Part shown: piece by piece, positions 1 to 64,000 of the stretch
Numbering within the stretch: the stretch's first letter is position 1
Layout of the letters: each line of letters opens with the position of its first letter
NCBI GenBank assembly: GCA_028715115.1
Contig: JAQUSN010000001.1
Coordinates: forward strand, 67,314 to 131,313
Length of the DNA: 64,000 bases
Direction: 5' to 3'
Source of the DNA: Patescibacteria group bacterium
GTDB lineage: Bacteria > Patescibacteriota > Patescibacteriia > UBA2591 > UBA4787
The notes under the pieces: model-generated
Told to the model about the DNA's origin: nothing
The model's input: only the letters and a program-made list of their open reading frames with translations
The model's database searches: none
Program-made: the position numbers and the translations under genes

Positions 1-788
1 CCCCGGTCGAACCAATATAATGTCGTCTAATTTTATTTGATCAATAGAAACTATTTGCTCTTGATACTCACCATTAATTAAAATTAACTTGGTTGCTTCT
101 TTTGGCTGTAAACCGATTAAATTTTTAATGGCTTGGCTGGTCTTGCCTTTGGTTAAATTTTCTAAATAATCTCCTAGGGCGATAAAAACTAAAATAAAAA
201 CGGCACTTTCAAAATATATCTCAACCGATTTGTTCGTTAATCGGCCAAAAATAAATAATAAAGCAACAACCATACTGTATAAATAAGCCGCGCTAGTGCC
301 CAAGGCGATTAAAGAATCCATGTCGGGCCTCCGGCGCCACAAACCCAAAAACCCGGAACGATAAATTCTTCGATTAATGATAATAATTAAGGTTGCTAAA
401 ACCATTTCTATTAATAGCTCGACGGCCATTGAAAGCGGTAACCGCGGAAGGCCAAACATCATGCCCATAGTTAAATAAAGAATCGGTAAACTTAAAATTA
501 ATGAACCGATAAAGACATTTTTCAATTTTTTATTATTTTGCGCTTGCAGATGATCGGTATGGATAGACACCCCAACTTCATGTTCTATCGCCCGATAACC
601 AAGGGTGGCAATTAAATCCTTAATTAATTGCGCATTGCTTTGATTTGGCTCAAATTCTACTAAGACCGTTTCTTGGGCAAAATTAACACTCACCGATTTT
701 ATGCCAGCCTGCCGGCCTAAAAACTGCTCAATATTAACCGCGCAGGAAGCGCAGTGCATGCCAATAATTTTAAATATTTTTTTCATAT
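1..788 (-). CDS. copA: Heavy-metal (copper) translocating P1B-type ATPase, 5' (N-terminal) part only; gene continues leftward past window start
   Basis: Reverse translation from ATG at 788 gives MKKIFKIIGMHCASCAVNIE..., an HMA domain with the GMxCxxC motif followed by several TM helices; no stop before position 1. Sits downstream of csoR in the same orientation. Confidence 0.8.
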
Positions 789-791
789 AGA

Positions 792-1394
792 TTATTTGGT
801 TGTCTTGGCAGGATATTCTTTAAAAATACCAGCCGACAATAACTGGTCAACCGAGGTTTGCTGCGGATCGTATTTAACTTCAAAACGATTAGGCAAACTA
901 AAATAAATAGTTCCCACTCCTTTTATTTTTTGTAATTCGCTAATAATCAAAGAGCTATGTCCCGAACAAGGAATATCTACCTGAAGAATTACCGAATTGC
1001 TTTGAGCTAAAACCTGGCCGTTTTGGTTAACATTGGCTACTAACGGAAAAACAACTAAAAATAATAATAAATTAATGCCAATGGTAGTACCATAAAGGGT
1101 CAATAAGTATTTCCATTTTCTTTTAATACCTAAGCGCGAAGCTGCCTTATGGCGCCTAAGATAAAACACGGCCGATAGAGTAGCGAAAACCAAAGACAGA
1201 CCGATTAGGATGTAGAAAAAATATCGATTAAGCAATAACGCTCGAAAAACTGAAGTAAAAATTGTCACGCCCAGCACAGAAAAAATAATAAAAATCAAAC
1301 ATGGAATATGAGGGAAGGCCCCGAAAAGAGCTCCCTGCCAAAAACCTTTTTTGTTTGAATTTGGCTCTTGGCAACAATTATTATGTATATTCAT
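792..1394 (-). CDS. Membrane protein with C-terminal HMA-like (ferredoxin-fold metal-binding-like) domain; putative metal-handling accessory protein
   Basis: 200 aa ORF with 3-4 hydrophobic helices and a C-terminal ~70 aa segment (VILQVDIPCSGHSSLI...GVGTIYFSLPNRFEVKYDP) resembling a heavy-metal-associated fold. Lies between csoR and copA. Confidence 0.4.
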   Translation of the reverse strand: MNIHNNCCQEPNSNKKGFWQGALFGAFPHIPCLIFIIFSVLGVTIFTSVFRALLLNRYFFYILIGLSLVFATLSAVFYLRRHKAASRLGIKRKWKYLLTLYGTTIGINLLLFLVVFPLVANVNQNGQVLAQSNSVILQVDIPCSGHSSLIISELQKIKGVGTIYFSLPNRFEVKYDPQQTSVDQLLSAGIFKEYPAKTTK

Positions 1395-1412
1395 AAAATT
1401 TTTATTAAAAAA

Positions 1413-1691
1413 TTAACAATTATGATTTGTAGTAAAAATTGTCAATAATTCTTTGATCATTTTCTTGCGCGCCTGCTCATTGTTACTTTTAATGACTGTG
1501 GTAACACAAGTATTAAGATGATTAGCTAGAATAATATCATTTACTTTTCTTAGGGCGGCAATGACAGCTAAATTTTGTTTAATAACATTTATGCAATAAA
1601 CATCATCGGCAACCATCTGCCGGACACCCTCTAGGTGTCCTTTTAAATAATTCATGCGGTTTAGAACTTGTTTTTTAATGATGCTTTTCAT
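1413..1691 (-). CDS. csoR: CsoR/RcnR/FrmR-family metal-sensing transcriptional repressor
   Basis: 92 aa; LNRMNYLKGHLEGVRQMVADDVYCINVIKQNLAVIAALRKVNDIILANHL matches the DUF156 CsoR signature with conserved Cys/His positions; first gene of a csoR-X-copA operon. Confidence 0.8.
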   Translation of the reverse strand: MKSIIKKQVLNRMNYLKGHLEGVRQMVADDVYCINVIKQNLAVIAALRKVNDIILANHLNTCVTTVIKSNNEQARKKMIKELLTIFTTNHNC

Positions 1692-1729
1692 AGATTAATA
1701 ATTAAATTTTAATTTTTATTTTTATTCAT

Positions 1730-1742
1730 ACCCCCTGGGGGT
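1730..1742. promoter_or_regulatory. Candidate CsoR operator: perfect GC-rich palindrome ACCCCC-T-GGGGGT just upstream of csoR
   Basis: ACCCCCTGGGGGT at 1730-1742 in an otherwise AT-rich promoter region about 40 bp upstream of the csoR start; CsoR operators in Bacillus and Mycobacterium are G/C-tract pseudo-palindromes of this type. Confidence 0.5.
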
Positions 1743-1813
1743 GGGTCTATTATATAACTAAAAATAAAATAGGCAACGTTTGCCTGTGGATAAACTAAAC
1801 AAAACTATATTAA

Positions 1814-3019
1814 TTATTCGGAACAATTATTACAAAAACTGGCTGATTGCATTTCCCGACAAATATGGCATATTTCTTTGGCGTTTAAAGCGCGATTATA
1901 AATGCGCATATCATCAACAAGGCCGTTCGCATAATAACTTGAACCAAATTTCCCCGTTAGAAACTTTGATGGGCCACTCGCCAATGCGCCAGATGCCGCC
2001 GTGGGTGCTCCCGAAGCCCCATTTACATAAGCAGTTAAAAACGATCCATCCCAAACCATAACAATATGAGAGAATACAGTAGTGTCGGAAATTGAAGCAG
2101 TGGCATTTTTACTAACACCGTCCACATTAACCGTGGTGAGTATTGATGATCCCGCCTTTGGAATAAGAAATAAATTATAGCCTCCACTTCCATTAATAGC
2201 TGCAGCTATCAGATGATGTGTGCTATTTGTGCCGCCAGAGTCTCTAAGTCGTTTCCACCATACACTTACCGTAAACGCAGAGGGCGTAGAAATAGCGCTA
2301 CTCGCCTGCACGTAATTTTTGTTGGTCCCGTCAAAGTTCAAACAGCCACCAGAACCGCACCCCGAAATTTGCCAAGTCGGTGGTGTAGCGCTTAATGTTC
2401 CGTTATTGCCCGAACCCGAGTCATCCACTGTCGTTGCTCCGGCTCCACCCGTCCCCTCTTCAAAATTCCACCAGCCCAATAAACTAGAATAATTTGGATC
2501 AAGATTTGAAAGTCCGCTTGATGGCCAAACAGACTTGTAGGCAGAAAGAAGAATGGAAGAAAAACTAGAATAAGCTTCAAAGAATTGAGGATAGAGGCCT
2601 CCGTCGCCCTGAGAAGAGGTATAGCTAGAAGATGACTCTAATTTAGCAGCTATTCTGAAATTTGTGCCATCTGAGTTATATAGATAACACTGCTGATTAG
2701 GTAGAGGGTCATTAGGAATATTAGGTATTTGGGCTAAAAGGTTGGTACACCAGGCCGGAGGAGAATCAGCCACGCAAGTAGACAGACAAGCAGTAGCAGT
2801 GGGATTAGGATAGGCGCTGTTAGTGGCATAGGCTAATTCCAAGGCATTGGCAATCTGTTTAAGATCTGCCATGCGTCTCGCGTCCCTAGACTTAGCTCGA
2901 GCAGCGCTAAAGCCGGGAACCGCAAAGGCCACCAAAAGACCGATAATAGCCACGACAATGAGTAATTCAACGAGAGTAAAGGAGTGTCGAGAAAAATCAG
3001 ATTTTTCTAAACTTAACAT
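1814..3019 (-). CDS. Type IV pilin-like protein with C-terminal LamG (concanavalin A-like lectin) domain
   Basis: N-terminus ...SRHS/FTLVELLIVVAIIGLLVAFAVP is a class III prepilin leader plus the hydrophobic N-terminal helix (N-methylation motif). The C-terminal segment resembles a LamG/ConA-like domain. Confidence 0.65.
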   Translation of the reverse strand: MLSLEKSDFSRHSFTLVELLIVVAIIGLLVAFAVPGFSAARAKSRDARRMADLKQIANALELAYATNSAYPNPTATACLSTCVADSPPAWCTNLLAQIPNIPNDPLPNQQCYLYNSDGTNFRIAAKLESSSSYTSSQGDGGLYPQFFEAYSSFSSILLSAYKSVWPSSGLSNLDPNYSSLLGWWNFEEGTGGAGATTVDDSGSGNNGTLSATPPTWQISGCGSGGCLNFDGTNKNYVQASSAISTPSAFTVSVWWKRLRDSGGTNSTHHLIAAAINGSGGYNLFLIPKAGSSILTTVNVDGVSKNATASISDTTVFSHIVMVWDGSFLTAYVNGASGAPTAASGALASGPSKFLTGKFGSSYYANGLVDDMRIYNRALNAKEICHICREMQSASFCNNCSE

Positions 3020-3033
3020 AGATATTAAATATT

Positions 3034-5415
3034 TTATTTCTTCAGAGCCATGGTGGTTTTAATGACCGTGTCTGGATTAAGAGAGATGGAATCAATCCCT
3101 TCTTTGACTAAAAATTTAGCAAAATCAGGAAAGTCCGACGGCGCTTGTCCGCAAATACCAACTTTGCGCTTATATTGATGGGCGATTTTTATTAACTGAC
3201 GGATTAAAATTTTAACTGCCTCATTTTTTTCATTAGCAATGTGTGAAATTATCCCTGAATCGCGATCAAGCCCTAACGTCAACTGAGCCAGATCATTAGA
3301 GCCGATCGAAAACCCGTCAAAAATCTTACTAAACTCTTCGGCTAAAATTATATTTGACGGAATTTCTGCCATCACATAAACCTTAAGCGGTTTTAGTCCT
3401 GCTTTCTGCTTTTTTAACCCATGAGCGTTAATAATCGAAATAACTTTTTGGCCCTCTTCAATCGTTCGACAAAACGGCACCATGGCGATAACGTTGTCTA
3501 ACCCGAAAATTTCGCGAACTTTTTTAATCGCCCGGCATTCAAGATCAAAGGCTGCTTTAAATTTTTGATCATAATATCTTGAAGCGCCGCGCCAACCAAT
3601 CATCGGATTCTGCTCAACTGGTTCAAATAATTTTCCGCCAATTAAGTTGGCATATTCATTGCTCTTGAAATCAGAAAAGCGAACGATCACGTCTTTGGGA
3701 TAAAACGCAGCAGCAATACGGCCAATGCCTTCGGCTAATTTGTCGACGTAAAATTGAGTTTTATTGCTATAGCCAGCCGTAATTTGCTTGACTTGTTTTT
3801 TAACCGAGGCTGGCATTTTAGAAAAATTAAGCAAAGCCAGCGGATGAATACCGATATAATTATTAATAATAAATTCTTCTCTGGCTAATCCAACACCGTC
3901 ACTCGGAATAAAAGAAAAATTAAAGGCCTGATCTGGTTCGCCCACATTCATCATAATTTTAACTTTTGGCCGATATAAACCCTTAAGAGAGGTTTTTTTA
4001 ATTGTAAAGGGCAAAATTCCTTGGTAGATGATTCCTCGCTCGCCCTCAGCGCAACTAACTGTTACTTTTTGTCCAGAACGCAAAATTTGAGTCGCCTTAG
4101 TGCTGCCAACCACACAAGGAACACCAAGTTCGCGCGACACAATTGCCGCATGACAAGTCCGACCGCCTTCGTCAGTGATAATCGCCTTAGCCATTTTCAT
4201 AACCGGCACCCAATCTGGATCGGTCATCTTGGTCACTAAAATTTGCCCTGGCTTAAACTGTTCGATTTCTTTGACGTTCTTTATTACCCTGATTTCGCCC
4301 TGACCGATTTTTGAACCAATGGCAATGCCTTCTAATAAAACTTTTTTATTTTTTGCGGATTTGTCAAAAACATATTCTTCCAAAACGTTAACGTTTTTCT
4401 TGGATTGGACCGTCTCTGGCCGGGCCTGAATAATATATAAACTTTTATCATGGCCATCTTTTGCCCATTCGATATCCATCGGCCGGCCATAGTGTTTTTC
4501 TATGGTTATTGAATAACGAGCTAGTTCTAAAATTTCTGAATCAGTGAGAGTAAATTTTTGCCTTTTATCAATAGGTGTCGTTAAATTTTTAGTCGGCCGA
4601 CCTGATGCTTTATTGTAAATCATGGTCACTTCTTTGCTGCCCAATTTCCTTTTAATAATTGGCTGATAGCCCTTTGTTAATAACGGTTCGTAAACCATAA
4701 ATTCATCAGGCGTAACGCGCCCCTTAACAATATTCTCGCCCAGGCCCCAAGAAGAATTAATTACGGTCACGTCGGCAAAGCCAGATTCTGTATCGCAAGA
4801 AAACATCACGCCAGAATAGGCCAGGTCAGAGCGAACCATTTTTTGCACGCCAACCGATAACGCGGTTTTAAGATGATCAAATCCTTGTTCCACGCGATAG
4901 ACAATTGCTCGGTCGGTAAATAACGAAGCAATGCAAAGACGAACTGCCTTTAGAACTTCTCCTTCTCCGGAAATATTCAAATAAGATTCTTGGGCTCCGG
5001 CAAAAGAGGCGCCCGGCAAGTCTTCGGCCGTAGCCGAACTACGCACGGCGACATCCAAATTTTCCGTATCATATTTTTTTGATAACTGCCGATAATATTT
5101 TAAAACTTCTTTGGTTAATTTTTCTGGCAAAGGAGTGGCAGAAATCATCTGGCGGATGGTTTTGCCTCGATAGGCCAAATCTTTCAAATTTTTTATATCG
5201 AGGCCGGTTAGTGCTTTTTTTATTTTTTTATCTAAACCGGTTTGTGCTAAAAAATATCGATAAGCCTCGGCAGTTGTCGCGAATCCGTCTGGCACTCGCA
5301 AACCATGTTTAGTTAATTGCGTAAACATTTCTCCAAGAGATGCATTTTTACCGCCCACCCTAGAGATGTCCTTAATTCTTAGATTCTTAAATGGTAAAAC
5401 AAAATCTTTTGACAT
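3034..5415 (-). CDS. ppsA: Phosphoenolpyruvate synthase (pyruvate, water dikinase)
   Basis: 793 aa; N-terminal ATP-grasp region with GGKNASLGEM, central phosphohistidine domain (GGRTCHAAIVSRELGVPCVVG) and C-terminal PEP-utilising TIM barrel; typical length and order. Confidence 0.9.
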   Translation of the reverse strand: MSKDFVLPFKNLRIKDISRVGGKNASLGEMFTQLTKHGLRVPDGFATTAEAYRYFLAQTGLDKKIKKALTGLDIKNLKDLAYRGKTIRQMISATPLPEKLTKEVLKYYRQLSKKYDTENLDVAVRSSATAEDLPGASFAGAQESYLNISGEGEVLKAVRLCIASLFTDRAIVYRVEQGFDHLKTALSVGVQKMVRSDLAYSGVMFSCDTESGFADVTVINSSWGLGENIVKGRVTPDEFMVYEPLLTKGYQPIIKRKLGSKEVTMIYNKASGRPTKNLTTPIDKRQKFTLTDSEILELARYSITIEKHYGRPMDIEWAKDGHDKSLYIIQARPETVQSKKNVNVLEEYVFDKSAKNKKVLLEGIAIGSKIGQGEIRVIKNVKEIEQFKPGQILVTKMTDPDWVPVMKMAKAIITDEGGRTCHAAIVSRELGVPCVVGSTKATQILRSGQKVTVSCAEGERGIIYQGILPFTIKKTSLKGLYRPKVKIMMNVGEPDQAFNFSFIPSDGVGLAREEFIINNYIGIHPLALLNFSKMPASVKKQVKQITAGYSNKTQFYVDKLAEGIGRIAAAFYPKDVIVRFSDFKSNEYANLIGGKLFEPVEQNPMIGWRGASRYYDQKFKAAFDLECRAIKKVREIFGLDNVIAMVPFCRTIEEGQKVISIINAHGLKKQKAGLKPLKVYVMAEIPSNIILAEEFSKIFDGFSIGSNDLAQLTLGLDRDSGIISHIANEKNEAVKILIRQLIKIAHQYKRKVGICGQAPSDFPDFAKFLVKEGIDSISLNPDTVIKTTMALKK

Positions 5416-5417
5416 AT

Positions 5418-5750
5418 TTAATCCAAATTAATTTTTTTAGATAAAAAACTAAGCAACGGCAATTTCCATTTTTTACCAGCTAGCGCGGCAAAAAATCCAA
5501 TAACAGAAAATATTAAACAAAGAAACCAGCCCAAAATACCAATTATCCAACCAAAAATCGGGAAAACGAAAATAAAAGTAAAAATGATTTCAGCAATTAA
5601 AAGGGCCAAACCTTGGCGTAAATGATGCTTAATAAAATCGCTGCGTTGTTTTAACCCGAAGGGGATAATAACTAAAACGCCCAAATAAGAAATCGCGACC
5701 CAAAGAACATCTCGACCGCTTACTTTTACTTTGTTGGTTGTTTCGGTCAT
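5418..5750 (-). CDS. Small integral membrane protein (DUF4870-like, two TM helices)
   Basis: 110 aa with two long hydrophobic helices; ATGA overlap with ppsA suggests translational coupling. Confidence 0.4.
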   Translation of the reverse strand: MTETTNKVKVSGRDVLWVAISYLGVLVIIPFGLKQRSDFIKHHLRQGLALLIAEIIFTFIFVFPIFGWIIGILGWFLCLIFSVIGFFAALAGKKWKLPLLSFLSKKINLD

Positions 5751-5898
5751 AAAAATAATGATTACGAATTAATGAAATACAACATATCTTATTATAGCAG
5801 TCTTCTTTTAAAAAAACAATATTTCATTGACAAAAATTTACTTTTATATATCATATAAATACGCGTCTCTAGTGGTTGTAATAACTTAAGGAGAGCAA

Positions 5899-6258
5899 AT
5901 GGCGCGAAAAGCAACACCAACAAAACGAGTCCCGCCAATGGCCGGCTGCCAGAAGGTCAGCTTCGTCAGCAGCAGCGGTACCAACTGGGAAGACCTGTTC
6001 AAAGAAGGAGGGATGATCTTGTCCCTTCATCGCCCAGGAAGACGTGCCTCGGCCGCCCTTCGCCTGGTAAGCGTCCTCGACATCCCTCGCACTCAAGCGC
6101 CGATTATCGTAGTCCTGAGACCGGCGAACGAAACCGAGGACACGCTTATTCCCGGCTTTGTCTGGCCGGCATTTCCTTCGCAAGGATCAGACGGACCCAT
6201 CCGCATCAAGGGGTGCCTGCTCGTCCCAGACAACTACACAGACAAACTCAACCTCTAG
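5899..6258 (+). CDS. Hypothetical protein encoded in GC-rich island 1
   Basis: 119 aa ORF; AAGGAG RBS 5 nt before the ATG; TTGACA-type -35 upstream; followed by a strong intrinsic terminator. Coding GC about 57% by eye versus about 35% in the flanks. The minus-strand ORF 5869-6183 overlaps it and was judged spurious. Confidence 0.4.
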   Translation: MARKATPTKRVPPMAGCQKVSFVSSSGTNWEDLFKEGGMILSLHRPGRRASAALRLVSVLDIPRTQAPIIVVLRPANETEDTLIPGFVWPAFPSQGSDGPIRIKGCLLVPDNYTDKLNL

Positions 6259-6307
6259 GCGTACACCGATCAGACAAGGAGGACCAGTCCAGCGTGTATC
6301 CATTCTA

Positions 6308-6344
6308 GCCCGCCGCAGCTTATCTGCGGCGGGCCTTATTATTT
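6308..6344 (+). terminator. Intrinsic terminator (GCCCGCCGCAG-CTTAT-CTGCGGCGGGC + T-run)
   Basis: Perfect 11 bp GC stem, 5 nt loop, then CTTATTATTT. Confidence 0.65.
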
Positions 6345-6359
6345 AAAAAAATATCAATC

Positions 6360-6388
6360 TTGACAAATCACTAAAATTTTGCTACAAT
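6360..6388 (+). promoter_or_regulatory. Consensus sigma70-type promoter TTGACA-N17-TACAAT
   Basis: TTGACA at 6360-6365, 17 nt spacer, TACAAT at 6383-6388; AAAGGAGG RBS at 6411-6418 then GTG start at 6424. Confidence 0.65.
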
Positions 6389-6423
6389 TACAATATAAGC
6401 ACACAAACCAAAGGAGGAATGCC

Positions 6424-6888
6424 GTGAGAAAAACGCTTGTGGCCGTAAGCCTCGTCTGCCTTCTGACCGTCCCGACCTTCGGGTTCGACGTGGTCAAATT
6501 GACCATGTGCAGCGGTCAACCGGCCAACTTCAAGGCTGCCACTACCCTGTTCGGACCGCTGATGGCCAGGATCGGCATCCCGATCCCAGCCAAGCCTATG
6601 TCCATCAACTTGGGTCTTGGAGCCATGTTCCGGATCCAAATGAACCAGAACAGCGTCTTGAGTCTCAATCCGCTCATCGCTATGACGGTGAGCGATACCT
6701 CGCAGGGCCCAACGCCCTACGTACCGCTCATCTCATCAGACAACGTCTTGAGCCTCTGCCTCGGCAAGACAACCGGGCCAGAGTTCGAAACAAAGTTCGC
6801 GGCCGACTACTGCCTGACCGCAGCGCCGGGCGATCCCAAGATCGTTCCCTCCGGATATCTCTTCGGACTCCAACGACTCAACGGCTGA
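6424..6888 (+). CDS. Secreted hypothetical protein (signal peptide) in GC-rich island 1
   Basis: GTG start 5 nt after AAAGGAGG; N-terminus VRKTLVAVSLVCLLTVPTFG is a signal peptide. The six-frame ORF track opens at an upstream ATG (6379) that lies before the RBS. After the TGA at 6886 the same frame stays open for 61 further codons. Confidence 0.5.
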   Translation: MRKTLVAVSLVCLLTVPTFGFDVVKLTMCSGQPANFKAATTLFGPLMARIGIPIPAKPMSINLGLGAMFRIQMNQNSVLSLNPLIAMTVSDTSQGPTPYVPLISSDNVLSLCLGKTTGPEFETKFAADYCLTAAPGDPKIVPSGYLFGLQRLNG

Positions 6889-7096
6889 GCCGTTGGCGCA
6901 CAAGCCGACGCTAAGTACAAGAAAGGATTGACGTTGTACGCCGGACCGCGAGCCGATCGGATCATCGGCAAGTTCAGGCTCTACTTCGCCTGGGAACGGC
7001 TCATTACCGCGCCCAGCGCGCCCACGCCCCCAAGTCAATGGACATGGAAGGCGGAAGGCAAGTACAGCTTCTGAACTAAGACCTCATCTTCACAGA

Positions 7097-7126
7097 GGGC
7101 GTCGCAAGACGCCCTTTAATTTTATT
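7097..7126 (+). terminator. Intrinsic terminator (GGGCGTC-GCAA-GACGCCC + TTTAATTTTATT)
   Basis: Perfect 7 bp GC stem followed by a T-rich tract; marks the right edge of GC-rich island 1. Confidence 0.55.
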
Positions 7127-7130
7127 AAAA

Positions 7131-7160
7131 CAAAAACGGGTTATAAAAACCCGTTTTTGC
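7131..7160 (-). terminator. Bidirectional hairpin AAAAACGGGTT-ataaa-AACCCGTTTTT; terminator for groEL
   Basis: Perfect palindrome flanked by an A-run and a T-run, 18 bp downstream of the groEL stop. Confidence 0.6.
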
Positions 7161-7177
7161 AAAAATTTTAATAATCT

Positions 7178-8815
7178 TTAATATTCTCCGCCAGGCAAGC
7201 CCATAGACGGCGCCGCATGATTATGTTTATCTTGTTTTTCGGGCAAATCAGTAACCACGGCTTCAGTAGTTAAAAGCAAGCCGGCAATCGAAGCAGCATT
7301 CTGTAAAGCAGTGCGGGTTACTTTGGCCGGATCAATAATACCGGCTACCACTAAATCCTCGAATTTATTTGAGGCGGCATTATAACCGAAATTACCCTTT
7401 TCTTGTTTTATTTTCTGCACTACCTCGCCCTCGTCTTCATAACCAGCATTATGCGCAATTTGCTTAATTGGCTCTTCTAGGGCTAACCTTAAAATATCTA
7501 TACCCAGTTTTTCTTCTCCTTCAAGCATAAGCGTATCAAGAACCGGCAAACAGCGAATCAAGGCTACTCCGCCGCCGACCACAATTCCTTCGGCCACGGC
7601 TGCTTTGGTTGCATGCACAGCGTCTTCAACTTTAAATTTCATTTCTTTCATTTCGGTTTCTGTCGCCGCGCCAACTTTAATCACGGCTACTCCACCGGAT
7701 AGCTTTGCCAGACGCTCTTGAAATTTTTCCCGATCAAAATCAGAAGTTGTTTTTTCTATTTCTTTTTTTAAATGACTAACGCGATCTTTAAGCGCTTGCT
7801 GATCGCCCTTACCCTCGACGATAGTTGTGTTGTCTTTGGTGGAAATAATTCGGCGGGCCTGGCCCAAATCTTCAATTCTAACTGATTCTAATTTTAAACC
7901 TAAATCTTCAGTAATAACCTTTCCGCCGGTTAAAATGGCAATATCTTGCAACATTTCTTTTTTGTTATCGCCAAAACCAGGCGCCTTAACTGCTAAAACA
8001 TTAAATACGCCTCTTAGTTTATTTAAAACTAAGGTGGTCAAAGCTTCTCCTTCAACCTCATCAGCAAAAATAACTAATTCTTTCTTGCCGGCTTGCAACA
8101 TTTTTTCTAAAAGCGGAACAATTTCATTAATAGCCGAAATTTTTTTGTCAGTAATGAGAATTAATGGATCGTTATATTCTGAAACCATTTTTTCAGTATT
8201 GGTAATCATATAGGGCGAGATATAGCCCCGGTCAAACTGCATGCCCTCGGTCACTTCCAGGGACATTTCAAAAGATTGTGAATCTTCCACGGTGATTACT
8301 CCATCTTTACCGACCTTGGCCATGGCTTGGGAAATAATTTTACCGATATTAACGTCACTAGCTGAAATAGAAGCCACTTGTTCGATTTCTTCTGGGGTGG
8401 AAACCGGTTTAGCAATTTTTTCTTTTAATTCTTTAACTACTGCGGCCACACCCTTTTCAATCCCACGGCGAATTAGTATGGGGTTAGAGCCAGCCGTGAC
8501 GCTTTTTAGGCCTTGGCTGAAAATCGCTTGCGCCAAAACTACAGCTGTGGTCGTACCATCTCCTGCCACATCATTAGTTTTCGAGGCCGCCTCTTGTAAT
8601 AGTTGCGCTCCGGCATTTTCGAATCTATCCTCAAGCTCAATTTCTTTGGCTACGGTCACGCCATCGTTAGTAATGGTCGGCGAACCATAACCCTTATCTA
8701 GGGCTATGTTGCGACCCTTGGGGCCTAAGGTAATTTTTACGGCCGCGGCTAATTTATCAATGCCGCGCTTCATGGCCGTACGAGCCTCTTCGTTAAATAA
8801 AATTTGTTTTGCCAT
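7178..8815 (-). CDS. groEL: Chaperonin GroEL (Cpn60)
   Basis: 545 aa; [41 protein letters not shown]...[15 protein letters not shown] are canonical GroEL motifs. Confidence 0.95.
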
Positions 8816-8835
8816 AAATGTTAGAAGTTTACGAG

Positions 8836-9126
8836 TTATGAAATAATTGCTAAAATTTTGTCTTCGCTAACAATAATAAATTCTTCTTTGTTTATTTTTA
8901 TTTCTTCGCCGCCATATTTATCGAAAATCACTTTGTCGCCAGGCTTTACGCTCATCGGTGCACGCGAACCATTGTCTAATAATTTACCGGGGCCGACGGC
9001 AACAACCTCGCCCTTGTCGGATTTTTCTTCGGCTGTTTGCGGTAAAAAAATGCCAGCTGCGGTTTTTTCGTTCTCTTTGAGCGGCTTAATTAAAACTCTA
9101 TCATTAATGGGTTGTAGATTTGACAT
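8836..9126 (-). CDS. groES: Co-chaperonin GroES (Cpn10)
   Basis: 96 aa; [26 protein letters not shown]...GEVVAVGPG is the GroES signature; immediately upstream of groEL. Confidence 0.9.
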
Positions 9127-9229
9127 AAAACTTCCTTTTAAAAATTAAATTGGCGTTCATTGCCTATTATTAATTATTATAAACTATTTTAAAACCATGT
9201 CTAGGGTTCTGCGTTTATGGCCCTCTTTC

Positions 9230-9257
9230 TTGACGCTAAAAAATATCGTGCTATAAT
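9230..9257 (+). promoter_or_regulatory. Promoter TTGACG-N16-TGcTATAAT (extended -10) for secG
   Basis: TTGACG at 9230-9235; TG at 9249-9250 then TATAAT at 9252-9257; the secG ATG is at 9289. Confidence 0.5.
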
Positions 9258-9288
9258 GAAATAGCTTAAAAATTAATCCTTTATTATT

Positions 9289-9507
9289 ATGACTAAATAT
9301 CTGGATATTGCTCAAATTATAGTAACCGCCCTGCTTGTTATTTCTGTTTTATTGCAATCTCGCGGCAGCGGTTTATCGTCTCTTCTTGGTGGCGGTGGGG
9401 AGTTTTATAGCACTAGGCGCGGCCTGGAAAAAAAGATCTTCATTGCTACTGTTGTTTTGGCTGTCATTTTCTTAGGCTTAGGCGTCGCTCGCTTGCTCAT
9501 AAGGTAA
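9289..9507 (+). CDS. secG: Preprotein translocase subunit SecG
   Basis: 72 aa; two TM helices separated by the Gly-rich LLGGGGEF loop; typical SecG size and LLQ motif. Confidence 0.7.
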   Translation: MTKYLDIAQIIVTALLVISVLLQSRGSGLSSLLGGGGEFYSTRRGLEKKIFIATVVLAVIFLGLGVARLLIR

Positions 9508-9554
9508 AGAATATTAAACTCTTTATTGTCTGGGCTCGCTTAATAATAAACACT

Positions 9555-11297
9555 ATGTTTCTTCATGATATAAAATTTCAGCAGAAGCTGATTCAAAATG
9601 TTTTTCCGACAAAATGGCCCAAAATTAAACAACTAAAATATCTACCCCGCTTCCTTAGTCGCAAAGAAAAAATAATTATTAGTTCGGCAACGATTTTGGC
9701 CATTTTGAGTTTAATCGGATTAGTAGTGGGCACGCCCAACTCGGCGCTGAAAACTGCTCCGCGCAGCGGCGGACAATATACCGAAGGAATGGTGGGCGAA
9801 CCGCAATACTTAAATCCGATTTTGGCAAAAAACAACGAAGTAGATTTATCATTAACCAGAATTATTTTTTCTGGTTTATTTAAATACGATGAAAATTTAG
9901 AAATTGCGCCTGATTTGGTAAAAACCTATAAAATCAGCGAAGATAATCTGCGCTATAAAATAGAGCTGAAAAATAATGCAGTTTGGCAAGATGGTGAACC
10001 GCTTAATGCCGATGACATCTTATTTAATATCGCCACGATTCAAGACCCGCAAATAAAAAATCCTTGGAGCCCATATTTTGAAGACGTAAGGGTTAATAAA
10101 ATAGACGATTATAACATTGAGTTTATCTTAAAAAAACCGAATCAGAGTTTTTTGAAAATTTTAACAGTTGGTCTGATCCCAAAACATATCTGGCAAAATA
10201 TTCCAGCCAAACAATTTTCTTTGAACGATTATAATATCAAGCCCATCGGCAGCGGCCCGTTTCAATTCAAAAAAATTAGCCGCACCGAAAGTGGATTTGT
10301 AAAATCTTATACGCTGGAACGTAATAATAAATTCTACGACCAGAAAGCATATTTAAGCACCTTGGTTTTAAATTTTTATTCAGATTTTGATTCCTTAGCC
10401 GAGGCAGTTAAAAAAAGACGGGTTGGCGGCATTAGTTATGTACCTAAATACTTTGAAGAACAATTGGGCCTTACTAGTACTTTTAAAAAATATAATCTGC
10501 AACTCCCGCAATACACGGCTATATTTTTCAATGCTAATAGCAACAACGAACTTGCCTCTAAAGCTGTTCGCAAAGCCCTGACCTACGCCACACCAAAAGA
10601 AAAAATCTTAAACGAAGTTTTAGTGGGCAACGGCCAAATTGTCGACGGCCCCATCCTGCCTTTGTCGAGCGATTATAACCCGGCTATTACAAAATATAAT
10701 TATGACGTTGATAAGGCGGCTAAGTTCCTGGAAAATGCCGGCTGGGAAAAGGGAGATGACGAACTTTGGCATCAAAAAGAAAGAACCCTGTCTATAACCC
10801 TAACTACGGTTCAACAGCCGGAGCTAGAAAGAGTCGCCCAAATAATACAAGAGTCTTGGCAAACATTGGGAATAAAAACTAAGCTGGTTACTGTGCCGGC
10901 CGACGCGATTCAAAGAGATATTATTTCTACCCGGAATTACGAAGCGCTTGTCTTCGGCGTCATCCAAAATTTTGACAGCGACCCCTATCCCCTCTGGCAT
11001 TCTTCTCAACAAAAAAGCCCTGGACTAAACCTGACCTCTTTTAGTAATGCCAGAGTCGACGAATTATTGATTAAGGCCGAAGAAACACCGTTTCCCGAAG
11101 TACGAAAGAAAAAATATTTAGAATTCCAAACAATTATTACTGACGAAGTTCCGGCTATCTTCCTCTATAGCACCTCTTACACTTATTTGGTGGACAAAAA
11201 TATTAAAGGAATTCATTTAACAAAAATTAACCAACCGGCGGACCGATTTAATGGCATTGCCAACTGGTATATTAAAACCAAAAAAGTGGTAAAATAG
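9555..11297 (+). CDS. ABC transporter substrate-binding protein, family 5 (oligopeptide/nickel, OppA/DppA-like), membrane-anchored
   Basis: 580 aa; N-terminal TM anchor, then a family 5 solute-binding-protein fold (GGQYTEGMVGEPQYLNP..., ...DPYPLWHSS...). Confidence 0.75.
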   Translation: MFLHDIKFQQKLIQNVFPTKWPKIKQLKYLPRFLSRKEKIIISSATILAILSLIGLVVGTPNSALKTAPRSGGQYTEGMVGEPQYLNPILAKNNEVDLSLTRIIFSGLFKYDENLEIAPDLVKTYKISEDNLRYKIELKNNAVWQDGEPLNADDILFNIATIQDPQIKNPWSPYFEDVRVNKIDDYNIEFILKKPNQSFLKILTVGLIPKHIWQNIPAKQFSLNDYNIKPIGSGPFQFKKISRTESGFVKSYTLERNNKFYDQKAYLSTLVLNFYSDFDSLAEAVKKRRVGGISYVPKYFEEQLGLTSTFKKYNLQLPQYTAIFFNANSNNELASKAVRKALTYATPKEKILNEVLVGNGQIVDGPILPLSSDYNPAITKYNYDVDKAAKFLENAGWEKGDDELWHQKERTLSITLTTVQQPELERVAQIIQESWQTLGIKTKLVTVPADAIQRDIISTRNYEALVFGVIQNFDSDPYPLWHSSQQKSPGLNLTSFSNARVDELLIKAEETPFPEVRKKKYLEFQTIITDEVPAIFLYSTSYTYLVDKNIKGIHLTKINQPADRFNGIANWYIKTKKVVK

Positions 11298-11314
11298 AAA
11301 TAGTGCTCAACGAT

Positions 11315-11400
11315 GCCCACGTGGCGGAATTGGTATACGCGCAGGTCTCAGAAGCCTGGCCCGCAAGGGCATGTCGGTTCGACCCCGACCGTGGGCACCA
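11315..11400 (+). tRNA. tRNA-Leu (anticodon CAG), type II with long variable arm, CCA encoded
   Basis: Acceptor stem GCCCACG/CGTGGGC; D arm GCGGAATTGGTATACGC; anticodon stem-loop CAGGT-CTCAGAA-GCCTG; long variable arm GCCCGCAAGGGCAT; T arm GTCGG-TTCGACC-CCGAC; 3' ACCA. Confidence 0.85.
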
Positions 11401-11422
11401 TATTAAAATTTTATATCATTTT

Positions 11423-12418
11423 ATGAGCCGTTTATTTAGCGGTATACAACCAACTGGAGTTATCCATATCGGCAATTATTTAGGCGCTATCAAAAATTGG
11501 GTGGCCTTGCAAGAAAAATACGATAGCCTTTTTTGCGTGGTCAACTATCACGCCATGACCGTGCCTTATGACGCCAAAAAAATGCCTCAAATGACTTTAG
11601 ATTTAGCTATTGATTTAATGGCTTGCGGCATTGACCCATCCGCCAGCCGGCGGACTATTTTATTCGTCCAATCTGACGTGCCAGAAACTACCGAATTAAC
11701 CTGGATTTTAAACACGGTTACTCCGATTGGTGATTTAAAAAGAATGACACAGTTCAAAGATAAATCAGAAGAACATCCAGAAGCCGTAAACATGGGTTTA
11801 TTTGATTATCCGGTTCTTATGGCCGCTGATATTTTACTTTATAAGGCCACTGTTGTGCCGGTCGGAGAAGATCAATTACAACACTTGGAACTATCGCGTG
11901 AAATCGCCCGCCGATTTAACAATGCTTTTGGTAAAACCTTCGACGAACCTAAGCCGCTTTTAACCAAAGCCGCCCGGCTAATGAGTTTAACCGACCCAAC
12001 TAAAAAAATGAGCAAATCTATGGGCCCGGAAAGTTATATTGCCATTACCGACAGCCCGGAAGTAATTGAAAAAAAACTGGCCACAGCCGTGACTGATGAA
12101 GCCAGAAAAAAAAGAACCGACCCTGGCGCGCCGGAAAAATGCAATATTTATGCTTTACATAAATTTTTCTCTTCTAAAGATGAGATTGATTATATTGCAA
12201 CTAATTGCCAAAAAGCCAGTATCGGCTGTTTGGATTGTAAAAAGCTTTTAGCCAAAAATATTATTAAAGAACTTGAACCGATACAAAAAAAGCGAGCCGA
12301 ATTAATTAAAAATCTCAACCAAGTTAAAAAGATTTTAGCTGACGGCGCTATCCGAGCTAGAGCCATAGCTAGGAAAAATATCGAAGAGATAAAAAATAAA
12401 ACCGGCTTATTCTATTAA
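11423..12418 (+). CDS. trpS: Tryptophan--tRNA ligase
   Basis: MSRLFSGIQPTGVIHIGNYLGAI (HIGH-type motif) and KMSKS (KKMSKSMG). The track ORF 11303-12418 has an artefactual N-terminal extension that covers the tRNA; the real start is the ATG at 11423. Confidence 0.9.
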   Translation: MSRLFSGIQPTGVIHIGNYLGAIKNWVALQEKYDSLFCVVNYHAMTVPYDAKKMPQMTLDLAIDLMACGIDPSASRRTILFVQSDVPETTELTWILNTVTPIGDLKRMTQFKDKSEEHPEAVNMGLFDYPVLMAADILLYKATVVPVGEDQLQHLELSREIARRFNNAFGKTFDEPKPLLTKAARLMSLTDPTKKMSKSMGPESYIAITDSPEVIEKKLATAVTDEARKKRTDPGAPEKCNIYALHKFFSSKDEIDYIATNCQKASIGCLDCKKLLAKNIIKELEPIQKKRAELIKNLNQVKKILADGAIRARAIARKNIEEIKNKTGLFY

Positions 12419-12473
12419 ACGCAATATATAATATAGCACTATTTATCGATGGCTATTTTATTTTCATCAACTA

Positions 12474-12508
12474 AAAAACGCATATTTTCTCGACCGAGAA
12501 AATATGCG
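12474..12508. repeat. 35 bp exact repeat copy 1 (AAAAACGCATATTTTCTCGACCGAGAAAATATGCG), containing a 14 bp perfect hairpin
   Basis: Identical to 13132-13166; the two copies bracket the single gene 12564-13115. Confidence 0.8.
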
Positions 12509-12563
12509 CATAATTAAAATTTAAATAATTAAGTAACATTCTAATTATTTATAAAATTATCTT

Positions 12564-13115
12564 ATGAAGTTATCGATAAACGAAAAAATTTTATGGACAA
12601 TTTTTAAATACCTCGAAAAAGCTGATCAAGTCACCTCTTCTAAACAATTTCTAAGCATCGCTCGACCTAAAACTGCTTTTTACAACAAAGGGTATGTCGA
12701 TTACCTATCGATAAAACATCTTACCCAAAAATCTTTACGTAAGAAAAATTTTAGCGCTCTTATCTATCGACTTAAAAGAAGTGGATTTATTAAAACTACT
12801 AAAATAAATAATGCCAAGGCTATTATCCTGACTCCGAAGGCTAAAGATAAAATCCTGCAAATCAATTTAAAACAAACCGACATGCAGTGCCGTAAAGATA
12901 AAAAATGGCAAATGGTTATCTTCGATATCCCCGAAGAATTTAGAAAAAACCGAGATCGTTTCCGATTATCTTTAAAAATAATGAGTTATCAAAAATTACA
13001 GCAAAGTATATGGATTTGTCCCTACGATGTCGCCGAAAAAACCCAACTATCTATTAAATATTTTTCTTTGGAGAATTATGTTAAGTTGCTGTTGGTTGAG
13101 GAAATAAAAATATAA
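12564..13115 (+). CDS. Hypothetical protein, N-terminal winged-helix-like region plus C-terminal Cas2-like/PaaX-C-like ferredoxin-fold segment (weak)
   Basis: 183 aa; the C-terminal KWQMVIFDIPEEFRKNRDRFRLSLKIMSYQKLQQSIWICPYD resembles the VxxYDV...RRK..K.L...G.R.Q.SV core of Cas2/PaaX_C-type domains. No cas genes or CRISPR array are nearby. Confidence 0.35.
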   Translation: MKLSINEKILWTIFKYLEKADQVTSSKQFLSIARPKTAFYNKGYVDYLSIKHLTQKSLRKKNFSALIYRLKRSGFIKTTKINNAKAIILTPKAKDKILQINLKQTDMQCRKDKKWQMVIFDIPEEFRKNRDRFRLSLKIMSYQKLQQSIWICPYDVAEKTQLSIKYFSLENYVKLLLVEEIKI

Positions 13116-13131
13116 AAATCAGTAAATATAG

Positions 13132-13171
13132 AAAAACGCATATTTTCTCGACCGAGAAAATATGCGTTTTT
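13132..13171. terminator. 35 bp repeat copy 2 plus T-run: hairpin terminator
   Basis: CGCATATTTTCTCG/CGAGAAAATATGCG stem followed by TTTTTATTATT. Confidence 0.65.
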
Positions 13172-13295
13172 ATTATTATTTATTATCTATTATTTATTAT
13201 TAATTATGTATTATGTATTATTAATAACTATTACTCTCGACTGTTTATTCTTAACTAACTTTTTTAATTAACCTTAAATTGAGCTCTCCGCAAAA

Positions 13296-13330
13296 CCAAG
13301 CCCCCTCACTCTGATAGAGTGAGGGGGTTG
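13296..13330 (-). terminator. Hairpin CCCCCTCACTC-tgata-GAGTGAGGGGG downstream of the large surface-protein gene
   Basis: Perfect 11 bp stem about 80 bp 3' of the stop at 13411 on the minus strand. Confidence 0.55.
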
Positions 13331-13410
13331 GTTGTTAGACTAAGTACTTTTATTGTACTTCTAACTGCGAATCGTTATTCGTACGCTACGATCAAAACGT
13401 TAAAGTGTGA

Positions 13411-16400
13411 TTACCTGGACAATGTCTGGTTATCAGTCGGTAAACCGGTAACCAAGTAACCATTGGTCCAATCCATATAAGTTGACTGATAGGTCTCAGC
13501 ATGGTTAATACCTTTGGCCTTATCAGACCATAAGAAATCAACCGTAGACTGAGTAGAACCATCGTCAAGTTGGGCTAACTCGGTGTCATGATCGCTCAAG
13601 CCACCGGTTAGAGGACTGGTATCATTGGAAACTGGCATGCTGGTTAAGACTGAATCGTATTGAGTGGAGTTGGAAACAACGGCCTTCAAGATAAAGCTCT
13701 TGGTAGAACCGGCGCCAACTTCTTTCTCGTTAGTTAATTCAATCTGCATGGTCTTAGCAGCGGTGATAGAAATAGCACCGGTGGTAGAGGTAGAAGTACC
13801 ATTAGACCATGTACCAGCTAAAGCAGTAGACTGATCATCATAATCGTATAATTTCCAGGTGTTAAGAGTAAGAGCTCCACCAGTACCCGCATCATTGGGG
13901 GTAACGTAGAAGCTCAACTTCTTGACAGTTAACGCACCAGAGGTACTGGCAGCAACATTGAACTTATAGAGAGTCATCGTGCCATCAGCTAGAATAGTGT
14001 TCGAAAGAGCAGTTAAAGTAACGGTTGGTTTGGTGGCTCTTAAGTACATATTATTGCCATAAATATCGCTGGCATTGGTCGGAGCAGATAAGACGGTTTG
14101 TGAAGTACCCACAGCTTCGAAAACGTCGGCAGTGGTTCCATCAACACCAATCTTTAAGTTACGACCAGTAGCGTCAATAGTAGAAAGAATGGTAGATAAT
14201 TTAGCCGAGATCGTTAAGACCTTGGTACCATCGGCCGGAATAGTCCAACCAACGTTGCTGAAGTTAGCATAACCAGAGGTTAACGAACTGGTTTGAGCAG
14301 TGCCGCCTTCTGGAGAGATGGTGACAGTGTCAATACTACCATCGTTAGTAGCGGTATTTAATTTAACTCTGAATTTATTAACCACAAATTGCTCGGTCGC
14401 AGCCGTGAATTTAATCTTGGCCAAGACAACATTGTCGTTACCGGCTAAGACGATACCAGCCACAGGAGTATTAGCATCCTGAGCAGTGGTTAAAGTACCA
14501 GTCGTAGAAACGGTAATGGCGATCTTGTTAGCAGCGGAAGCGGCAATAGCGTTAGCATCACTAGCAGCAGACATATCAATGACATTGCTGTCGCCGTCAT
14601 AGGCGGTAATATTAGCGCCTAAGACAGAAGTCAAAGTATAAACAGCCGCAGATTGACTGCTAACGTCGAATTTGACGGTTAATTTTTTAGTAGCCGATTT
14701 AGTAATATTGACATTTAAATTGTCAAAAGTAACTAAACCGTAATCATGGGTTGATGCCGTATTACTAAGAGTCTTGGTAGATAGCAAAGTAGTGCCATCA
14801 TACAAATAAATCGAAGTAATGTTAGCATTCGGTGTGGTCACTTCAGTAGCGCCATTGCCAGTCGTTGGTGTGGCGGCAGTGTTAACGTAAACTCTAGCTT
14901 GAAGCTGAGTTATTTTAACATCTGAAGCATTGCCAGCAGTCAAATTAACACCCAAAGCTTCAACTTTAGAAGCGCCCTTAACTACAGTTTGAGAAACTGG
15001 AGTAGAGGCAGCGCCAACAGTTAAGCTGGAAGCCTGGATGGTTTGATTGTCACCGGTAATGCTAGTAGGAATAACGTCGGCTAATTTGATATAATCGCCC
15101 GTATTCACATCGCGGAATTCATAATCAGTAGCCGCGGTGTGTTCAACGGCGAAAACGTCAGCGCGAATATATTCAGTCGGCAAGGTAGCACTAGTACCAA
15201 CGTCAACAGTAACAGCTAGGTGTCTAGTAACACCAGCAGATAAGTTGAAAACGTCAGTTAAATCCCATCGATTAGTATCGGCATCAGCATTGGCGGTAAC
15301 GCAGGAATCTGCGTTCACACAATTCGAGGTACTGATTGATTTAGACATAACAGTAGCGCCAGTGTCTAAATCTTTAATTCTTAAATCAGTAATGCCGTTG
15401 GTAATAATAAGATTAGTGCCATCGCTTCTTAACACAACTCTTAATTTTTTAACTTCAACATTTCTGCCAGAAGTTAAAGAGAACTTAGTTAAGACAACGT
15501 CTTGAAGATTCCTGCCGATATAGCTGGCGGTCGGACCATTGTCAGCTATACTCACCACGCCACCCTGCATAGTTATGCTGCCGACAGAAATGGAAGGACC
15601 GCTAACAGCGGCGCCATAACCGGAAATTTTGTCGATAGCAACTAAGTGATCAACATCATCAACCTTAACAGTCAAAGTTTCAGCAACTCGACCAGCTAAG
15701 TCGGCTTTAACCGTGAAAATGCGGTTATTGCCCTTGGTAATGGTGAATGGAGTGGCTAAAGTGAAGGTAACAGTATCGTTAGAGGCAACACTAGCCGCAG
15801 TGGCTAATAAAGTGCCTTCCTGATATAGCTTCAAGTTAGTAGCTGAGCTACGAGCTAAGCTGCCGCTCAAAGTCAAAACGACTTCCTTAAAGTCAATATC
15901 ATTGGCTCCGGCAGTTAATTTGAATGAAGCAATCTCAGCTGCCTGAGCGCCAATGGTTGGATTGCTGATGGAAGTACCAGCGGCAACAGTAACAGTGCTA
16001 CCACCAGTCACACCGATAACGAATTCGTTACCAGAAACTGGTAGGCCGGTTACAGTAGCAGCAGTAGTCACAGTCTTCAAAGAGAAGGCGTGACGACCAC
16101 CAGTAGTACCAGGATTACTAACAGTACCTCTTAAGCTAATAACTTTAGAGGAATTGGCAGGAATAGAAATATCGAGGGTCGGGAACTCTACATCATTAGT
16201 ATCAGAACTAATGGTTCGACCGGAAGAAACTAAGCGGACGCCATCGGCGTAAACCGCCATAGAGGTCCAGTCGGTAGTAGCACCAACGCCAGTTCGATGG
16301 AAAACTAAACCGGTCACGTTAACTGCGGTCGCACCAGCGGATAAACGAACCTTTAACAGGTCAACGTTGGCCGCGGTAGGAGGTAGAGTGGCGCCAGAAA

Positions 16401-17160
16401 TATATTCGGCGACGCTAGCAGTTAAACCGCCGACAGTAGGAGTACCAACCCAACCAGGGGTTAATAAACCGGATTCGGCGCCGGTAATAGTGGTGCCAGT
16501 CGAATAAACTTCAGTATCTCCAATTAAGATGATATTTGAAGTTAAATAACGATTGGCAGTGAAAGCAGCAGTAGAGGCGAAAGGTCTCTTAACGCCGCCG
16601 GAGATCAAATAGATCGTACCACCCTCATCGTATCTGACTAAAGAGCCATCTGAATGAGTAGTAGAAGAGGTAATTAAATCTCCTAAAGGATAAGTGAACT
16701 TATCCAATAAGTCACTCGGGACCCAAGTAACCTTCAACCAGTTTGGATCCTTGAATAAGGCCTGATAAACGGCAGAAGACACAACGGGTCTAAGTGTTGC
16801 ACCCTGAACAAAATAAACAGCTTCTTTGGCGTATCCACCAATGCCCGAGCTAGTCCCACGGAAAAGTGAGCCATCGCGGAAAGGCATCGCATTGCCATCA
16901 CTATAAGCGGCTAAATCAGTAGCAGTTACAGTTTTGACAGTGCTATAGTTTGATGGATATCCCCATGATAAATAAACATTAGCATGAGGGAAAACGCGTT
17001 TAGTAGCTCCCTGGATGTAGTAGACAGCTGGAGAACCAGCAACCTTAACTAAATCGCCATCAGAGATGGTCACGGCACTGGCAGTTAAAACACCGCCCAT
17101 GCTGGAAAGCACTAAAGCAGCGCTAGCACCAAAGTATAACGCTTTCTTTAGGTTTGACAT
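13411..17160 (-). CDS. Very large secreted, Thr/Ser/Ala/Val-rich repetitive cell-surface protein (S-layer-like/adhesin-like)
   Basis: About 1249 aa from the ATG at 17160 (MSNLKKALYFGASAALVLSSMGG signal peptide; the track ORF begins at an upstream TTG). Low-complexity beta-rich repeats throughout; no enzymatic motifs. Confidence 0.6.
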   Translation of the reverse strand: MSNLKKALYFGASAALVLSSMGGVLTASAVTISDGDLVKVAGSPAVYYIQGATKRVFPHANVYLSWGYPSNYSTVKTVTATDLAAYSDGNAMPFRDGSLFRGTSSGIGGYAKEAVYFVQGATLRPVVSSAVYQALFKDPNWLKVTWVPSDLLDKFTYPLGDLITSSTTHSDGSLVRYDEGGTIYLISGGVKRPFASTAAFTANRYLTSNIILIGDTEVYSTGTTITGAESGLLTPGWVGTPTVGGLTASVAEYISGATLPPTAANVDLLKVRLSAGATAVNVTGLVFHRTGVGATTDWTSMAVYADGVRLVSSGRTISSDTNDVEFPTLDISIPANSSKVISLRGTVSNPGTTGGRHAFSLKTVTTAATVTGLPVSGNEFVIGVTGGSTVTVAAGTSISNPTIGAQAAEIASFKLTAGANDIDFKEVVLTLSGSLARSSATNLKLYQEGTLLATAASVASNDTVTFTLATPFTITKGNNRIFTVKADLAGRVAETLTVKVDDVDHLVAIDKISGYGAAVSGPSISVGSITMQGGVVSIADNGPTASYIGRNLQDVVLTKFSLTSGRNVEVKKLRVVLRSDGTNLIITNGITDLRIKDLDTGATVMSKSISTSNCVNADSCVTANADADTNRWDLTDVFNLSAGVTRHLAVTVDVGTSATLPTEYIRADVFAVEHTAATDYEFRDVNTGDYIKLADVIPTSITGDNQTIQASSLTVGAASTPVSQTVVKGASKVEALGVNLTAGNASDVKITQLQARVYVNTAATPTTGNGATEVTTPNANITSIYLYDGTTLLSTKTLSNTASTHDYGLVTFDNLNVNITKSATKKLTVKFDVSSQSAAVYTLTSVLGANITAYDGDSNVIDMSAASDANAIAASAANKIAITVSTTGTLTTAQDANTPVAGIVLAGNDNVVLAKIKFTAATEQFVVNKFRVKLNTATNDGSIDTVTISPEGGTAQTSSLTSGYANFSNVGWTIPADGTKVLTISAKLSTILSTIDATGRNLKIGVDGTTADVFEAVGTSQTVLSAPTNASDIYGNNMYLRATKPTVTLTALSNTILADGTMTLYKFNVAASTSGALTVKKLSFYVTPNDAGTGGALTLNTWKLYDYDDQSTALAGTWSNGTSTSTTGAISITAAKTMQIELTNEKEVGAGSTKSFILKAVVSNSTQYDSVLTSMPVSNDTSPLTGGLSDHDTELAQLDDGSTQSTVDFLWSDKAKGINHAETYQSTYMDWTNGYLVTGLPTDNQTLSR

Positions 17161-17549
17161 AAGTAAAAACTCTTTTGAGTACAAATCATTTATTTTGAAT
17201 AGAACAGATAATAACCAATTAAATTATTAGATGTCCTGTCAAATTAACAATCTGCACTATTTAATTAAGTTAGTCCTATCTTAATGGTTTAAACCTTCAA
17301 GGGTTAACCCGATTTGAAAGTTTAACTCGTTTTTAAGACTCGACCTTTAATAGTCCGTCCTAATTCGCTCCGTCATCCGTCATCCGTCAATTGACGGAGA
17401 CGGAGATGGGTGGCGAACGGATTAGGGCTTAACCTTAACCCAATTCAGGTAATTAAAGGAGAAATGGATTAAGATCAGAGGACTTATAATTGGTAGATTA
17501 TAAAAAATAATATATAAACCAATTGTAATCCTTAAATATTAAAATTAAA

Positions 17550-18458
17550 TTATTTTTCAAAAATGACGTCTCCGTTAAATGTGTTTTCTTTGACGATGTC
17601 TATTTTAACCTCGTCAACCGGCTTAATCAACGAGTTATTAGTATTTACGGGTTTTTCGCTGGGCTTAACCACCGGAACGGTGGGGATGATTACCGTATCT
17701 AACTGGTTGATAACCGGAGTAGAGGTAGAATTGTCGCCAGTAACCGTTGGATCGGTTGCATCAACTTGACCGGAAACAGCGCTAATCTTATCGGTAATTT
17801 CACCGGCCTTGGTTAAAGCTGTATTTAAATCTTTTTTGACCAACGAAGCCTTGGTTTCATCTAAAGATTTTTGTACATCAGACGATAAAATAAGGCCGGC
17901 CATAGTTTTGCCGTCTTGAATTGGCAAAGATCCTTGCTCAACCTGTTTAACATTGTCGTCGACTGGGCTATTGGCGTTTAATTCGTTTTTCAAGGTGCTG
18001 ATATCTGATTTAATGTTAGTGACCGCGGCCACTAAGTTCTTTTCGGCATTGCCGTCAGCGCCACCTTGGATTTGGCGTGCCAAAACTTTTACTTCTTCAA
18101 CGCGGGTAGTTATTAATTCAGCACGTAAAACATTTTTTTGGTTTTGGTTGGTGGTCATGGCTAACCTAACTTGCTCGGTCAGTCTCTTTACTGTATATAA
18201 AGGTTGTCCGGGTAAACTGTTTTTAGCGGCAAAAATTGTTGAGACGCCGGTAAAACAAACAACTCCAAGAAGCACAAAAGTGGCAATAGCTGGACGTAAA
18301 TTAAAATAAAAAACCGGACCGCTTGATTGGGCTCCCGTATTCTCGGACAAATAAGTCAACAAATGTTGCTTATTGCTATCAGCCCACAAATGGTCTGGCT
18401 TTTTATGATTTAATTTTTTTAAGCCTGTTAACAGGCTATAATTATTTGACATAGGCAC
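17550..18458 (-). CDS. Membrane-anchored coiled-coil protein, putative anti-sigma factor (ECF partner)
   Basis: 302 aa; one TM helix (residues ~55-75); the 54-residue N-terminal segment would be cytoplasmic and the long extracytoplasmic part is coiled-coil with a Pro/Thr-rich tail. Encoded 2 genes downstream of an ECF sigma in the same orientation. Confidence 0.4.
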   Translation of the reverse strand: MPMSNNYSLLTGLKKLNHKKPDHLWADSNKQHLLTYLSENTGAQSSGPVFYFNLRPAIATFVLLGVVCFTGVSTIFAAKNSLPGQPLYTVKRLTEQVRLAMTTNQNQKNVLRAELITTRVEEVKVLARQIQGGADGNAEKNLVAAVTNIKSDISTLKNELNANSPVDDNVKQVEQGSLPIQDGKTMAGLILSSDVQKSLDETKASLVKKDLNTALTKAGEITDKISAVSGQVDATDPTVTGDNSTSTPVINQLDTVIIPTVPVVKPSEKPVNTNNSLIKPVDEVKIDIVKENTFNGDVIFEK

Positions 18459-18581
18459 TTTTTGGGTTTTAACTTACACTAAATAAGACGTAAAAAGGCC
18501 AAAAACGTGACAAAAGACCCCGATTAAGGGATCTCTTTTACCCAAAAACCTTATAAAATAAAGGGTTTAAGGCTTATGCGG

Positions 18582-19337
18582 TCATTTAAAACCAACACCA
18601 ATCGGGCAATGATCTGATCCTAAAACTTTACTATATATGTAAGCGCCTCTTAAGCGCTTAATTAAATTTTTGGAAATAAAAATATAATCTATGCGCCAAC
18701 CCAAATTTCTCTGCCTAGCTTTGGCAAAATACGGCCACCAAGTATAATAACCGCCCTCTTGATTAAAATTTCTGAAAGTGTCGATGAATTTTAAATTAAT
18801 TAAATCGCTAATTTGTTTCCTTTCGGGTGAAGTAAACATAATATTGTGGCGATTAGATTTTGGCCGGGCTAAATCTATGTCTTCATGAGCTATATTAAAA
18901 TCGCCGCAAATAATTATTTTTTTATTTTTTATTTTTTTAAGATGATTTAAAAAATATTTATAAACTTTTAATTTATATTTTAAATTCTTTTTATCTCTAC
19001 TGCCATGCGGCATATAAATGTTAATTAAGATAAAGTCTGAGTAAACTAATTCTAAAAACCTGCCCTCTTGGTCGAACCTTTTAAGCCCCAACTTATTGAT
19101 TATTTTAAGCGGCGCTTTTTTAGCAAGGATTATAATGCCGCTATAACCCTTTCTCTCGGCTAAATTCAGATATGAAAAATACCCTTGATATTTAAGTAAA
19201 ATATGGGGTATGTCGCTCTCCTGAGCTTTAATTTCCTGGAAACAAACAATATCCGGCTTAAGGCTTTTTAGACTTTTAATCAGGCCCTTTTTATAAACTG
19301 ACCTTAATCCGTTAACATTCCAACTTAATATTTTCAT
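18582..19337 (-). CDS. xth: Exodeoxyribonuclease III (AP endonuclease)
   Basis: 251 aa; MKILSWNVNGLRS, CFQEIK, GDFNIAH and SDHCPI motifs of the ExoIII/APE1 family. Confidence 0.85.
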   Translation of the reverse strand: MKILSWNVNGLRSVYKKGLIKSLKSLKPDIVCFQEIKAQESDIPHILLKYQGYFSYLNLAERKGYSGIIILAKKAPLKIINKLGLKRFDQEGRFLELVYSDFILINIYMPHGSRDKKNLKYKLKVYKYFLNHLKKIKNKKIIICGDFNIAHEDIDLARPKSNRHNIMFTSPERKQISDLINLKFIDTFRNFNQEGGYYTWWPYFAKARQRNLGWRIDYIFISKNLIKRLRGAYIYSKVLGSDHCPIGVGFK

Positions 19338-19347
19338 GAAGGAGGTT

Positions 19348-19893
19348 TTATTTGGCTGGCGCGCCCAATTTATCGCGCAGCATCTTTAGTCCGCGATGAG
19401 CCAGCATGCGCGCATTATCTTCTTTAATATTCAATGTTTTGGCAATCTCTTTAAAGGGCAGATCTTCGATAAATCTTAAAACCAAAACATCTCGATAGGG
19501 ATTTGAAACTTGCCCCAGAGCAGATTCAATCTGATTCAGATTAAATTTCTCGTCCAGCATTTCGTCGACATCTTCGTCGGAAACATTTTCACTAATTGAT
19601 TCGTCAAGCGGCATTTCTTCTTGGCCGCGACTGCGATAAAAATCAATGACTAAATTTTTTGCCACCTGATAGGCGAAACTTTGAAAATTCTCTACTTCTT
19701 TTCCGTTAATTAAGTATTGTAAAATTTTTATAAACGTTTCGCTGGTTAAATCTTGAGCCAAACTTTCATTGGAAACACGAAAAAAAATAAAACGATAAAT
19801 TTTATCTTGATAACGATCATAAAGCCGAGAAAAGGCCGTTTGATTGCCTCTTTTAATCTGTTGTAAAAGGATTTTCTCTTCGAATTTAAACAT
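19348..19893 (-). CDS. ECF-type RNA polymerase sigma factor (sigma-70 family, regions 2 and 4)
   Basis: 181 aa; region 2 (LAQDLTSETFIKILQYL) and region 4 HTH (LPFKEIAKTLNIKEDNARMLAHRGLKMLR). Confidence 0.8.
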   Translation of the reverse strand: MFKFEEKILLQQIKRGNQTAFSRLYDRYQDKIYRFIFFRVSNESLAQDLTSETFIKILQYLINGKEVENFQSFAYQVAKNLVIDFYRSRGQEEMPLDESISENVSDEDVDEMLDEKFNLNQIESALGQVSNPYRDVLVLRFIEDLPFKEIAKTLNIKEDNARMLAHRGLKMLRDKLGAPAK

Positions 19894-20049
19894 ACCAGGT
19901 AGTAAAAATTTGATGTTTCTTAATTAGTGCGATTTATTTGCACGGGTTAAAAAATAATAATTTAATCGATTTAAAATAAACCAGCCAAGATAGTACGAAG
20001 CTAAAAGCACTATCAAACTTCTACTACCTGGCATAAATTATCTTGTATT

Positions 20050-21636
20050 TTAGGCTAAGCTGGTACCAGTCATTTCCGGCGACTTAGGCAAACCCATTAA
20101 TTTTAAGATGGTCGGCGCCACATCGGCCAAAACGCCGCTCGGCGTTAAAGCGCTTAAATCAACGGGCTGATCCAAATGCGGCGACAACTCAAAATCATTA
20201 CCTACTATAATAAAGGGTACTGGACTGGTTGAATGTTCTTTGTTTATTTCGCCATTGCGCAAATTGACCATTTCCTCAATATTGCCATGATCAGCAGTAA
20301 TTAAGGCCACACCGCCCTGCTTTAAAACTTGCAATAAAATTTTGCCCAATTCTTCATCAACTACCTGCAGGCTTTTTTGCGCAGCCTCTAGATTGCCAGT
20401 GTGGCTGACCATATCAGCATTGGCAAAATTAACTACGACAAAATCATAGACCCCTAAATCCAAGGCCTTAATGACAGCTGCTGAAATTTCTGACGCAGCC
20501 ATGGCTGGTTTTTGATCAAAAGAAGAAATTCGCGGCGAAGGAATCAACAATCGGTCTTCTTGTTTAAACGGTTTTTCCGCGCCACCATTAAAGAAAAAAG
20601 TTACATGGGCATATTTTTGCGTTTCGGCTACATGAAGCTGCCGCCAGCCAGCATCGCTAATAATTTTTGCCAAAGGCTGCTCTACCCTTTCCGGAGGAAA
20701 GGCGACTTGAACCGGCAAGCCCGGTTCATATTCGGTCATAGTAACAAAGAATGAATCAGCTAATAATTTGGCGCGAGTAAAATTCTTAAAATTCAAAACG
20801 GTTATGGCGCGAGTAAGTTGTCGCATTCTTTCTGGTCGAAAATTAAAGAAAATTACCGCATCTTTATCGTCAATTGTGGTGATCGGCTGATTTTTTTCAT
20901 CGACAATAACCGTGGGTAAAAATTCTTCATCAAAAATTTTCTGCTCATAAGAATCTAAAACCGCCTGTATTGGATTTTGGCTTGTTTTATCAGCCTTGCC
21001 ATTGATCATAGCTTCATAGGCTTTTTGCGTTCTATCCCAATAATTATCTCTGTCCATGGCATAAAAACGGCCGCAAAGGGTGGCGATCTTACCGCAACCT
21101 AGGCGCTGGCACTTATCTTGTATTTGTTTAATAAACGACTCGCCAATATTAAAAGCCGTATCTCGACCATCTAAAATAGCATGAACAAAAACATTACTAA
21201 GATCATGACTTTTAGCTAAATCCAATAAAGCAGATAGATGTTCGAGTGAAGAGTGAACCGCGCCGTTAGAAGTTAAACCAATTAAATGTAATTTTGAATT
21301 ATTTTTTTTGACTGATTCAATAGCTTTTATAAAAGCGGAGTTTTTAAAAAACTCTCCATCGGCTATGGATCTATTTATTTTAGGTAAACTTTGCCAAACG
21401 ATTTTACCGGCGCCTAAATTTAAATGTCCGACCTCTGAGTTACCAGCTTCGCCAAAAGGCAAACCAACGGCTTCGCCAGCAGCCTGCAAGGTCCAGGCAG
21501 AATAATTGGTTAAAAGTTTTTGCCAAACCGGCAGATCAGTTAAAGTAACGGCGTTCCCCTGAGAGGGCGCAGCCACGCCCCAACCATCTAGAACAACCAG
21601 AACGACCGGCTTAATTTTAGGTTTAATTTCTTCCAT
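20050..21636 (-). CDS. gpmI: 2,3-bisphosphoglycerate-independent phosphoglycerate mutase
   Basis: 528 aa; VVLVVLDGWG, GNSEVGHLNLGAG and ADHGN motifs of iPGM. Confidence 0.9.
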   Translation of the reverse strand: MEEIKPKIKPVVLVVLDGWGVAAPSQGNAVTLTDLPVWQKLLTNYSAWTLQAAGEAVGLPFGEAGNSEVGHLNLGAGKIVWQSLPKINRSIADGEFFKNSAFIKAIESVKKNNSKLHLIGLTSNGAVHSSLEHLSALLDLAKSHDLSNVFVHAILDGRDTAFNIGESFIKQIQDKCQRLGCGKIATLCGRFYAMDRDNYWDRTQKAYEAMINGKADKTSQNPIQAVLDSYEQKIFDEEFLPTVIVDEKNQPITTIDDKDAVIFFNFRPERMRQLTRAITVLNFKNFTRAKLLADSFFVTMTEYEPGLPVQVAFPPERVEQPLAKIISDAGWRQLHVAETQKYAHVTFFFNGGAEKPFKQEDRLLIPSPRISSFDQKPAMAASEISAAVIKALDLGVYDFVVVNFANADMVSHTGNLEAAQKSLQVVDEELGKILLQVLKQGGVALITADHGNIEEMVNLRNGEINKEHSTSPVPFIIVGNDFELSPHLDQPVDLSALTPSGVLADVAPTILKLMGLPKSPEMTGTSLA

Positions 21637-21637
21637 A

Positions 21638-23236
21638 CTATTTAGTGATTAACGACTTACCCTTCATGTCCGAGGGCCGCTCAACTCCCATTAAATCTAA
21701 AATAGTTGGCGCCACGTCGGCTAAATTGCCGCCCGGTCTTAGCTCGGCCTTTTTATATTCAGAACTAACCAAAATGCAGGGCACAGGGTTGGTTGAATGT
21801 TGAGTGTCAATTTCATCAGTGGCTAAATTAATCATCTCTTCGGCATTACCATGATCGGCGGTAAGCACCAGGGAACCATTTAATTCCTTTAACTTATCAA
21901 CTATTTTAGCCAAACAGTGATCGGTAAATTCAAGGCCTTTTATGGTGGCCTCTAAATTTCCAGTATGGCCCAACATATCGGGATTAGCAAAATTAATAGC
22001 CATAAAATCAAACTCGGAAATATTTTTTAGAATATTTTTTGTTATTTCGGCCGCGCTCATTTCTGGCTTCAAGTCATAAGATTTAACCTGGGCCGAAGGA
22101 ACCATTAAACGTTGTTCTCCATTGACTGGATGATCGTAACCGCCGTTAAAAAAGAAAGTCATATGCGCGAATTTCTCGCTTTCGGCTAAATATAATTGGC
22201 GATAATTTTTTAAAACAAGAGGTAAGCTATCGGTAATTAAACGGCTGGGATAAGCTGTACGCACCAAATCAAGATCCGGACCAAAATCACTTAAAGCGAT
22301 AAAAAATATTTCCTCTGACCAGCGGCGGCGATGAAAAGAACCGGGATTTTGTTTGTTAAAATCTTTTTGCGTAAACGCTTTAGCTAATTCTCTGGCGCGG
22401 TCAGAACGCAAATTCATAAAAACAACCACATCTTTATCGCCGATGGTTGCGACCGGCTGATTATTCTTACAAATAATGCTAGGCAAAATAAATTCATCTG
22501 TCTCGCTGCGATTATAAGCTTGAACAATGGCCTCTTCGGCTGATCTGACTTTTAGCCCTTCGCCCAAAACCAATAAATTATAAACCTTTGAAATTCTGTC
22601 CCAATCTTTGTTGCGATCCATGGCGTAAAAACGACCGCAAATACTAGCGATTTTTACCTGACCACGGCCGCTTTTATTCACGCCATAATGACTATTATAT
22701 TCGTGGGTATTTCTAAGTTTATTTTCAAAACGGCGAATAATATTAATGGCTGCATGTTGGGGCGAATCTCTGCCGTCGGTAAAAAGATGAAGATAAACTT
22801 CATTAACTTTACGTTGGTCCAAAAAATTCAACATAGCCAGCCAATGTTCAGGCGAAGAATGGGCGCTTTGTTCTTCGGTAATAAGACCCATTAAATGAAT
22901 TTTTGAATGATTTTTTTTAGCGTAGTTAATGCCCTCTAAAAAAATTGGATTCTTCGAAAACGTACCATCTTTGATGCTCTCTGAAATATAAACCGCATCG
23001 GCTTTAACTATGCGACCGGCGCCTAGATTAAGGTGTCCGGCTTCGGAGTTTCCATCTTGCTTAACAGGTAAACCAACGCATTTGCCACTAGCGCATAATT
23101 CTGTGTAGGGGTATTTATTTTTTAAATCTAAAAAGGTCGGGGTCTTAGCTAAAGTAATAGCATTACCGCGCGAAGGCGGCGCCACGCCCCAACCGTCTAA
23201 AATAATAAGAAGTGTCGGACTTGTTTTTTTAGGCAT
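21638..23236 (-). CDS. gpmI: Second iPGM paralog (tandem duplicate of gpmI)
   Basis: 532 aa; LLIILDGWGVAPP, GNSEAGHLNLGAG and TADHGNAEEM. By eye about 40-45% identical to the neighbouring copy, so an old duplication. Confidence 0.85.
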   Translation of the reverse strand: MPKKTSPTLLIILDGWGVAPPSRGNAITLAKTPTFLDLKNKYPYTELCASGKCVGLPVKQDGNSEAGHLNLGAGRIVKADAVYISESIKDGTFSKNPIFLEGINYAKKNHSKIHLMGLITEEQSAHSSPEHWLAMLNFLDQRKVNEVYLHLFTDGRDSPQHAAINIIRRFENKLRNTHEYNSHYGVNKSGRGQVKIASICGRFYAMDRNKDWDRISKVYNLLVLGEGLKVRSAEEAIVQAYNRSETDEFILPSIICKNNQPVATIGDKDVVVFMNLRSDRARELAKAFTQKDFNKQNPGSFHRRRWSEEIFFIALSDFGPDLDLVRTAYPSRLITDSLPLVLKNYRQLYLAESEKFAHMTFFFNGGYDHPVNGEQRLMVPSAQVKSYDLKPEMSAAEITKNILKNISEFDFMAINFANPDMLGHTGNLEATIKGLEFTDHCLAKIVDKLKELNGSLVLTADHGNAEEMINLATDEIDTQHSTNPVPCILVSSEYKKAELRPGGNLADVAPTILDLMGVERPSDMKGKSLITK

Positions 23237-23238
23237 AA

Positions 23239-23580
23239 TTAATTAACTAGCGTCTCTTCTTGCTCTGACCGAAAAGGAGGAGTGGCCGTAGCAATCATTT
23301 TTAATTTTCCTTTATAAGTAAACCGGTTATTGTGGGGAATTATTACTAAATCGCCTTTGGCGCACTCTTCTTTGATATTATTAATCAAAAAATAACCGCT
23401 ACCTTCTAAAACATAATAAATAAAATCTGATTCATGCTCTAAAATAGTTGTACCATGACCGGTCTCAGTCTCAATTAAAAAGTAATGCGTTTTGTCGGTT
23501 AAATTTTTAATGGGAAATATTTTACCCTTAATGCCAATTCTTTCGAAGGAAAAATTATCTGGCTCATGAATAACGTGCAT
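23239..23580 (-). CDS. Cupin-domain protein
   Basis: 113 aa; two-His/one-Glu cupin motif region (THYFLIETETGHGTTILEHESDFIYYVLEGSGYF). Confidence 0.6.
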   Translation of the reverse strand: MHVIHEPDNFSFERIGIKGKIFPIKNLTDKTHYFLIETETGHGTTILEHESDFIYYVLEGSGYFLINNIKEECAKGDLVIIPHNNRFTYKGKLKMIATATPPFRSEQEETLVN

Positions 23581-23616
23581 AATTTTATATTTTTATAAAA
23601 CTATTTATTAAAATTT

Positions 23617-24879
23617 TTATTTTAATTCTTGCTCAATTTCCAGTAAACGATTATATTTGGCCACTCTTTCGCCGCGATTGGGCGCGCCAGTTTTAATATA
23701 ATCAGCATTAATAGCTACGGCCAAGTCGGCGATGAAATCATCGTTAGGTTCGCCGGCGCGCTGCGAAACAACTATTTTATAGTTATTCTTTTTCGCCTCT
23801 TTAACGCAATTGATTACTTCAGTAATAGTGCCTACTTGATTGGGTTTAATAATCATGGCGTTAGCCGTTGATTCACTCAAGCCGCGCTGTAATCGTTTTA
23901 AATTAGTGCTAAAAATATCATCACCTATAACCGCCGCCCCCGGCCGAATCGATAAAACTTCTTTGGTAAAAATCGGCCAACTCTCCCAATCATCTTCGGC
24001 TAAAGGGTCTTCGATGACTAAAAACGGATATTTTTTAAACCAACTAAGATAAATCTCGATCATTTTTTTGCTTGAATAATTTTTATTCTCAAAACGATAT
24101 TGTTTTTTATTTTCTTGATAAAAAACCGAAGCGGCTACGTCTAGGGCAAAGAAAACTTCTTCACCTAATTTGTAATGCGTATAATTAGAAATATCTATCA
24201 TTAAATCCAGGGCATTCTTGACTGTTTTAGCCCTTGGAGCAAAGCCACCCTCATCTCCCACGGCTGACCTTAGGCCTCTTTTTTCTAGAACCATCCTTAG
24301 AGCACTAAAAATTTCTACTCCCATCCTTAATTTTTCCGCAAAAGTATCGCGAGCTTGCGGAATAATCATAAACTCCTGAACCGCCAAACCGGCATCTGAA
24401 TGTTTACCGCCTTCCATTACTAAAAACATCGGCGTCGGCAAAGAAAAAGTAGTTAAAGGTAAAGAATAGGCGCTACGAATATATTTATAAAGCGGGGTTT
24501 GTTCGTTTAAACTAGCGGCGCGGCAACAAGCCAACGATACACTTAAAATAGCATTAGCGCCTAGTTTGCTTTTATTTTCCGTTCCGTCTAAATCTAGCAT
24601 TTTTTGATCGATCACGGAAAGTTGGTTGATCTCTAGGTCAAGTAAGGTCGGAGCGATTATCTCATTAACATTAGCCACGGCCTTTAAAACGCCTTTTCCT
24701 AAAAACCGATTCGGATCACCATCGCGAAGCTCGACCGCCTCATGGACGCCAGTTGAAGCGCCAGAAGCCACGGCGGCGCGGGCCGTAAGGCCATTGTCCA
24801 AAATAACCTTGGTCTCCACGGTAGGAATGCCGCGTGAATCTAAAATTTCTCGAGCTATAATTTGTTTGATTTTTGCCAT
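23617..24879 (-). CDS. eno: Enolase (phosphopyruvate hydratase)
   Basis: 420 aa; MAKIKQIIAREILDSRGIPTVE..., SGASTGVHEA, IKPNQVGT and SQRAGE motifs. Confidence 0.95.
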   Translation of the reverse strand: MAKIKQIIAREILDSRGIPTVETKVILDNGLTARAAVASGASTGVHEAVELRDGDPNRFLGKGVLKAVANVNEIIAPTLLDLEINQLSVIDQKMLDLDGTENKSKLGANAILSVSLACCRAASLNEQTPLYKYIRSAYSLPLTTFSLPTPMFLVMEGGKHSDAGLAVQEFMIIPQARDTFAEKLRMGVEIFSALRMVLEKRGLRSAVGDEGGFAPRAKTVKNALDLMIDISNYTHYKLGEEVFFALDVAASVFYQENKKQYRFENKNYSSKKMIEIYLSWFKKYPFLVIEDPLAEDDWESWPIFTKEVLSIRPGAAVIGDDIFSTNLKRLQRGLSESTANAMIIKPNQVGTITEVINCVKEAKKNNYKIVVSQRAGEPNDDFIADLAVAINADYIKTGAPNRGERVAKYNRLLEIEQELK

Positions 24880-25020
24880 ATAAAAAATTTTTACTTATAA
24901 TAAATTAATATTTTAACAAAATTTTAAGACTTAATCAAAGAAACGGCCATCAAATTATAACATAAAATAAAATTAAATTAAAGATCTTCTACTATAATTA
25001 ATCAAAAACTAATAAAAAGT

Positions 25021-25053
25021 AAAACGGCCCCAGGTAAAACCCAGGGCCGTTTC
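25021..25053 (-). terminator. Hairpin AAACGGCCC(CAGG)...(CCCA)GGGCCGTTT downstream of the GC-rich island 2 gene
   Basis: 7-10 bp GC stem followed on the minus strand by TTTTACTTTTTATT. Confidence 0.5.
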
Positions 25054-25067
25054 TGCGATTTGGAGGC

Positions 25068-26562
25068 CTAGCGAATAAGGACGAGCCTGACTGGCGGCGA
25101 ACCATCCGAGGTTCTTGCTTCGTAAACGCCATTCGGCGCCGCGAAACCGCCATCGTCTCTTCCATCCCAGAGACGCCCTGATTCTCGTCCAGCAACATGC
25201 CTGACGCACCGGCCGGTAGAGTTATAGATTTTAACCGAGTTGACGCTGGTTAAAAACCTAAACTCCCTGCCAATCGTCGGCTTAACGACCAGCGGCTTTC
25301 CGGCATGGATTAAGGTCGAGCTTTCTTCGATGCCCATGGCTGGCACAACCAGACGAACGCCATAGCCAAGGTGATGAGCCACTTTGTGGCGCCGACCCAC
25401 GGCTATAATCGTATCTCCCCTGGCTATCCAGTCGCGAAGACAGAAACTCGGTAGGAAACTGTCTGATCCATGGAATGTCCAGAGGGTATCTTGATTCGCA
25501 TAGTCGAATGCCACAACCAGGCCGTGGCCAAAGGCGCCGCCACCCTGACCGACTGCTATTACTACGTGCCCGCTGGCCCATTTCTTCAGCCTATACAAAA
25601 CCGAAGGGTTGCCGTATGAGAAGTAGGATTTGGTCCAAAGCGTATCGCCATTTCTTAGGTCAACAGCCATAAACCAGAATCTTCCTTCATCGTAACGCGA
25701 AGTCTTTGCTACCACTAGGGCGATAGTATCATCCAGTTGCTCGACGTCGGCGGCGTCATCGGCCGAATCGGGATTGCCGTAAGTGCGACTCCATAACAGC
25801 TCCCCCGCCGTATCCAAGCGGGTAACAGATATGTCCCAAGCATGCATTTCGTTGGTGTCGGCGACAGTGCCAACAACAATAAAATCGCCATTGGTAAGAC
25901 GCCGCATGCTTCTAACGCTGTCCTTTCTGGCAAGACTATAGGTCCGACGCCAAATCGGAACAGCGTGACAGTTGATCTTCATCAACAGCAGATTGGACAT
26001 GCCGAGTTCTTTGCGGGTAACCGAATCAACCGGACGGTTCTCTCCAGCCACCATGATGTTACTATCGTTGGGCAACATGACTGCGGCTCGGACGTAGTCA
26101 TCGCTCGGGAGTACGGGTAGATGGTAGAAGAAGTTGATGCTGTCGAATCGCTCGTTAACAGCTGCCTGAACCGCGAAAAAGCCGCAGAAAGGATGGTCCC
26201 CCGAGAGGTTCACGCCAACCGCATAGAAAGTATCCCTGTGACTAAATAGCTCACAGGGATCTTCGTGGGTGTAGACGTAGGGGGGCGGAACATTATAGGC
26301 ACGCCGTCCCAATACCTCCCCCTGTGTATTCATCCGGAACAGAGCAACTGGTAGCGTCGCGGCTCCTGGCGGAGTCGGCTCCCAATCAAAAGTACCCAAC
26401 ACTATGAGCTCATTGCCCCAGGGAGCTTCATAGATCCGATAGTACAACGACCCAAGAATGCATGTATCCCGAAACTCCCCCCAGGTTGATAGGCGCTACA
26501 GCCGACGCAGTCGTGGCCAGAAAGACCACGACCAGACAGACGACCATTATCAGGTGTTTCAT
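25068..26562 (-). pseudogene. Frameshifted gene for a secreted beta-propeller-like protein with T9SS-type C-terminal sorting-domain-like tail (GC-rich island 2)
   Basis: The ATG at 26562 with an AAGGAGG RBS gives signal peptide MKHLIMVVCLVVVFLATTASAVA, and that frame stops after 44 codons. The 459-codon body is in the +1 frame with no start of its own (the track uses an internal TTG). Deleting one G from the G6 run (C6 on the plus strand, 26477-26482) fuses the two. The C-terminus VKIYNSTGRCVRHV...LWDGRDDGG...GVYEARTSDG...RLVLIR matches the Por/T9SS CTD or FlgD-Ig-like pattern. Coding GC is about 58% by eye. Confidence 0.55.
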
Positions 26563-27142
26563 TTTCTGCCTCCTTAGCAGAGTTTGTTAAAGATCTCCTC
26601 CTGATTGAGCCATAATAGGCCCATGATTCGGTTTTATCGCGTTTTAAAATAATGTCAAGCCCATTTAGAACAACTTTACCCCGTTAATCAGGAAGCTGTC
26701 ATTAAAACTAGGCATAAATTAATTTTAATATTCGAGTAGAATATTCCTTTTTAAAAAATAGGGATTAACGGGGATTACTAACTGCCTTTGTTTTGACTTT
26801 AATATATTACTTTAATGCATTAATGTTAACATTTTGACTCATATTTCTACGGCCGTTAAAATGTGAGTCAAAAAACAATTTATGCCATTTATTTACATAT
26901 ATATAAATAAGGGCCATGTTTACGACGTTATAAAAGAGAAATATAAAATTTTCTAACTGGGTAAAGGTACAATTTTCTGCTATAATAAATAGTATCAAAC
27001 GTACAATTTATAGTATATAACCTATAATATTTAATAAATATGCGTATTGGCATAGACGCTCGCCCCCGGTCACAAGCAGGGCATGTGAGGGGACGTCGCT
27101 CGTTTAAACCAATTACGTTATCATGATTAAATAATTAATAAT

Positions 27143-27682
27143 TTGGCTTTGTTTATGAAGATAGGAATAGACGCTCGCTTCTTTGGCCCACAGGGCAAAG
27201 GAATCGGCAGATACACAGAGAAGTTGATTGAATCTTTGGAAAAGCTCGATCAAAACAACGAGTATTTTATCTTTTTAACTAAAGAGGGGTTTGATTTGTA
27301 TGAACCTAAAAACAAGAACTTCCATAAAGTTTTAGCTAATTATCCTTGGTATTCTTTTAAGGAACAATTGCTTTTGCCAAGACTACTAAACCAATATCAT
27401 TTGGATTTGATGCATTTCTTACATTTTAATAAACCACTACTCTACAAAGGAAAGTATGTGGTGACTATACATGATTTGACCTTGTTGGATTTCTCGACAA
27501 AAAAAAACACCCAGGGAAAATCCTGGTGGTGGTTTAAAAATATTATTTTTAAAATCGTCATCAGTCAGTCAATAAAAAGCTCGGAAAGAATTATCGCTGA
27601 CTCGCAATTTATAAAAAACGATCTATTGAAAAGGTTTAAAATACCAGAAGATAAAATTAAGGTTATAGAGTTGGCAGTGTAA
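27143..27682 (+). pseudogene. Glycosyltransferase family 4, N-terminal fragment only (truncated)
   Basis: 179 aa; MKIGIDARFFGPQGKGIGRYT is the canonical GT4 N-terminus, but the ORF ends after the first Rossmann half. The 5' end of the gene is partially duplicated at 27041. Confidence 0.55.
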
Positions 27683-27791
27683 AAAATAAATCAGGAGCTC
27701 CTTAATTACTGTCGTGGTTGCCATGCGGTTTCTGCCGGTACGACGGGTAGTTTCTTTGACAAAGATCCACAATGTTGGCGCTGCTAACCCA

Positions 27792-27836
27792 AACAGCGAT
27801 AGTTACCAAAAGTGCTATCGCTGTTCTTTATCTAAA
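27792..27836 (+). terminator. Hairpin AACAGCGATAG-N12-CTATCGCTGTT + CTTTATCT
   Basis: Perfect 11 bp stem in a short GC-richer stretch downstream of the GT4 fragment. Confidence 0.45.
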
Positions 27837-27856
27837 AAATTTACTAAAATATAGGC

Positions 27857-28495
27857 ATGAAATATAATCAAATATATCAAAATAATAATGTTTGGGGACA
27901 ACAACCAAACAGACTCTTACGGAAACTTCATGGCCTCTTTAATATTAGCGGGGGGTTCTTGGATTTGGGCTGCGGGCAAGGAAGGGATTCTTTGTTTATG
28001 CTACAAAAGGGATTCAAGGTAGACGCTGTAGATAATTCTCAAGAAGGCATAAATAAAATAAAAGAGCAAATTCAAGTAAATAATTTACTGCCCACTAACA
28101 TAACTCTATTTTGCGATAGGATTCAAAATTTTAATATTGCGAAAGATAAATATGGCATCATAAATGCTTTCAACTCATTGCAGTTTTTGTCCAAGCAAGA
28201 GGCTTTAAAAATAATTAATAACATTAAAAGTAATATAAAAAACAACGGATATGTTATTATTTCTAGCTTTACTACGAATGATCCACTTTATATAAAAATA
28301 AACAACGATAAACGCTGTTTTTTTGAACCTCAGGAATTAAAAAAAATATTTTCTGACTTTAATATTATTGAATATGAAGAAAAAATTATCGAAGATAAGG
28401 GACACCCCGGCACCCCAAAACCGCACCATCATGGGATTGTAAAATTAATTGCACAAAAGATAAGAAGTATTCCAAACAATAATACTATTATTTAA
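27857..28495 (+). CDS. Class I SAM-dependent methyltransferase (TehB-like)
   Basis: 212 aa; motif I LDLGCGQGRDS, small Rossmann fold. Confidence 0.7.
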   Translation: MKYNQIYQNNNVWGQQPNRLLRKLHGLFNISGGFLDLGCGQGRDSLFMLQKGFKVDAVDNSQEGINKIKEQIQVNNLLPTNITLFCDRIQNFNIAKDKYGIINAFNSLQFLSKQEALKIINNIKSNIKNNGYVIISSFTTNDPLYIKINNDKRCFFEPQELKKIFSDFNIIEYEEKIIEDKGHPGTPKPHHHGIVKLIAQKIRSIPNNNTII

Positions 28496-28546
28496 TAATT
28501 CTATTACTAAATATTTTAAAAAAATATTTAACTAAAACTAATTGGG

Positions 28547-28578
28547 GGCCCGCGGCAGGATACCGCGGGCCCTTTCTG
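28547..28578. terminator. Bidirectional hairpin GGGCCCGCGG-caggatac-CCGCGGGCCC between convergent genes
   Basis: Perfect 10 bp GC stem; left edge of GC-rich island 3. Confidence 0.6.
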
Positions 28579-28639
28579 ATCGAAATCGAGCTACGAACCT
28601 CCAGTCGTAGTCGAAGGGATGGTAGATGTCGTCTAGGAA

Positions 28640-30157
28640 TTAACGAACGACGATAACCTTGTGAGTCTTTTCCAGGTCAGTATCAAACAGGAAGAACACT
28701 CCCTGCTCGATCGGGTCCTGAATTCGCCGTCCATTGACGTCGAAGATGACGAACTTGTGTTGAGCGAAGACGCGCTTGAAAGACGCGAACGGGATGACGG
28801 TAGGAAGGGGCGCCTCGTGATTAAGCACATTTGCCTGCTCTTCAAGTATACTGGTTGGTAGTATGTAGATGCTGTCGACAAGGGTGTCGTTGTGTGGCGA
28901 CTGGTCGCCCGAGAGCTGAGTGACACAGCGAACGCGCACCCATCCAGTAGTGCTATCGCTACGGGACGAAAAGCTGATGAGAGCTTCGTGGTTGGGAAGT
29001 ACTTGCGAACTGGTGTCTAGATAGCGGTTGGAATCGACGTAGAGTTCAGCTGGAATGACAGTGGGGTAAATGCCGTGATTTTTGACGTTGATGTTAATGC
29101 CAAACGAGACGTTGAGATTCACAGTGTCTGGAACGACCAGCTCCAGCGGCTGAGCATCGATTGAGTCGATGATAGCTGGCCGAGGCCACAAGACAAAGAT
29201 GTCTTTAAGGTGGCCCGGATCGACAATCTGGTAATCCTCGTATCCTGGCCTGGTGTTTCGAGCTCGAATCCAGGTAGAACACTTGGCTACAGAAAGTCGG
29301 CTGTCGTTAAAGCCAGGTAGATCGCGGCCATTAACCGTATCAATCGCAGTCAACCAATAGCCGGGCGGAGTGCCGTTCGTGCTGCGATACCAGCTCGGTT
29401 CAATCCCACCGCACAGCACTGTTCCCAGATGAGTCCAAAACTCAAGCTGGTAGTTGACGTCATTCTCGCATCCTGGCGTATATGGTGCGCCGGGATACTC
29501 GTAGTCATCAGCCCAGCCTGGAGACCAGGCTGGCTGGGGTCCGGCCGCGCTTACGACTACAGTCTTATAACGGATGGCTTCCGGCGCTTTACAGCCAAAC
29601 CAGGTAGCAATGCCCTGGTGCAAACTGTCTACACCAGTACCAAAGGCGAAACAAGACCAAACGGCAACGAACTTGTAGCCAGGCACTGCACAGCACCAAG
29701 CAGCTAACATACTGTCGGTCAGGACTTCGTTGTTCCACAGAACCGTCTGCCAGAGATGCTCTGGTGGAGGGCAACCATGGCCGATAACCTGAACAACCAG
29801 GATGTCGTTGGAGTCCATCTGACTACCATAGCTGCTAAGGTGGCGCTGAATGCTTGCGAGCGTAGTCGAATCATCAATCGGCGATCGCCGATATTTCACA
29901 CTAACGCCCGAAAGGGGATTTCCCCGCTGTGGCCAAGCATTGCCCATCAGATTGACGTTAGTATCGACCTGAAACCGGCCGTCCTGGCAAGCCGAGTCAT
30001 ATCCTTTCACCTGATACCACATGCAAATGTCGTCACTCATGTTCTGAGCATTGGACGTGCAAATGGTCAGACTGAAAACCTTCTGGGAGTCCGGCGTCTG
30101 GGCAAAACCCAAGCCGAACAGCACCAGAACGAACAGAGCGGGAAAGAGCTGTTTCAT
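28640..30157 (-). CDS. Secreted protein with T9SS-type C-terminal sorting-domain-like tail (GC-rich island 3)
   Basis: 505 aa; signal peptide MKQLFPALFVLVLFGLGFAQ; Cys-rich body; C-terminus KFVIFDVNGRRIQDPIEQGVFFLFDTDLEKTHKVIVVR resembles a T9SS CTD. AAGGAG RBS 7 nt before the ATG. Coding GC about 55% by eye. Confidence 0.6.
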   Translation of the reverse strand: MKQLFPALFVLVLFGLGFAQTPDSQKVFSLTICTSNAQNMSDDICMWYQVKGYDSACQDGRFQVDTNVNLMGNAWPQRGNPLSGVSVKYRRSPIDDSTTLASIQRHLSSYGSQMDSNDILVVQVIGHGCPPPEHLWQTVLWNNEVLTDSMLAAWCCAVPGYKFVAVWSCFAFGTGVDSLHQGIATWFGCKAPEAIRYKTVVVSAAGPQPAWSPGWADDYEYPGAPYTPGCENDVNYQLEFWTHLGTVLCGGIEPSWYRSTNGTPPGYWLTAIDTVNGRDLPGFNDSRLSVAKCSTWIRARNTRPGYEDYQIVDPGHLKDIFVLWPRPAIIDSIDAQPLELVVPDTVNLNVSFGININVKNHGIYPTVIPAELYVDSNRYLDTSSQVLPNHEALISFSSRSDSTTGWVRVRCVTQLSGDQSPHNDTLVDSIYILPTSILEEQANVLNHEAPLPTVIPFASFKRVFAQHKFVIFDVNGRRIQDPIEQGVFFLFDTDLEKTHKVIVVR

Positions 30158-30226
30158 TGGATTTCTCCTTATTTCTTGGGTTTTTCTGTTTCTTTGCTTG
30201 CTCTGACACTTGTCAAAGAGCTATTT

Positions 30227-30258
30227 ATTATAATACACCAAAAATTGACAAAAGTCAA
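30227..30258 (-). promoter_or_regulatory. Promoter TTGACT-N17-TATTAT(AAT) for the island 3 gene, overlapped by TTGAC-N4-GTCAA palindromes
   Basis: Minus strand reads TTGACTTTTGTCAA-tttttggtg-TATTATAAT...TTGACAAGTGTCA...AAGGAG...ATG. Confidence 0.55.
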
Positions 30259-30455
30259 CCCGTAAAGCTAACTTTTGCACTATGAGGTTTTCTCGCTACA
30301 TTTGGTCTAATATTTATATTTTTAGTAATTTTCATTAACTATGACGCCACGGGTCACGGCCCGTAAAGCTAACTTTTGCACCGCGGATTTTTTTGATTAA
30401 TTAGCTTACTTTTAGTCCAGAATCTAACGCAACACTCTTGACGCCACGGGTCACG
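30258..30455. repeat. Interleaved direct repeats: A = (A/G)CCCGTAAAGCTAACTTTTGCAC x2 (30258-30280, 30359-30381); B = TGACGCCACGGGTCACG x2 (30342-30358, 30439-30455)
   Basis: Exact 22/23 bp and 17 bp copies spaced about 100 bp apart, in the order A-[B A]-B, upstream of the island 3 promoter; a degenerate third A-like copy lies at 30511-30530. Confidence 0.75.
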
Positions 30456-30699
30456 AGTCCTTTAAAAATTATATACTTCTCTAATTTTAACGGGTAAATG
30501 ATAAAAATTGGCCGCAAAAAGCTAATTTTGATATTAAAACAATGGTAATTAAAGAAAAATTAATAATTATTTACTATTTAAAGAAAATAAATAACTCGCC
30601 TTTTGTTGACGAGTTATTTATTATAATTATTTTATATTCCGTGTTCTACGTTCTATTTTACCTGCCGGCAGGCAAGTAAATTCTAGATCCTATTCCTGA

Positions 30700-33600
30700 T
30701 TATCTTTCTTTTTCTTGAACCCTGGCCTGACAAGTAGTTTTATCGCATCCGTAACGATACCACTCAGCGTTAACCGTTTTACAGCTGGTTGTATCGCGCG
30801 GTCCTTTAGCCGACGATTCCCCAGCGCCGCTAGTTTGCGTTAATGAGTAATAATAGATCGTATTCGGATTAACGCGAGAGTCAACAAACTGGCAGCAAGG
30901 ATTTTGCTCTGTGCAGGCAAATTCAGTCTGACTAGCGCCATATAAAAATGGCTGATTGGTTGTTAACTGGCAAGAAGCGGATAATGAATTCGATAAACTT
31001 TCCACCAAAAGTGAAGTATGGGAACGCACTTCTTTATAAGCAGAAACATTATCAAGCATGGCGCTTAAAAGCACGCTAGTGCCAGCCATATTAAACGAAG
31101 CCGTGTTAGATGTGTCTCCAACTAAAGAAATATCAGCTGGCGTACCTTCAAAATTTTTATCAACAAATAATTTTAAATTAACACCGTGGCTGGCTACGCA
31201 AGCAAGATAATGCCAATTATTATCATTAACCGTGGTAGTGCCGGTAACCTGAGCTTGATTGGTGCCATCACTAATAAAACATTTAGCCTTGCCGCTAACT
31301 ATACTCAATTGATAACCATTGTTCCCGCTTATTTTCTCGATAACCATGCCGTCAGTATCAGTCGTTTTAACCCAAGCGCTAATAGTAAACGATTCTGTGG
31401 TTAAATTAACATCCAAAGAATCACTATCAGCAACGGCTAAGTGGCCACCATCAAAATAGCCAGAGCGATTAAATTTTGCGCCTTCGGTAGTAGGATAAGG
31501 CGAGCCATTGGCCGTAGCATCATTATTATAATAAGAAGAATCTTTAGCCGCGCCCTGACCAGACCAAGATGTTTCATTCATTTTCCATTGGCCGACTAAA
31601 TTTTCGCCACCCGGTAAACCCTCGCCTAAATGTCCGACAATAATACAATTACTGCCAGTTAAAGAATCACAGCCATTAGACCTGACCGAACGATAAATAT
31701 TATAACCATCTATGTTATTACGTTCATCAGCTGTTGGCGCCCAGAACAATTTTAATTGACCACAAGTATTACCTTGAACCATTACATCTTCTACTAAAGA
31801 GCAGGGTACGGTTTTAACGCAAAAAGGCTGAGGATGATTTGGCAAAGTATCAGTAGCCCAACGGTTGCCATTATTGTTCCAAGCTTGCATTTTATAACAA
31901 TAACGGGTGTTTGGCTCTAAATACCAATCATCAATAGTTTGACACTCATCATTAGTACAAGCATCCTTAGAAATAGAATAAGGAGAATAATCATAACCGC
32001 CAAGGCACTCATCAAGAGTGGCGTGAGCTGGGCAGCGCCAAAATATATATGAAGTGGCGCCTTCAGAGGCCTCCCAAGTTAAATTCATACTAGCATATCC
32101 TCCCCCATCGCAACTTAAATTAGTAATAGGCGCAGCTGAAAAAGTATCAAATGCCTTAGGGGATGCTCCAGAAAATACATGTGACCCAGTAATCCAACCA
32201 AAATAATTAGAATTCCAAGACCAGGTGCGCCAGTCATAATGGCCCGACGGAGAATACCATCCGCCAAAAGTATAATAACCGCCACCTTGTGAATGGTCAT
32301 TTAAAAATAAACCCCAGGCATAATCATCAACACCCGGCTCACTAACTTGACCATTATTATTATAAATATCAGTTTGATAATTATTAACCACTCCGCTTAA
32401 TCCGACCCAACCATCAGAACTACCACTAGCCCGCACCCTGGCCCAACCGGTCACTTCTTGCTTGGCATCTTGCCAAAGCTCTTGGGCAGTCTTTACCCGA
32501 TTATAAATAACCACATCATCTAAATAACCGCTTAGATGCGCGCCGGTTTGTTCGCCGCCTAAATATAAAGGAGATGTAGTAGCTATATTAACGCTTCCTG
32601 ATTGAGCGTAAACTCTGTCTAAAGCGCCATCTAAATATAGTCTTACGTAAGCGCCGTCATAAGTCATAGCCACATGGCGCCATTTATCCTGATAATTAAC
32701 TCTAACTTCACTATCGCTAAAATTATAAGCATTCCAAGTGCCGTCAATGTATAATTTGGCTTGAAAATTATCATAAGTTGCCGGAATCACGCCCAAGGCA
32801 TAGGCATCGGCCTTACGTAACATAATTTGCTCTGCGCCAGTATCTCCTTTTAAATTAATCCAGCCTTCAAGAGTAAAATTGCTTGTTAAATTTAGAGGTG
32901 AACTGCTCTGTACTTGAGCCCAAACCGCATCAGGCGCCAAAGGATTATTATCAACATCAAAATCCAAAGCGCTATTAAATTTGCCGGTAATAAGAAATGG
33001 AGAAAAGGTCGGATAAGTCGGACCAAGAGTAGCGTTAAGCCCTGTACCAACTGAACTTGGAGTAGTGCCATTCCTAGTATCAATCTCATTAAATTTCCAT
33101 TGAGCCACTAAATCTGGATCTGGCGTGCTATCAGTGCAGCTACTATTATAATTAAAATCTTCACCGCAATCACCTAAACAGCTGCCATTGGACAATCGAG
33201 ATCCTATACAAGCCCAAGTCGAAAAGCCATCAGGCGCAGTACCGCCACAAGTTTCACCAAAACAAACATAGCCGTCTCTGGTAGCCGTTAAATCTCCGGC
33301 CGAGCCAAGATTGGCCATATAAGCATAACCATTTAATTTGTTGGTTGCCGTCGCGCCCAAATCAACATTAAGACCATAATCATTGGAAGCTACTGAATAA
33401 GGACAAGCTCCGGCTTCAGCCGGACAATAGCCGGCATCAGGGCAACAACAATCAAACGTCCCGTCATTATTATAGTCATTATAGCAATTAGTGTTCAACC
33501 AGCCGTAATTTTCCGACCAAAGCCAACCACGGATATTGTGAGTAGAACCGCCGCGAGCGGAAAAAAGTTTCGTCAGCCAGCCGTCAAATACAAAACGATT

Positions 33601-33717
33601 CATCGGATCAAGGAAAGACAAAACCCTAGTAGACGTAAAGGTCTGAATCAGCATCATGATTAAAACCAAGAGTATGATACTGCAAACCGCCAAAAGTATT
33701 TTTTTTGATTTAGACAT
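30700..33717 (-). CDS. Large membrane-anchored extracellular protein with two LamG/ConA-like lectin domains and FN3-like modules
   Basis: 1005 aa; N-terminal TM helix; two segments ending in ...YLDDVVIYNRVKTAQEL and ...MLDNVSAYKEVRS that are typical of LamG; Cys-rich linkers. Confidence 0.6.
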   Translation of the reverse strand: MSKSKKILLAVCSIILLVLIMMLIQTFTSTRVLSFLDPMNRFVFDGWLTKLFSARGGSTHNIRGWLWSENYGWLNTNCYNDYNNDGTFDCCCPDAGYCPAEAGACPYSVASNDYGLNVDLGATATNKLNGYAYMANLGSAGDLTATRDGYVCFGETCGGTAPDGFSTWACIGSRLSNGSCLGDCGEDFNYNSSCTDSTPDPDLVAQWKFNEIDTRNGTTPSSVGTGLNATLGPTYPTFSPFLITGKFNSALDFDVDNNPLAPDAVWAQVQSSSPLNLTSNFTLEGWINLKGDTGAEQIMLRKADAYALGVIPATYDNFQAKLYIDGTWNAYNFSDSEVRVNYQDKWRHVAMTYDGAYVRLYLDGALDRVYAQSGSVNIATTSPLYLGGEQTGAHLSGYLDDVVIYNRVKTAQELWQDAKQEVTGWARVRASGSSDGWVGLSGVVNNYQTDIYNNNGQVSEPGVDDYAWGLFLNDHSQGGGYYTFGGWYSPSGHYDWRTWSWNSNYFGWITGSHVFSGASPKAFDTFSAAPITNLSCDGGGYASMNLTWEASEGATSYIFWRCPAHATLDECLGGYDYSPYSISKDACTNDECQTIDDWYLEPNTRYCYKMQAWNNNGNRWATDTLPNHPQPFCVKTVPCSLVEDVMVQGNTCGQLKLFWAPTADERNNIDGYNIYRSVRSNGCDSLTGSNCIIVGHLGEGLPGGENLVGQWKMNETSWSGQGAAKDSSYYNNDATANGSPYPTTEGAKFNRSGYFDGGHLAVADSDSLDVNLTTESFTISAWVKTTDTDGMVIEKISGNNGYQLSIVSGKAKCFISDGTNQAQVTGTTTVNDNNWHYLACVASHGVNLKLFVDKNFEGTPADISLVGDTSNTASFNMAGTSVLLSAMLDNVSAYKEVRSHTSLLVESLSNSLSASCQLTTNQPFLYGASQTEFACTEQNPCCQFVDSRVNPNTIYYYSLTQTSGAGESSAKGPRDTTSCKTVNAEWYRYGCDKTTCQARVQEKER

Positions 33718-33816
33718 AACAAAAAATCAAAGGATTATTCAAAAATTAAATACATCTAAATTCCTTATGATAAAATTCCTCCTGGTAAATAAAAACTCCG
33801 TAAAACAAACCTAATC

Positions 33817-35430
33817 CTATAAAGGACAGCAGGTTATAGATACTGTCATCTCTAAACCGCCGCCGCCGCCACTATCAAGAGAAACTCCTGTCACCACATG
33901 ACCTGCTGGACAAGAGGCCAATGGCGACTCAGGCGTTGAGCTAACTACTACACAAGGAGTTAATGAATTGTTTATAGTTGTTAATTCGCCATTAACTGTT
34001 AAATCTCCATTTATGGTAGTATCACCATTGGCATCAACATATATGTCATTAATTGAACCAGTACGACGAATCAGGAAATTATCAGTTGAATTATCCATGC
34101 CAACGTACCATTTTTCCGTAGATTGACGATCCATACGCACACCAGTATAAAGTTTAGTGGCATTATTTTGATTAAGCCTAACCATGGCCGTGCCAGTAGC
34201 GGCAGAATTTTTAATATCTAGCTCATAACCCGGTGACTCTTCCCCAATACCAAGTTTAGTAGAGAAGAAACCATCCCCGAGAAAATAACCTGCCCAGCCA
34301 CCATTGGCAGCCTGAGATAGAATAGCCTTTCCGTTAGCAACATCTGTATAACCAAATACGCCTGCATAATCAGCTGAGTTCGTTTTACCATATACCCCGT
34401 ATTCATTGCTCTCGCCAAATATTGCGTAATTATCTCCTCCTAAAACAGTTAATTTATAGTTTGGACTTGTCGTCCCAATACCGACCTTGCCGCCGGTAAT
34501 GGTCATGTCGGTGTGACCCTGCCCGCCGAATTGGACAATCCGGTTAGCTGCACAAATTGCCGCACCATTAGCATCACCGCCGCCGCATAAATCGCCCCAG
34601 CCAAACTCGGCTTTTTCTGTCCCATTTTTTTGGAAACTGGCAAAACCGCCTACAGCCGCAGCGCTAGTGTTAACAAACAATGGACTTTCATTGGCTCCCG
34701 CGCCAGCCGTTGGCGTAAGTGTCAAAATTTGAGTAGTTTTATTATAAGTCATGCCGATCGCACCGCCAAAACTATCGCTATCGTTAAATTGTATTTGGGT
34801 ATTGCTACCGCCGGGCGTGGCGCTGCCGCCGGTTCCGCAACTTCCCCAGGTTAATGCACCGGCCCCATCATTCGTTAGACATTTAGTTCCACTAGCCTGA
34901 GAAGCCGGCCAAGTATAGTCTACATTGTTAATTCTGGTAATATCTCCGGCGGCCGTAACAAGAAATTTTTCGGGTGAAGCGCCCTGACTAATACCAATAG
35001 TGCCTCTTGTAGCCACGTTGCCACTAATATCAACCGAAAGGGCAGTAACGGCGCCTTCACAAATGTTGGCGCCGGTGCCGCTACAGTTTTCTAATTTCAG
35101 CAAAGTGCCAGTCGAGGTACTTTTGGCATTGCCGTAAATAACATTCTTACCACCACCGACAACCAAATCGCCCTTACCAACAATTAAACCAACATTGGCC
35201 CCTGAATTTCCCTCAATATTTAAACTTCCGGTTTTGGTCTGATAAGTTGAACCAATATTAACCGGAAAATCCGGATTGCCACCAGGTGGGGGCGCGGACG
35301 GTTCAGACCAGGCAGCTAGGCCCGGCAAAATGCCAATAAAAAATACTCCAACGAGGAGTATAATCAAAAAGCCAAATAAACCTTTTAAGGCAATTTGACC
35401 AGCTTGATTAGAAGAAGGTCTTCTTGTCAT
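33817..35430 (-). CDS. Gly/Thr/Asn-rich membrane-anchored fibre-like surface protein
   Basis: 537 aa; N-terminal TM helix; repetitive G-rich beta-helix/tail-fibre-like composition. Confidence 0.45.
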   Translation of the reverse strand: MTRRPSSNQAGQIALKGLFGFLIILLVGVFFIGILPGLAAWSEPSAPPPGGNPDFPVNIGSTYQTKTGSLNIEGNSGANVGLIVGKGDLVVGGGKNVIYGNAKSTSTGTLLKLENCSGTGANICEGAVTALSVDISGNVATRGTIGISQGASPEKFLVTAAGDITRINNVDYTWPASQASGTKCLTNDGAGALTWGSCGTGGSATPGGSNTQIQFNDSDSFGGAIGMTYNKTTQILTLTPTAGAGANESPLFVNTSAAAVGGFASFQKNGTEKAEFGWGDLCGGGDANGAAICAANRIVQFGGQGHTDMTITGGKVGIGTTSPNYKLTVLGGDNYAIFGESNEYGVYGKTNSADYAGVFGYTDVANGKAILSQAANGGWAGYFLGDGFFSTKLGIGEESPGYELDIKNSAATGTAMVRLNQNNATKLYTGVRMDRQSTEKWYVGMDNSTDNFLIRRTGSINDIYVDANGDTTINGDLTVNGELTTINNSLTPCVVVSSTPESPLASCPAGHVVTGVSLDSGGGGGLEMTVSITCCPL

Positions 35431-35568
35431 AAAAAATAACCTCTTACTGTCCCTTTAGGGACAAAATTATTTTGTTTAAAAAAAATAACTTACAAAACCT
35501 ATATTAATATTATAGATGTTAAAAGATTAATGTTAAGTGCTCAGCAGTGGAAAAGTCTACCAGACAAA

Positions 35569-36312
35569 TTAACTGCCGCCAATGATTTGCCAGCGCGGAA
35601 AAATCATTTCTATCACTCGCTGAAAGGTTTTATAAGTACCAACCGACTTAGAAATCTTTAAACTCTTGGGCAAATTCCCAGTCCAATTAATAGTGTAATC
35701 CTGACTAATAACTCCACTATTATGCAAGGTTATTTTATAATATGAATTTAAATAATAGGGACTAGCCCCCACGCTAATCGGAACCACAAAAGACGAAGAA
35801 AAATCAGTATAAATAGTTTCTGTTTGAATCCCTGTGGCAATCACCTCTTCTAAAACAACCATATCACTCGAACAGCCGGCCGTAAGACAACTAACCGTTA
35901 GCCCAGCGCTAGGATAACCAACTCCACGAATATCTAAATAAAGAACAAATGATTTCCCGGGCGTCAAAGTAATATTACCGAACGATGCGTCTGCGTTTTC
36001 TACTGTAATATCATTGTTGCCTTCCACTAAATATTCCGCGCCATTGCTTAAAGTATCATTAGACCCGCAGCTATTCGGATCGCCAAGCTCGCAATGATTT
36101 TTTAAAACCTTATAAGCAGTTTCTTCGGCCCCGGACTCGGCGGCGTAAAGCGCCGCCTCTGAATTAGCCGAACCTTTGGTCATGCGCGCCTGGCGGATTA
36201 AAACATCTGCTACTAGGGCCGCCGAAGTTAAAAGCGAACTGATGACAAAAATTACCAACAAAATAGTAATGGAGCGCTTATCCCGTAACATATAACGTGA
36301 TATGTTTATCAT
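35569..36312 (-). CDS. PilX-like type IV pilus minor pilin
   Basis: 247 aa; N-terminus RDKRSITILLVIFVISSLLTSAALVA resembles the PilX N-terminal domain. Confidence 0.5.
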   Translation of the reverse strand: MINISRYMLRDKRSITILLVIFVISSLLTSAALVADVLIRQARMTKGSANSEAALYAAESGAEETAYKVLKNHCELGDPNSCGSNDTLSNGAEYLVEGNNDITVENADASFGNITLTPGKSFVLYLDIRGVGYPSAGLTVSCLTAGCSSDMVVLEEVIATGIQTETIYTDFSSSFVVPISVGASPYYLNSYYKITLHNSGVISQDYTINWTGNLPKSLKISKSVGTYKTFQRVIEMIFPRWQIIGGS

Positions 36313-36401
36313 AAAAATAAATTTTCAATTTCTAATAAATGATTTTATTTGTAAAAATTCGCGAATAATTTGTAGCTAATTCGCGTGATTGGGGCTGCTC
36401 T

Positions 36402-37007
36402 TTACCTTTTTTCTTCATAACGTTGACTAATTGTTTGTTGCAGTCGAACGTATTTTTGCCCAAAGCGCTCCTTTTGCGAACTTAGTTCCAAAACCGTTGT
36501 TACGCGCGGTACCGTAAAGGTGGTCGCTCCGGCCGTATACGGATTTGTAGTGGGGTCAATGTAAAAATTTAATTTTTCAACCTGAATATCAAGCATAGTT
36601 ACTGGTTCAAAGTTAACGGAAACACTATCACAGTAAGTTGCGTTACCGACGGATTCACAGCGCTCAGCGCGTTTACTGAATGCATTAAAATAATAAACCG
36701 TATAAATATAATTAGCCGAACTGCTATCGTTGTCATTTATTAAGGCCAAGGCGTCTTCTGGCGTATCAACTCCCGCGGTATAATAACTGTAATTTATGCG
36801 TTTATCGCGAATATCTTTGGTAATTTTGCTTAATAAATTTTGGCCATCCTGCTGAAGATCGGCGTTGACCGAAGATTTTTGTTGACTGCCGATGGCATAA
36901 ATATAAATTCCAGTCGCCACAACGATAATAATCGAAATTAAGCCGACAGAAACTATTAATTCTAATAAACTGAATCCTCGGCGATGTAATTTATTTTTAA
37001 GACTCAT
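36402..37007 (-). CDS. Prepilin-type N-terminal cleavage/methylation domain protein (pseudopilin)
   Basis: HRRG/FSLLELIVSVGLISIIIV class III leader plus hydrophobic helix. Confidence 0.6.
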   Translation of the reverse strand: MSLKNKLHRRGFSLLELIVSVGLISIIIVVATGIYIYAIGSQQKSSVNADLQQDGQNLLSKITKDIRDKRINYSYYTAGVDTPEDALALINDNDSSSANYIYTVYYFNAFSKRAERCESVGNATYCDSVSVNFEPVTMLDIQVEKLNFYIDPTTNPYTAGATTFTVPRVTTVLELSSQKERFGQKYVRLQQTISQRYEEKR

Positions 37008-37031
37008 TATAAATTGATAATTAAATTAATC

Positions 37032-37580
37032 TTAACGCCAATCGGTAAACTTCTTCTCTAGGGTCACTTGATGGGGACGATCTTTTTCCGTCCATTTAAC
37101 CAAAACCGTAGCCACTTTTTCACAATTAGCGCTGCAATTAGTGCCTAAGTCGTCGCCAGTGGCTATAGTCACAATCCGTCGAAAGAGGGTCTTGGTTAAA
37201 CCTACGGTGCAATTACCGCTATCATCGGCGTGTGAATAAATTTTAGTAGTCGGATCAAAACAAAGTTTGCAATTTAAACAACTATCTATATTGCCATTAG
37301 CCGCGGTGTCAAAATCAGTATCACCATAATCAAAAACATAAACCCCGTTATCTAAACCAAAAGACCAGGTCTGGCCTTCATTAAACCAGTTAGTTGATCT
37401 AACCGCTTGGCAAACCTCAACACCTTCTCGAGCTAAAGTAATCGCCTGAACCCATTCGGTGGTTTGTCCACCCAAAGACAATGTTGAAAGGGCTAAAGAC
37501 AAAATGCCAACCAACGCTATGATCACAATAGCGGTAGCCACAATAGTTTCAATTAAAGTTTGAGAAGATTTTCTCTCCAT
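37032..37580 (-). CDS. PilV-like minor pilin
   Basis: 182 aa; N-terminus QTLIETIVATAIVIIALVGIL is a PilV-type N-terminal helix. Confidence 0.5.
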   Translation of the reverse strand: MERKSSQTLIETIVATAIVIIALVGILSLALSTLSLGGQTTEWVQAITLAREGVEVCQAVRSTNWFNEGQTWSFGLDNGVYVFDYGDTDFDTAANGNIDSCLNCKLCFDPTTKIYSHADDSGNCTVGLTKTLFRRIVTIATGDDLGTNCSANCEKVATVLVKWTEKDRPHQVTLEKKFTDWR

Positions 37581-37600
37581 GAAAATATCTTAATAATATA

Positions 37601-38155
37601 CTAAGATTGCGAAGTAACAACGTCTATTCTGCCCTTGGAATTAATGCGTATATATAGGTAAGTTTGATTGCCGGAACTTTTAATGCTATAGAAAATGTTT
37701 GCTCCACTGGTCAAAGCGGCTCCATCGCAATAAACTTGTCCTTCCGGCCGAGTAAAAACCAAGTCTTTACAGCCGGCATTCTCGATAATTAAGCCCGGAG
37801 ACAAAGTATAATCCTCTATTGATTCATCACTTGCGCTCGCGTCCCATTTATAATTATTGGGCGCGCCTTGATCAATATAAAGCTTATAGGTCGTGCTATT
37901 ATTAGATGGCACATATATGCCATAGCCATAATTGGTTAAATTGCTCGTTTGTTTATAACCAGTCAAGGCCATACTTTGCGATCGCTTGATTACGCTGAGC
38001 ATCTCCTTGCTGTTGGTCAATAAATCGTCTTTTCTTTGACCCGTGCGATAGTTGACAATAGTCATGGCGCTTAAGACGCCTATAATAAAAACAACCACCA
38101 CTAATTCAATAATCGAAAATGCTTTTGATTTTTTTTTATTATTACCTTCCGCCAT
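37601..38155 (-). CDS. Prepilin-type pseudopilin (GspH/FimT-like)
   Basis: KKSKA/FSIIELVVVVFIIGVLSAM prepilin leader plus helix. Confidence 0.6.
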   Translation of the reverse strand: MAEGNNKKKSKAFSIIELVVVVFIIGVLSAMTIVNYRTGQRKDDLLTNSKEMLSVIKRSQSMALTGYKQTSNLTNYGYGIYVPSNNSTTYKLYIDQGAPNNYKWDASASDESIEDYTLSPGLIIENAGCKDLVFTRPEGQVYCDGAALTSGANIFYSIKSSGNQTYLYIRINSKGRIDVVTSQS

Positions 38156-38172
38156 CTACTTATTTTATCTAA

Positions 38173-38943
38173 TTATAAAAAAGTATGCAAATACCAACCT
38201 ATGATTTTTTGGCCAAAAAACATTGTCACCAAACTTCCAATAACCAAAAAGGGGCCCAAGGGAACTTGAGAGGCCCATTTTTTTTGACGAGTAAGAATTA
38301 GGGCTAGGCCTATTAAGCTGCCGATCAGATAAGAAGCTAAAATCGCCGCCAAAATGTTCGGCCATCCGAAATAAACGCCCAATAAAATCCCGATGCGAAA
38401 GTCTCCCAAGCCGATTCCTTTGCCACGGGTAATTAAATATTGGACGATAAAGAACAGGCCTGCCCCCAAGCCAGCTAAAACAATATTCAACCAGTATATT
38501 TTTAATAAAAATAAATTAATAAATAAAATAACAGCTGCGATCGGCATTAAAACAGTATCTTCTATAATATAAAACTTAAGATCGTAGACAAAAGTAAATA
38601 TTAGCGCAAAAATCATCAACCAGTCGCGCAGTAAATAAATTACCACATCGCTCGACCCCGAAGCCAATTGATGATAAGCGGCCGCTAAAAATAAAAAACC
38701 AGTAGCAAGCTCCACGAGTGGATATTGCCAGGAAATTTTTTGCCGACAAGAACGGCAGCGGCGTCGCAGTAAAAAAAAGCTTAAAACCGGAACATTATCA
38801 TACCAACTTATTTTTTTAGAACAACGAGGGCAAAACGACCTGCCTAAAATGCTTTTTTTATGATACAAACGATAAATGAGGCAGTTTAAAAAGCTCCCCA
38901 TTATCAACCCGATGACAAAAGAAAATACGAAAAGTAAAATCAT
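38173..38943 (-). CDS. pilD: Prepilin peptidase (A24 family)
   Basis: 256 aa; N-terminal CxxC...CxxC zinc motif (CPRCSKKISWYDNVPV...CRSCRQKI) and 8 TM helices of PilD. Confidence 0.85.
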   Translation of the reverse strand: MILLFVFSFVIGLIMGSFLNCLIYRLYHKKSILGRSFCPRCSKKISWYDNVPVLSFFLLRRRCRSCRQKISWQYPLVELATGFLFLAAAYHQLASGSSDVVIYLLRDWLMIFALIFTFVYDLKFYIIEDTVLMPIAAVILFINLFLLKIYWLNIVLAGLGAGLFFIVQYLITRGKGIGLGDFRIGILLGVYFGWPNILAAILASYLIGSLIGLALILTRQKKWASQVPLGPFLVIGSLVTMFFGQKIIGWYLHTFL

Positions 38944-40295
38944 GATTCTATTTTAACATAATCCCCGAAAAAAAGAAGGGCTCCGTAAAAAATAGTCAAA
39001 GGCGCAATCGTTAAAAGATTTCTTTGGTCAATAACGCCAACCAATAAATAATAATTATTTGAATCGGTAAAAACATAAAGAGCTAAATAGAAAATCAAGC
39101 AGCCCAAAACGGAAAAAAATAAAAATGAATTTTCTCTATGCCAAAGAGATCGCCAATTAAAAATAATTAGCAAAATAAATATCAACCACCAAATGTTCCA
39201 ATTTGAAATGACAATAAGCCGATTAAATAAAATGCTTAAAGCGCCGAAGCTATGAATTAATTTGAACGAATTTTCGTTGTTTGCCCAGCTTAAATGATGG
39301 CTAAATTTAAAAATTAACCACGGCAAAACCAGAGCAATAAGTAAACCAGCGCTAATTAAATGTTTTACTCTGAATTTTTTCTTTACTAATGAATAAATCA
39401 AGGAAGAGACTAAAATAATAATCGATAGGGCCAATCCTTCATTTTTGGTCCAAGCCGCACTGGCAGCTAGAATTGCGCCTAAAATAAAATATCCCCTGTT
39501 TTCCTCCCGCCAGCCACGCCAAAAATAAATCGCAGTGGCTAAAACATAAAAAGATAAAATTAAATCTGCATAATCATGCCTGGCATGATAAACCACAAAC
39601 GGCATAGTCGCCAAAAAGAAAGTAAAAATCATGGCGCGAAAACGCGAAGCGGTGCGGCGCAAAGCGCTATAAAGAATAATTAATAATGATAAATAATAAA
39701 TGGGCAAAGTAAGTTTTATGGCCGGCTCAAACCAGCTCCCGACCAAAACAGATTGCCAATCCTGCCACAATGGCAGTTGTAAAGGATAGCCTAATAAATG
39801 GATACCCAAGAAATATGGATGGTCTTGGTTAAGAATAATTTTATTTTGGCTAAAAAATATTTTTGCTTTTAATGACCAGGTGGCCAAAGCGTCATACTGA
39901 ATAATCGGCCGCCACCAGGCTGAGAAAAAAACAAAAATTATTGTTGCGGCGATAATAATAAATAAAATTATTGTTAAAATCTTGGTTAACAACTTAATTT
40001 TTTGTTCATTTGGCTTATGGTTAATGTGAGAATCAACAGCAACTCGGCGTAAAATTATAAAAACAATACTTAAGAATAATAGTGCCAATAAAATATTTAC
40101 CGACAAGGTTAGCAATAGACCCAGCCAAGAAAAAATAAAAATTAACATAGTTATAAAAAACACGCCCAAGGCAAAACTTAAAGCAAAAATTTCGCTTAAG
40201 AAAAATTTTGTTTGGCGAGCGATTAAAGTTATTAAAACCAAACCAAAAATTATCGGCGCTAAAATCCCTAAAATAGTTGAAGCTATTATTATCAT
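38940..40295 (-). CDS. Polytopic membrane protein, possibly GT-C-type glycosyltransferase
   Basis: 451 aa, 10 or more TM helices; ATGA overlap with pilD; adjacent to the GT2 and methyltransferase cluster. Confidence 0.35.
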   Translation of the reverse strand: MIIIASTILGILAPIIFGLVLITLIARQTKFFLSEIFALSFALGVFFITMLIFIFSWLGLLLTLSVNILLALLFLSIVFIILRRVAVDSHINHKPNEQKIKLLTKILTIILFIIIAATIIFVFFSAWWRPIIQYDALATWSLKAKIFFSQNKIILNQDHPYFLGIHLLGYPLQLPLWQDWQSVLVGSWFEPAIKLTLPIYYLSLLIILYSALRRTASRFRAMIFTFFLATMPFVVYHARHDYADLILSFYVLATAIYFWRGWREENRGYFILGAILAASAAWTKNEGLALSIIILVSSLIYSLVKKKFRVKHLISAGLLIALVLPWLIFKFSHHLSWANNENSFKLIHSFGALSILFNRLIVISNWNIWWLIFILLIIFNWRSLWHRENSFLFFSVLGCLIFYLALYVFTDSNNYYLLVGVIDQRNLLTIAPLTIFYGALLFFGDYVKIES

Positions 40296-41413
40296 TTTCT
40301 ATAATAGATTAATTGATTAGGCGCGACGACTATTTTTTCAAAGCCATCATAGTTTGCCTCTAGAGCAAAATAAGACAAAACATATTTGGCCAGATTGATA
40401 TCGCCGACAACTTGGTATTGATCTATTAAATCATAAATTAAAACAATGCGGCGATAATCAGTCGATGGCGGCAGGAAAATCTTACTGCCCAAGGGTATTT
40501 TTTCTTTAACCGCCCTCAAATAACTATTTAAGTCCGTACCTGAATTGTCCTGTAAAAAACTGTTGATTAAAATTGCCCTTTTTTGATCGTTTGATTTGGA
40601 AGACAAATTATAATCATCTTTAAATTCTAAAAACCAAGCGCGCAAAAAATAAATTCCGCTACAAAACCAAGCAACTAAAACGACGATTAAAAATATTTTT
40701 TGCCAATGGGCGCGCAAAGCGCTATCGCGACAATTAAAAAGATACAAAACTATCAAAATAATTGCGGTGAAAATTAAAATATAATATGAAAGAGGTGTAG
40801 CGTAAACAAAAATCGGCGGCAGCATATTAATCCAAGATAATCCTTCGGCTGGCAAAGAAAAATATTCCTGCCATAGGGTTTTTAAAACTAAACCAGGCGT
40901 GCCTGAAAGTAAAGAAAAAGAGTCAACTTCAATTTGTGATGGATTAAACTTTAAATATAGGCGGTCGACCATGCCATACCAGGCGTCAAAATTAGATAAA
41001 TTAAAATAATAATCGGTGAATTGATTATTCTTTTTATTAAAAATAAAATTATTTAACGGCTTGGCTCCTCCTTGTGGATTTAAAAAATTTACCGATAATT
41101 GAGAAAAATCCGCGGTGGTTTTTAATCTTAGAGCTAAAAAATGGTATTTATCAGCGGCAAAATTTAATTTTTCCTGCGGAGGTAAATAAAATATTAGTCC
41201 GGCATTCTCTTTGATAATCAAGGGATCGCCTGCAATGTTTTTTTGGCAATTAAGACCACGGTCGTTCACAAGACAACGTGGTTTGTTTTCATTATTTTGC
41301 GCTTCAAAAGCAATAACTGATATTGATTTCAAAATAAAACTTCCGGCCAAGAAAACAATGACCAGGCCTAAAAGAATTATCGTTTTTTTATTTTGCCGAA
41401 GCCACTTGAGCAT
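40292..41413 (-). CDS. Membrane protein of unknown function
   Basis: 373 aa; N-terminal TM, large extracytoplasmic domain, 3-4 TM helices in the middle. Confidence 0.35.
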   Translation of the reverse strand: MLKWLRQNKKTIILLGLVIVFLAGSFILKSISVIAFEAQNNENKPRCLVNDRGLNCQKNIAGDPLIIKENAGLIFYLPPQEKLNFAADKYHFLALRLKTTADFSQLSVNFLNPQGGAKPLNNFIFNKKNNQFTDYYFNLSNFDAWYGMVDRLYLKFNPSQIEVDSFSLLSGTPGLVLKTLWQEYFSLPAEGLSWINMLPPIFVYATPLSYYILIFTAIILIVLYLFNCRDSALRAHWQKIFLIVVLVAWFCSGIYFLRAWFLEFKDDYNLSSKSNDQKRAILINSFLQDNSGTDLNSYLRAVKEKIPLGSKIFLPPSTDYRRIVLIYDLIDQYQVVGDINLAKYVLSYFALEANYDGFEKIVVAPNQLIYYRK

Positions 41414-41416
41414 AAA

Positions 41417-42106
41417 TTAACTATACCTATATTTAGCAATGGCCCAAATAGCCCTTAGGCCATCGGTATATTTTATCTTTTTGCCGTCTTTATAAAGGCG
41501 CGGATGATAAGAAATTGGTATTTCTAAAATTTTATGTTTTTTCTTTAAAAAATCAGCTGTTAGTTCTATCTCTAAATCAAACCCGTTTGACTCTAATTCT
41601 AAACTTTGGATCAAATTTCTTTTAAAAACTTTATAACAGGTCCAGGGGTCGTTGATTTTATGCCCATAAAAAAGATAAAAAAGAAAAGACAAAAAACGAT
41701 TGCCTAAATAAAATATTTTATAAATCGGGCGATGTTTGGTTAAAAAACGCGAACCATAAACCACCTCAGCCCTGCCCTCTGAAATGGGCCTAACAAGATC
41801 GGGCAACTCTTGCGGATTATATTCTAAATCAGCATCTTGGATGGCAATAATATCGCCGGTTGCTTCTTTAAATCCTCGACGCAAAGCAAGCCCCTTGCCC
41901 TGATTAACCTCTTGAAAAAATATTTTATAATTATTTTGCTCTTCTTGGGCAACGTTTTTTAAAATTTCTCTGGTTCCATCAGTAGAGGCATCGTCAATAA
42001 TTATTATTTCCGAATCAATATCAAATTTAACAGCTTTAATTCTTTCAAGTAAATCTAAAATCGTTTTTCTCTCGTTATAAACCGGGATAATGATTGATAA
42101 TTTCAT
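41417..42106 (-). CDS. GT2 glycosyltransferase, polyprenyl-phosphate sugar synthase (DPM1-like)
   Basis: 229 aa; MKLSIIIPVYNE...IIIIDDASTDGT...DADL motifs. Confidence 0.8.
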   Translation of the reverse strand: MKLSIIIPVYNERKTILDLLERIKAVKFDIDSEIIIIDDASTDGTREILKNVAQEEQNNYKIFFQEVNQGKGLALRRGFKEATGDIIAIQDADLEYNPQELPDLVRPISEGRAEVVYGSRFLTKHRPIYKIFYLGNRFLSFLFYLFYGHKINDPWTCYKVFKRNLIQSLELESNGFDLEIELTADFLKKKHKILEIPISYHPRLYKDGKKIKYTDGLRAIWAIAKYRYS

Positions 42107-42109
42107 ATT

Positions 42110-42655
42110 TTATTTTTGCGCCACGATAAAATTATTAAAACCAAACTGAAATTGTTGTGCCTTAACAATTTTAAAACCTAATTTTATTAATAAATCTTTA
42201 AGTTCGCTTAAATTAAAATAGCGGAGATGGCTGCCAATTTCTTCTTGGCTCAAAATATTAAACTTAAAGGCTAAAAATTCTAAAAGATTTTTTGATCTGG
42301 GAGCTGGAGTGGTAATAATAATCCGACCACTATCTTTCAAAGGTCGATAACAGTCCTTTAAGATATCTTCCGGGTATTCAACATGCTCTAGAACCGCCAA
42401 AAGAGTAATGACGTCAATAGAGTTAGACGGCAGGTTAATTTCTTTGGCTAAATTACTGTGGCAAATTTCTAAATTGTCTTTTTTGAGATTGTCGATTTTT
42501 TTATCAAATCCGTAACCTTTCGAAATTGAATTCTTAATAGACTTTAAAAGAAAGGCTGATTGGCCGCAACCAATATCACAAACTACTGCACCATTTTTAA
42601 TATATTTTTTAATCTTATTAACCCTTAGTCTTCTTAAGACTTCTTCTAAGAACAT
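42110..42655 (-). CDS. Class I SAM-dependent methyltransferase
   Basis: 181 aa; VVCDIGCGQSAFLLK motif I. Confidence 0.7.
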   Translation of the reverse strand: MFLEEVLRRLRVNKIKKYIKNGAVVCDIGCGQSAFLLKSIKNSISKGYGFDKKIDNLKKDNLEICHSNLAKEINLPSNSIDVITLLAVLEHVEYPEDILKDCYRPLKDSGRIIITTPAPRSKNLLEFLAFKFNILSQEEIGSHLRYFNLSELKDLLIKLGFKIVKAQQFQFGFNNFIVAQK

Positions 42656-43428
42656 AAAAGATAAATAAAGCGTATTACTTTAAGTAAATTTGACCTTATG
42701 GCTCCGTAATGTTTTTGCCAATAATAGTTTTGCGACTGGTAATAAAGGGTTTTGCGTTTTTTATCGCTAGTCAGGCTTTGGCCACCCAGGTGAATTATTT
42801 TTGTAGTAATCAAAACAATAATTTTATAGCCCAAATTTTTAACTCGGCGGCACAAATCGCGATCCTCAAAGTACATGAAAAAATTCTCATCAAAACCGTT
42901 GATTTGTTCAAAAATTTTTCGGCGGATTGCCAGGGCCGCGCCACTAACCCAATCAGTGAATAAATAATTATTTTTCTTGATTAATTGCGTTTGATTGCCT
43001 CGATATATTTTATCGATCATTTTGTCTCGGCCAAACGAATAGGGCTGAAGTTGACCGTTGTCCAAAATCAATTGCGGCGATATAACTCCTACCTCTTTGT
43101 TATTTTTAAAGCATTCGCTGATTTTTTCAAATATGTCTTCAATAAAAATCGTGTCTGGATTTAAAAAAAACAAAACATCTCCTTTGGCCTGCTTGGCTGC
43201 CATATTATTGGCGGCGGCAAAACCAAGATTTTGTTTTAATAATATTAAATTAATAAAAGGATACTTTTCTTGATAACCAAAAAGGGCGGATTCTTGAGAA
43301 TTGTTGTCAACAATAATAACCTCTGTTTCAATCCGGCTAATGAATTTGATCAACGAATTAAGGCATTGATCCAAAAATTTCCAGCTATTATAATTGACGA
43401 TGATAATAGATAATTTCATTGATCGCAA
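42646..43428 (-). CDS. GT2 glycosyltransferase
   Basis: 260 aa; MKLSIIIVNYNSWKFL...VIIVDNNS...FLNPD motifs. Confidence 0.75.
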   Translation of the reverse strand: MRSMKLSIIIVNYNSWKFLDQCLNSLIKFISRIETEVIIVDNNSQESALFGYQEKYPFINLILLKQNLGFAAANNMAAKQAKGDVLFFLNPDTIFIEDIFEKISECFKNNKEVGVISPQLILDNGQLQPYSFGRDKMIDKIYRGNQTQLIKKNNYLFTDWVSGAALAIRRKIFEQINGFDENFFMYFEDRDLCRRVKNLGYKIIVLITTKIIHLGGQSLTSDKKRKTLYYQSQNYYWQKHYGAIRSNLLKVIRFIYLLCS

Positions 43429-43473
43429 GTTTTATATATTCTAACCAAGAACGATTACCGAGAGAGCGTAAAT

Positions 43474-44832
43474 TCAATGTATAAAATTTTTTCTAATTTT
43501 ATTTTTTATAAAATTTATTGTCTCTTTCGGCCGTCTAAAAAAATATTTTACTAAGAGATAAAAGCGCCTTTTTTTGCGTTCCTTCAAAAATAGATCGTAT
43601 AAACATTTTAATTCTTCTCGGTCTAATTTTTCTGACAAAATTAGATAATTTTTATAATTATTTGAAAAATCAATACTTAATTTATTCCAATCCATATCAT
43701 TAGAAACCAATCGCCTCCCTAAGGCATATTCCCAAATAGGCGTACCTGGCAAAGGCAGAAGAGCATAAACATCAAAAGAATCTAGTTTACTCTTCTTAAT
43801 AAAATTTAAAGTATCCATGATTTCTTCTCTCGTCTCGTCCGGCGAACCTATAATAAACGAAGCACTAACCTGCAAATTATATTTTTTCAAATAATTAATA
43901 GCATCCATATTGTCTTTGACTGTTACCAAATCGCCCTTAAGAAATTTAAATATTCTCTCGTTCCCAGACTCAAGCCCCATAGAGACTATGTCAACCCCCA
44001 TCTCTTTAAGCAATCTGGCAGACTCATTATTAACCAGATTGGCACGCACTGAAACGGTAAATTTTATCTTTTTATAAAATTTCTGTTTTTTTATTAATTC
44101 AACTATCTTTTTTAATCTTTTTTTGTCGGCGATAAAAAGATCATCGCAAAACGTTATTCTGGGAGAATTATAACGATCGACAAGATACCCTATCTCCTTG
44201 ATCACATATTCTGCCGAATTAAACCTGGTCTTATCCCAAAATCTCGAAGAAAAACAAAACCTACACTTATAGGGACATCCCCTTGAAGTAAACATATAAA
44301 CATTGTCTCCCTTTTTGATGTTAAAAAGATTTCTGTCGGGAAAGGGAATTAAGTCTAAATTTTCTATAAGAGGACGACTCTCTGTTTGAACAAGTTTGCC
44401 CTCATCATGGAACACCACCCCTTTAATCATCCTAAGATTTTCCTTAGTAAATTTTTTATCAATAAATAGCTTTATAATCTCGCCAAAGGTTTGCTCTCCT
44501 TCGCCGATAATTCCCACGTCCATATTACTGTCCAGGCTTGAGGGAATGGCGGTAATGTGGCTTTTCCCAATAATTACGGCTATATTTTTATCTTTACAAA
44601 ACCTAGCTATCTGCTTCGCCCTGTTGAAATTTTGCGAAACGCAAGAAAGGCCCACCATATCCGGACCAAAAGAAACAATCTTCTCTTCGACTTGGCTGTT
44701 AACAACCTCAACTTCGATCTCTTTTCTGACATCTTTGGGTAAAAAAGAAATTAGATAACCAAGCCCCAAAGAATCATATTTAGTTTGAATTTTATCCTGA
44801 TTGTCGATGACGTCCACTAAAATAAGTTTCAT
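43474..44832 (-). CDS. B12-binding radical SAM protein (class B radical SAM methyltransferase-like)
   Basis: 452 aa; N-terminal cobalamin-binding Rossmann segment, then the radical SAM CxxxCxxC motif (SRGCPYKCRFC). Confidence 0.8.
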   Translation of the reverse strand: MKLILVDVIDNQDKIQTKYDSLGLGYLISFLPKDVRKEIEVEVVNSQVEEKIVSFGPDMVGLSCVSQNFNRAKQIARFCKDKNIAVIIGKSHITAIPSSLDSNMDVGIIGEGEQTFGEIIKLFIDKKFTKENLRMIKGVVFHDEGKLVQTESRPLIENLDLIPFPDRNLFNIKKGDNVYMFTSRGCPYKCRFCFSSRFWDKTRFNSAEYVIKEIGYLVDRYNSPRITFCDDLFIADKKRLKKIVELIKKQKFYKKIKFTVSVRANLVNNESARLLKEMGVDIVSMGLESGNERIFKFLKGDLVTVKDNMDAINYLKKYNLQVSASFIIGSPDETREEIMDTLNFIKKSKLDSFDVYALLPLPGTPIWEYALGRRLVSNDMDWNKLSIDFSNNYKNYLILSEKLDREELKCLYDLFLKERKKRRFYLLVKYFFRRPKETINFIKNKIRKNFIH

Positions 44833-44840
44833 AAAAATTT

Positions 44841-45533
44841 TTACTTAAAAAAACCGTCCGAACAAGTTTGTTCTACGTTTTTAATACACAAGATCTGAAA
44901 GGCTATTTCCGGCCAATAATATGCCATGAGTTGCGTCAACGAAGCCGCTTTTTTCCAAAAAACAGCTGGCCAAAATTTAATATCTCCCTTTTCTCTCCTT
45001 AAAAACTTTAACCCGCTTATGCCAAAAACTAAATATCCCATATTTCTCATTTCTTTAACACTGTAGCCCGACAGATGAACCTGCCCGGTATTGCCATCAA
45101 ATGTTTCTTGCTTCAAAAATCCATTTGGAGTAAAGATTATAACTCTTTTTTTTGCTATTCTTTCCGCCTCTTTTATCAATTTCAGACCATCGGTCTTATC
45201 TAAATGCTCAATTAAATCTAGCGCCACAACACAATCAAAAGATTTATCCTTGATTTTTCGACAAGCGTCAAAAACATTAGAAATCAAATAGTCTGAGTGA
45301 ATTCTTGAATTTTTACTTCGCTCAATATAAGGGACAAAATTATCAATGCCCAAGCTATATTCTAATTTGTCAGAAAATAATTTAATGGGCGATTGTTCTC
45401 CGCATCCTAAATCCAAAACAGTTTTGCAGGAATCTAAAATCTCTTTTTTTAATTTAAATTGGTATCTGAAATCATTAAAATAATCGCTAATTTTTTTGAA
45501 AGGATTCATAAATAAATATTTTACTATATTCAA
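44841..45533 (-). CDS. Class I SAM-dependent methyltransferase
   Basis: 230 aa; VLDLGCGEQSP motif I. Confidence 0.65.
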   Translation of the reverse strand: MNIVKYLFMNPFKKISDYFNDFRYQFKLKKEILDSCKTVLDLGCGEQSPIKLFSDKLEYSLGIDNFVPYIERSKNSRIHSDYLISNVFDACRKIKDKSFDCVVALDLIEHLDKTDGLKLIKEAERIAKKRVIIFTPNGFLKQETFDGNTGQVHLSGYSVKEMRNMGYLVFGISGLKFLRREKGDIKFWPAVFWKKAASLTQLMAYYWPEIAFQILCIKNVEQTCSDGFFK

Positions 45534-45548
45534 GACCTCTTCATCTAT

Positions 45549-47861
45549 TTACTTTAATCGCTCTAAAAATATTTTTATGGTCTGCGCATCTGGTTTTAAT
45601 TTTAGGGCCTGCTGGGCATAATCACGAGCCATTTGAAGACTTCCTTTTTCATAATACAATAAAGCTACGGCCCACGGCCAATTAAAATCGCCTGGATTTA
45701 AAACCATTCCGTGTAAATTATAACCGATGGCTGAATTTAAATCGTGACGTAAATAATAAATATCGGCGATTTTTTTATAAATATTATATTTTCGCGGATT
45801 TAACTTCAAAATTTCCTGATAAACAATCAAGGCTTGATCATAGTTGCGTTGATCCATATAAATTTCAGCCAGTTGCTCTTTTACTAGACCCTCTTCATTA
45901 GTAATCTCTAATCGCTGGGTTGGCCCAAGTTGCGGCGTAGCTAAATCAGGATAAAGACTAAGGGCCGTATTGCACTTATCTGTTGCCTCATCTAAACGCT
46001 TTTCATAAAACTTTAATCGGCACCAATCATAATATAAAACCGCCATCTTGGGTGAAAGCGAAATTAAGCGGCCAAGATCTTGCTCGGCAACCTGAAAATC
46101 GTCTAACTTTTGACTGTCTTCGGCTTTTAGGGCGCGCAATCTGGCCCGATAAGCCTGAGCTTCGAAGCTGATTTGATTGGCGGGAATGTCATCAATAATT
46201 TGAATAGCTAAACTAAATAGTTTTATTCGCTCATCTTTATTTTTTTCCGGCACCGAATAGGTAAGATCTAATAGATCCCTGGCAAAACTTTCTCGGTAAT
46301 AAGATTCTTCTGGTTGTCGATTTATAGCTTTATAATAATAATCAATGCCTTGGGAAATTTTTTGACTGCGAATAGAGACAATGGCCTGTTTGTAATACCA
46401 ATCAGCCATAATCATTTTGGCGCTGAATTGCCAAATAAAAAATATAGTAATGAGAAATAGGATTATAGAAATAACAATCCTCTTAAAATCTATTTTTATA
46501 TTTTGTAAATAATAATCTTCACTAAAATCTTTATCCAGGTTTATAGTGACAGCATAAATCAGCGCCAAATAAAGCCAAAAATATAAGCCGGTTTGCACGA
46601 CGTGAAAGCCAAACTGTAAAGCCACTAGATAGCCTATCAATCCCAATAAAACAGCGCCGATTAAGGCATAAGCGCGAGGCCCGTCTTTAAGTTTATTTTT
46701 AAGAAACCCAAGAACTTGCCAAAAAAAAGTAATAAGTAAATAAAAATATGCTATTAAACCCAAAAGTCCGGCTATTAATAATGTATCCAAAATATCATTA
46801 TGAGCCCTATCGGGATAACTATTAATAGCCTCATAAATCGCATTATCAGGTTGGTAGTATTTGACGGCATGTAAACCAAAAATTTCTTGACCGTAGCCCA
46901 AGAGAGGCTTTTGGCTAATTTGGTCTATGGCTGCCTGCCAGGCAAGTAAACGAGTGTGGCCGGTAATCGCCCTTTGCAAAAAAACAAAGCTTACTAAACG
47001 GTCTAAAATTGGTGGTTCTAAGGCTTTTTGAGGATGCCAGGGTAAACTAGCGGCCCATGACCATAGCAGTAAAACTGTCGCAATTATTAAAAACCATAAA
47101 ATAGTTTTTCTTTTGTTGCCCCGAGACCATATCCAAAGCAACAAAAAACAAAAAAGCTCTGCCACTAGGCCCATCCAAGCGGCTCGTGATAAGGTTAATA
47201 ACAAAGAAATAAATATACTAACAATCAAAAAACCTATGGGTAAACGCGCCGAAGCGGATTTGAAATAATAAAAACAAAAAAACACTAACGGCAGAACCAG
47301 CAGCAGCCATTGGCCCAAAAAAATTGGTTGGCCTAAAGAAGAAAATATTCTATAACCTATCGTCGCGTTATTAAGACCCCAATCAATAATATCTAATCCT
47401 AAAATCTGCAAAAATCCATACAAACAAACCAGGCCGGCAGAAATTAAAATTACTAATAAAATTCTTTTAATTTGTGTTGATCTCCTTATCTCGGAAATAA
47501 ATACTAGAAAAAACAAAAAATAATGTATCCAGGTGATTAATCCCATCTTTCTGGCATAGCTGCCCAGAAAACTTAATCGCGGCGATTGCGAAAAAATTGT
47601 CGCCAGAGATAAGGCGAACAAAAACAAAAAGGCCGGTAAGATTAATTTTAAAGATAACCTTGACGGGCGCCAACCGAAGATAACCTTTAATAACCAAAAC
47701 AACGTTGCTAGCTCAATTAAAACTTGGATTAAAAAAAGCTGGTTTGTTTCCCAGCAGCGATATGTTAAACACTGGAAAAAGACCGGGCTTAAGCCAATGA
47801 TTAACAACAAACAGACTTCTATAGCAATATTTAAATATTTTATTAATCTCATAGGTGGCAA
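45549..47861 (-). CDS. O-antigen ligase/Wzy_C-family polytopic membrane protein with C-terminal TPR repeats; candidate pilin O-oligosaccharyltransferase (TfpO/PglL-like)
   Basis: 770 aa; about 12 TM helices with a Wzy_C-like loop in the N-terminal two-thirds, then TPR repeats at the C-terminus; located immediately downstream of the major pilin gene. Confidence 0.6.
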   Translation of the reverse strand: MPPMRLIKYLNIAIEVCLLLIIGLSPVFFQCLTYRCWETNQLFLIQVLIELATLFWLLKVIFGWRPSRLSLKLILPAFLFLFALSLATIFSQSPRLSFLGSYARKMGLITWIHYFLFFLVFISEIRRSTQIKRILLVILISAGLVCLYGFLQILGLDIIDWGLNNATIGYRIFSSLGQPIFLGQWLLLVLPLVFFCFYYFKSASARLPIGFLIVSIFISLLLTLSRAAWMGLVAELFCFLLLWIWSRGNKRKTILWFLIIATVLLLWSWAASLPWHPQKALEPPILDRLVSFVFLQRAITGHTRLLAWQAAIDQISQKPLLGYGQEIFGLHAVKYYQPDNAIYEAINSYPDRAHNDILDTLLIAGLLGLIAYFYLLITFFWQVLGFLKNKLKDGPRAYALIGAVLLGLIGYLVALQFGFHVVQTGLYFWLYLALIYAVTINLDKDFSEDYYLQNIKIDFKRIVISIILFLITIFFIWQFSAKMIMADWYYKQAIVSIRSQKISQGIDYYYKAINRQPEESYYRESFARDLLDLTYSVPEKNKDERIKLFSLAIQIIDDIPANQISFEAQAYRARLRALKAEDSQKLDDFQVAEQDLGRLISLSPKMAVLYYDWCRLKFYEKRLDEATDKCNTALSLYPDLATPQLGPTQRLEITNEEGLVKEQLAEIYMDQRNYDQALIVYQEILKLNPRKYNIYKKIADIYYLRHDLNSAIGYNLHGMVLNPGDFNWPWAVALLYYEKGSLQMARDYAQQALKLKPDAQTIKIFLERLK

Positions 47862-47973
47862 TTGGATTGACTAATTTTATCATGAACCGTTAAATAAATC
47901 AATCTTATTTTATAAACATAAAAACAAATCTGCCTCTTTCTGGGGCAGACTTGTTTAAACTTTCGCAATTCAA

Positions 47974-48448
47974 TTACAGGCCAGCTGGACTCGCTGTACG
48001 AGTACCAGCGGTTAAACCGCCGGTTGCCGAACCGAGACAATACTTAATAGTGTAACTGGCTCCGCTATTGTCATAACTATAAGTATAAACAGCACCAACG
48101 CCGGTTGAGGGACAGCTGCCATCGTTAACCGGAGTAGGGTTTGACGGAGCAACGGCCATATAAGTAGTGCCCGTGCAAGGCGCGGCAGACCAACCAGAAA
48201 TGCTACTTAGGCATTTGCCTTCAATGGTTCCTGTATTAGTACCACCAGTAATGTTGGGGTAGGCATTATTGTCCAAAAAATACATTTCTAAGGCAGTTTG
48301 GACTTGTCTAACATCCGAAACACGTCGAGCGTCGCGCGCTTTAGCTCGAGCATTGCTTAGGGCGATAACCGCCATCGCGGCTAATAGACCAATAATAGCT
48401 ACAACCACCAATAATTCGATAAGTGTGAAACCTTTTTTGTTGTGTCGC
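47974..48448 (-). CDS. pilA: Type IV pilin (major pilin candidate)
   Basis: MRHNKKG/FTLIELLVVVAIIGLLAAMAVIALSNARAKARDARR is a canonical class III prepilin leader with the conserved Glu5, and the length is short. The track ORF begins at an upstream ATG (48468). Confidence 0.75.
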
Positions 48449-48623
48449 ATATATTTTCTAAATTTCAAATAAAACGACCTTTAGCTAAAGATAAACATAC
48501 TATATCATATCTATTATTTTTGGGTAGTAGTTATCCACAGAATAAGATTTAACGGTCTCGCCTTGCTAAAAAATAAAATTTTTGCTAACATAAAAACAAA
48601 TTTAGAAATATTAAATCTTCTTC

Positions 48624-50090
48624 ATGAAAGATTATCAGGTAAATCTTATCGACGGCATCAGACCGATAGATAAGATACAACTGGGCTACACAAAACCAAC
48701 TAAGCCGGGCGGCCGCAGCAAGGTTGGTCGTTTTTTGTTTCGTATTTCAGTAATAGTAGTAATCATTGTCGTCTTCTTTTATACTAATATTAATTTTTCA
48801 TCTCAAGGGCTAATCGGCGGCGTTGGCCGTTTGTCGTTTTGGGAAGGTATGGCCCGCCTAGCCTTAGGTAAAGATAAAATCTTAAAAGGAGAGCTGGGCG
48901 ATCGTATTAATATTTTAATTTTAGGCATAGGCGGAGCTGATCATGAAGGGGCCAACCTAACTGATACTATTATCTTAATGAGCATTAAGCCCTCAACTAA
49001 CGAAGTGGTTCTATTTTCTATACCGCGCGATCTGTACGTGCCAACCAAAGAATATGGTTGGCAAAAAATAAACGCCATAAATAGCCTGGCTTCGGCAAAA
49101 GCCAAAGACGGATCAGCCGTAACCAGTAAGATTATCGGCAATCTTTTTGGGACTACGGTTAATTATTGGGTTAAAATAGACTTCGCGGCTTTTAAAGATT
49201 TTGTTGACTGGATGGATGGCGTAGAGATTAATGTCGAAAGATCTTTTATAGACACGCAATATCCGGCCGCCAATTACGAATTCAAAGTAGTAAGTTTTAG
49301 AACCGGCCAGCAACATATGGATGGAACCACGGCCCTACAGTATGCCCGCTCCAGACATGGCAATAATGGCGAGGGCAGCGATTTTGCCCGAATGAAACGA
49401 CAACAAAAATTGTTGTTAGCCATGAAAGAAAAAATGCAACAAAAAAACTATATCACTTCGGCTACCAAACTTTGGGAGGCTTATAATATTTTTAATCGGC
49501 GCATCGCCACCAACCTGGATTTTTCTGAAATGATCAGGCTCGGCAAAATGATGACCAGCTTTACCGAAAATAAAATTAAAAATTATACTTTTGAAGAAGA
49601 ACCAACCGGCCCCCTGTATTCAGAAATCATTTCTACCGGCGCCTATGTGTTAAGACCTAAAGACGGTAATTTTAACCTATTGGCCGAACCAATAAAAAAT
49701 GCTTTTAAAAATAACGCCGCTTCTTTGCCGACTCAAGGCCAAACAAACAATGAAAATATTAACGAATCGCCAATAACCAATATCACAAATAATGAAACGA
49801 GTCCTGCCGGCGCCAAACCGCAAATAATTATTTTGAACGGCACGAAAATTACCGGCCTAGCCCAGCAAATAAAAGGGCAATTAGAAAAACTTGACTACCA
49901 AATAATTAGTATAGGCAATGCGAGCACACAAAATTATACCAAAACAATAATTTACACTGTTGGTTCAGAGACCAACAGATTAAACGAATTAAAAAACGTC
50001 TTACGGGCCGATGCCGAATCTCTGCCCAATGCACTTAAATATTTAGTCACGCCGAATATTAATTTTTTGATTATTTTAGGTACTAACTAA
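48624..50090 (+). CDS. LytR-CpsA-Psr (LCP) family cell-envelope polymer transferase
   Basis: 488 aa; N-terminal TM anchor; LCP core ...INILILGIGGADHEGANLTDTIILMS...FSIPRDLYV. Confidence 0.8.
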   Translation: MKDYQVNLIDGIRPIDKIQLGYTKPTKPGGRSKVGRFLFRISVIVVIIVVFFYTNINFSSQGLIGGVGRLSFWEGMARLALGKDKILKGELGDRINILILGIGGADHEGANLTDTIILMSIKPSTNEVVLFSIPRDLYVPTKEYGWQKINAINSLASAKAKDGSAVTSKIIGNLFGTTVNYWVKIDFAAFKDFVDWMDGVEINVERSFIDTQYPAANYEFKVVSFRTGQQHMDGTTALQYARSRHGNNGEGSDFARMKRQQKLLLAMKEKMQQKNYITSATKLWEAYNIFNRRIATNLDFSEMIRLGKMMTSFTENKIKNYTFEEEPTGPLYSEIISTGAYVLRPKDGNFNLLAEPIKNAFKNNAASLPTQGQTNNENINESPITNITNNETSPAGAKPQIIILNGTKITGLAQQIKGQLEKLDYQIISIGNASTQNYTKTIIYTVGSETNRLNELKNVLRADAESLPNALKYLVTPNINFLIILGTN

Positions 50091-50098
50091 CACATTGT

Positions 50099-51454
50099 AT
50101 GGCATACCCAAAAGTAGTTCTTGTCGGACAGATCAATGCCGGAAAATCTTCCCTTTTTAACCGTATTATCTCTAGGCAAAAAGCGTTAGTTTCAAAAACT
50201 CCCGGAACAACACGTGATCGCAATTATGCGGAAAGCGAATGGCAAGGAAAAAAATTTACTTTAGTTGATAGCGCCGGTTTTGAAAAAAGAATTAGCTTGG
50301 CCCAAGATTCTCTGTCGGCTGAATATTCTTCAATATTACAACAAGCCATTAAAAAACAAATCGAGCTTGCCATTGCCGAAGCAGATTTGATTTTATTTCT
50401 AATCGATATTCAGCAAGGCACTAACCAATTAGACATTGAGATGGCTAAGATGATTAAAAAAAATAAAAAACCTGTTATCTTGGTTTTGAATAAAGCTGAC
50501 AGCTCTAAGTGGGTAAATGAAGCAAATGACTCTGCTTATTGGAATCTGGGCTTAGGTGAACCGCGAGCAGTCTCGGCCGTCACCGGATTAGGAATAGGCG
50601 ATTTGCTTGACGAAGTCGCCAAAAAAATAAAACGCGGAGCGGGCGATAAAAAAAACACCATGCCAGCTATTCGCGTCGCCATCGCCGGCAGGCCTAACGT
50701 GGGCAAATCCAGTTTGATTAATGCCATCTTGGGAGAAGAGCGGGTTATTGTTTCGCCGGTTGCCCACACCACGCGCGAACCACAAGACACGCTTTTTTAT
50801 TTTAACGATAAGCCAATTGTTTTTATTGATACGGCTGGTATTAGAAAAAAATCTAAAGTTAAACCGGATATTGAAAAAACCGGCGTATTAATGTCGCTTA
50901 AAGCTATTCGTAAAGCTGATATTATTGTTTTGGTCTTGGATATTAGCGAAAAAATTAGCCATCAAGACAAGGCTTTGGTTGATTTGATAGTCGAAGCTGG
51001 CAGAGGATTAATCCTGGCTATAAATAAAATCGACCTAGAAAACAACTTTAATAATAAGTTCGAAAAGTTTATCGAATATTATCAATGGAATTTGCCCGGA
51101 GCTAGTTGGGCGCCAATTATATTTATTTCTACTAAAACGAAGCAAAACGTCAATGAAATTTTAAACCTGATTGAATGTGTCGAAACCAATCGTCAACGAA
51201 AAATCTCCGAAAAAGATTTAACCGATTTTATAAAACAAGTCGTCTTAACTAAAAAATTCCGCGATAAATGGTGGGCTCAAGTAAAATTTACTCAAATTGA
51301 CATTAACCCACCGCAGTTTTTACTTCTGATTCCACCTCTGGCGGCTAAAAGAAAGTTGCTCTCCCCGGCTCAACTTGCTATAATAGAAAAAAGCCTGCGA
51401 CAAAAATGGTCCCTTGAGGGCACTTCCATTAAAATTAGCACTGGCGTTTTATAA
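50099..51454 (+). CDS. der: Ribosome biogenesis GTPase Der (EngA), tandem GTPase domains plus KH-like C-terminus
   Basis: 451 aa; two G1 P-loops (GQINAGKSS, GRPNVGKSS), DTAG motifs and NKAD/NKID G4 motifs. Confidence 0.9.
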   Translation: MAYPKVVLVGQINAGKSSLFNRIISRQKALVSKTPGTTRDRNYAESEWQGKKFTLVDSAGFEKRISLAQDSLSAEYSSILQQAIKKQIELAIAEADLILFLIDIQQGTNQLDIEMAKMIKKNKKPVILVLNKADSSKWVNEANDSAYWNLGLGEPRAVSAVTGLGIGDLLDEVAKKIKRGAGDKKNTMPAIRVAIAGRPNVGKSSLINAILGEERVIVSPVAHTTREPQDTLFYFNDKPIVFIDTAGIRKKSKVKPDIEKTGVLMSLKAIRKADIIVLVLDISEKISHQDKALVDLIVEAGRGLILAINKIDLENNFNNKFEKFIEYYQWNLPGASWAPIIFISTKTKQNVNEILNLIECVETNRQRKISEKDLTDFIKQVVLTKKFRDKWWAQVKFTQIDINPPQFLLLIPPLAAKRKLLSPAQLAIIEKSLRQKWSLEGTSIKISTGVL

Positions 51455-51499
51455 AGGGCTTCGCCCCTTGTTGCCAGCGCTCATTCGGCAATAAATTTT

Positions 51500-52057
51500 A
51501 TGTTCGCTATTATTGGTTTAGGCAATCCCGGAAAAAAATACGCCGACACGCGCCATAACGCGGGCTGGCAAATTTTAGATTCGCTGTCTGGCAAATTAAA
51601 ATGGTCAAGCAGCAAACATTCTCCTATAAGCTATTGCTGGAAAGACATTAATGGGCAATCAATTGAACTAGTTAAACCGACTACTTTCATGAATAAATCC
51701 GGCCTAGCCATCGGTCATCTTGTTAAAAAACACCAGCTTAAGCCCCAAGATCTTATTGTCGTTCATGATGACAAAGACTTGCCCTTGGGAAAATTAAGAA
51801 TTCAAATTAATCATGGAGCCGCCGGCCACAACGGCGTTAAATCTATCATCGAACATCTGAAATCAACCAACTTTATCCGTGTTCGCATCGGTATTCAGTC
51901 GGACGAAACAGAAAACACGCCGGCAGAAAAATTAGTATTACAAAAATTCTCAAAAAAAGAAAAATTGATTTTAAAAAAAGTGATTAACCAGGCCAACGAA
52001 GCGATAAAAATGATTATTGAAAAAGGATTAAATAAGGCCATGAGCAAGTTTAATTAA
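51500..52057 (+). CDS. pth: Peptidyl-tRNA hydrolase
   Basis: 185 aa; MFAIIGLGNPGKKYADTRHNAGW motif, VVHDD. Confidence 0.9.
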   Translation: MFAIIGLGNPGKKYADTRHNAGWQILDSLSGKLKWSSSKHSPISYCWKDINGQSIELVKPTTFMNKSGLAIGHLVKKHQLKPQDLIVVHDDKDLPLGKLRIQINHGAAGHNGVKSIIEHLKSTNFIRVRIGIQSDETENTPAEKLVLQKFSKKEKLILKKVINQANEAIKMIIEKGLNKAMSKFN

Positions 52058-52069
52058 AATTTTTCTTAA

Positions 52070-52104
52070 GTAAAAATCGCTAAACTATTTTTGGCGATTT
52101 TTAC
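52070..52104 (+). terminator. Hairpin GTAAAAATCGC-N13-GCGATTTTTAC (pth terminator)
   Basis: Perfect 11 bp stem 12 bp after the pth stop. Confidence 0.55.
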
Positions 52105-52114
52105 TTAACACAAA

Positions 52115-52136
52115 AGGGGCTGCGTTAGCAGCCCCT
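52115..52136 (-). terminator. Hairpin AGGGGCTGC-gtta-GCAGCCCCT downstream of the island 4 gene
   Basis: Perfect 9 bp GC stem, 22 bp 3' of the minus-strand stop at 52159. Confidence 0.55.
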
Positions 52137-52158
52137 AAGTCGTATTCATAACCACCTC

Positions 52159-52536
52159 CTATCGAACAATCTGGTAGTACGTGGTTAGCGTATCGCCCAG
52201 ACCCTTGCGCCAGAACATTATCATTACTTCGTCTCCATATTCCACGAAACAGTCGCGGCGCGCTTCTCCATAGCAGCTGAGATAGACCCAGAACTTACTG
52301 CTGTAGGTGCCGTCGTTCTCGCGGACCGAAACCTCCAACCACATGGGCTGTTGGCCCTCATTGTACACTTCGGCGCTCTGGTTGGGAACGTGCAAGTACA
52401 AATACACATCCCCAGAAAAGACCAAACCCTGCTGGTCGACGTTCCACGTTTCTACGGGGAAAAACGACTGACAGGCTGGGCCACCAAAGAGAACCAGGGC
52501 CGAAAAGAACAAGAACAGCCTCCCGGCTGTTTTCAT
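52159..52536 (-). CDS. Small secreted protein (GC-rich island 4)
   Basis: 125 aa; signal peptide MKTAGRLFLFFSALVLFGGPAC; AAAGGAG RBS 8 nt before the ATG; coding GC about 55% by eye. Confidence 0.5.
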   Translation of the reverse strand: MKTAGRLFLFFSALVLFGGPACQSFFPVETWNVDQQGLVFSGDVYLYLHVPNQSAEVYNEGQQPMWLEVSVRENDGTYSSKFWVYLSCYGEARRDCFVEYGDEVMIMFWRKGLGDTLTTYYQIVR

Positions 52537-53042
52537 GATACTCTCCTTTCGTGAAGGCTTGTTTGTCCCTCACTCTTATGCCCCTCAGCCTATGACCTAC
52601 GCTAGATAAACTAGATCAATCATAAATTGTGGCTACTTCCTGACTAGGAGGGATTGTCAGTTTCACCGCTGAGGAGCAGAAGAGTAAAGAACAATTCATT
52701 CATTCATATTAATATCATAACAGATTTTTTGACTTTTGTCAACCCCCCACCCTAAACTTTTTGGCGGGGTTAAGCCCGCACTTGAAATTTATAGGTAAGA
52801 GATCAAGAGGAAGGTGTTGCCTATAATAATTTTTTTTAATATAATAAAGGTAGTCCCTCCTCGCCCAGCTAGCTGATTCGAGGTGCTCCCGCCAGCCGTC
52901 GCCTGCCAGATGTTATAGTAAATAAAATTTAGATACGCCCTGCTAATAATAAACATTGAAAACACTTTGACTTATGGTAGGCAGGCCAAAATTCTAAGAA
53001 AAATTTTACAAATTGTGTGCTTAATTTTCTAATAATCTTAGT

Positions 53043-54731
53043 ATGAAAAAGCTTCTGCCTTACATTATAATTTTCCTGCTAGTTTTAGGATTTTTCACCT
53101 TTTTGCAGTCCGCACCGCGACTAGGCGACGGTGATTCTTTTTATCACGCCAAAATTACCGAATTAATGATTCAGGGTCGTGCACCGGTTAAAATTTTTCC
53201 TTGGCTGCCTTACACAATTTTAAACAACTTCTATTACGACCATCATTTTTTGTTTCATATCTATCTTGTTCCTTTTCTTCTACTGATTGGCCAACCGTTG
53301 GTAGCTATTAAGGTCGGGACGATAATTTTGGGCGCACTTTTTGTCACCGTGCTCTATTGGTTTTTACGCCGCTATCAAATTAAATACGCACTGCTTTATC
53401 TTATTCCAGCCATCACTTCATATGTGCTAATCGTCAGATTAAATTTAGATAAAGCACCTGGCGCTTCGCTAATTTTCTTCTTGCTGGGCATTTATTTCAT
53501 TTTACAAAGAAAAAAAATTGCCCTAGCAATTTTGTCTTTTTTGTATGTTTGGCTTTATGACGCCTGGCCGATTATTTTAATCACCACCCTGGCTTATTGC
53601 TTGGCTGTCGCCATTAAATCCGTTATCGATGATTGGCCCGCCTTAAGCAAAACTTTGGATAAAAAACTACTAAAGCAGGTTTTATTCTTTATTAAAAAAA
53701 CCTTTGTTGGTTTTTTCAGTAAATCAAATCTAGCTCTCTTGGGGTCGTGCCTGATTGGCTTGATAGCCGGTATTGTTATCAATCCATACTTCCCTAATGA
53801 TTTAAAGTTTTTCTGGGTTCATATCGTCAAAATCGGCATTTTCACACCAGGCTTAAAATACGGAGTTGGCGCTGAATGGTATCCTTACGACACCATTGCT
53901 CTGGTAAAAGAAAATATTTTAATCATGGCTCTTTGGCTATTTACAGTAGCTTGGTTCTTGGTTAGTTTTAAAAAACCAAGTAAAACCTTTCCTGAGGTAG
54001 AACCGCTTTTACCTCAACTCGGGCAAAGCAAAGAATCACTGTTTCTTGTTATTCTAAATACCTTTTTCTTTTTATACACGCTTAAGGCCAGGCGCATAGC
54101 TGAATATTTTATTCCGCTCACGGCCATCACCGCGGCTTTTGTTTTAAATAAAGCCATAAAAAATATTAACTTTAAAGAATTTTGGCAAGAAATAAAAAAC
54201 GTATTCCTTAAGCCACGATTCATTTTAATAAGCATGCTCATCGCCCTGTTGATTGTAGTCTCGCTGGGCGCCCTAATCGGATCAATCATAAAAATTCAGC
54301 AAAATACTTTTAATTATTTCCGTCAAACCGCGCCAGCTTTTGACAGATTCTCCGGCGTCACTAACTTTATGAAAAACAACACGCCGGCCCGTTCGATCGT
54401 TTTCCATAATTCCTGGGCTTCATTTCCTGAATTCTTCTATCACGACGATAATAATTATTATATCACCGGCCTCGACTCAACGTTCTTCTATGACCCTAAT
54501 CCTAGATTATATAATCTTTGGAAAGATATTACTCAGGCAAAAATTTCAAACAACTTAGCCGCAGAAATAAAAAATAACTTTAAAGCCGATTATGTTTTGG
54601 TCCAAAAAGAAGATGCTTTGTATAGAAATAACGAAACTCAAAATCTCATAAATATCATAAACGCCGATTCTCATTTTCAAAAATTATACGAAGATAAAGA
54701 AGCTATTTTTTATCAAATTAGCGGGATATGA
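53043..54731 (+). CDS. Polytopic membrane protein, GT-C-type (ArnT/PMT-like) glycosyltransferase candidate
   Basis: 562 aa; 11 or more TM helices; first extracytoplasmic loop carries GDGDSFYH, where GT-C enzymes have an acidic loop motif. Confidence 0.4.
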   Translation: MKKLLPYIIIFLLVLGFFTFLQSAPRLGDGDSFYHAKITELMIQGRAPVKIFPWLPYTILNNFYYDHHFLFHIYLVPFLLLIGQPLVAIKVGTIILGALFVTVLYWFLRRYQIKYALLYLIPAITSYVLIVRLNLDKAPGASLIFFLLGIYFILQRKKIALAILSFLYVWLYDAWPIILITTLAYCLAVAIKSVIDDWPALSKTLDKKLLKQVLFFIKKTFVGFFSKSNLALLGSCLIGLIAGIVINPYFPNDLKFFWVHIVKIGIFTPGLKYGVGAEWYPYDTIALVKENILIMALWLFTVAWFLVSFKKPSKTFPEVEPLLPQLGQSKESLFLVILNTFFFLYTLKARRIAEYFIPLTAITAAFVLNKAIKNINFKEFWQEIKNVFLKPRFILISMLIALLIVVSLGALIGSIIKIQQNTFNYFRQTAPAFDRFSGVTNFMKNNTPARSIVFHNSWASFPEFFYHDDNNYYITGLDSTFFYDPNPRLYNLWKDITQAKISNNLAAEIKNNFKADYVLVQKEDALYRNNETQNLINIINADSHFQKLYEDKEAIFYQISGI

Positions 54732-55948
54732 CTTTAAACAAAAATAATTCCAATAAAATAACCATTGTTTTTTTAATCGGAATAGCCATAATTATCCGCT
54801 TGATTTTGGCCCTTATTAATGTCTATCCGTTTGATTTTTGGTGTTTTGGCCAATGGACGGCCAGAATCTTATCGTTAAACAATGCTTTTAATTGGTCAGA
54901 TCTTTATCTCAACCTGCCACCTGAAACGGTTTATCCGGTACTGCCAGTCGCCCTTTATGGCTATGGATTATTCGGTTTTTTGGGAAAAATAATTTTCGGC
55001 CATCAGCTTTTTACTTCGCCGTTTATTGCCCGCATTGTTTTAAAACTACTAGCCATTGTTTCCGATTTATTAGTCGGATTTTTTATTTATAAACTGCTAG
55101 TACCGAAATTTTCTAAGACAAAAGCCATAGTTATTTCTTTGTTTTTCTTACTTAATCCGGCGGTGTTTTTTGTCTCCAGTTTATGGGGGCAAATCGACGC
55201 CTTGGGCGCTTTAATGGTTTTAATCAGTGTTTATTTTTTGAATAAAAAATTCTACCGCTGGGCCTGGATTTTTATTTTCTTAGCTATTTTAGCAAAACTG
55301 CAAAGTATTTTTTTCCTGCCCTTAATTTTTGTTCTGGACTTCTGGAATAATCACTGGCGTAAAACTATTATTAATGTCGCGGTTGCTTCTTTAGCTGTTT
55401 TTGTAATTTTGTTGCCCTTTATGGCCGCTTTATTAAAATTATTATATATTATGTTTTCCGGTGCTGGTTTTTACGCCTATTTATCGATCAATGCCTTCAA
55501 TTTTTGGCAAATTTTTCAATGGCGGCCAATCCATCTGAATTTCATCGCAGAAAACCATTGGTATCTTTTCGCGGCCCTGATTATTTTCGCTGTTTTCTAT
55601 TTTTTGATTTTGAAAAAATTACTCAAAAATCAAAATACTTATAATTTAACTTTTGCTTGCCTGCTGATCGCCTTTAGCGCTTTTATGTTTTTAACGAAAA
55701 TGCATGAAAGATATCTTTTCCCGGCGATTATGTTTATGCCGATTCTTTTGTCTTGGCAAAAAAAATATTTGGCCAACTATATTCTAATTTCCTTGTGTTA
55801 TTTGGCTAATTTGATTTACGCGCTTTTTGCCATTAAAGCCCTCTACCAAATATCTATTGTTTTTGCGATATTGAATTTAGCTAATTTTGCGCATCTTTTT
55901 TATGATTACTACCAACAAAAAAATTCTAATCGTCCTACCCACCCTTAA
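54728..55948 (+). CDS. Polytopic membrane protein, GT-C-like (DUF2029/mannosyltransferase-like)
   Basis: 406 aa; about 10 TM helices; ATGA overlap with the upstream gene. Confidence 0.4.
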   Translation: MTLNKNNSNKITIVFLIGIAIIIRLILALINVYPFDFWCFGQWTARILSLNNAFNWSDLYLNLPPETVYPVLPVALYGYGLFGFLGKIIFGHQLFTSPFIARIVLKLLAIVSDLLVGFFIYKLLVPKFSKTKAIVISLFFLLNPAVFFVSSLWGQIDALGALMVLISVYFLNKKFYRWAWIFIFLAILAKLQSIFFLPLIFVLDFWNNHWRKTIINVAVASLAVFVILLPFMAALLKLLYIMFSGAGFYAYLSINAFNFWQIFQWRPIHLNFIAENHWYLFAALIIFAVFYFLILKKLLKNQNTYNLTFACLLIAFSAFMFLTKMHERYLFPAIMFMPILLSWQKKYLANYILISLCYLANLIYALFAIKALYQISIVFAILNLANFAHLFYDYYQQKNSNRPTHP

Positions 55949-56642
55949 TGAAGAAAGGGCCTTGAGCGAAAACGTTAAGCGTGTTTTTGATTTCTGCCAA
56001 GATAATTTAAGTAATTATGATTGGCAAATTTTAATTGCCGACAATGGTTCAACTGACAACACGGTTTACATTTCACAGAACCTAACCAACCAACACCCCA
56101 GAATAACATATTTTCATCTAGATCAACCAGGGCGCGGCCGAGCCATGAAAAAGGCCTGGCTAGAAAATGAAGCTGATGTTTATTTATATATGGATGCTGA
56201 CCTGGCTACGGATTTAAAATATTTACCCCCGCTAATTAAAGCAATTACTGATGAAGGTTTTGATTTGGCGACCGGTTCACGATTAAAAAGAGGAGCAAAA
56301 ATTTCGCGATCTCTATTTAGAGAAATATCGTCACGAACTTATAATTTAATTTTGAGAGTTATTTTTCCGAAATATAAAATCCAGGATTCCCAGTGCGGCT
56401 TTAAAGCTATTTCTCAGCGCGTAAAAATTAAGGTTTTACCTTCAGTCAAAGATCCAATTTGGTTTTTTGACACCGAATTATTTATTCGAGCCAATGAATT
56501 GGGTTTCAAAATTAAAGAAATTCCTGTCGAGTGGCAGGACAATAAATTCGTCAAAAGAAAGACTCGAGTTAAAATTTTAAAAACCGTTACCGACGATTTA
56601 AGAGAAATTATAAAATTAAAAATAGAATTACTAAAAAAATAA
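55902..56642 (+). CDS. GT2 glycosyltransferase, polyprenyl-phosphate sugar synthase (DPM1/DPG-like)
   Basis: KKILIVLPTLNEE...ILIADNGSTDNT...YMDADL motifs. The likely start is the ATG at 55902; the track ORF begins at 55887. Confidence 0.75.
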   Translation: MITTNKKILIVLPTLNEERALSENVKRVFDFCQDNLSNYDWQILIADNGSTDNTVYISQNLTNQHPRITYFHLDQPGRGRAMKKAWLENEADVYLYMDADLATDLKYLPPLIKAITDEGFDLATGSRLKRGAKISRSLFREISSRTYNLILRVIFPKYKIQDSQCGFKAISQRVKIKVLPSVKDPIWFFDTELFIRANELGFKIKEIPVEWQDNKFVKRKTRVKILKTVTDDLREIIKLKIELLKK

Positions 56643-56805
56643 AAGTAGCTTTACGGACTTGCCCAGTTAGAACAACTTTACTAATACCCTAGTTTCGACC
56701 CATTTTGGTCGTTTTTTAAATTAATATAATATTTTAGTGAATAAACTATTTAACAATACTAGATGAGGCATTGAGGGGGAGAAACGTAAAATTTTCTAAC
56801 TGGGG

Positions 56806-56834
56806 TTGACAAAAAGACAAAAATATGATAGAAT
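56806..56834 (+). promoter_or_regulatory. Consensus promoter TTGACA-N17-TAGAAT for the island 5 lipoprotein gene
   Basis: TTGACA at 56806-56811, TAGAAT at 56829-56834; directly preceded by the 18 bp repeat TAAAATTTTCTAACTGGG. Confidence 0.6.
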
Positions 56835-56903
56835 CTTAATAAGATATGGGGCCGTACTAGGAGGTATGGCCTTCTATGTCGAAGTAGAAACAAAGGAGGT
56901 ACT

Positions 56904-57711
56904 GTGAAGTTCGTTACCACCCTACTGATCGCCATAATGGCGGTCATGTTCGTCGGCTGCGCCACCACCGGCATTACGCCGAATCCCACCGCCGGCTTCA
57001 GGTTTGAGTCGCAGGTAGTCGGTGACCCCCGAGACCGGCCTGCAGACACCAATCGCCAGCGCCGAAGTCTCTATCTCCGGCGCCAACATCCAAGACAGAG
57101 CCCTGCGGGATACGATCATAAAGAACGTCAAGGGCAAATTCGACGAGTTGGTTGACCAATGCCTTCAGTTCAACAACCTCGTCCTAACCAAGGCTGTTCT
57201 GGATATAAAAAAGCGGGATGCCGAAGACTCTATCTTAAGAGCGCAGGGCGTGATCAAGGCCAAGGTGGGCATCATCAACGGCTCTAACCAAGAGCTGTAT
57301 GTGGTGGTCCCATCTCAAGACCGAGGCGTTCGAGTCTGTCCAATACAGACTGCCAAGGTTAACAAGGTGAATGGCAACATTCTCTACCTGACACCAAATT
57401 CCAAAGTACCCCTCGTTGTTCAGAGCAAAGTCAACGGGCGCTGGAGCAAAACGTACACCACTGTCATCGACGTTCCCTACGCAGCTCCAGAAGACCGCAA
57501 GCCCTATCGTGACCTAAACAACGAAGGCTACGACCTCATCTACATCATCAACCTCGACGAGATGAAGCCCGCTTCAACCTCAATCGGAGCTGGCGCAACC
57601 GGAAGTATTGGTGGGGTAGAAAATACCCGTTGCTGCCACAACGACCCAGCCTACTGGCGAACAGCCGGATTCAATGTATATGGGTCCGGACCCGGCGATC
57701 GATTGCGGTAG
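56904..57711 (+). pseudogene. Frameshifted lipoprotein gene (GC-rich island 5)
   Basis: GTG at 56904 after AAGGAGG gives VKFVTTLLIAIMAVMFVGC (lipoprotein signal with lipobox Cys), but that frame becomes Arg-rich nonsense and stops at 57155. The 229-codon protein-like body (57022-57711) is in the +1 frame. Deleting one C from the C5 run at 57026-57030 fuses them (...ESQVVGDPETGLQTPIASAEV...). Confidence 0.55.
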
Positions 57712-57742
57712 ACAAGTGCGGTAGGCAAGAACTTCGAAACAA

Positions 57743-57775
57743 AAGGGACGCCCCTACGGGCGTCCCTTCCATTTT
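57743..57775 (+). terminator. Hairpin AAGGGACGCCC-ctac-GGGCGTCCCTT + CCATTTTACT
   Basis: Perfect 11 bp GC stem 31 bp after the stop; right edge of island 5. Confidence 0.6.
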
Positions 57776-57805
57776 ACTATATTGATATTATTTTTTAGCC
57801 ATCAA

Positions 57806-58225
57806 TTAGGGAGTCGGCGCAACCACGTATTTGATTCTGGAAAGAACAAACATGGCCAAGGCGTAAGAAATCAAAATAATAAATAGGCCGATCACGCCGT
57901 TCATCATTAAAGATTTAGCCTTAGTAATCTTTTCTTCATTGCCGCCGGAGGTCATCCACTGGAAACCACCGATAATGATAATGACCACGGCAATTAGGCC
58001 AAGGAAGCCTAAAACAATGCGAACAATTCGGCCAACAATAATGGCTAGGTCGGTTTGTCCGCAAATTTCCGCCGTACAAGCAGTTCTCTCTAGCTCTTCA
58101 ACTTGAGCATAAGAGGTTAGTACCGGCGCTATGGCTAAAAATATCATAATTAAAAGGCTAACCGCAATTAAATGACGGCTAACCTTTTTAGTTATACTAA
58201 TATTCATTAAATGCTTCATGAACAT
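57806..58225 (-). CDS. Small membrane protein, TrbC/VirB2-pilin-like architecture (paralog 1 of 4)
   Basis: 139 aa; signal/TM segment, then IGRIVRIVLGFLGLIAVVIIIIGGFQWMTSGGNEEKI, then a second TM helix. Confidence 0.45.
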   Translation of the reverse strand: MFMKHLMNISITKKVSRHLIAVSLLIMIFLAIAPVLTSYAQVEELERTACTAEICGQTDLAIIVGRIVRIVLGFLGLIAVVIIIIGGFQWMTSGGNEEKITKAKSLMMNGVIGLFIILISYALAMFVLSRIKYVVAPTP

Positions 58226-58255
58226 TAAAATGAATTATAAAAAATCACTCAATTA

Positions 58256-58651
58256 CTAGTGCTGGGTATTGGTATCAACGATTCTGGTAATCGCGTTCAT
58301 GATGAAAAGCGAAGCAGCGTAAGCAATGACGATAATGAACAAACCGATCACGCCGGCGCCCATTAACTTTTTGGCACCGCCAATCTTTTCTTCATTGCCG
58401 CCGGAGGTCATCCACTGGAAACCACCGATAATGATAATGACCACGGCAATTAGGCCAAGGAAGCCTAAAACCAAACGAACGATACGAGCAATAACCACGG
58501 TTAAGTCGGCATTGCTTAATTCAGTCTGTGTTTCAAACTGTTCCAATCCTTCGTTCATTGGAGGTAGGGCCATGACTATTAGAGGGGCCACCACCATAGC
58601 AGTTAAAGCTGTCGCGATAAGAACTTTTTTCATAGATCCTCTTCGCGCCAT
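58256..58651 (-). CDS. Small membrane protein, TrbC/VirB2-like (paralog 2)
   Basis: 131 aa; same IARIVRLVLGFLGLIAVVIIIIGGFQWMTSGGNEEKI core. A stretch of about 90 bp is nearly identical to paralog 1 at the DNA level. Confidence 0.45.
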   Translation of the reverse strand: MARRGSMKKVLIATALTAMVVAPLIVMALPPMNEGLEQFETQTELSNADLTVVIARIVRLVLGFLGLIAVVIIIIGGFQWMTSGGNEEKIGGAKKLMGAGVIGLFIIVIAYAASLFIMNAITRIVDTNTQH

Positions 58652-58775
58652 TAAGAAATAATGGCGTTTTTAATTAATTTTTAAAAATTAAGAGACTAAT
58701 TAAAAGACTATCTTATATTATTAATATTAAATTAAAATTTTACTTTGTCAATTATTTATCCACACCAGCCCTAAA

Positions 58776-59156
58776 TTAGGGGACTGGACTGACTGATCGG
58801 AAAATAATACTAAAGACAAAGTTAAGAATCGAATAACTGGCAAAAATCAAGGCCAGACCCAAGGCCGCCCAAACCATAGTATCGCGCCCACTTCTGATTT
58901 TATCTTCACTGCCGCCGGAGGTCATCCATTGAATACCACCCCAGATAAACATCACCAAGGCCAAAATTCCCAAAACATTTAAAACGCCGCGAATAATTCT
59001 GCCAATAATAAGCGATAAATCAGTCGTGCATAAAGGGTTGGGCAATTCCCCTGGACCAGCTGTACAACTAGCGGCCTCGGCGAAAACGGGAATGCCCGTC
59101 AAAGACAAAATGATAATTAAGCTAAATGATAAAACTATTTTTTGCCAATTCTTCAT
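58776..59156 (-). CDS. Small membrane protein, TrbC/VirB2-like (paralog 3)
   Basis: 126 aa; IGRIIRGVLNVLGILALVMFIWGGIQWMTSGGSEDKI core. Confidence 0.45.
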   Translation of the reverse strand: MKNWQKIVLSFSLIIILSLTGIPVFAEAASCTAGPGELPNPLCTTDLSLIIGRIIRGVLNVLGILALVMFIWGGIQWMTSGGSEDKIRSGRDTMVWAALGLALIFASYSILNFVFSIIFRSVSPVP

Positions 59157-59184
59157 AAAAATTATAATGAATCAAGTATTAAAT

Positions 59185-59862
59185 TTAATTACCGCATGGC
59201 TGAGCTGTATCACCGAATAAAACAGTGTTGGTAGTTTTATCCATTTTGCCATCCTGGCGATTACAGCTGGTGTTTTTTTCTTGAAAGGCCTTTAGCGCTG
59301 CTTTGGTTTGATCGCCAAAACAGCCATCAATAATCGGTTCTCCGCATTTAAAGGTGGTTAATTTCTGCTGAACGTTGCGAACGGCCGTGCTTTTACAGGG
59401 CACGTCCCAAACGCCGCTATCAACCACTGGGCATTCATTCCATTTTTCAAAACATTTTGGTTGTTGAAGCGAATATTCTTCGTCCACACCTAAAATTTTC
59501 ATAAAATTGAAGACGATTACATAGGCAGAAAGCACTATCACAATGCCGATGACGGCGCCGATAATGGCATTTTTACCGTCAGAAACTTTTTGCGCATTGC
59601 CAGCCGAAGTCATCCAAAGTATCCCGCCATAAATAAAAACCACCAAAGCGGCTACGCCCAAAAATTTTAAAATAATAGAGGCAATATTGATGGCAAATCG
59701 CTCAGCGCTAGTTAGGGTACATTCGCCGTTATCGCGACAATCTTCTATTCCAGACCAAAGATTAATCGATTGGGCCTGAGTGGTTTTTAAAATAAAAAAT
59801 AGGCCACCCACCACTAAAATTATCGCCATCAAAACAATAAATGTTTTTTGTTTATTAAACAT
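59185..59862 (-). CDS. TrbC/VirB2-like membrane protein (paralog 4) fused to a C-terminal Cys-rich putative peptidoglycan-binding domain
   Basis: 225 aa; VVFIYGGILWMTSAGNAQKV core; the C-terminal DGCFGDQTKAALKAFQEKN... matches the PG_binding_1 G.D..T..A...FQ pattern. Confidence 0.45.
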   Translation of the reverse strand: MFNKQKTFIVLMAIILVVGGLFFILKTTQAQSINLWSGIEDCRDNGECTLTSAERFAINIASIILKFLGVAALVVFIYGGILWMTSAGNAQKVSDGKNAIIGAVIGIVIVLSAYVIVFNFMKILGVDEEYSLQQPKCFEKWNECPVVDSGVWDVPCKSTAVRNVQQKLTTFKCGEPIIDGCFGDQTKAALKAFQEKNTSCNRQDGKMDKTTNTVLFGDTAQPCGN

Positions 59863-59866
59863 AATT

Positions 59867-60493
59867 TTACCTTTCTTCTATTAACGGCACGAAAATAAAA
59901 CCGGGAAATTTTTTAGTTTGATAGTCGGTTTGTGTTTTTCGTTCAATTATATATATCTCTTGTCTGTCTATGCCAACCGGCACGACAATACGGCCGCCAA
60001 TTCTTATTTGTGAAAAAAGTTGTTTTGGCAATTCAGCGGAGGCTGCGCCCACATGGATAATATCATAGGGTGCGAATTCGGGCAAGCCTTTCGAGCCATC
60101 GGCAGTCATAAAAACAGCTCGACCGCTGGAAACAAATTTATATTTTTCTGCATTCTGCTCGCCAAATTCTTTAAGTTCATTAATCCTTTCTAGGCCATAA
60201 ATCTTACCCTCTGGTCCGACGATTTCTGAAAATAAAGCTGTAGTCCAACCCGATCCAGAGCCAATGTCTAAGACCCTGTCTCCCCTTTTAGGTTGGCAAA
60301 GCTCCAACATAAAGGCTACTGTTGAGGGCTGGGAATTAGTTTGGCCATAACCAATTTCCTGTGGCACGTCTAAATCAGCCACGCCCCGATTCAAGGATAA
60401 AATAAAATCGGAACGTTTTATCCTTTTAAAAGCCTCGATAATAATCGAAGTTTTAAGAATATCTGATTGTATTAATTGTTCAGCTAAATCCAT
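59867..60493 (-). CDS. pcm: Protein-L-isoaspartate O-methyltransferase
   Basis: 208 aa; VLDIGSGSGWTTALFSEIVG motif I and the pre/post motifs of PCMT. Confidence 0.85.
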   Translation of the reverse strand: MDLAEQLIQSDILKTSIIIEAFKRIKRSDFILSLNRGVADLDVPQEIGYGQTNSQPSTVAFMLELCQPKRGDRVLDIGSGSGWTTALFSEIVGPEGKIYGLERINELKEFGEQNAEKYKFVSSGRAVFMTADGSKGLPEFAPYDIIHVGAASAELPKQLFSQIRIGGRIVVPVGIDRQEIYIIERKTQTDYQTKKFPGFIFVPLIEER

Positions 60494-60588
60494 AACTTTA
60501 TTGCTAGTGGAGTTGGCCCGCTTCGACTTGCGTTAAGCGAGGCAATTAATGAGAGACCTACCCGACAGTAGACAGGGTTTAATACCCC

Positions 60589-61107
60589 TTATTTTTGCAT
60601 AATTTCTTTAATTAGCCAAGTGGAAAAGAGGGCTATTAAGATTCCGCCCAACACATCAGAAGGATAATGCACGCCCCCAACCACGCGAGCCAGACCAATA
60701 ATAAGGGCCGAAATTACAAAAATTATTCCCAAAATTCTGTTAACTCGCCAAAAGTTAAGCGAAAAAACAAATCCTAAAATAGTATGGTTAGAGGGAAATG
60801 ACTGAGAGCTGGTGATGTTGATTAGCTGATCAGAGATTCTATAAACCAAAAACGGGCGGTGGCGGTGATAAAATAAACCGATTAATAAATAAACTAATTC
60901 TGCCAAGGCTAAACTTAGAATCAAACTTAATAAGGCCCGACCATATCTTACCTTTCTCGCTCGAGGCACTAAAAAATAGGACAAAACGGCGATCATCGGC
61001 AGAAAAGCAATCAAGAAATCAGCGAAAAAAATAATCAAACCGTCCAGCCATAAAGAATGCCCAGCTAAACCGTTTAAAAAATTAAAGATGTAATAATCTA
61101 AAGTCAT
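60589..61107 (-). CDS. PAP2-family phosphatase (undecaprenyl-diphosphatase-like)
   Basis: PSNHT and GGVHYPSDV PAP2 motifs. The likely start is the ATG at 61107, which overlaps the upstream stop as ATGA; the track ORF begins at 61212. Confidence 0.7.
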   Translation of the reverse strand: MTLDYYIFNFLNGLAGHSLWLDGLIIFFADFLIAFLPMIAVLSYFLVPRARKVRYGRALLSLILSLALAELVYLLIGLFYHRHRPFLVYRISDQLINITSSQSFPSNHTILGFVFSLNFWRVNRILGIIFVISALIIGLARVVGGVHYPSDVLGGILIALFSTWLIKEIMQK

Positions 61108-63494
61108 AAGGCCTTTTTTAATTTTAAGAATAAACCAAATAAAAACAAGGCCAAGGTCGCGGCGATAAAAATTAAATACTTCGTCGCCTGGCCGTTGGTT
61201 AATTTTAGCCAAAGATTGCCAATTGAAGAAGATAAATTATTTATTTCAGCATTTTTCCCTAAAGGTTCATCTGCTTCAACCGTCTCCATCACAGAATTAT
61301 TTTGAATAATTAAATCACTATTAAATCGCGGTAAAATTTTCCAACCGATCTGATCGGGCAATAAAATTCCTTGTGCTATAACTTCTTGACCTTCTTTAAA
61401 TATTTTTTTATCGATGTCTATTTTATTAGAAATAGAAACAACCACTTCGTCGTTGCCGTCGTCTATAAAAAACTTATTACCTTGTTTATCAATTAATTGC
61501 CCTTGAATTTTTACTAAACTACCAATCAAATCTTCATTTAAATCGCTAATGGTCGTCGATTTTACTTCTGCCGGCTGCCTAACGGAAACTATAACTAAAT
61601 CTTCGGGCTGTTTTATTTTTATGCGATGTTGTGATAAAACAGAAGACAACAAACCCTTAACTTCAACTAAGTCGCCAATTTCTAACGGCGGAAAATCGCA
61701 TCGCGAACAATAAACCTGCAAACCATTTAAATAAAAATATGTTTTGGCGAACATATTTGGCGGCGCGACAACTACGCCTTGAAAAATAATCTTATCATTT
61801 TCCGATAAATCGCTTAAATCAAATAATTCAATGGGCTTATAATCAGAATCACCGCCGGTTTGCTTAAAATTATCATCATTTTCTTCTCTTTCTTCATCCG
61901 AACTAAAAACATTAGCCAATCCCGGCGTAGGATTATTTGTGTAAGCCCAGGTGCCAAAAATATTTTTAGCATAACTGGCTCCCTTGGGCGAATCTTTATA
62001 GTCGATTTGTTCTTGAATGGTTTTATCGGGACGAATGAGGCGAACCGAATCAAAAGTATTATTAAGAATTAGTTTAGTTTGCTGGCGACCTAAAACTAAA
62101 TAATTTTGCGGGGAAATTTTAATGCCGCTGGTAACAATATAAGCGCGGCTGCCTCCTTCGCTATCGTCTAATTGCCAATTACTCAAATCAACTTCTGTTA
62201 AGCTTGGATTAAACAATTCCACCCACTCATTTTCGGCAGCGTCTTTAGGATTGGGCAAAAACTCAGAAATAAAAATTGACGACGTTAGACTTGCGGACTG
62301 CCCGTTTTCCTCACTGGCGGAAAGATCTAAATTATTTGCCTGGCCCGGGGTTGGAATCAAACTAAAATAAAAATCGTTTTTATCGTTATTAGTATCAATA
62401 CCGTTTTGTCGTCCGATAGATTTGCTTTTGCCGGGCCGCAGCGCATTGTCGTCCAGATTCCCATCTTCAAAATCACCGTAAGTAATTTTATCGATAATTG
62501 TTGATCCGTTCTTTAAAATTAAAACGTCACCGCTATTATTTAAAGTAAAAGTAAAATCACCGCTATCCAAAACCTTATATTGTTGAGGAGATAAAATAAT
62601 GTTCGACAAAATTTTTAGTTTAGCAGTATTGTCTTCAATGGTCCAATTATTTAAATCTATTACTTGGTTGGTTGAATTATAAAACTCCGTCCATTCTTTT
62701 TCGTTTTTAGTCAAATCCGGTTCAGGAAAAATTTCACTGATCAAAATGTCTCCCGATTTAATTTCGTATGGCGCACTTCCGCCACCGCCCCCGGAAGGCG
62801 GCATACCGCAATCAGCCGAACAATTCATCTGGTTTTCTCCTGATTCGCAAACGTCATTGCCGCAAACTGGTCCGACAATGGGCGGCGTGGAAGAAGCTTG
62901 TGAATTCTGCGGATTGGGCGTGGTTTGTAAGAAAAAATCATTAAAATTATTATCAGTATCTTCTCCGTTGCCATCGGACGCGCCAGGTTTTCTCTCTAAA
63001 CTTTGGCTAACTCCGGGATTAGCCGGAGTTGAGCTTGTCTCGCCCTCAAAGAAAGGATTAATATGCCTGGTTCCCCAAATTAAAGCATCGATTAAAACAT
63101 CGGTGTCGTCCAATAAACCAATACTATTATTATTGGCGATGGAGGCAGTACTTGTCTCATCGGCAGCAAGGCCCTGACCATAACCATCTTCCGAATTAGC
63201 CCAAAGAAAATGCCCATGAGCTGGGATAGATTTACCGCTAGAAAATACTTTTATAGAATATTCTGCGCCTGATTGGGTTCGTTTATGTAATTTCCACCCT
63301 CCGACATCAACCGCCGATTCGGTGGGATTATATACTTCTATAAAATCATTAGTGGTTTGATCTCCGGTAATCTGTGTTTCGCTAATAACCAAATGATTTG
63401 ACCAGTCAGCTTTAGCAAAATTAAAATAAAAAAAGCCGGAGCACAAAAAGACTCCGGTTAAAACAATCCTAAACGCTATGCTGGACTTGGGCAT
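61104..63494 (-). CDS. Large secreted protein with three lamin-tail-domain (LTD) repeats and a C-terminal TM anchor
   Basis: 796 aa; three segments of the form ISE(T/I/F)...NDFIE(V/F)YNP...VDL..W.L that are typical of LTD; C-terminal hydrophobic helix; N-terminal signal peptide. Confidence 0.65.
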   Translation of the reverse strand: MPKSSIAFRIVLTGVFLCSGFFYFNFAKADWSNHLVISETQITGDQTTNDFIEVYNPTESAVDVGGWKLHKRTQSGAEYSIKVFSSGKSIPAHGHFLWANSEDGYGQGLAADETSTASIANNNSIGLLDDTDVLIDALIWGTRHINPFFEGETSSTPANPGVSQSLERKPGASDGNGEDTDNNFNDFFLQTTPNPQNSQASSTPPIVGPVCGNDVCESGENQMNCSADCGMPPSGGGGGSAPYEIKSGDILISEIFPEPDLTKNEKEWTEFYNSTNQVIDLNNWTIEDNTAKLKILSNIILSPQQYKVLDSGDFTFTLNNSGDVLILKNGSTIIDKITYGDFEDGNLDDNALRPGKSKSIGRQNGIDTNNDKNDFYFSLIPTPGQANNLDLSASEENGQSASLTSSIFISEFLPNPKDAAENEWVELFNPSLTEVDLSNWQLDDSEGGSRAYIVTSGIKISPQNYLVLGRQQTKLILNNTFDSVRLIRPDKTIQEQIDYKDSPKGASYAKNIFGTWAYTNNPTPGLANVFSSDEEREENDDNFKQTGGDSDYKPIELFDLSDLSENDKIIFQGVVVAPPNMFAKTYFYLNGLQVYCSRCDFPPLEIGDLVEVKGLLSSVLSQHRIKIKQPEDLVIVSVRQPAEVKSTTISDLNEDLIGSLVKIQGQLIDKQGNKFFIDDGNDEVVVSISNKIDIDKKIFKEGQEVIAQGILLPDQIGWKILPRFNSDLIIQNNSVMETVEADEPLGKNAEINNLSSSIGNLWLKLTNGQATKYLIFIAATLALFLFGLFLKLKKAL

Positions 63495-63499
63495 AAAAT

Positions 63500-63880
63500 C
63501 TATCTAAAGAAATAGTCCCACCAATTGATTGGATTAATTTGCTGAAATTGTTTTTTATCTATTTGAGAATTTTTATCTTTCTCGGGAATAATTATAGCCA
63601 CTTTTTCATCCGGCCTCTGCAGGCCGAATTTGAGACGAGCCTCTCTTTCCTTATAGAAGTCCGTATTAGCCTGCATTAATAAATTATTTAGCTGGCCGTT
63701 TTTTTCTTCCAAGGCCACGATATTCTTTTCTAAATCTCTTATTTGAGACCTGATGGATAAAAATTTTATCGTCTGCTTGCCCAGGGCTATTAAACAAAAA
63801 ATGAAAATAACGGCCAAAAGAATAGTAAGGTTCGTAGAAGAAAAAAACATTTTTAGTCCGTTATTTTTTCTGTCCTTCAT
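63500..63880 (-). CDS. Septum formation initiator (FtsB/DivIC-like)
   Basis: 126 aa; N-terminal TM helix followed by a coiled-coil region (RSQIRDLEKNIVALEEKNGQLNNLL). Confidence 0.55.
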   Translation of the reverse strand: MKDRKNNGLKMFFSSTNLTILLAVIFIFCLIALGKQTIKFLSIRSQIRDLEKNIVALEEKNGQLNNLLMQANTDFYKEREARLKFGLQRPDEKVAIIIPEKDKNSQIDKKQFQQINPINWWDYFFR

Positions 63881-64000
63881 ATATAATAATTTTACTGCTC
63901 TTTTTTATTAAAAAGACTGCGCCAAACCTGTCGATCAAAGCCCTTTAAATAGTATAAACAAATAAGATAAATCAGCCAAGCTAAGCCGGTTAATATAAAT

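Follow-up and report, generated by a model that had tools for sequence, protein, structure and literature searches.

We propose, with moderate confidence, that a 767-amino-acid membrane protein encoded between the major pilin and the prepilin peptidase of a Patescibacteria group bacterium is a TPR-bearing O-oligosaccharyltransferase (O-OTase) that works like TfpO or WsfB and forms a module for pilin maturation together with PilD. A preliminary description of this DNA had already suggested a pilin O-OTase with a dedicated glycan cluster; this reading becomes considerably stronger because of comparative evidence, namely the synteny, the catalytic residues, the predicted position of the TPR domain outside the membrane and the variable glycan island, while the protein has no PglL_A domain, a terminator-like hairpin lies between its gene and that of the pilin, and the window has no genes for priming or flipping the glycan.

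The DNA analysed, referred to as the window, is a stretch of 64,000 nucleotides from this ultra-small organism of the CPR (assembly GCA_028715115.1, contig JAQUSN010000001.1, positions 67,314-131,313). On its minus strand, from position 48468 down to 35569, open reading frames and Pfam matches define a row that starts with the pilin and continues with the Wzy_C/TPR gene, the glycan genes, PilD and the minor pilins; starting with the Wzy_C gene, the intergenic distances down to the final minor pilin are -4 to 89 bp. Every gene that the preliminary description had named in this row was found, on this strand and at its expected position. Its count of three SAM methyltransferases has to be corrected: the region has two class-I methyltransferases plus a B12/radical SAM enzyme, and the nearest additional methyltransferase, a TehB-like one, is beyond the cluster (27857-28495, plus strand). 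As dozens of divergent genomes repeat the same gene order, the arrangement is far above chance.

The major type IV prepilin (47974..48450, ORF to 48468, minus strand) has 158 amino acids when read from the ATG at 48450 that gene callers choose as start. It has a GspG/PilA-type N-terminus (N_methyl, E 1.6e-10) with the leader MRHNKKG followed by FTLIE, a glutamate at mature position 5 and four cysteine residues; the AF2 model is a lollipop (pLDDT 92) and the family is large, with more than 4,500 matches at 50-87% identity. The C-terminal tail, A153-S154-P155-A156-G157-L158 (47977..47994, minus strand), is conserved across homologues with the consensus A-[T/S]-P-x-G-[I/L]: among 70 pilin homologues, the columns hold A in 67, T in 56 and S in a further 10, P in 67 and G in 67, corresponding to 94-96% conservation of A-[T/S]-P-x-G. 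Pilins that adjoin the Wzy_C gene in the genome loci have T or S at the candidate acceptor column, with Y in four loci and V and N once each. Only the pilin type with this tail is found beside the enzyme; the other type, ending in IRGW, is always distal. From these sequences we infer that the conserved Ser/Thr of the tail, S154, is the best candidate for the O-glycan acceptor. In the AF2 model the final beta strand has S154 at its end, and the conservation of the tail could therefore be structural. There is also one counter-case: in locus L088, a pilin with the same tail is directly followed by PilD, with no Wzy_C gene in between.

Between the pilin and Wzy_C genes are a strong terminator-like hairpin and a promoter-like site. 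This speaks against simple co-transcription of the pilin and the glycosylation genes, the absence of which the preliminary description would have counted against its reading. The hairpin (47918..47956, stem 47929-47949, minus strand) starts about 20 nucleotides past the pilin stop codon, is preceded by an A-tract and followed by a T-tract, and folds with a dG of -18.7 kcal/mol (z -4.25; none of 200 shuffled sequences was as stable). It is itself conserved, with similar hairpins at 35 of 47 related loci. The promoter-like site, a consensus match only, lies just upstream of the Wzy_C/TPR gene (47874..47902, minus strand) and reads TTGATT-17-TAAAAT with an extended -10 TG.

The open reading frame of the Wzy_C/TPR protein spans 45549-47861 on the minus strand, with 767 amino acids from the ATG at 47852 (the preliminary description had counted 770), and matches the Pfam families Wzy_C (5e-18) and TPR_2 (2.6e-10). 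The protein was thus confirmed as a Wzy_C family member, but it is not a recognisable PglL: the PglL-specific Pfam domain PglL_A is absent, with a match in only one of 20 sequences (E 0.05). The best NCBIfam match is to the uncharacterised IctB family. Residues 1-440 (46533..47852) form a WaaL-like membrane core of 12 helices with an outside loop (residues 269-352) and the motif H-N-x9-G-x-x-G; a 13th transmembrane helix (residues 456-477) and a C-terminal TPR domain of about 290 amino acids (residues 478-767) follow (together 45549..46487). An Arg/Arg/His triad consists of R223 (47184-47186), R301 (46950-46952) and H351 (46800-46802), all on the minus strand, and these three residues as well as R285, D348 and R349 are invariant in 23 sequences of 29-77% identity. 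Among relatives, a solved structure exists only for WaaL (7TPG): the profile match of the core (E 4e-12) aligns R191/R265/H313 of WaaL with R223/R301/H351, and 7TPG is also the best Foldseek match of the membrane part (TMt 0.65). The fold and the Arg/Arg/His residues are therefore WaaL-like, although WaaL itself is not an O-OTase. In the AF2 model of the whole protein (pLDDT 86) the TPR domain is all-helical, with structural matches to OGT, SPY and CTPR, and the helix parity in this model places it, by prediction, on the extracytoplasmic side. This is supported by relatives that have the TPR part as a separate gene, as their TPR proteins start with a signal-anchor helix.

There are precedents for this arrangement. 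TfpO and TfpM are encoded immediately after their pilin, and both enzymes require the conserved His (PMC9829042); the protein described here is about 300 amino acids longer than either. WsfB combines Wzy_C with a C-terminal TPR part, and WsaB pairs with a separate TPR protein, WsaA (PMC2943079). A periplasmic TPR domain is also present in TfpW (bioRxiv 10.1101/2020.04.19.049825).

We compared 80 genome loci with homologues of the Wzy_C/TPR protein. PilD is encoded downstream of the homologue in 52 of them and a pilin directly upstream in 47, and the link to pilin and/or PilD is shared by three different contexts: PilB-RR-PilT-PilC upstream (30 loci), SecDF/FtsAZ (19 loci) and LCP (13 loci). 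The 11 unlinked loci group together in a neighbour-joining tree, as a single nested clade of paralogues; outside this clade, 68 of 69 loci have pilin and/or PilD linkage, and the one exception is a truncated contig. When the search was reversed and started from four pilin homologues, three loci had the order pilin, Wzy_C (+TPR), PilD. None of the 80 loci places an orthologue in a capsule- or teichoic-type locus, the finding that would have spoken against the preliminary description; orthologues are almost always found between pilin and PilD.

The genes between enzyme and PilD vary in number from none to nine, and this stretch is a hypervariable glycan island with many methyltransferases: the 82 island genes of the relatives include 25 GT2, 22 class-I methyltransferases, six GT1/GT4 and six radical SAM genes, and also GT8 and GT9. 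The GC content of the island is 0.31-0.34, compared to 0.395 for the window. The closest relatives, L090 and L091, have kept the flanks and swapped the cassette: L090 has a DegT aminotransferase, a hexapeptide acetyltransferase, an oxidoreductase and an FkbM methyltransferase, L091 two radical SAM genes and a GT4. In the window the cassette consists of four genes, all on the minus strand: a class-I SAM methyltransferase (Methyltransf_11, 44841..45533) with no orthologue in L090 or L091, a B12-binding radical SAM enzyme of class B and putative C-methyltransferase (43474..44832; B12-binding 3e-12, Radical_SAM 9e-26; CxxxCxxC present as CPYKCRFC at residue 186) with only 26% identity to its L091 counterpart, a soluble GT2 glycosyltransferase (42646..43428, Glycos_transf_2 1.5e-21) and a second class-I SAM methyltransferase (Methyltransf_23, 42110..42655). 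The cassette glycan is probably methylated. Neither a priming phosphoglycosyltransferase nor a Wzx or ABC flippase is encoded in the 64-kb window, and these are also not among the frequent island families of the relatives.

Between cassette and PilD lies a triad of genes (minus strand) that is conserved at this position in L090 and L091 and occurs also in L016, L052, L067 and L080. The first encodes the catalytic domain of a GT2 polyprenyl-phosphate sugar synthase (41417..42106, 229 amino acids, no transmembrane anchor), with family matches to AglJ (1e-38) and ArnC (2e-21), PDB matches to the Pyrococcus furiosus Dol-P-Man synthase (5MLZ, 3e-24), ArnC and GtrB, and 59% identity to the L091 gene. 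The second is a 373-amino-acid membrane protein with three predicted transmembrane helices (40292..41413), with no Pfam or NCBIfam match and 38-43% identity to the genes at the same position in L090 and L091. The third, only tentatively called GT-C-like in the preliminary description, resembles GT39/PMT enzymes (38940..40295, 451 amino acids, about ten transmembrane helices; 48% identity to the L090 and L091 homologues): its NCBI annotation is 'glycosyltransferase family 39 protein' and PF02366/PF13231 are found in distant homologues, but its PMT_2 score of 25.0 bits is under the Pfam cut-off of 26.1 and it has no PDB sequence match. Downstream of the triad are PilD (38173..38943; A24_N_bact 1e-31, Peptidase_A24 7e-11) and four minor pilins of 184, 182, 201 and 247 amino acids (37601-38155, 37032-37580, 36402-37007 and 35569-36312), all on the minus strand. 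Each minor pilin has an N-terminal hydrophobic helix and a prepilin-like N-terminus, with N_methyl matches in two of the four, and they are syntenic with the genes after PilD in L090 and L091 (41-57% identity) and in 12-18 other loci.

The GT39-like protein and the polyprenyl-phosphate sugar synthase offer a second, independent route of protein modification, and it is conceivable, if rather improbable, that the pilin is modified by this GT-C enzyme with a polyprenyl-phosphate hexose supplied by the neighbouring DPMS-like GT2 and that the Wzy_C-TPR protein serves a different acceptor. Such a route would be similar to that of actinobacterial Pmt/Ppm1. An analogous precedent is TfpW, a pilin arabinosyltransferase of the GT-C type. 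The family matches of both proteins and the conserved position of the triad would fit this reading. Yet BLAST finds GT-C homologues in only four of the 80 loci, while pilin and PilD have the Wzy_C-TPR gene as their universal partner; moreover, the two routes are compatible, and decoration of the glycan in a Gtr-like manner is an equally good fit.

A general envelope role of the Wzy_C-TPR protein (as broad-spectrum O-OTase, secondary cell-wall glycopolymer ligase or Wzy-type polymerase) is also unlikely, to a lesser degree; its proximity to pilin and PilD would then reflect a conserved string of envelope-biogenesis genes (SecDF, FtsAZ, LCP) and not pilin specificity. In 19 loci no pilin adjoins the string SecD-SecF-Wzy-PilD-FtsA-FtsZ, the clade of the window has an LCP gene next to the cluster, PglL-type enzymes are general O-OTases, and neither IctB nor WaaL, the nearest family and structure, points to an O-OTase. 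But SecDF, FtsAZ and LCP are each specific to one context while the PilD/pilin link spans all three, the enzyme comes without Wzx, Wzz or export genes, and in the single clade outside a pilus context the conserved neighbour is another one, a protein of about 170 amino acids with two transmembrane helices. Pilins would also be among the substrates of a general O-OTase, so that this reading overlaps in part with the explanation we prefer. It is very improbable that the protein has lost its transferase activity and acts in the Patescibacteria envelope as a TPR scaffold for the pilus machine: TPR proteins are common scaffolds of pilus assembly, the NCBIfam TPR matches (Tgl, GltE, PrsT) are weak, and the gene is indeed conserved within pilus operons, but the Arg/Arg/His residues and H-N-x9-G-x-x-G are invariant down to 29% identity and a glycan-synthesis island is attached to the enzyme gene.

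If the protein is a pilin O-OTase, R223, R301 and H351 of the 12-helix core would serve to bind a glycan linked to undecaprenyl diphosphate on the outward side of the membrane, and the 13th helix would make the TPR domain extracellular, so that this domain may hold the membrane-anchored pilin while the glycan is transferred to a hydroxyl residue, possibly S154. The strain-specific cassette would build and methylate this glycan, and the clade-conserved triad may attach another sugar on the external side of the membrane, to the glycan or to the pilin itself. PilD would then remove the leader, and the minor pilins would prime assembly. Judged from its genes, the locus, here and in dozens of relatives, most likely decorates the pilus with a variable sugar coat.

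The minus strand from position 48468 down to 35569 of the window carries every gene that the preliminary description had named, as judged from the ORF listing and from Pfam and NCBIfam scans: a prepilin (47974-48450), a Wzy_C and TPR membrane protein of 767 amino acids counted from its ATG (45549-47852; the enzyme in the following), a Methyltransf_11 protein, a B12-binding radical SAM protein, a GT2 glycosyltransferase, a Methyltransf_23 protein, a GT2 of the polyprenyl-phosphate sugar synthase type, a 373-amino-acid membrane protein without family, a 451-amino-acid multi-pass protein with a sub-threshold PMT_2 match, PilD and four minor pilins. The sole factual slip was the count of three SAM methyltransferases, as there are two in the row. 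PilD is a prepilin peptidase by its domains (A24_N_bact 1e-31 and Peptidase_A24 7e-11; Pfam). The B12-binding radical SAM protein has an N-terminal B12-binding domain and a radical SAM core (C186-x3-C-x2-C) and, on these domain criteria, is a putative class B (cobalamin-dependent) radical SAM methyltransferase. PilB, PilT, PilC, SecDF and FtsAZ were not found in the window by tblastn, and the pilus motor genes are thus likely to be elsewhere in the genome.

The window has a low GC content of 0.395 and is a Patescibacteria/CPR fragment; the same locus is present in three public metagenome assemblies and in one NCBI MAG labelled 'Patescibacteria group bacterium'. Distant from the pilus genes, cofactor-independent phosphoglycerate mutase is encoded twice in tandem at positions 20050-23236 (minus strand), by full-length genes (528 and 532 amino acids) beside enolase. 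At 11303-12418 (plus strand), the longest ORF of a class-I (Trp/Tyr-type) tRNA synthetase overlaps tRNA-Leu(CAG) (11315-11400) at its 5' end, indicating that the true start lies downstream of 11400.

The prepilin starts with MRHNKKG followed by FTLIELLVVVAIIGLL, that is, with a short basic leader ending in Gly, a Glu at +5 and a hydrophobic helix; it matches N_methyl with 1.6e-10 (Pfam), and its AlphaFold2 model (pLDDT 92) consists of an N-terminal helix (10-61) and a beta sheet, all characteristic of type IV prepilins. Foldseek searches with the model returned weak matches only, to pilins and pseudopilins (EpsG, PAK pilin, PilE). The family is large (more than 4,500 matches) and unusually well conserved, with the best 120 matches at 50-87% identity. 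After the last Cys, it shares the tail Y-C-L-G-x3-G-x-[LIV]-x-A-G-x-H-x-A-[T/S]-P-x-G-[I/L], followed by 0-8 more residues; among 70 homologues, conservation reaches 96% in the A, P and G columns, and the hydroxyl position holds T 56 times and S 10 times. The last residues of the window pilin are TASPAGL; in the family, P and 3-11 further residues come after the conserved Ser/Thr. In the genome loci it is the pilin nearest to the enzyme gene that carries this tail, with mostly T/S at the hydroxyl position (Y in four, V once, N once); pilins of a second type, with the end IRGW, always occupy the distal place. The candidate acceptor of the window pilin, S154, is placed by the model at the end of the last beta strand. 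PglL acceptor sites are rich in Ala and Pro, and by analogy the Ser/Thr of the tail, close to the C-terminus and flanked by Ala and Pro, is similar to the sites used by known pilin O-oligosaccharyltransferases (O-OTases).

Several other genes of the window encode pilin-type or lectin-type proteins. The minor pilins are directly followed by two proteins, one of 537 amino acids that has a single TM helix at its N-terminus and belongs to no family (33817-35430, minus strand) and one of 1005 amino acids with two Laminin_G domains (30700-33717, minus strand). LamG-domain homologues are found beside PilD or minor pilin genes in five loci of relatives (L008, L022, L030, L046, L050), which suggests that these proteins are pilus-associated adhesins. 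Far from the main pilin cluster, a 401-amino-acid prepilin-type protein (1814-3019, minus strand) has the N_methyl motif HSFTLVELL and, at its C-terminus, a Laminin_G_3/ConA-like lectin domain; it may act as an adhesin carried on a pilin. Two VirB2/TrbC-type 'T4SS_pilin' proteins (58776-59156 and 59185-59862, minus strand), one of them fused to a peptidoglycan-binding domain, adjoin PCMT and PAP2 genes and a 796-amino-acid protein with three lamin-tail domains.

The preliminary description had suggested a check of the 767-amino-acid protein with Wzy_C and PglL models, and the outcome was divided. Wzy_C (PF04932) is matched with 65.7 bits (cut-off 31.7; E 5e-18), and this model is also matched by 20 out of 20 members of the enzyme family (Pfam). 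PglL_A (PF15864) had no match in the enzyme at E <= 1 and a single one among 20 relatives (E 0.05), and Wzy_C_2 (PF11846) had none in the enzyme and the 20 relatives; as both models were negative even at permissive thresholds, PglL was set aside as the identity of the enzyme. The best NCBIfam match, the 'bicarbonate transporter' IctB, reaches 66.8 bits with a cut-off of 366 bits and the name is uninformative.

Across 23 aligned homologues (29-77% identity), R223, R285, R301, D348, R349 and H351 are invariant, and the stretch H351-N-x9-G362-x-x-G365 fits the ligase-type motif H-[NSQ]-x9-G-x-x-[GTY]. A PDB search with a profile of the full-length enzyme returned TPR proteins only; with a profile of the N-terminal domain, the sole solved relative was WaaL of Cupriavidus metallidurans (7TPG, E 4e-12). 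In this profile alignment, R223, R301 and H351 align with WaaL R191, R265 and H313 (numbering from the 7TPG alignment); the catalytic role of these residues is based on published mutagenesis of WaaL and O-OTases. The conserved His of O-OTases is catalytically essential, as shown by mutagenesis (PMC9829042).

The AlphaFold2 model of the enzyme (pLDDT 86, pTM 0.82) has a WaaL-like core of twelve helices with a long loop (269-352) that bears the conserved residues, followed by a thirteenth helix (456-477) and an all-helical TPR solenoid that extends to the C-terminus. Foldseek finds 7TPG as best match to the membrane part (TMt 0.65) and OGT, SPINDLY and consensus TPRs as matches to the solenoid. 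If the core has WaaL topology with both ends inside, the thirteenth helix would place the TPR domain outside. Some relatives have a split form, confirmed by independent gene calls, with a Wzy_C protein of about 470 amino acids and a separate TPR protein of about 315 amino acids; the TPR gene is adjacent to the short Wzy_C gene in every case. At their start, these separate TPR proteins have a basic segment and one hydrophobic helix, a predicted signal anchor that independently supports an external TPR domain.

How widespread this arrangement is was examined by scanning one genome per species, which gave 181 confirmed relatives; 80 loci were taken, with up to 10 kb on each side, and their ORFs were labelled by BLAST against the window proteins and against pilus, Sec and Fts proteins drawn from the loci themselves. 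The synteny calls rest on BLAST; a strict prepilin regular expression missed many minor pilins. With the membrane-domain profile itself, matches at E <= 1e-30 number more than 10,000 clusters (50% identity); most of the top 150 have lengths of 650-800 amino acids. PilD is downstream on the same strand in 52 of the 80 loci and a pilin is directly upstream in 47; many of the remaining loci sit on truncated contigs. Three contexts recur: PilB, response regulator, PilT, PilC, pilin(s), enzyme and PilD (30 loci, six of which run into FtsA-FtsZ); SecD, SecF, enzyme, PilD, FtsA, FtsZ and NrdR/D/G (19 loci); and, as in the window, a divergent LCP gene followed by pilin(s), enzyme, PilD and minor pilins (13 loci). 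The LCP gene (48624-50090 in the window) was considered as a sign of a wall-polymer ligase system, but a functional link was rejected because the adjacency is confined to the clade of the window, where LCP travels with Der and Pth.

Eleven loci have neither pilin nor PilD, and in a neighbour-joining tree of the membrane domain these form a single nested clade that we read as a paralogue. In eight of them (L011, L012, L021, L027, L031, L034, L037, L062) the next gene encodes a protein of about 170 amino acids with two TM helices and the end LTDRLNRWLKI; this conserved neighbour points to another partner or substrate for the paralogue. All but one of the 69 remaining loci are linked to a pilin, to PilD or to both, and the one exception is a contig without flanks. 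In the reverse direction, starting from four pilin homologues on long contigs, three show the pilin, then Wzy_C (+TPR), then PilD. The fourth (L088, 7001-8310) has the tail GVRTASPSGIQ in an operon PilM..PilB-PilT-PilC-pilin-PilD-minor pilin, with PilD directly after the pilin and no Wzy_C gene: either that genome encodes the enzyme at another site or the tail has been retained for a structural reason. The conserved tail could be a structural feature, with this locus as a warning.

Between the enzyme gene and PilD, relatives have zero to nine genes. The 82 genes found there are mostly GT2 (25) and class-I methyltransferases (22), with smaller shares of GT1/GT4 (6), radical SAM (6), FkbM methyltransferases, GT8, GT9 and an occasional IS200 transposase. 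Such IS200/Y1 transposase genes (2 of the 82; also inside the island of locus L084, 10107-10748) are consistent with a mobile cassette. In the closest relatives with context, the pilin is 61-65% and the enzyme 45% identical and both flanks are kept, as is the triad of genes beside PilD (26-59% identity). The four genes next to the enzyme are exchanged: in place of those of the window, one relative (L090) has an FkbM methyltransferase, a GFO/IDH oxidoreductase, a hexapeptide acetyltransferase and a DegT aminotransferase and the other (L091) two radical SAM genes and a GT4. The GC content is 0.31-0.34 in the seven island genes of the window, 0.365 in the enzyme gene, 0.379 in PilD and 0.478 in the pilin gene.

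The triad (38940-42106) comprises the polyprenyl-phosphate sugar synthase, the 373-amino-acid membrane protein and the 451-amino-acid protein. The GT2 is homologous to the DPMS/ArnC/GtrB type (AglJ 1e-38, ArnC 2e-21; best PDB match the Dol-P-Man synthase 5MLZ with 3e-24, in addition to ArnC and GtrB structures), without the C-terminal membrane helices of those enzymes. The 451-amino-acid protein has about ten TM helices, misses the PMT_2 cut-off narrowly (25.0 bits, cut-off 26.1) and gave no match in a PDB sequence search; it is named GT39 by NCBI and has distant homologues with PF02366/PF13231. The combination of such a synthase with a GT-C acting outside the membrane is known from the Gtr (GtrA/B/type) and Pmt/Ppm1 systems and is predicted for the triad, but the middle gene (373 amino acids, three TM helices) is unlike the small flippase GtrA. 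At 53043-56642 (plus strand), two adjacent proteins with nine TM helices (562 and 406 amino acids, no Pfam match) are followed by a GT2 of 251 amino acids, which may be a second membrane glycosylation module.

Co-transcription of the pilin with the glycosylation genes was a point that the preliminary description had made to be checked. Beginning with the Wzy_C gene, the genes are closely spaced (-4 to 89 bp apart); a terminator-like hairpin separates the pilin from the Wzy_C gene. It lies about 20 nucleotides past the pilin stop codon with A- and T-tracts on its flanks (dG -18.7 kcal/mol, z -4.25) and is followed by a promoter-like TTGATT-17-TG-n-TAAAAT; the pilin gene therefore probably forms a separate, strongly expressed unit. 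The enzyme gene may be transcribed by read-through of the hairpin or from its own promoter. Of 47 related loci, 35 have a comparable hairpin after the proximal pilin; it is thus a conserved feature of the layout rather than a sign of unrelated genes. A similar arrangement has been described for pilA and downstream accessory genes.

Many loci of the PilB/T/C context have a further element of about 30 nucleotides with a small hairpin, AAATCTTTAAAAGGGTCCTATTAAGGGTTTAT, right after the stop codon of the enzyme-adjacent pilin (L017 9852-9925, with equivalents in L019, L022, L023, L024, L029 and L033 and variants in L010, L020, L026, L030, L032 and L039). It is followed by a strong GC-rich terminator-like hairpin, is conserved at the DNA level though the pilins are only about 55-60% identical, and is absent from the window.

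Among characterised systems, TfpO (PilO) of Pseudomonas aeruginosa group I and TfpM of Moraxellaceae are Wzy_C O-OTases whose genes directly follow that of the cognate pilin; the residue that they modify is the very last one, at the C-terminus of the pilin (PMC9829042). The position of the enzyme gene is alike, directly after the pilin (112 bp in the window), as in the 47 loci with a pilin directly upstream. In contrast, TfpO and TfpM have 420-470 amino acids and no TPR, while the enzyme has 767 amino acids with a C-terminal TPR domain of about 290; compared by description only, it thus falls outside their definition in size and architecture. The window pilin ends in Leu and the conserved Ser/Thr, the candidate acceptor, is 4-10 residues away from the end; the enzyme gene is linked with PilD no less than with the pilin, and the organism is a Patescibacterium without LPS.

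The combination of Wzy_C with a C-terminal TPR is known from WsfB of Paenibacillus alvei, and a Wzy_C protein beside a separate small TPR protein from WsaB/WsaA of Geobacillus stearothermophilus, both predicted S-layer O-OTases (PMC2943079). The enzyme family likewise has fused and split forms, matched by description only, and a Gram-positive-type envelope is also shared; the targets of WsfB and WsaB/WsaA, however, are S-layer proteins and their genes belong to S-layer glycan clusters rather than pilus operons. PglL of Neisseria and PglS of Acinetobacter are Wzy_C O-OTases that use Und-PP-linked donors and glycosylate the pilins PilE and ComP, and a C-terminal TPR motif of PglL has been noted in a review (PMC2943079); they differ in size (520-600 amino acids), in their internal sequons and in the PglL_A domain, and PglL is a general O-OTase. 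WaaL shares fold and R191/R265/H313, but transfers to lipid A-core, which is not expected in this organism, and has neither thirteenth helix nor TPR. TfpW of P. aeruginosa group IV, a pilin-specific glycosyltransferase encoded downstream of pilA, also has a large periplasmic TPR domain after its membrane core (bioRxiv 10.1101/2020.04.19.049825), but the core is GT-C instead of Wzy_C and the donor decaprenyl-P-arabinofuranose. By analogy, the functionally closest systems are probably TfpO/TfpM (position), WsfB and WsaB+WsaA (Wzy_C with TPR) and TfpW (external TPR). As the enzyme fits neither the PglL Pfam models nor TfpO/TfpM in size and architecture, it appears to be a variant of the pilin O-OTase theme outside the named families. 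A literature search found no paper that links an O-antigen-ligase-family gene with type IV pili in CPR/Patescibacteria.

From the donor onward, the mechanism that we infer is as follows. A lipid-linked oligosaccharide would be assembled in the cytoplasm, where the GT2 and the methylating enzymes of the cassette would tailor the glycan; genes for a glycan primer or a flippase were not found in the window. After flipping, the Wzy_C core would hold the diphosphate via R223, R301 and H351, the external TPR domain would capture the membrane-anchored pilin, and the tail Ser/Thr would receive the glycan. The Pol-P-sugar synthase and the GT39-like module may add a sugar outside the membrane, as Gtr does for O-antigen or Pmt for proteins, and PilD would remove the leader. 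Enzyme and PilD are constantly paired, also in loci from which the pilin genes have moved away, and this suggests a pilin-maturation module made up of both.

The pilin transferase could instead be the GT39-like enzyme, but this is present in few loci only. The Wzy_C protein could also be a general O-OTase or a wall-polymer ligase that happens to reside in a conserved string of envelope genes; however, no partners other than pilin and PilD recur in all its contexts, and it is not accompanied by Wzx, Wzz or export genes. A purely structural role of the Wzy_C-TPR protein is unlikely because its catalytic residues are invariant. Pilin O-glycosylation, as proposed in the preliminary description, is thus supported in part and considerably extended: the conserved Arg/Arg/His of the Wzy_C core and the synteny with pilin and PilD speak for it, while the enzyme lacks the PglL_A domain and differs from TfpO in size and architecture. 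On balance, we lean towards pilin O-glycosylation by the Wzy_C-TPR enzyme. Rather doubtful, by comparison, is the further-reaching proposal that pilin glycosylation is a core, not an accessory, step of type IV pilus biogenesis across much of Patescibacteria, with the TPR-Wzy_C transferase and PilD as obligatory two-enzyme maturation module, the cassette-like, horizontally exchanged island between them as a main determinant of host recognition and phage evasion of these episymbionts, and C- and O-methylated sugars encoded by the island in this strain.

Of the means that Patescibacteria have to find and hold their bacterial hosts, type IV pili have the best support. In a study of Saccharibacteria pili, pilin glycosylation was predicted only and is still to be confirmed (PMC11623550). 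The locus offers a handle on pilin glycosylation in Patescibacteria, a very large lineage of mostly uncultured bacteria: a defined enzyme family, a candidate acceptor motif and a hypervariable island whose genomic position is fixed. The glycoengineering toolbox could gain a TPR-guided O-OTase that comes from a Gram-positive-type envelope. If the model is true, the diversity of pilus glycans would act at the strain level as a variable in host range and in resistance to phages.

Follow-up and report, generated by a model that had tools for sequence, protein, structure and literature searches.

According to Liu et al. (2004, PMC522871), failed horizontal transfers make up a large share of prokaryotic pseudogenes, and the acquisition of genes by horizontal transfer is documented in Patescibacteria as well (PMC12455944). 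A gene that has lost its reading frame near the 5' end is, however, not necessarily dead. In homopolymeric-tract phase variation, described for the poly-G tracts of Campylobacter and Neisseria, the tracts of B. pertussis (PMC1891110) and M. tuberculosis (PMC10334774) and the 5' poly(A) of L. monocytogenes inlA (PMC2831843), a single-base change near the 5' end of a gene for a surface or exported protein can be reversed. Such tracts were defined in the M. tuberculosis work as runs of at least 7 nt (PMC10334774), while in the B. pertussis screen they had to exceed the length expected by chance (PMC1891110). The frame can also be regained during translation, as in the slippage of tRNAPro on CCC-C (PMC4519876) or in programmed +1 frameshifting of the prfB type. 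In a limited search of the literature, we found no mention of contingency-type loci in Patescibacteria.

The locus described here is a GC-rich lipoprotein gene, named island 5, in a 64-kb stretch of DNA ('the window') from the AT-rich genome of an ultra-small Patescibacteria bacterium, which was examined together with about 13 kb of flanks. Like the failed-transfer pseudogenes (PMC522871), it is of foreign composition, lineage-specific and broken by a single frameshift, and neighbouring foreign cassettes are also disabled, by a frameshift or a nonsense codon. Unlike them, it has a near-consensus host-type promoter, a Shine-Dalgarno (SD) sequence and a terminator, which suggests that the gene was apparently domesticated before it was lost; since its product is an ORFan, no parent gene can be named. 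As with the transferred genes and genomic islands reported for Patescibacteria (PMC12455944), a single foreign gene sits amid housekeeping genes in a streamlined CPR genome. In contrast to these islands, there are here several single-gene units, each with a promoter and a terminator that are apparently its own, and at least one unit is conserved in synteny in a relative, where it has kept its GC-type composition. In our opinion, island 5 has probably been inactivated by a recent, fixed slippage insertion into a horizontally acquired ORFan lipoprotein gene. The coordinates of the features on which this rests are listed in Table 1.

Table 1. Coordinates in the window of the island 5 gene, its signals and the other GC-rich units and lesions
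Feature	Position	Strand	Remark
sigma-70-type promoter, TTGACA-17-TAGAAT with extended -10 TG	56806..56834	+	11/12 matches; AT-rich, unlike the gene it drives
Upstream ORF, 13 codons, MAFYVEVETKEVL	56866..56907	+	TGA overlaps the lipoprotein GTG start (GTGA); in frame with ORF 56806..56907
Shine-Dalgarno AAGGAGG	56893..56899	+	4 nt upstream of GTG 56904; sequence reading
5' part of lipoprotein gene, frame 0: signal peptide, lipobox, first mature residues	56904..57029	+	GC3 0.81 in frame 0
TAG in body (+1) frame	57016..57018	+	upstream bound for the position of the frame change
C5 run, most parsimonious site of the 1-nt insertion	57026..57030	+	putative ancestral C4, GAC CCC GAG = D P E
Lipoprotein body, +1 frame	57031..57711	+	227 codons plus TAG 57709-57711; ORFan
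Premature TGA closing the signal-peptide frame	57153..57155	+	preceded by 41 out-of-frame, Arg-rich codons
Intrinsic terminator hairpin	57743..57768	+	11-bp stem, 8 G-C pairs, T-rich tail
Lineage-specific segment holding island 5	56643..57805		between GT2 gene and T4SS-pilin gene cluster
Island 2 gene, restored 497 aa, currently split: signal peptide, beta-propeller-like body, T9SS-type C-terminal domain	25068..26562	-	
G6 run (C6 on + strand), one extra G shifts the frame	26477..26482	-	27 codons into island 2 gene
In-frame TGA in island 1b exported-protein gene (GTG 6424..7074)	6886..6888	+	GC3 periodicity 0.76 before, 0.74 after
Unit 1a	5899-6258	+	
Unit 1b	6424-7074	+	
Unit 2	25068-26562	-	
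Unit 3	28640-30157	-	
Unit 5	56904-57711	+	

In island 5, a CCCCC tract at 57026-57030 (+), which reads ...GAG TCG CAG GTA GTC GGT GAC CCC CGA GAC CGG... in the sequence, is the sole G/C run of at least 5 nt in the gene. The ORF that carries the signal peptide (GTG 56904..57155, +; 83 aa) begins with MKFVTTLLIAIMAVMFVG followed by C, in which FVG precedes, by inspection, Cys19 (codon at 56958-56960). This N-terminus matches the lipobox consensus, and we take its owner to be a bacterial lipoprotein, i.e. a predicted substrate of Lgt/LspA. The ORF in the +1 frame (57022..57711, +; 229 aa) opens after an in-frame TAG and ends with TAG 57709-57711. The first-pass annotation correctly had this body start right after a TAG, which it placed at about 57013, while the codon is actually at 57016-57018. 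Its two main proposals, that the C5 run splits a lipoprotein gene and that the deletion of one C from 57026-57030 restores it, are borne out. The two ORFs meet at the tract, and removal of one C results in a continuous lipoprotein of 268 aa (...ESQVVGDPETGLQTPIAS..., with ...SQVVGDPETGLQTPIASAEVSISGANIQDR as the junction peptide), in which the shift falls at codon 42 of 268, just past the signal peptide. Over 56904-57029 the GC-rich codon position falls in phase 2 (0.81), and from 57031 onwards in phase 0 (0.76), the third position of the body frame. This switch of the GC3 phase at the tract argues for a true frame change within one coding sequence and against two genes.

The alternative, that there is no frameshift and that the locus encodes a lipopeptide of 83 aa and, separately, a cytoplasmic protein of 229 aa, is what public annotation implies since only the 229-aa ORF has been called, as a hypothetical protein starting at GTG 57022 (MDD2646417.1 and three further NCBI records). 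This appears highly improbable. GTG 57022 has no SD comparable to the AAGGAGG of GTG 56904, the 83-aa ORF closes with 41 codons that are Arg-rich, out of frame and in the wrong GC3 phase, and a single promoter and a single terminator serve the whole unit. Moreover, island 2 is split in an analogous way, and there the existence of an intact orthologue proves a frameshift.

In island 2, the signal-peptide ORF that starts at ATG 26562 (-) meets a G6 run and reaches a stop 17 codons later, while the body ORF (26447..25068, -; 459 codons) lies in the +1 frame. Deletion of one G at 26477-26482 gives a 497-aa protein in which the shift falls at codon 28 of 497, again just past the signal peptide. An intact 485-aa protein from a relative (P0005) is 51% identical over 100% coverage and colinear from Met1 across the shift site (INLGEFRDT versus TNLGEFQDT). 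Its gene lies beside a divergent GT4 gene encoding 175 aa, with a spacer of 579 nt, the corresponding values in the window being 179 aa and 581 nt. The conserved neighbour and spacer, together with the alignment, identify P0005 as a syntenic orthologue and the G6 allele as a mutation relative to it. This allele is identical in the Logan assemblies of SRR22315507 and SRR22315508. All recorded island 2 products begin downstream of the shift, and gene callers have chosen other starts for the 459-aa ORF (cluster member P0148). More distant homologues of island 2 (24-35% identity) have T9SS sorting domains, and the few whose source is named belong to WOR-3, Gemmatimonadales and Calditrichaeota, in keeping with a foreign origin of this island. 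As for the neighbouring glycosyltransferase gene (27143-27682, between islands 2 and 3), it encodes an N-terminal GT4 domain only (179 aa), and the relative that carries P0005 has the same truncated GT4 (175 aa) in the same divergent position.

Are these lesions present in the DNA? Over window 54022-57955, the Logan assemblies of SRR22315506 and SRR22315507 agree with the sequence at every position (100% identity), as does a second NCBI MAG (GCA_028713815.1) over window 53500-64000, and the 229-aa product is found in four NCBI MAG protein records and in Logan assemblies. The MAGs are near-clonal, with three SNPs in 13.6 kb between two of them; they sample a single population repeatedly and do not represent independent lineages. 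Errors classically arise at homopolymers, and every assembly comes from one study (SRR22315506-08), so that, short of the reads, a systematic platform error in the form of a miscalled homopolymer length is conceivable. Nevertheless, we would give such a sequencing or assembly artefact a next to negligible chance. The same sequence has been obtained from independent k-mer assemblies of separate runs and from several MAGs, and C5 is a short run. Furthermore, unbroken host ORFs of the window hold 227 A/T runs of at least 6 nt, 74 of at least 7 nt and 16 of at least 8 nt. Homopolymer-error-prone data would break these, which makes such data unlikely here. The generic artefact that the first-pass annotation had set against its own reading, with A/T-run errors in core genes as its sign, is thus not seen in the window, and the view that there are two frameshifts of the same kind, both in compositionally foreign genes for exported proteins, holds across assemblies and in the GC3 data. 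The further statement that no long A/T run is disrupted in housekeeping genes is true within the window but not beyond it. An AT-rich DUF4202/HD-like gene about 1.7-2.3 kb to the left of window position 1 (10808-11373 in L009, and the same in L010) is split in two MAGs at a T5 run (L009 11107-11111) into ORFs of 101 and 87 aa, whose products match positions 24-98 and 105-178 of the 183 in the Pfam profile, and one extra T would restore the frame. Frameshifts in this genome are therefore not limited to GC islands or to G/C runs.

Island 5 is a GC-rich transcription unit of 1.16 kb with its own promoter, SD and terminator. GC3 in its gene is 0.64-0.81, as opposed to 0.28-0.41 in host genes (up to 0.52 in the pilin paralogues). 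The genes nearby encode LytR-CpsA-Psr, EngA, Pth, GT2, four T4SS-pilin paralogues and PCMT. A relative (L003), whose GT2 is 64% identical, is collinear with the window through the GT2 stop (56641) and again from the gene of a 139-aa pilin (57803), with one pilin paralogue and no cassette between these two genes, which makes the intervening segment lineage-specific. In the closest relative on record (GT2 78% identical), there is at this place a 400-nt gap with no called gene; a scan of GTDB genomes with GT2 gave no match. The gene thus combines the atypical composition of a horizontally acquired gene with absence from a syntenic relative (L003). No target-site duplication or terminal inverted repeats were found flanking island 5, and an IS- or integron-like cassette is accordingly unsupported. 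Several side observations concern the surroundings. The 13-codon upstream ORF has an SD-like AGGAGG 1-2 nt before its ATG, within a small hairpin (GGCCGTAC...GTATGGCC). The four tandem T4SS-pilin-like paralogues occupy window 57806-59862, one of them being fused to a peptidoglycan-binding domain, and short-read Logan contigs break within these paralogues (window 57955). Rfam models detected only a tRNA in the window.

The product of island 5 is an ORFan. Apart from the protein itself, two spurious matches to repeat proteins were all that turned up when a word-indexed search of 5.8 billion clusters, an exhaustive HMMER comparison with 1.84 billion representatives and tblastn-type scans of JGI metagenome contigs, GTDB genomes, IMG/VR, phages and plasmids are taken together. 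The protein has no Pfam or NCBIfam match, and AlphaFold2 run on the single sequence gave no usable model (pLDDT 31). As there is no homologue for comparison, the disruption of island 5 is deduced from a signal peptide left without its body and from the change in GC3 phase, and the in-frame state is its putative ancestral one.

The first-pass annotation had offered contingency-locus behaviour as one explanation for the two frameshifts. Island 5 would then be a phase-variable locus in its OFF state, with the expression of a surface protein reversibly switched by slipped-strand mispairing in the C run (for island 2, in the G run) in what is probably an episymbiont. The layout is indeed that of phase-variable surface-protein genes such as inlA with its 5' homopolymer (PMC2831843). 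Each shift consists of one base gained in a G/C run of the 5' coding region, directly after the signal peptide of an exported protein, the remainder of each gene and its expression signals are intact, and one slippage step could undo either shift. Reversible inactivation by 5'-proximal homopolymers is used elsewhere (PMC2831843, PMC1891110), and minor in-frame subpopulations would be invisible to consensus assemblies. However, the tracts are of 5 and 6 nt, i.e. below the M. tuberculosis cut-off of at least 7 nt (PMC10334774) and below the 7-8 nt that is typically the least for a hypermutable G/C tract, and, unlike what was required in B. pertussis (PMC1891110), they are neither longer nor more frequent than composition predicts. 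In mononucleotide shuffles, 1.8 G/C runs of at least 5 nt are expected in island 5, where 1 is observed, and 0.85 runs of at least 6 nt are expected in island 2, where 2 are observed (p = 0.21). The putative ancestral C4 and G5 arise from ordinary codon juxtaposition (GAC-CCC and CTG-GGG-GAG). In contrast to the described phase-variable genes, no length polymorphism and no ON allele is seen at the level of assemblies, since the four NCBI MAG records and the Logan assemblies of SRR22315506-08 are all OFF, and no in-frame product of the island 5 or island 2 gene is present among about 15 billion proteins (the P0001 cluster has one member). Other lesions that will be discussed below seem difficult to reconcile with switching, being irreversible by slippage (a TGA in island 1b) or situated in a non-surface AT-rich gene (DUF4202). 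Contingency-locus behaviour is therefore unsupported, and we regard it as rather unlikely. The argument that frameshifts in two G/C runs and in none of the A/T runs exceed coincidence is likewise unsupported. There are more G/C runs than A/T runs of at least 5 nt in the island genes (7 versus 5), so that the location of both shifts in G/C runs weighs little. Selection would purge indels from AT-rich genes that are essential, and in DUF4202, a dispensable AT-rich gene nearby, a T5 run is in fact the site of a frameshift.

Another possibility is that the frame is regained on the ribosome. Programmed or usefully leaky +1 frameshifting, in which peptidyl-tRNAPro would slip onto the overlapping CCC of CCC-CGA-G and tRNAGly likewise on the GGG-GGA-G of island 2, might set a low level of full-length exported protein. 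Both sites can be written as XXX-XGA-G; a slipped tRNA would re-pair perfectly in the +1 frame, where GAG follows, and each presents, as read from the sequence, a slippery P-site codon (CCC-C at 57027-57030 and GGG-G in island 2). The experimental CCC-CG motif on which tRNAPro slips is the same as here, CC[C/U]-[C/U] being reported as particularly +1-prone (PMC4519876), and a +1 slip would give exactly the restored protein. In our own reading, there is also a SD-like GGTGA stretch 1 nt upstream of CCC. In prfB-type frameshifting, by comparison, there is a stop or rare codon in the A site, and the shift is conserved. Here, the host uses both 0-frame A-site codons at a frequency that is not low (5.4 CGA and 12.7 GGA per 1000, in 16,877 host codons), and a hungry-codon model was rejected on this ground. 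The island 2 orthologue P0005 is encoded in a single frame, so the shift is not conserved in island 2, and island 5 has no orthologue in which conservation could be seen. Local RNA structure is not significant (z = -1.39), and non-programmed slippage does not exceed about 1%, even where the ribosome is most prone to shift (PMC4519876). We consequently find useful recoding very unlikely, although a low +1 leak is plausible, through which some full-length lipoprotein may still be made.

In the reading that we favour, inactivation of a foreign gene, a self-contained unit made of a promoter, a SD, a GC-rich ORF and a terminator would have been acquired and inserted between the GT2 gene and the T4SS-pilin cluster. 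A genuine 1-nt insertion, most likely by replication slippage, would then have turned C4 into C5, 42 codons into the lipoprotein gene, and would have separated the 227-residue body from its signal peptide and lipobox. Ribosomes that start at GTG 56904 would meet TGA 57155 after 41 nonsense codons, and the body has neither an export signal nor an SD of its own. The ancestral C4 state, the slippage mechanism and the loss of function are what we infer, whereas the sequence, the frame change and its reproducibility, the foreign composition, the lineage specificity and the lack of an in-frame allele in assemblies are observed; each assembly sampled from this near-clonal population has C5 as its consensus. 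Against this reading, there is exactly one lesion in each disrupted cassette. All three expression signals of island 5 (promoter, SD and terminator) are intact and no stop interrupts the 229-codon body, which points to an inactivation that is very recent or incomplete.

This interpretation draws on the other lesions. In island 1b, the periodicity of GC3 goes on for 62 codons past an in-frame TGA, up to a terminator-proximal stop, and the TGA is either a nonsense mutation or a read-through site. It was also noticed that this codon (6886-6888) forms the loop of a perfect 7-bp palindrome (CAACGGC-TGA-GCCGTTG). Together with the DUF4202 gene split at T5, the TGA of island 1b suggests that single-hit lesions occur in dispensable genes regardless of their composition, while essential genes are clean, and this is what mutation plus selection predict. 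It agrees, too, with the finding reported for failed transfers among prokaryotic pseudogenes (PMC522871). Since island 5 is one of several genes with such lesions (the G6 of island 2, the TGA of island 1b, the T5 of DUF4202), we read it as a pseudogene at an early stage, left by a horizontal acquisition that 'failed' or is needed no longer, and not as a regulatory device. Ongoing decay of foreign genes, the other explanation in the first-pass annotation, finds support in the TGA of island 1b, in the lineage specificity of island 5 and in the lack of an intact allele of either frameshifted island gene in public assemblies.

A side issue concerns the cassettes, of which there are five in the window (islands 1a, 1b, 2, 3 and 5), defined as short GC-rich units with a GC3 of 0.58-0.81. 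Including their signals, they extend over 5827-7117, 25021-26656, 28540-30258 and 56806-57768, and they are 53-59% GC in a genome of roughly 38% GC. All five have an SD and, past the stop codon, a GC-rich hairpin; the promoters of most are near-consensus, AT-rich and of the sigma-70 type. A consensus scan flagged a TTGACA-type promoter in units 1a, 1b, 3 and 5 (for unit 2, inspection by eye revealed no more than a TTGACA hexamer) and a terminator in units 1a, 1b, 2 and 5 (the hairpin of unit 3 is without the required T-run). Proteins of two units have T9SS-like C-terminal domains, which are odd for a Patescibacterium. Upstream of the island 3 promoter, window 30259-30455 contains a pair of direct repeats of roughly 100 bp, in which the 22-mer CCCGTAAAGCTAACTTTTGCAC occurs at 30259 and 30360 and the 17-mer TGACGCCACGGGTCACG at 30342 and 30439. 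In the relative, P0005 has a GARP/FYMINK ratio of 1.26, versus a host median of 0.65 and 0.46 for the relative's GT2, and this GC-type amino-acid composition suggests that there has apparently been no amelioration. No high-identity homologue of island 2 or island 5 was found outside the lineage in the collections searched, including the Logan assemblies of the same runs. A bolder proposal would combine these features, the two G/C-run frameshifts being OFF states of reversibly switched or +1-recoded surface proteins that are host-derived and reside in GC-rich cassettes kept compositionally distinct over long divergence; this seems quite unlikely to us.

If only decay is at work, island 5 is a routine but clean case, in which a streamlined CPR genome acquires foreign genes for exported proteins, domesticates them under a host-type promoter and discards them. 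Public annotation misses the lesion, the 229-aa fragment being called an intact hypothetical protein, and frameshifts in short G/C runs should not be taken for contingency loci without read-level data. Should switching or recoding turn out to be true, it would bear on surface variation in episymbiotic Patescibacteria and would bring contingency-type loci to a CPR episymbiont. Perhaps the more puzzling, and the more interesting, thread is the persistence of GC-rich single-gene cassettes with promoters of their own.
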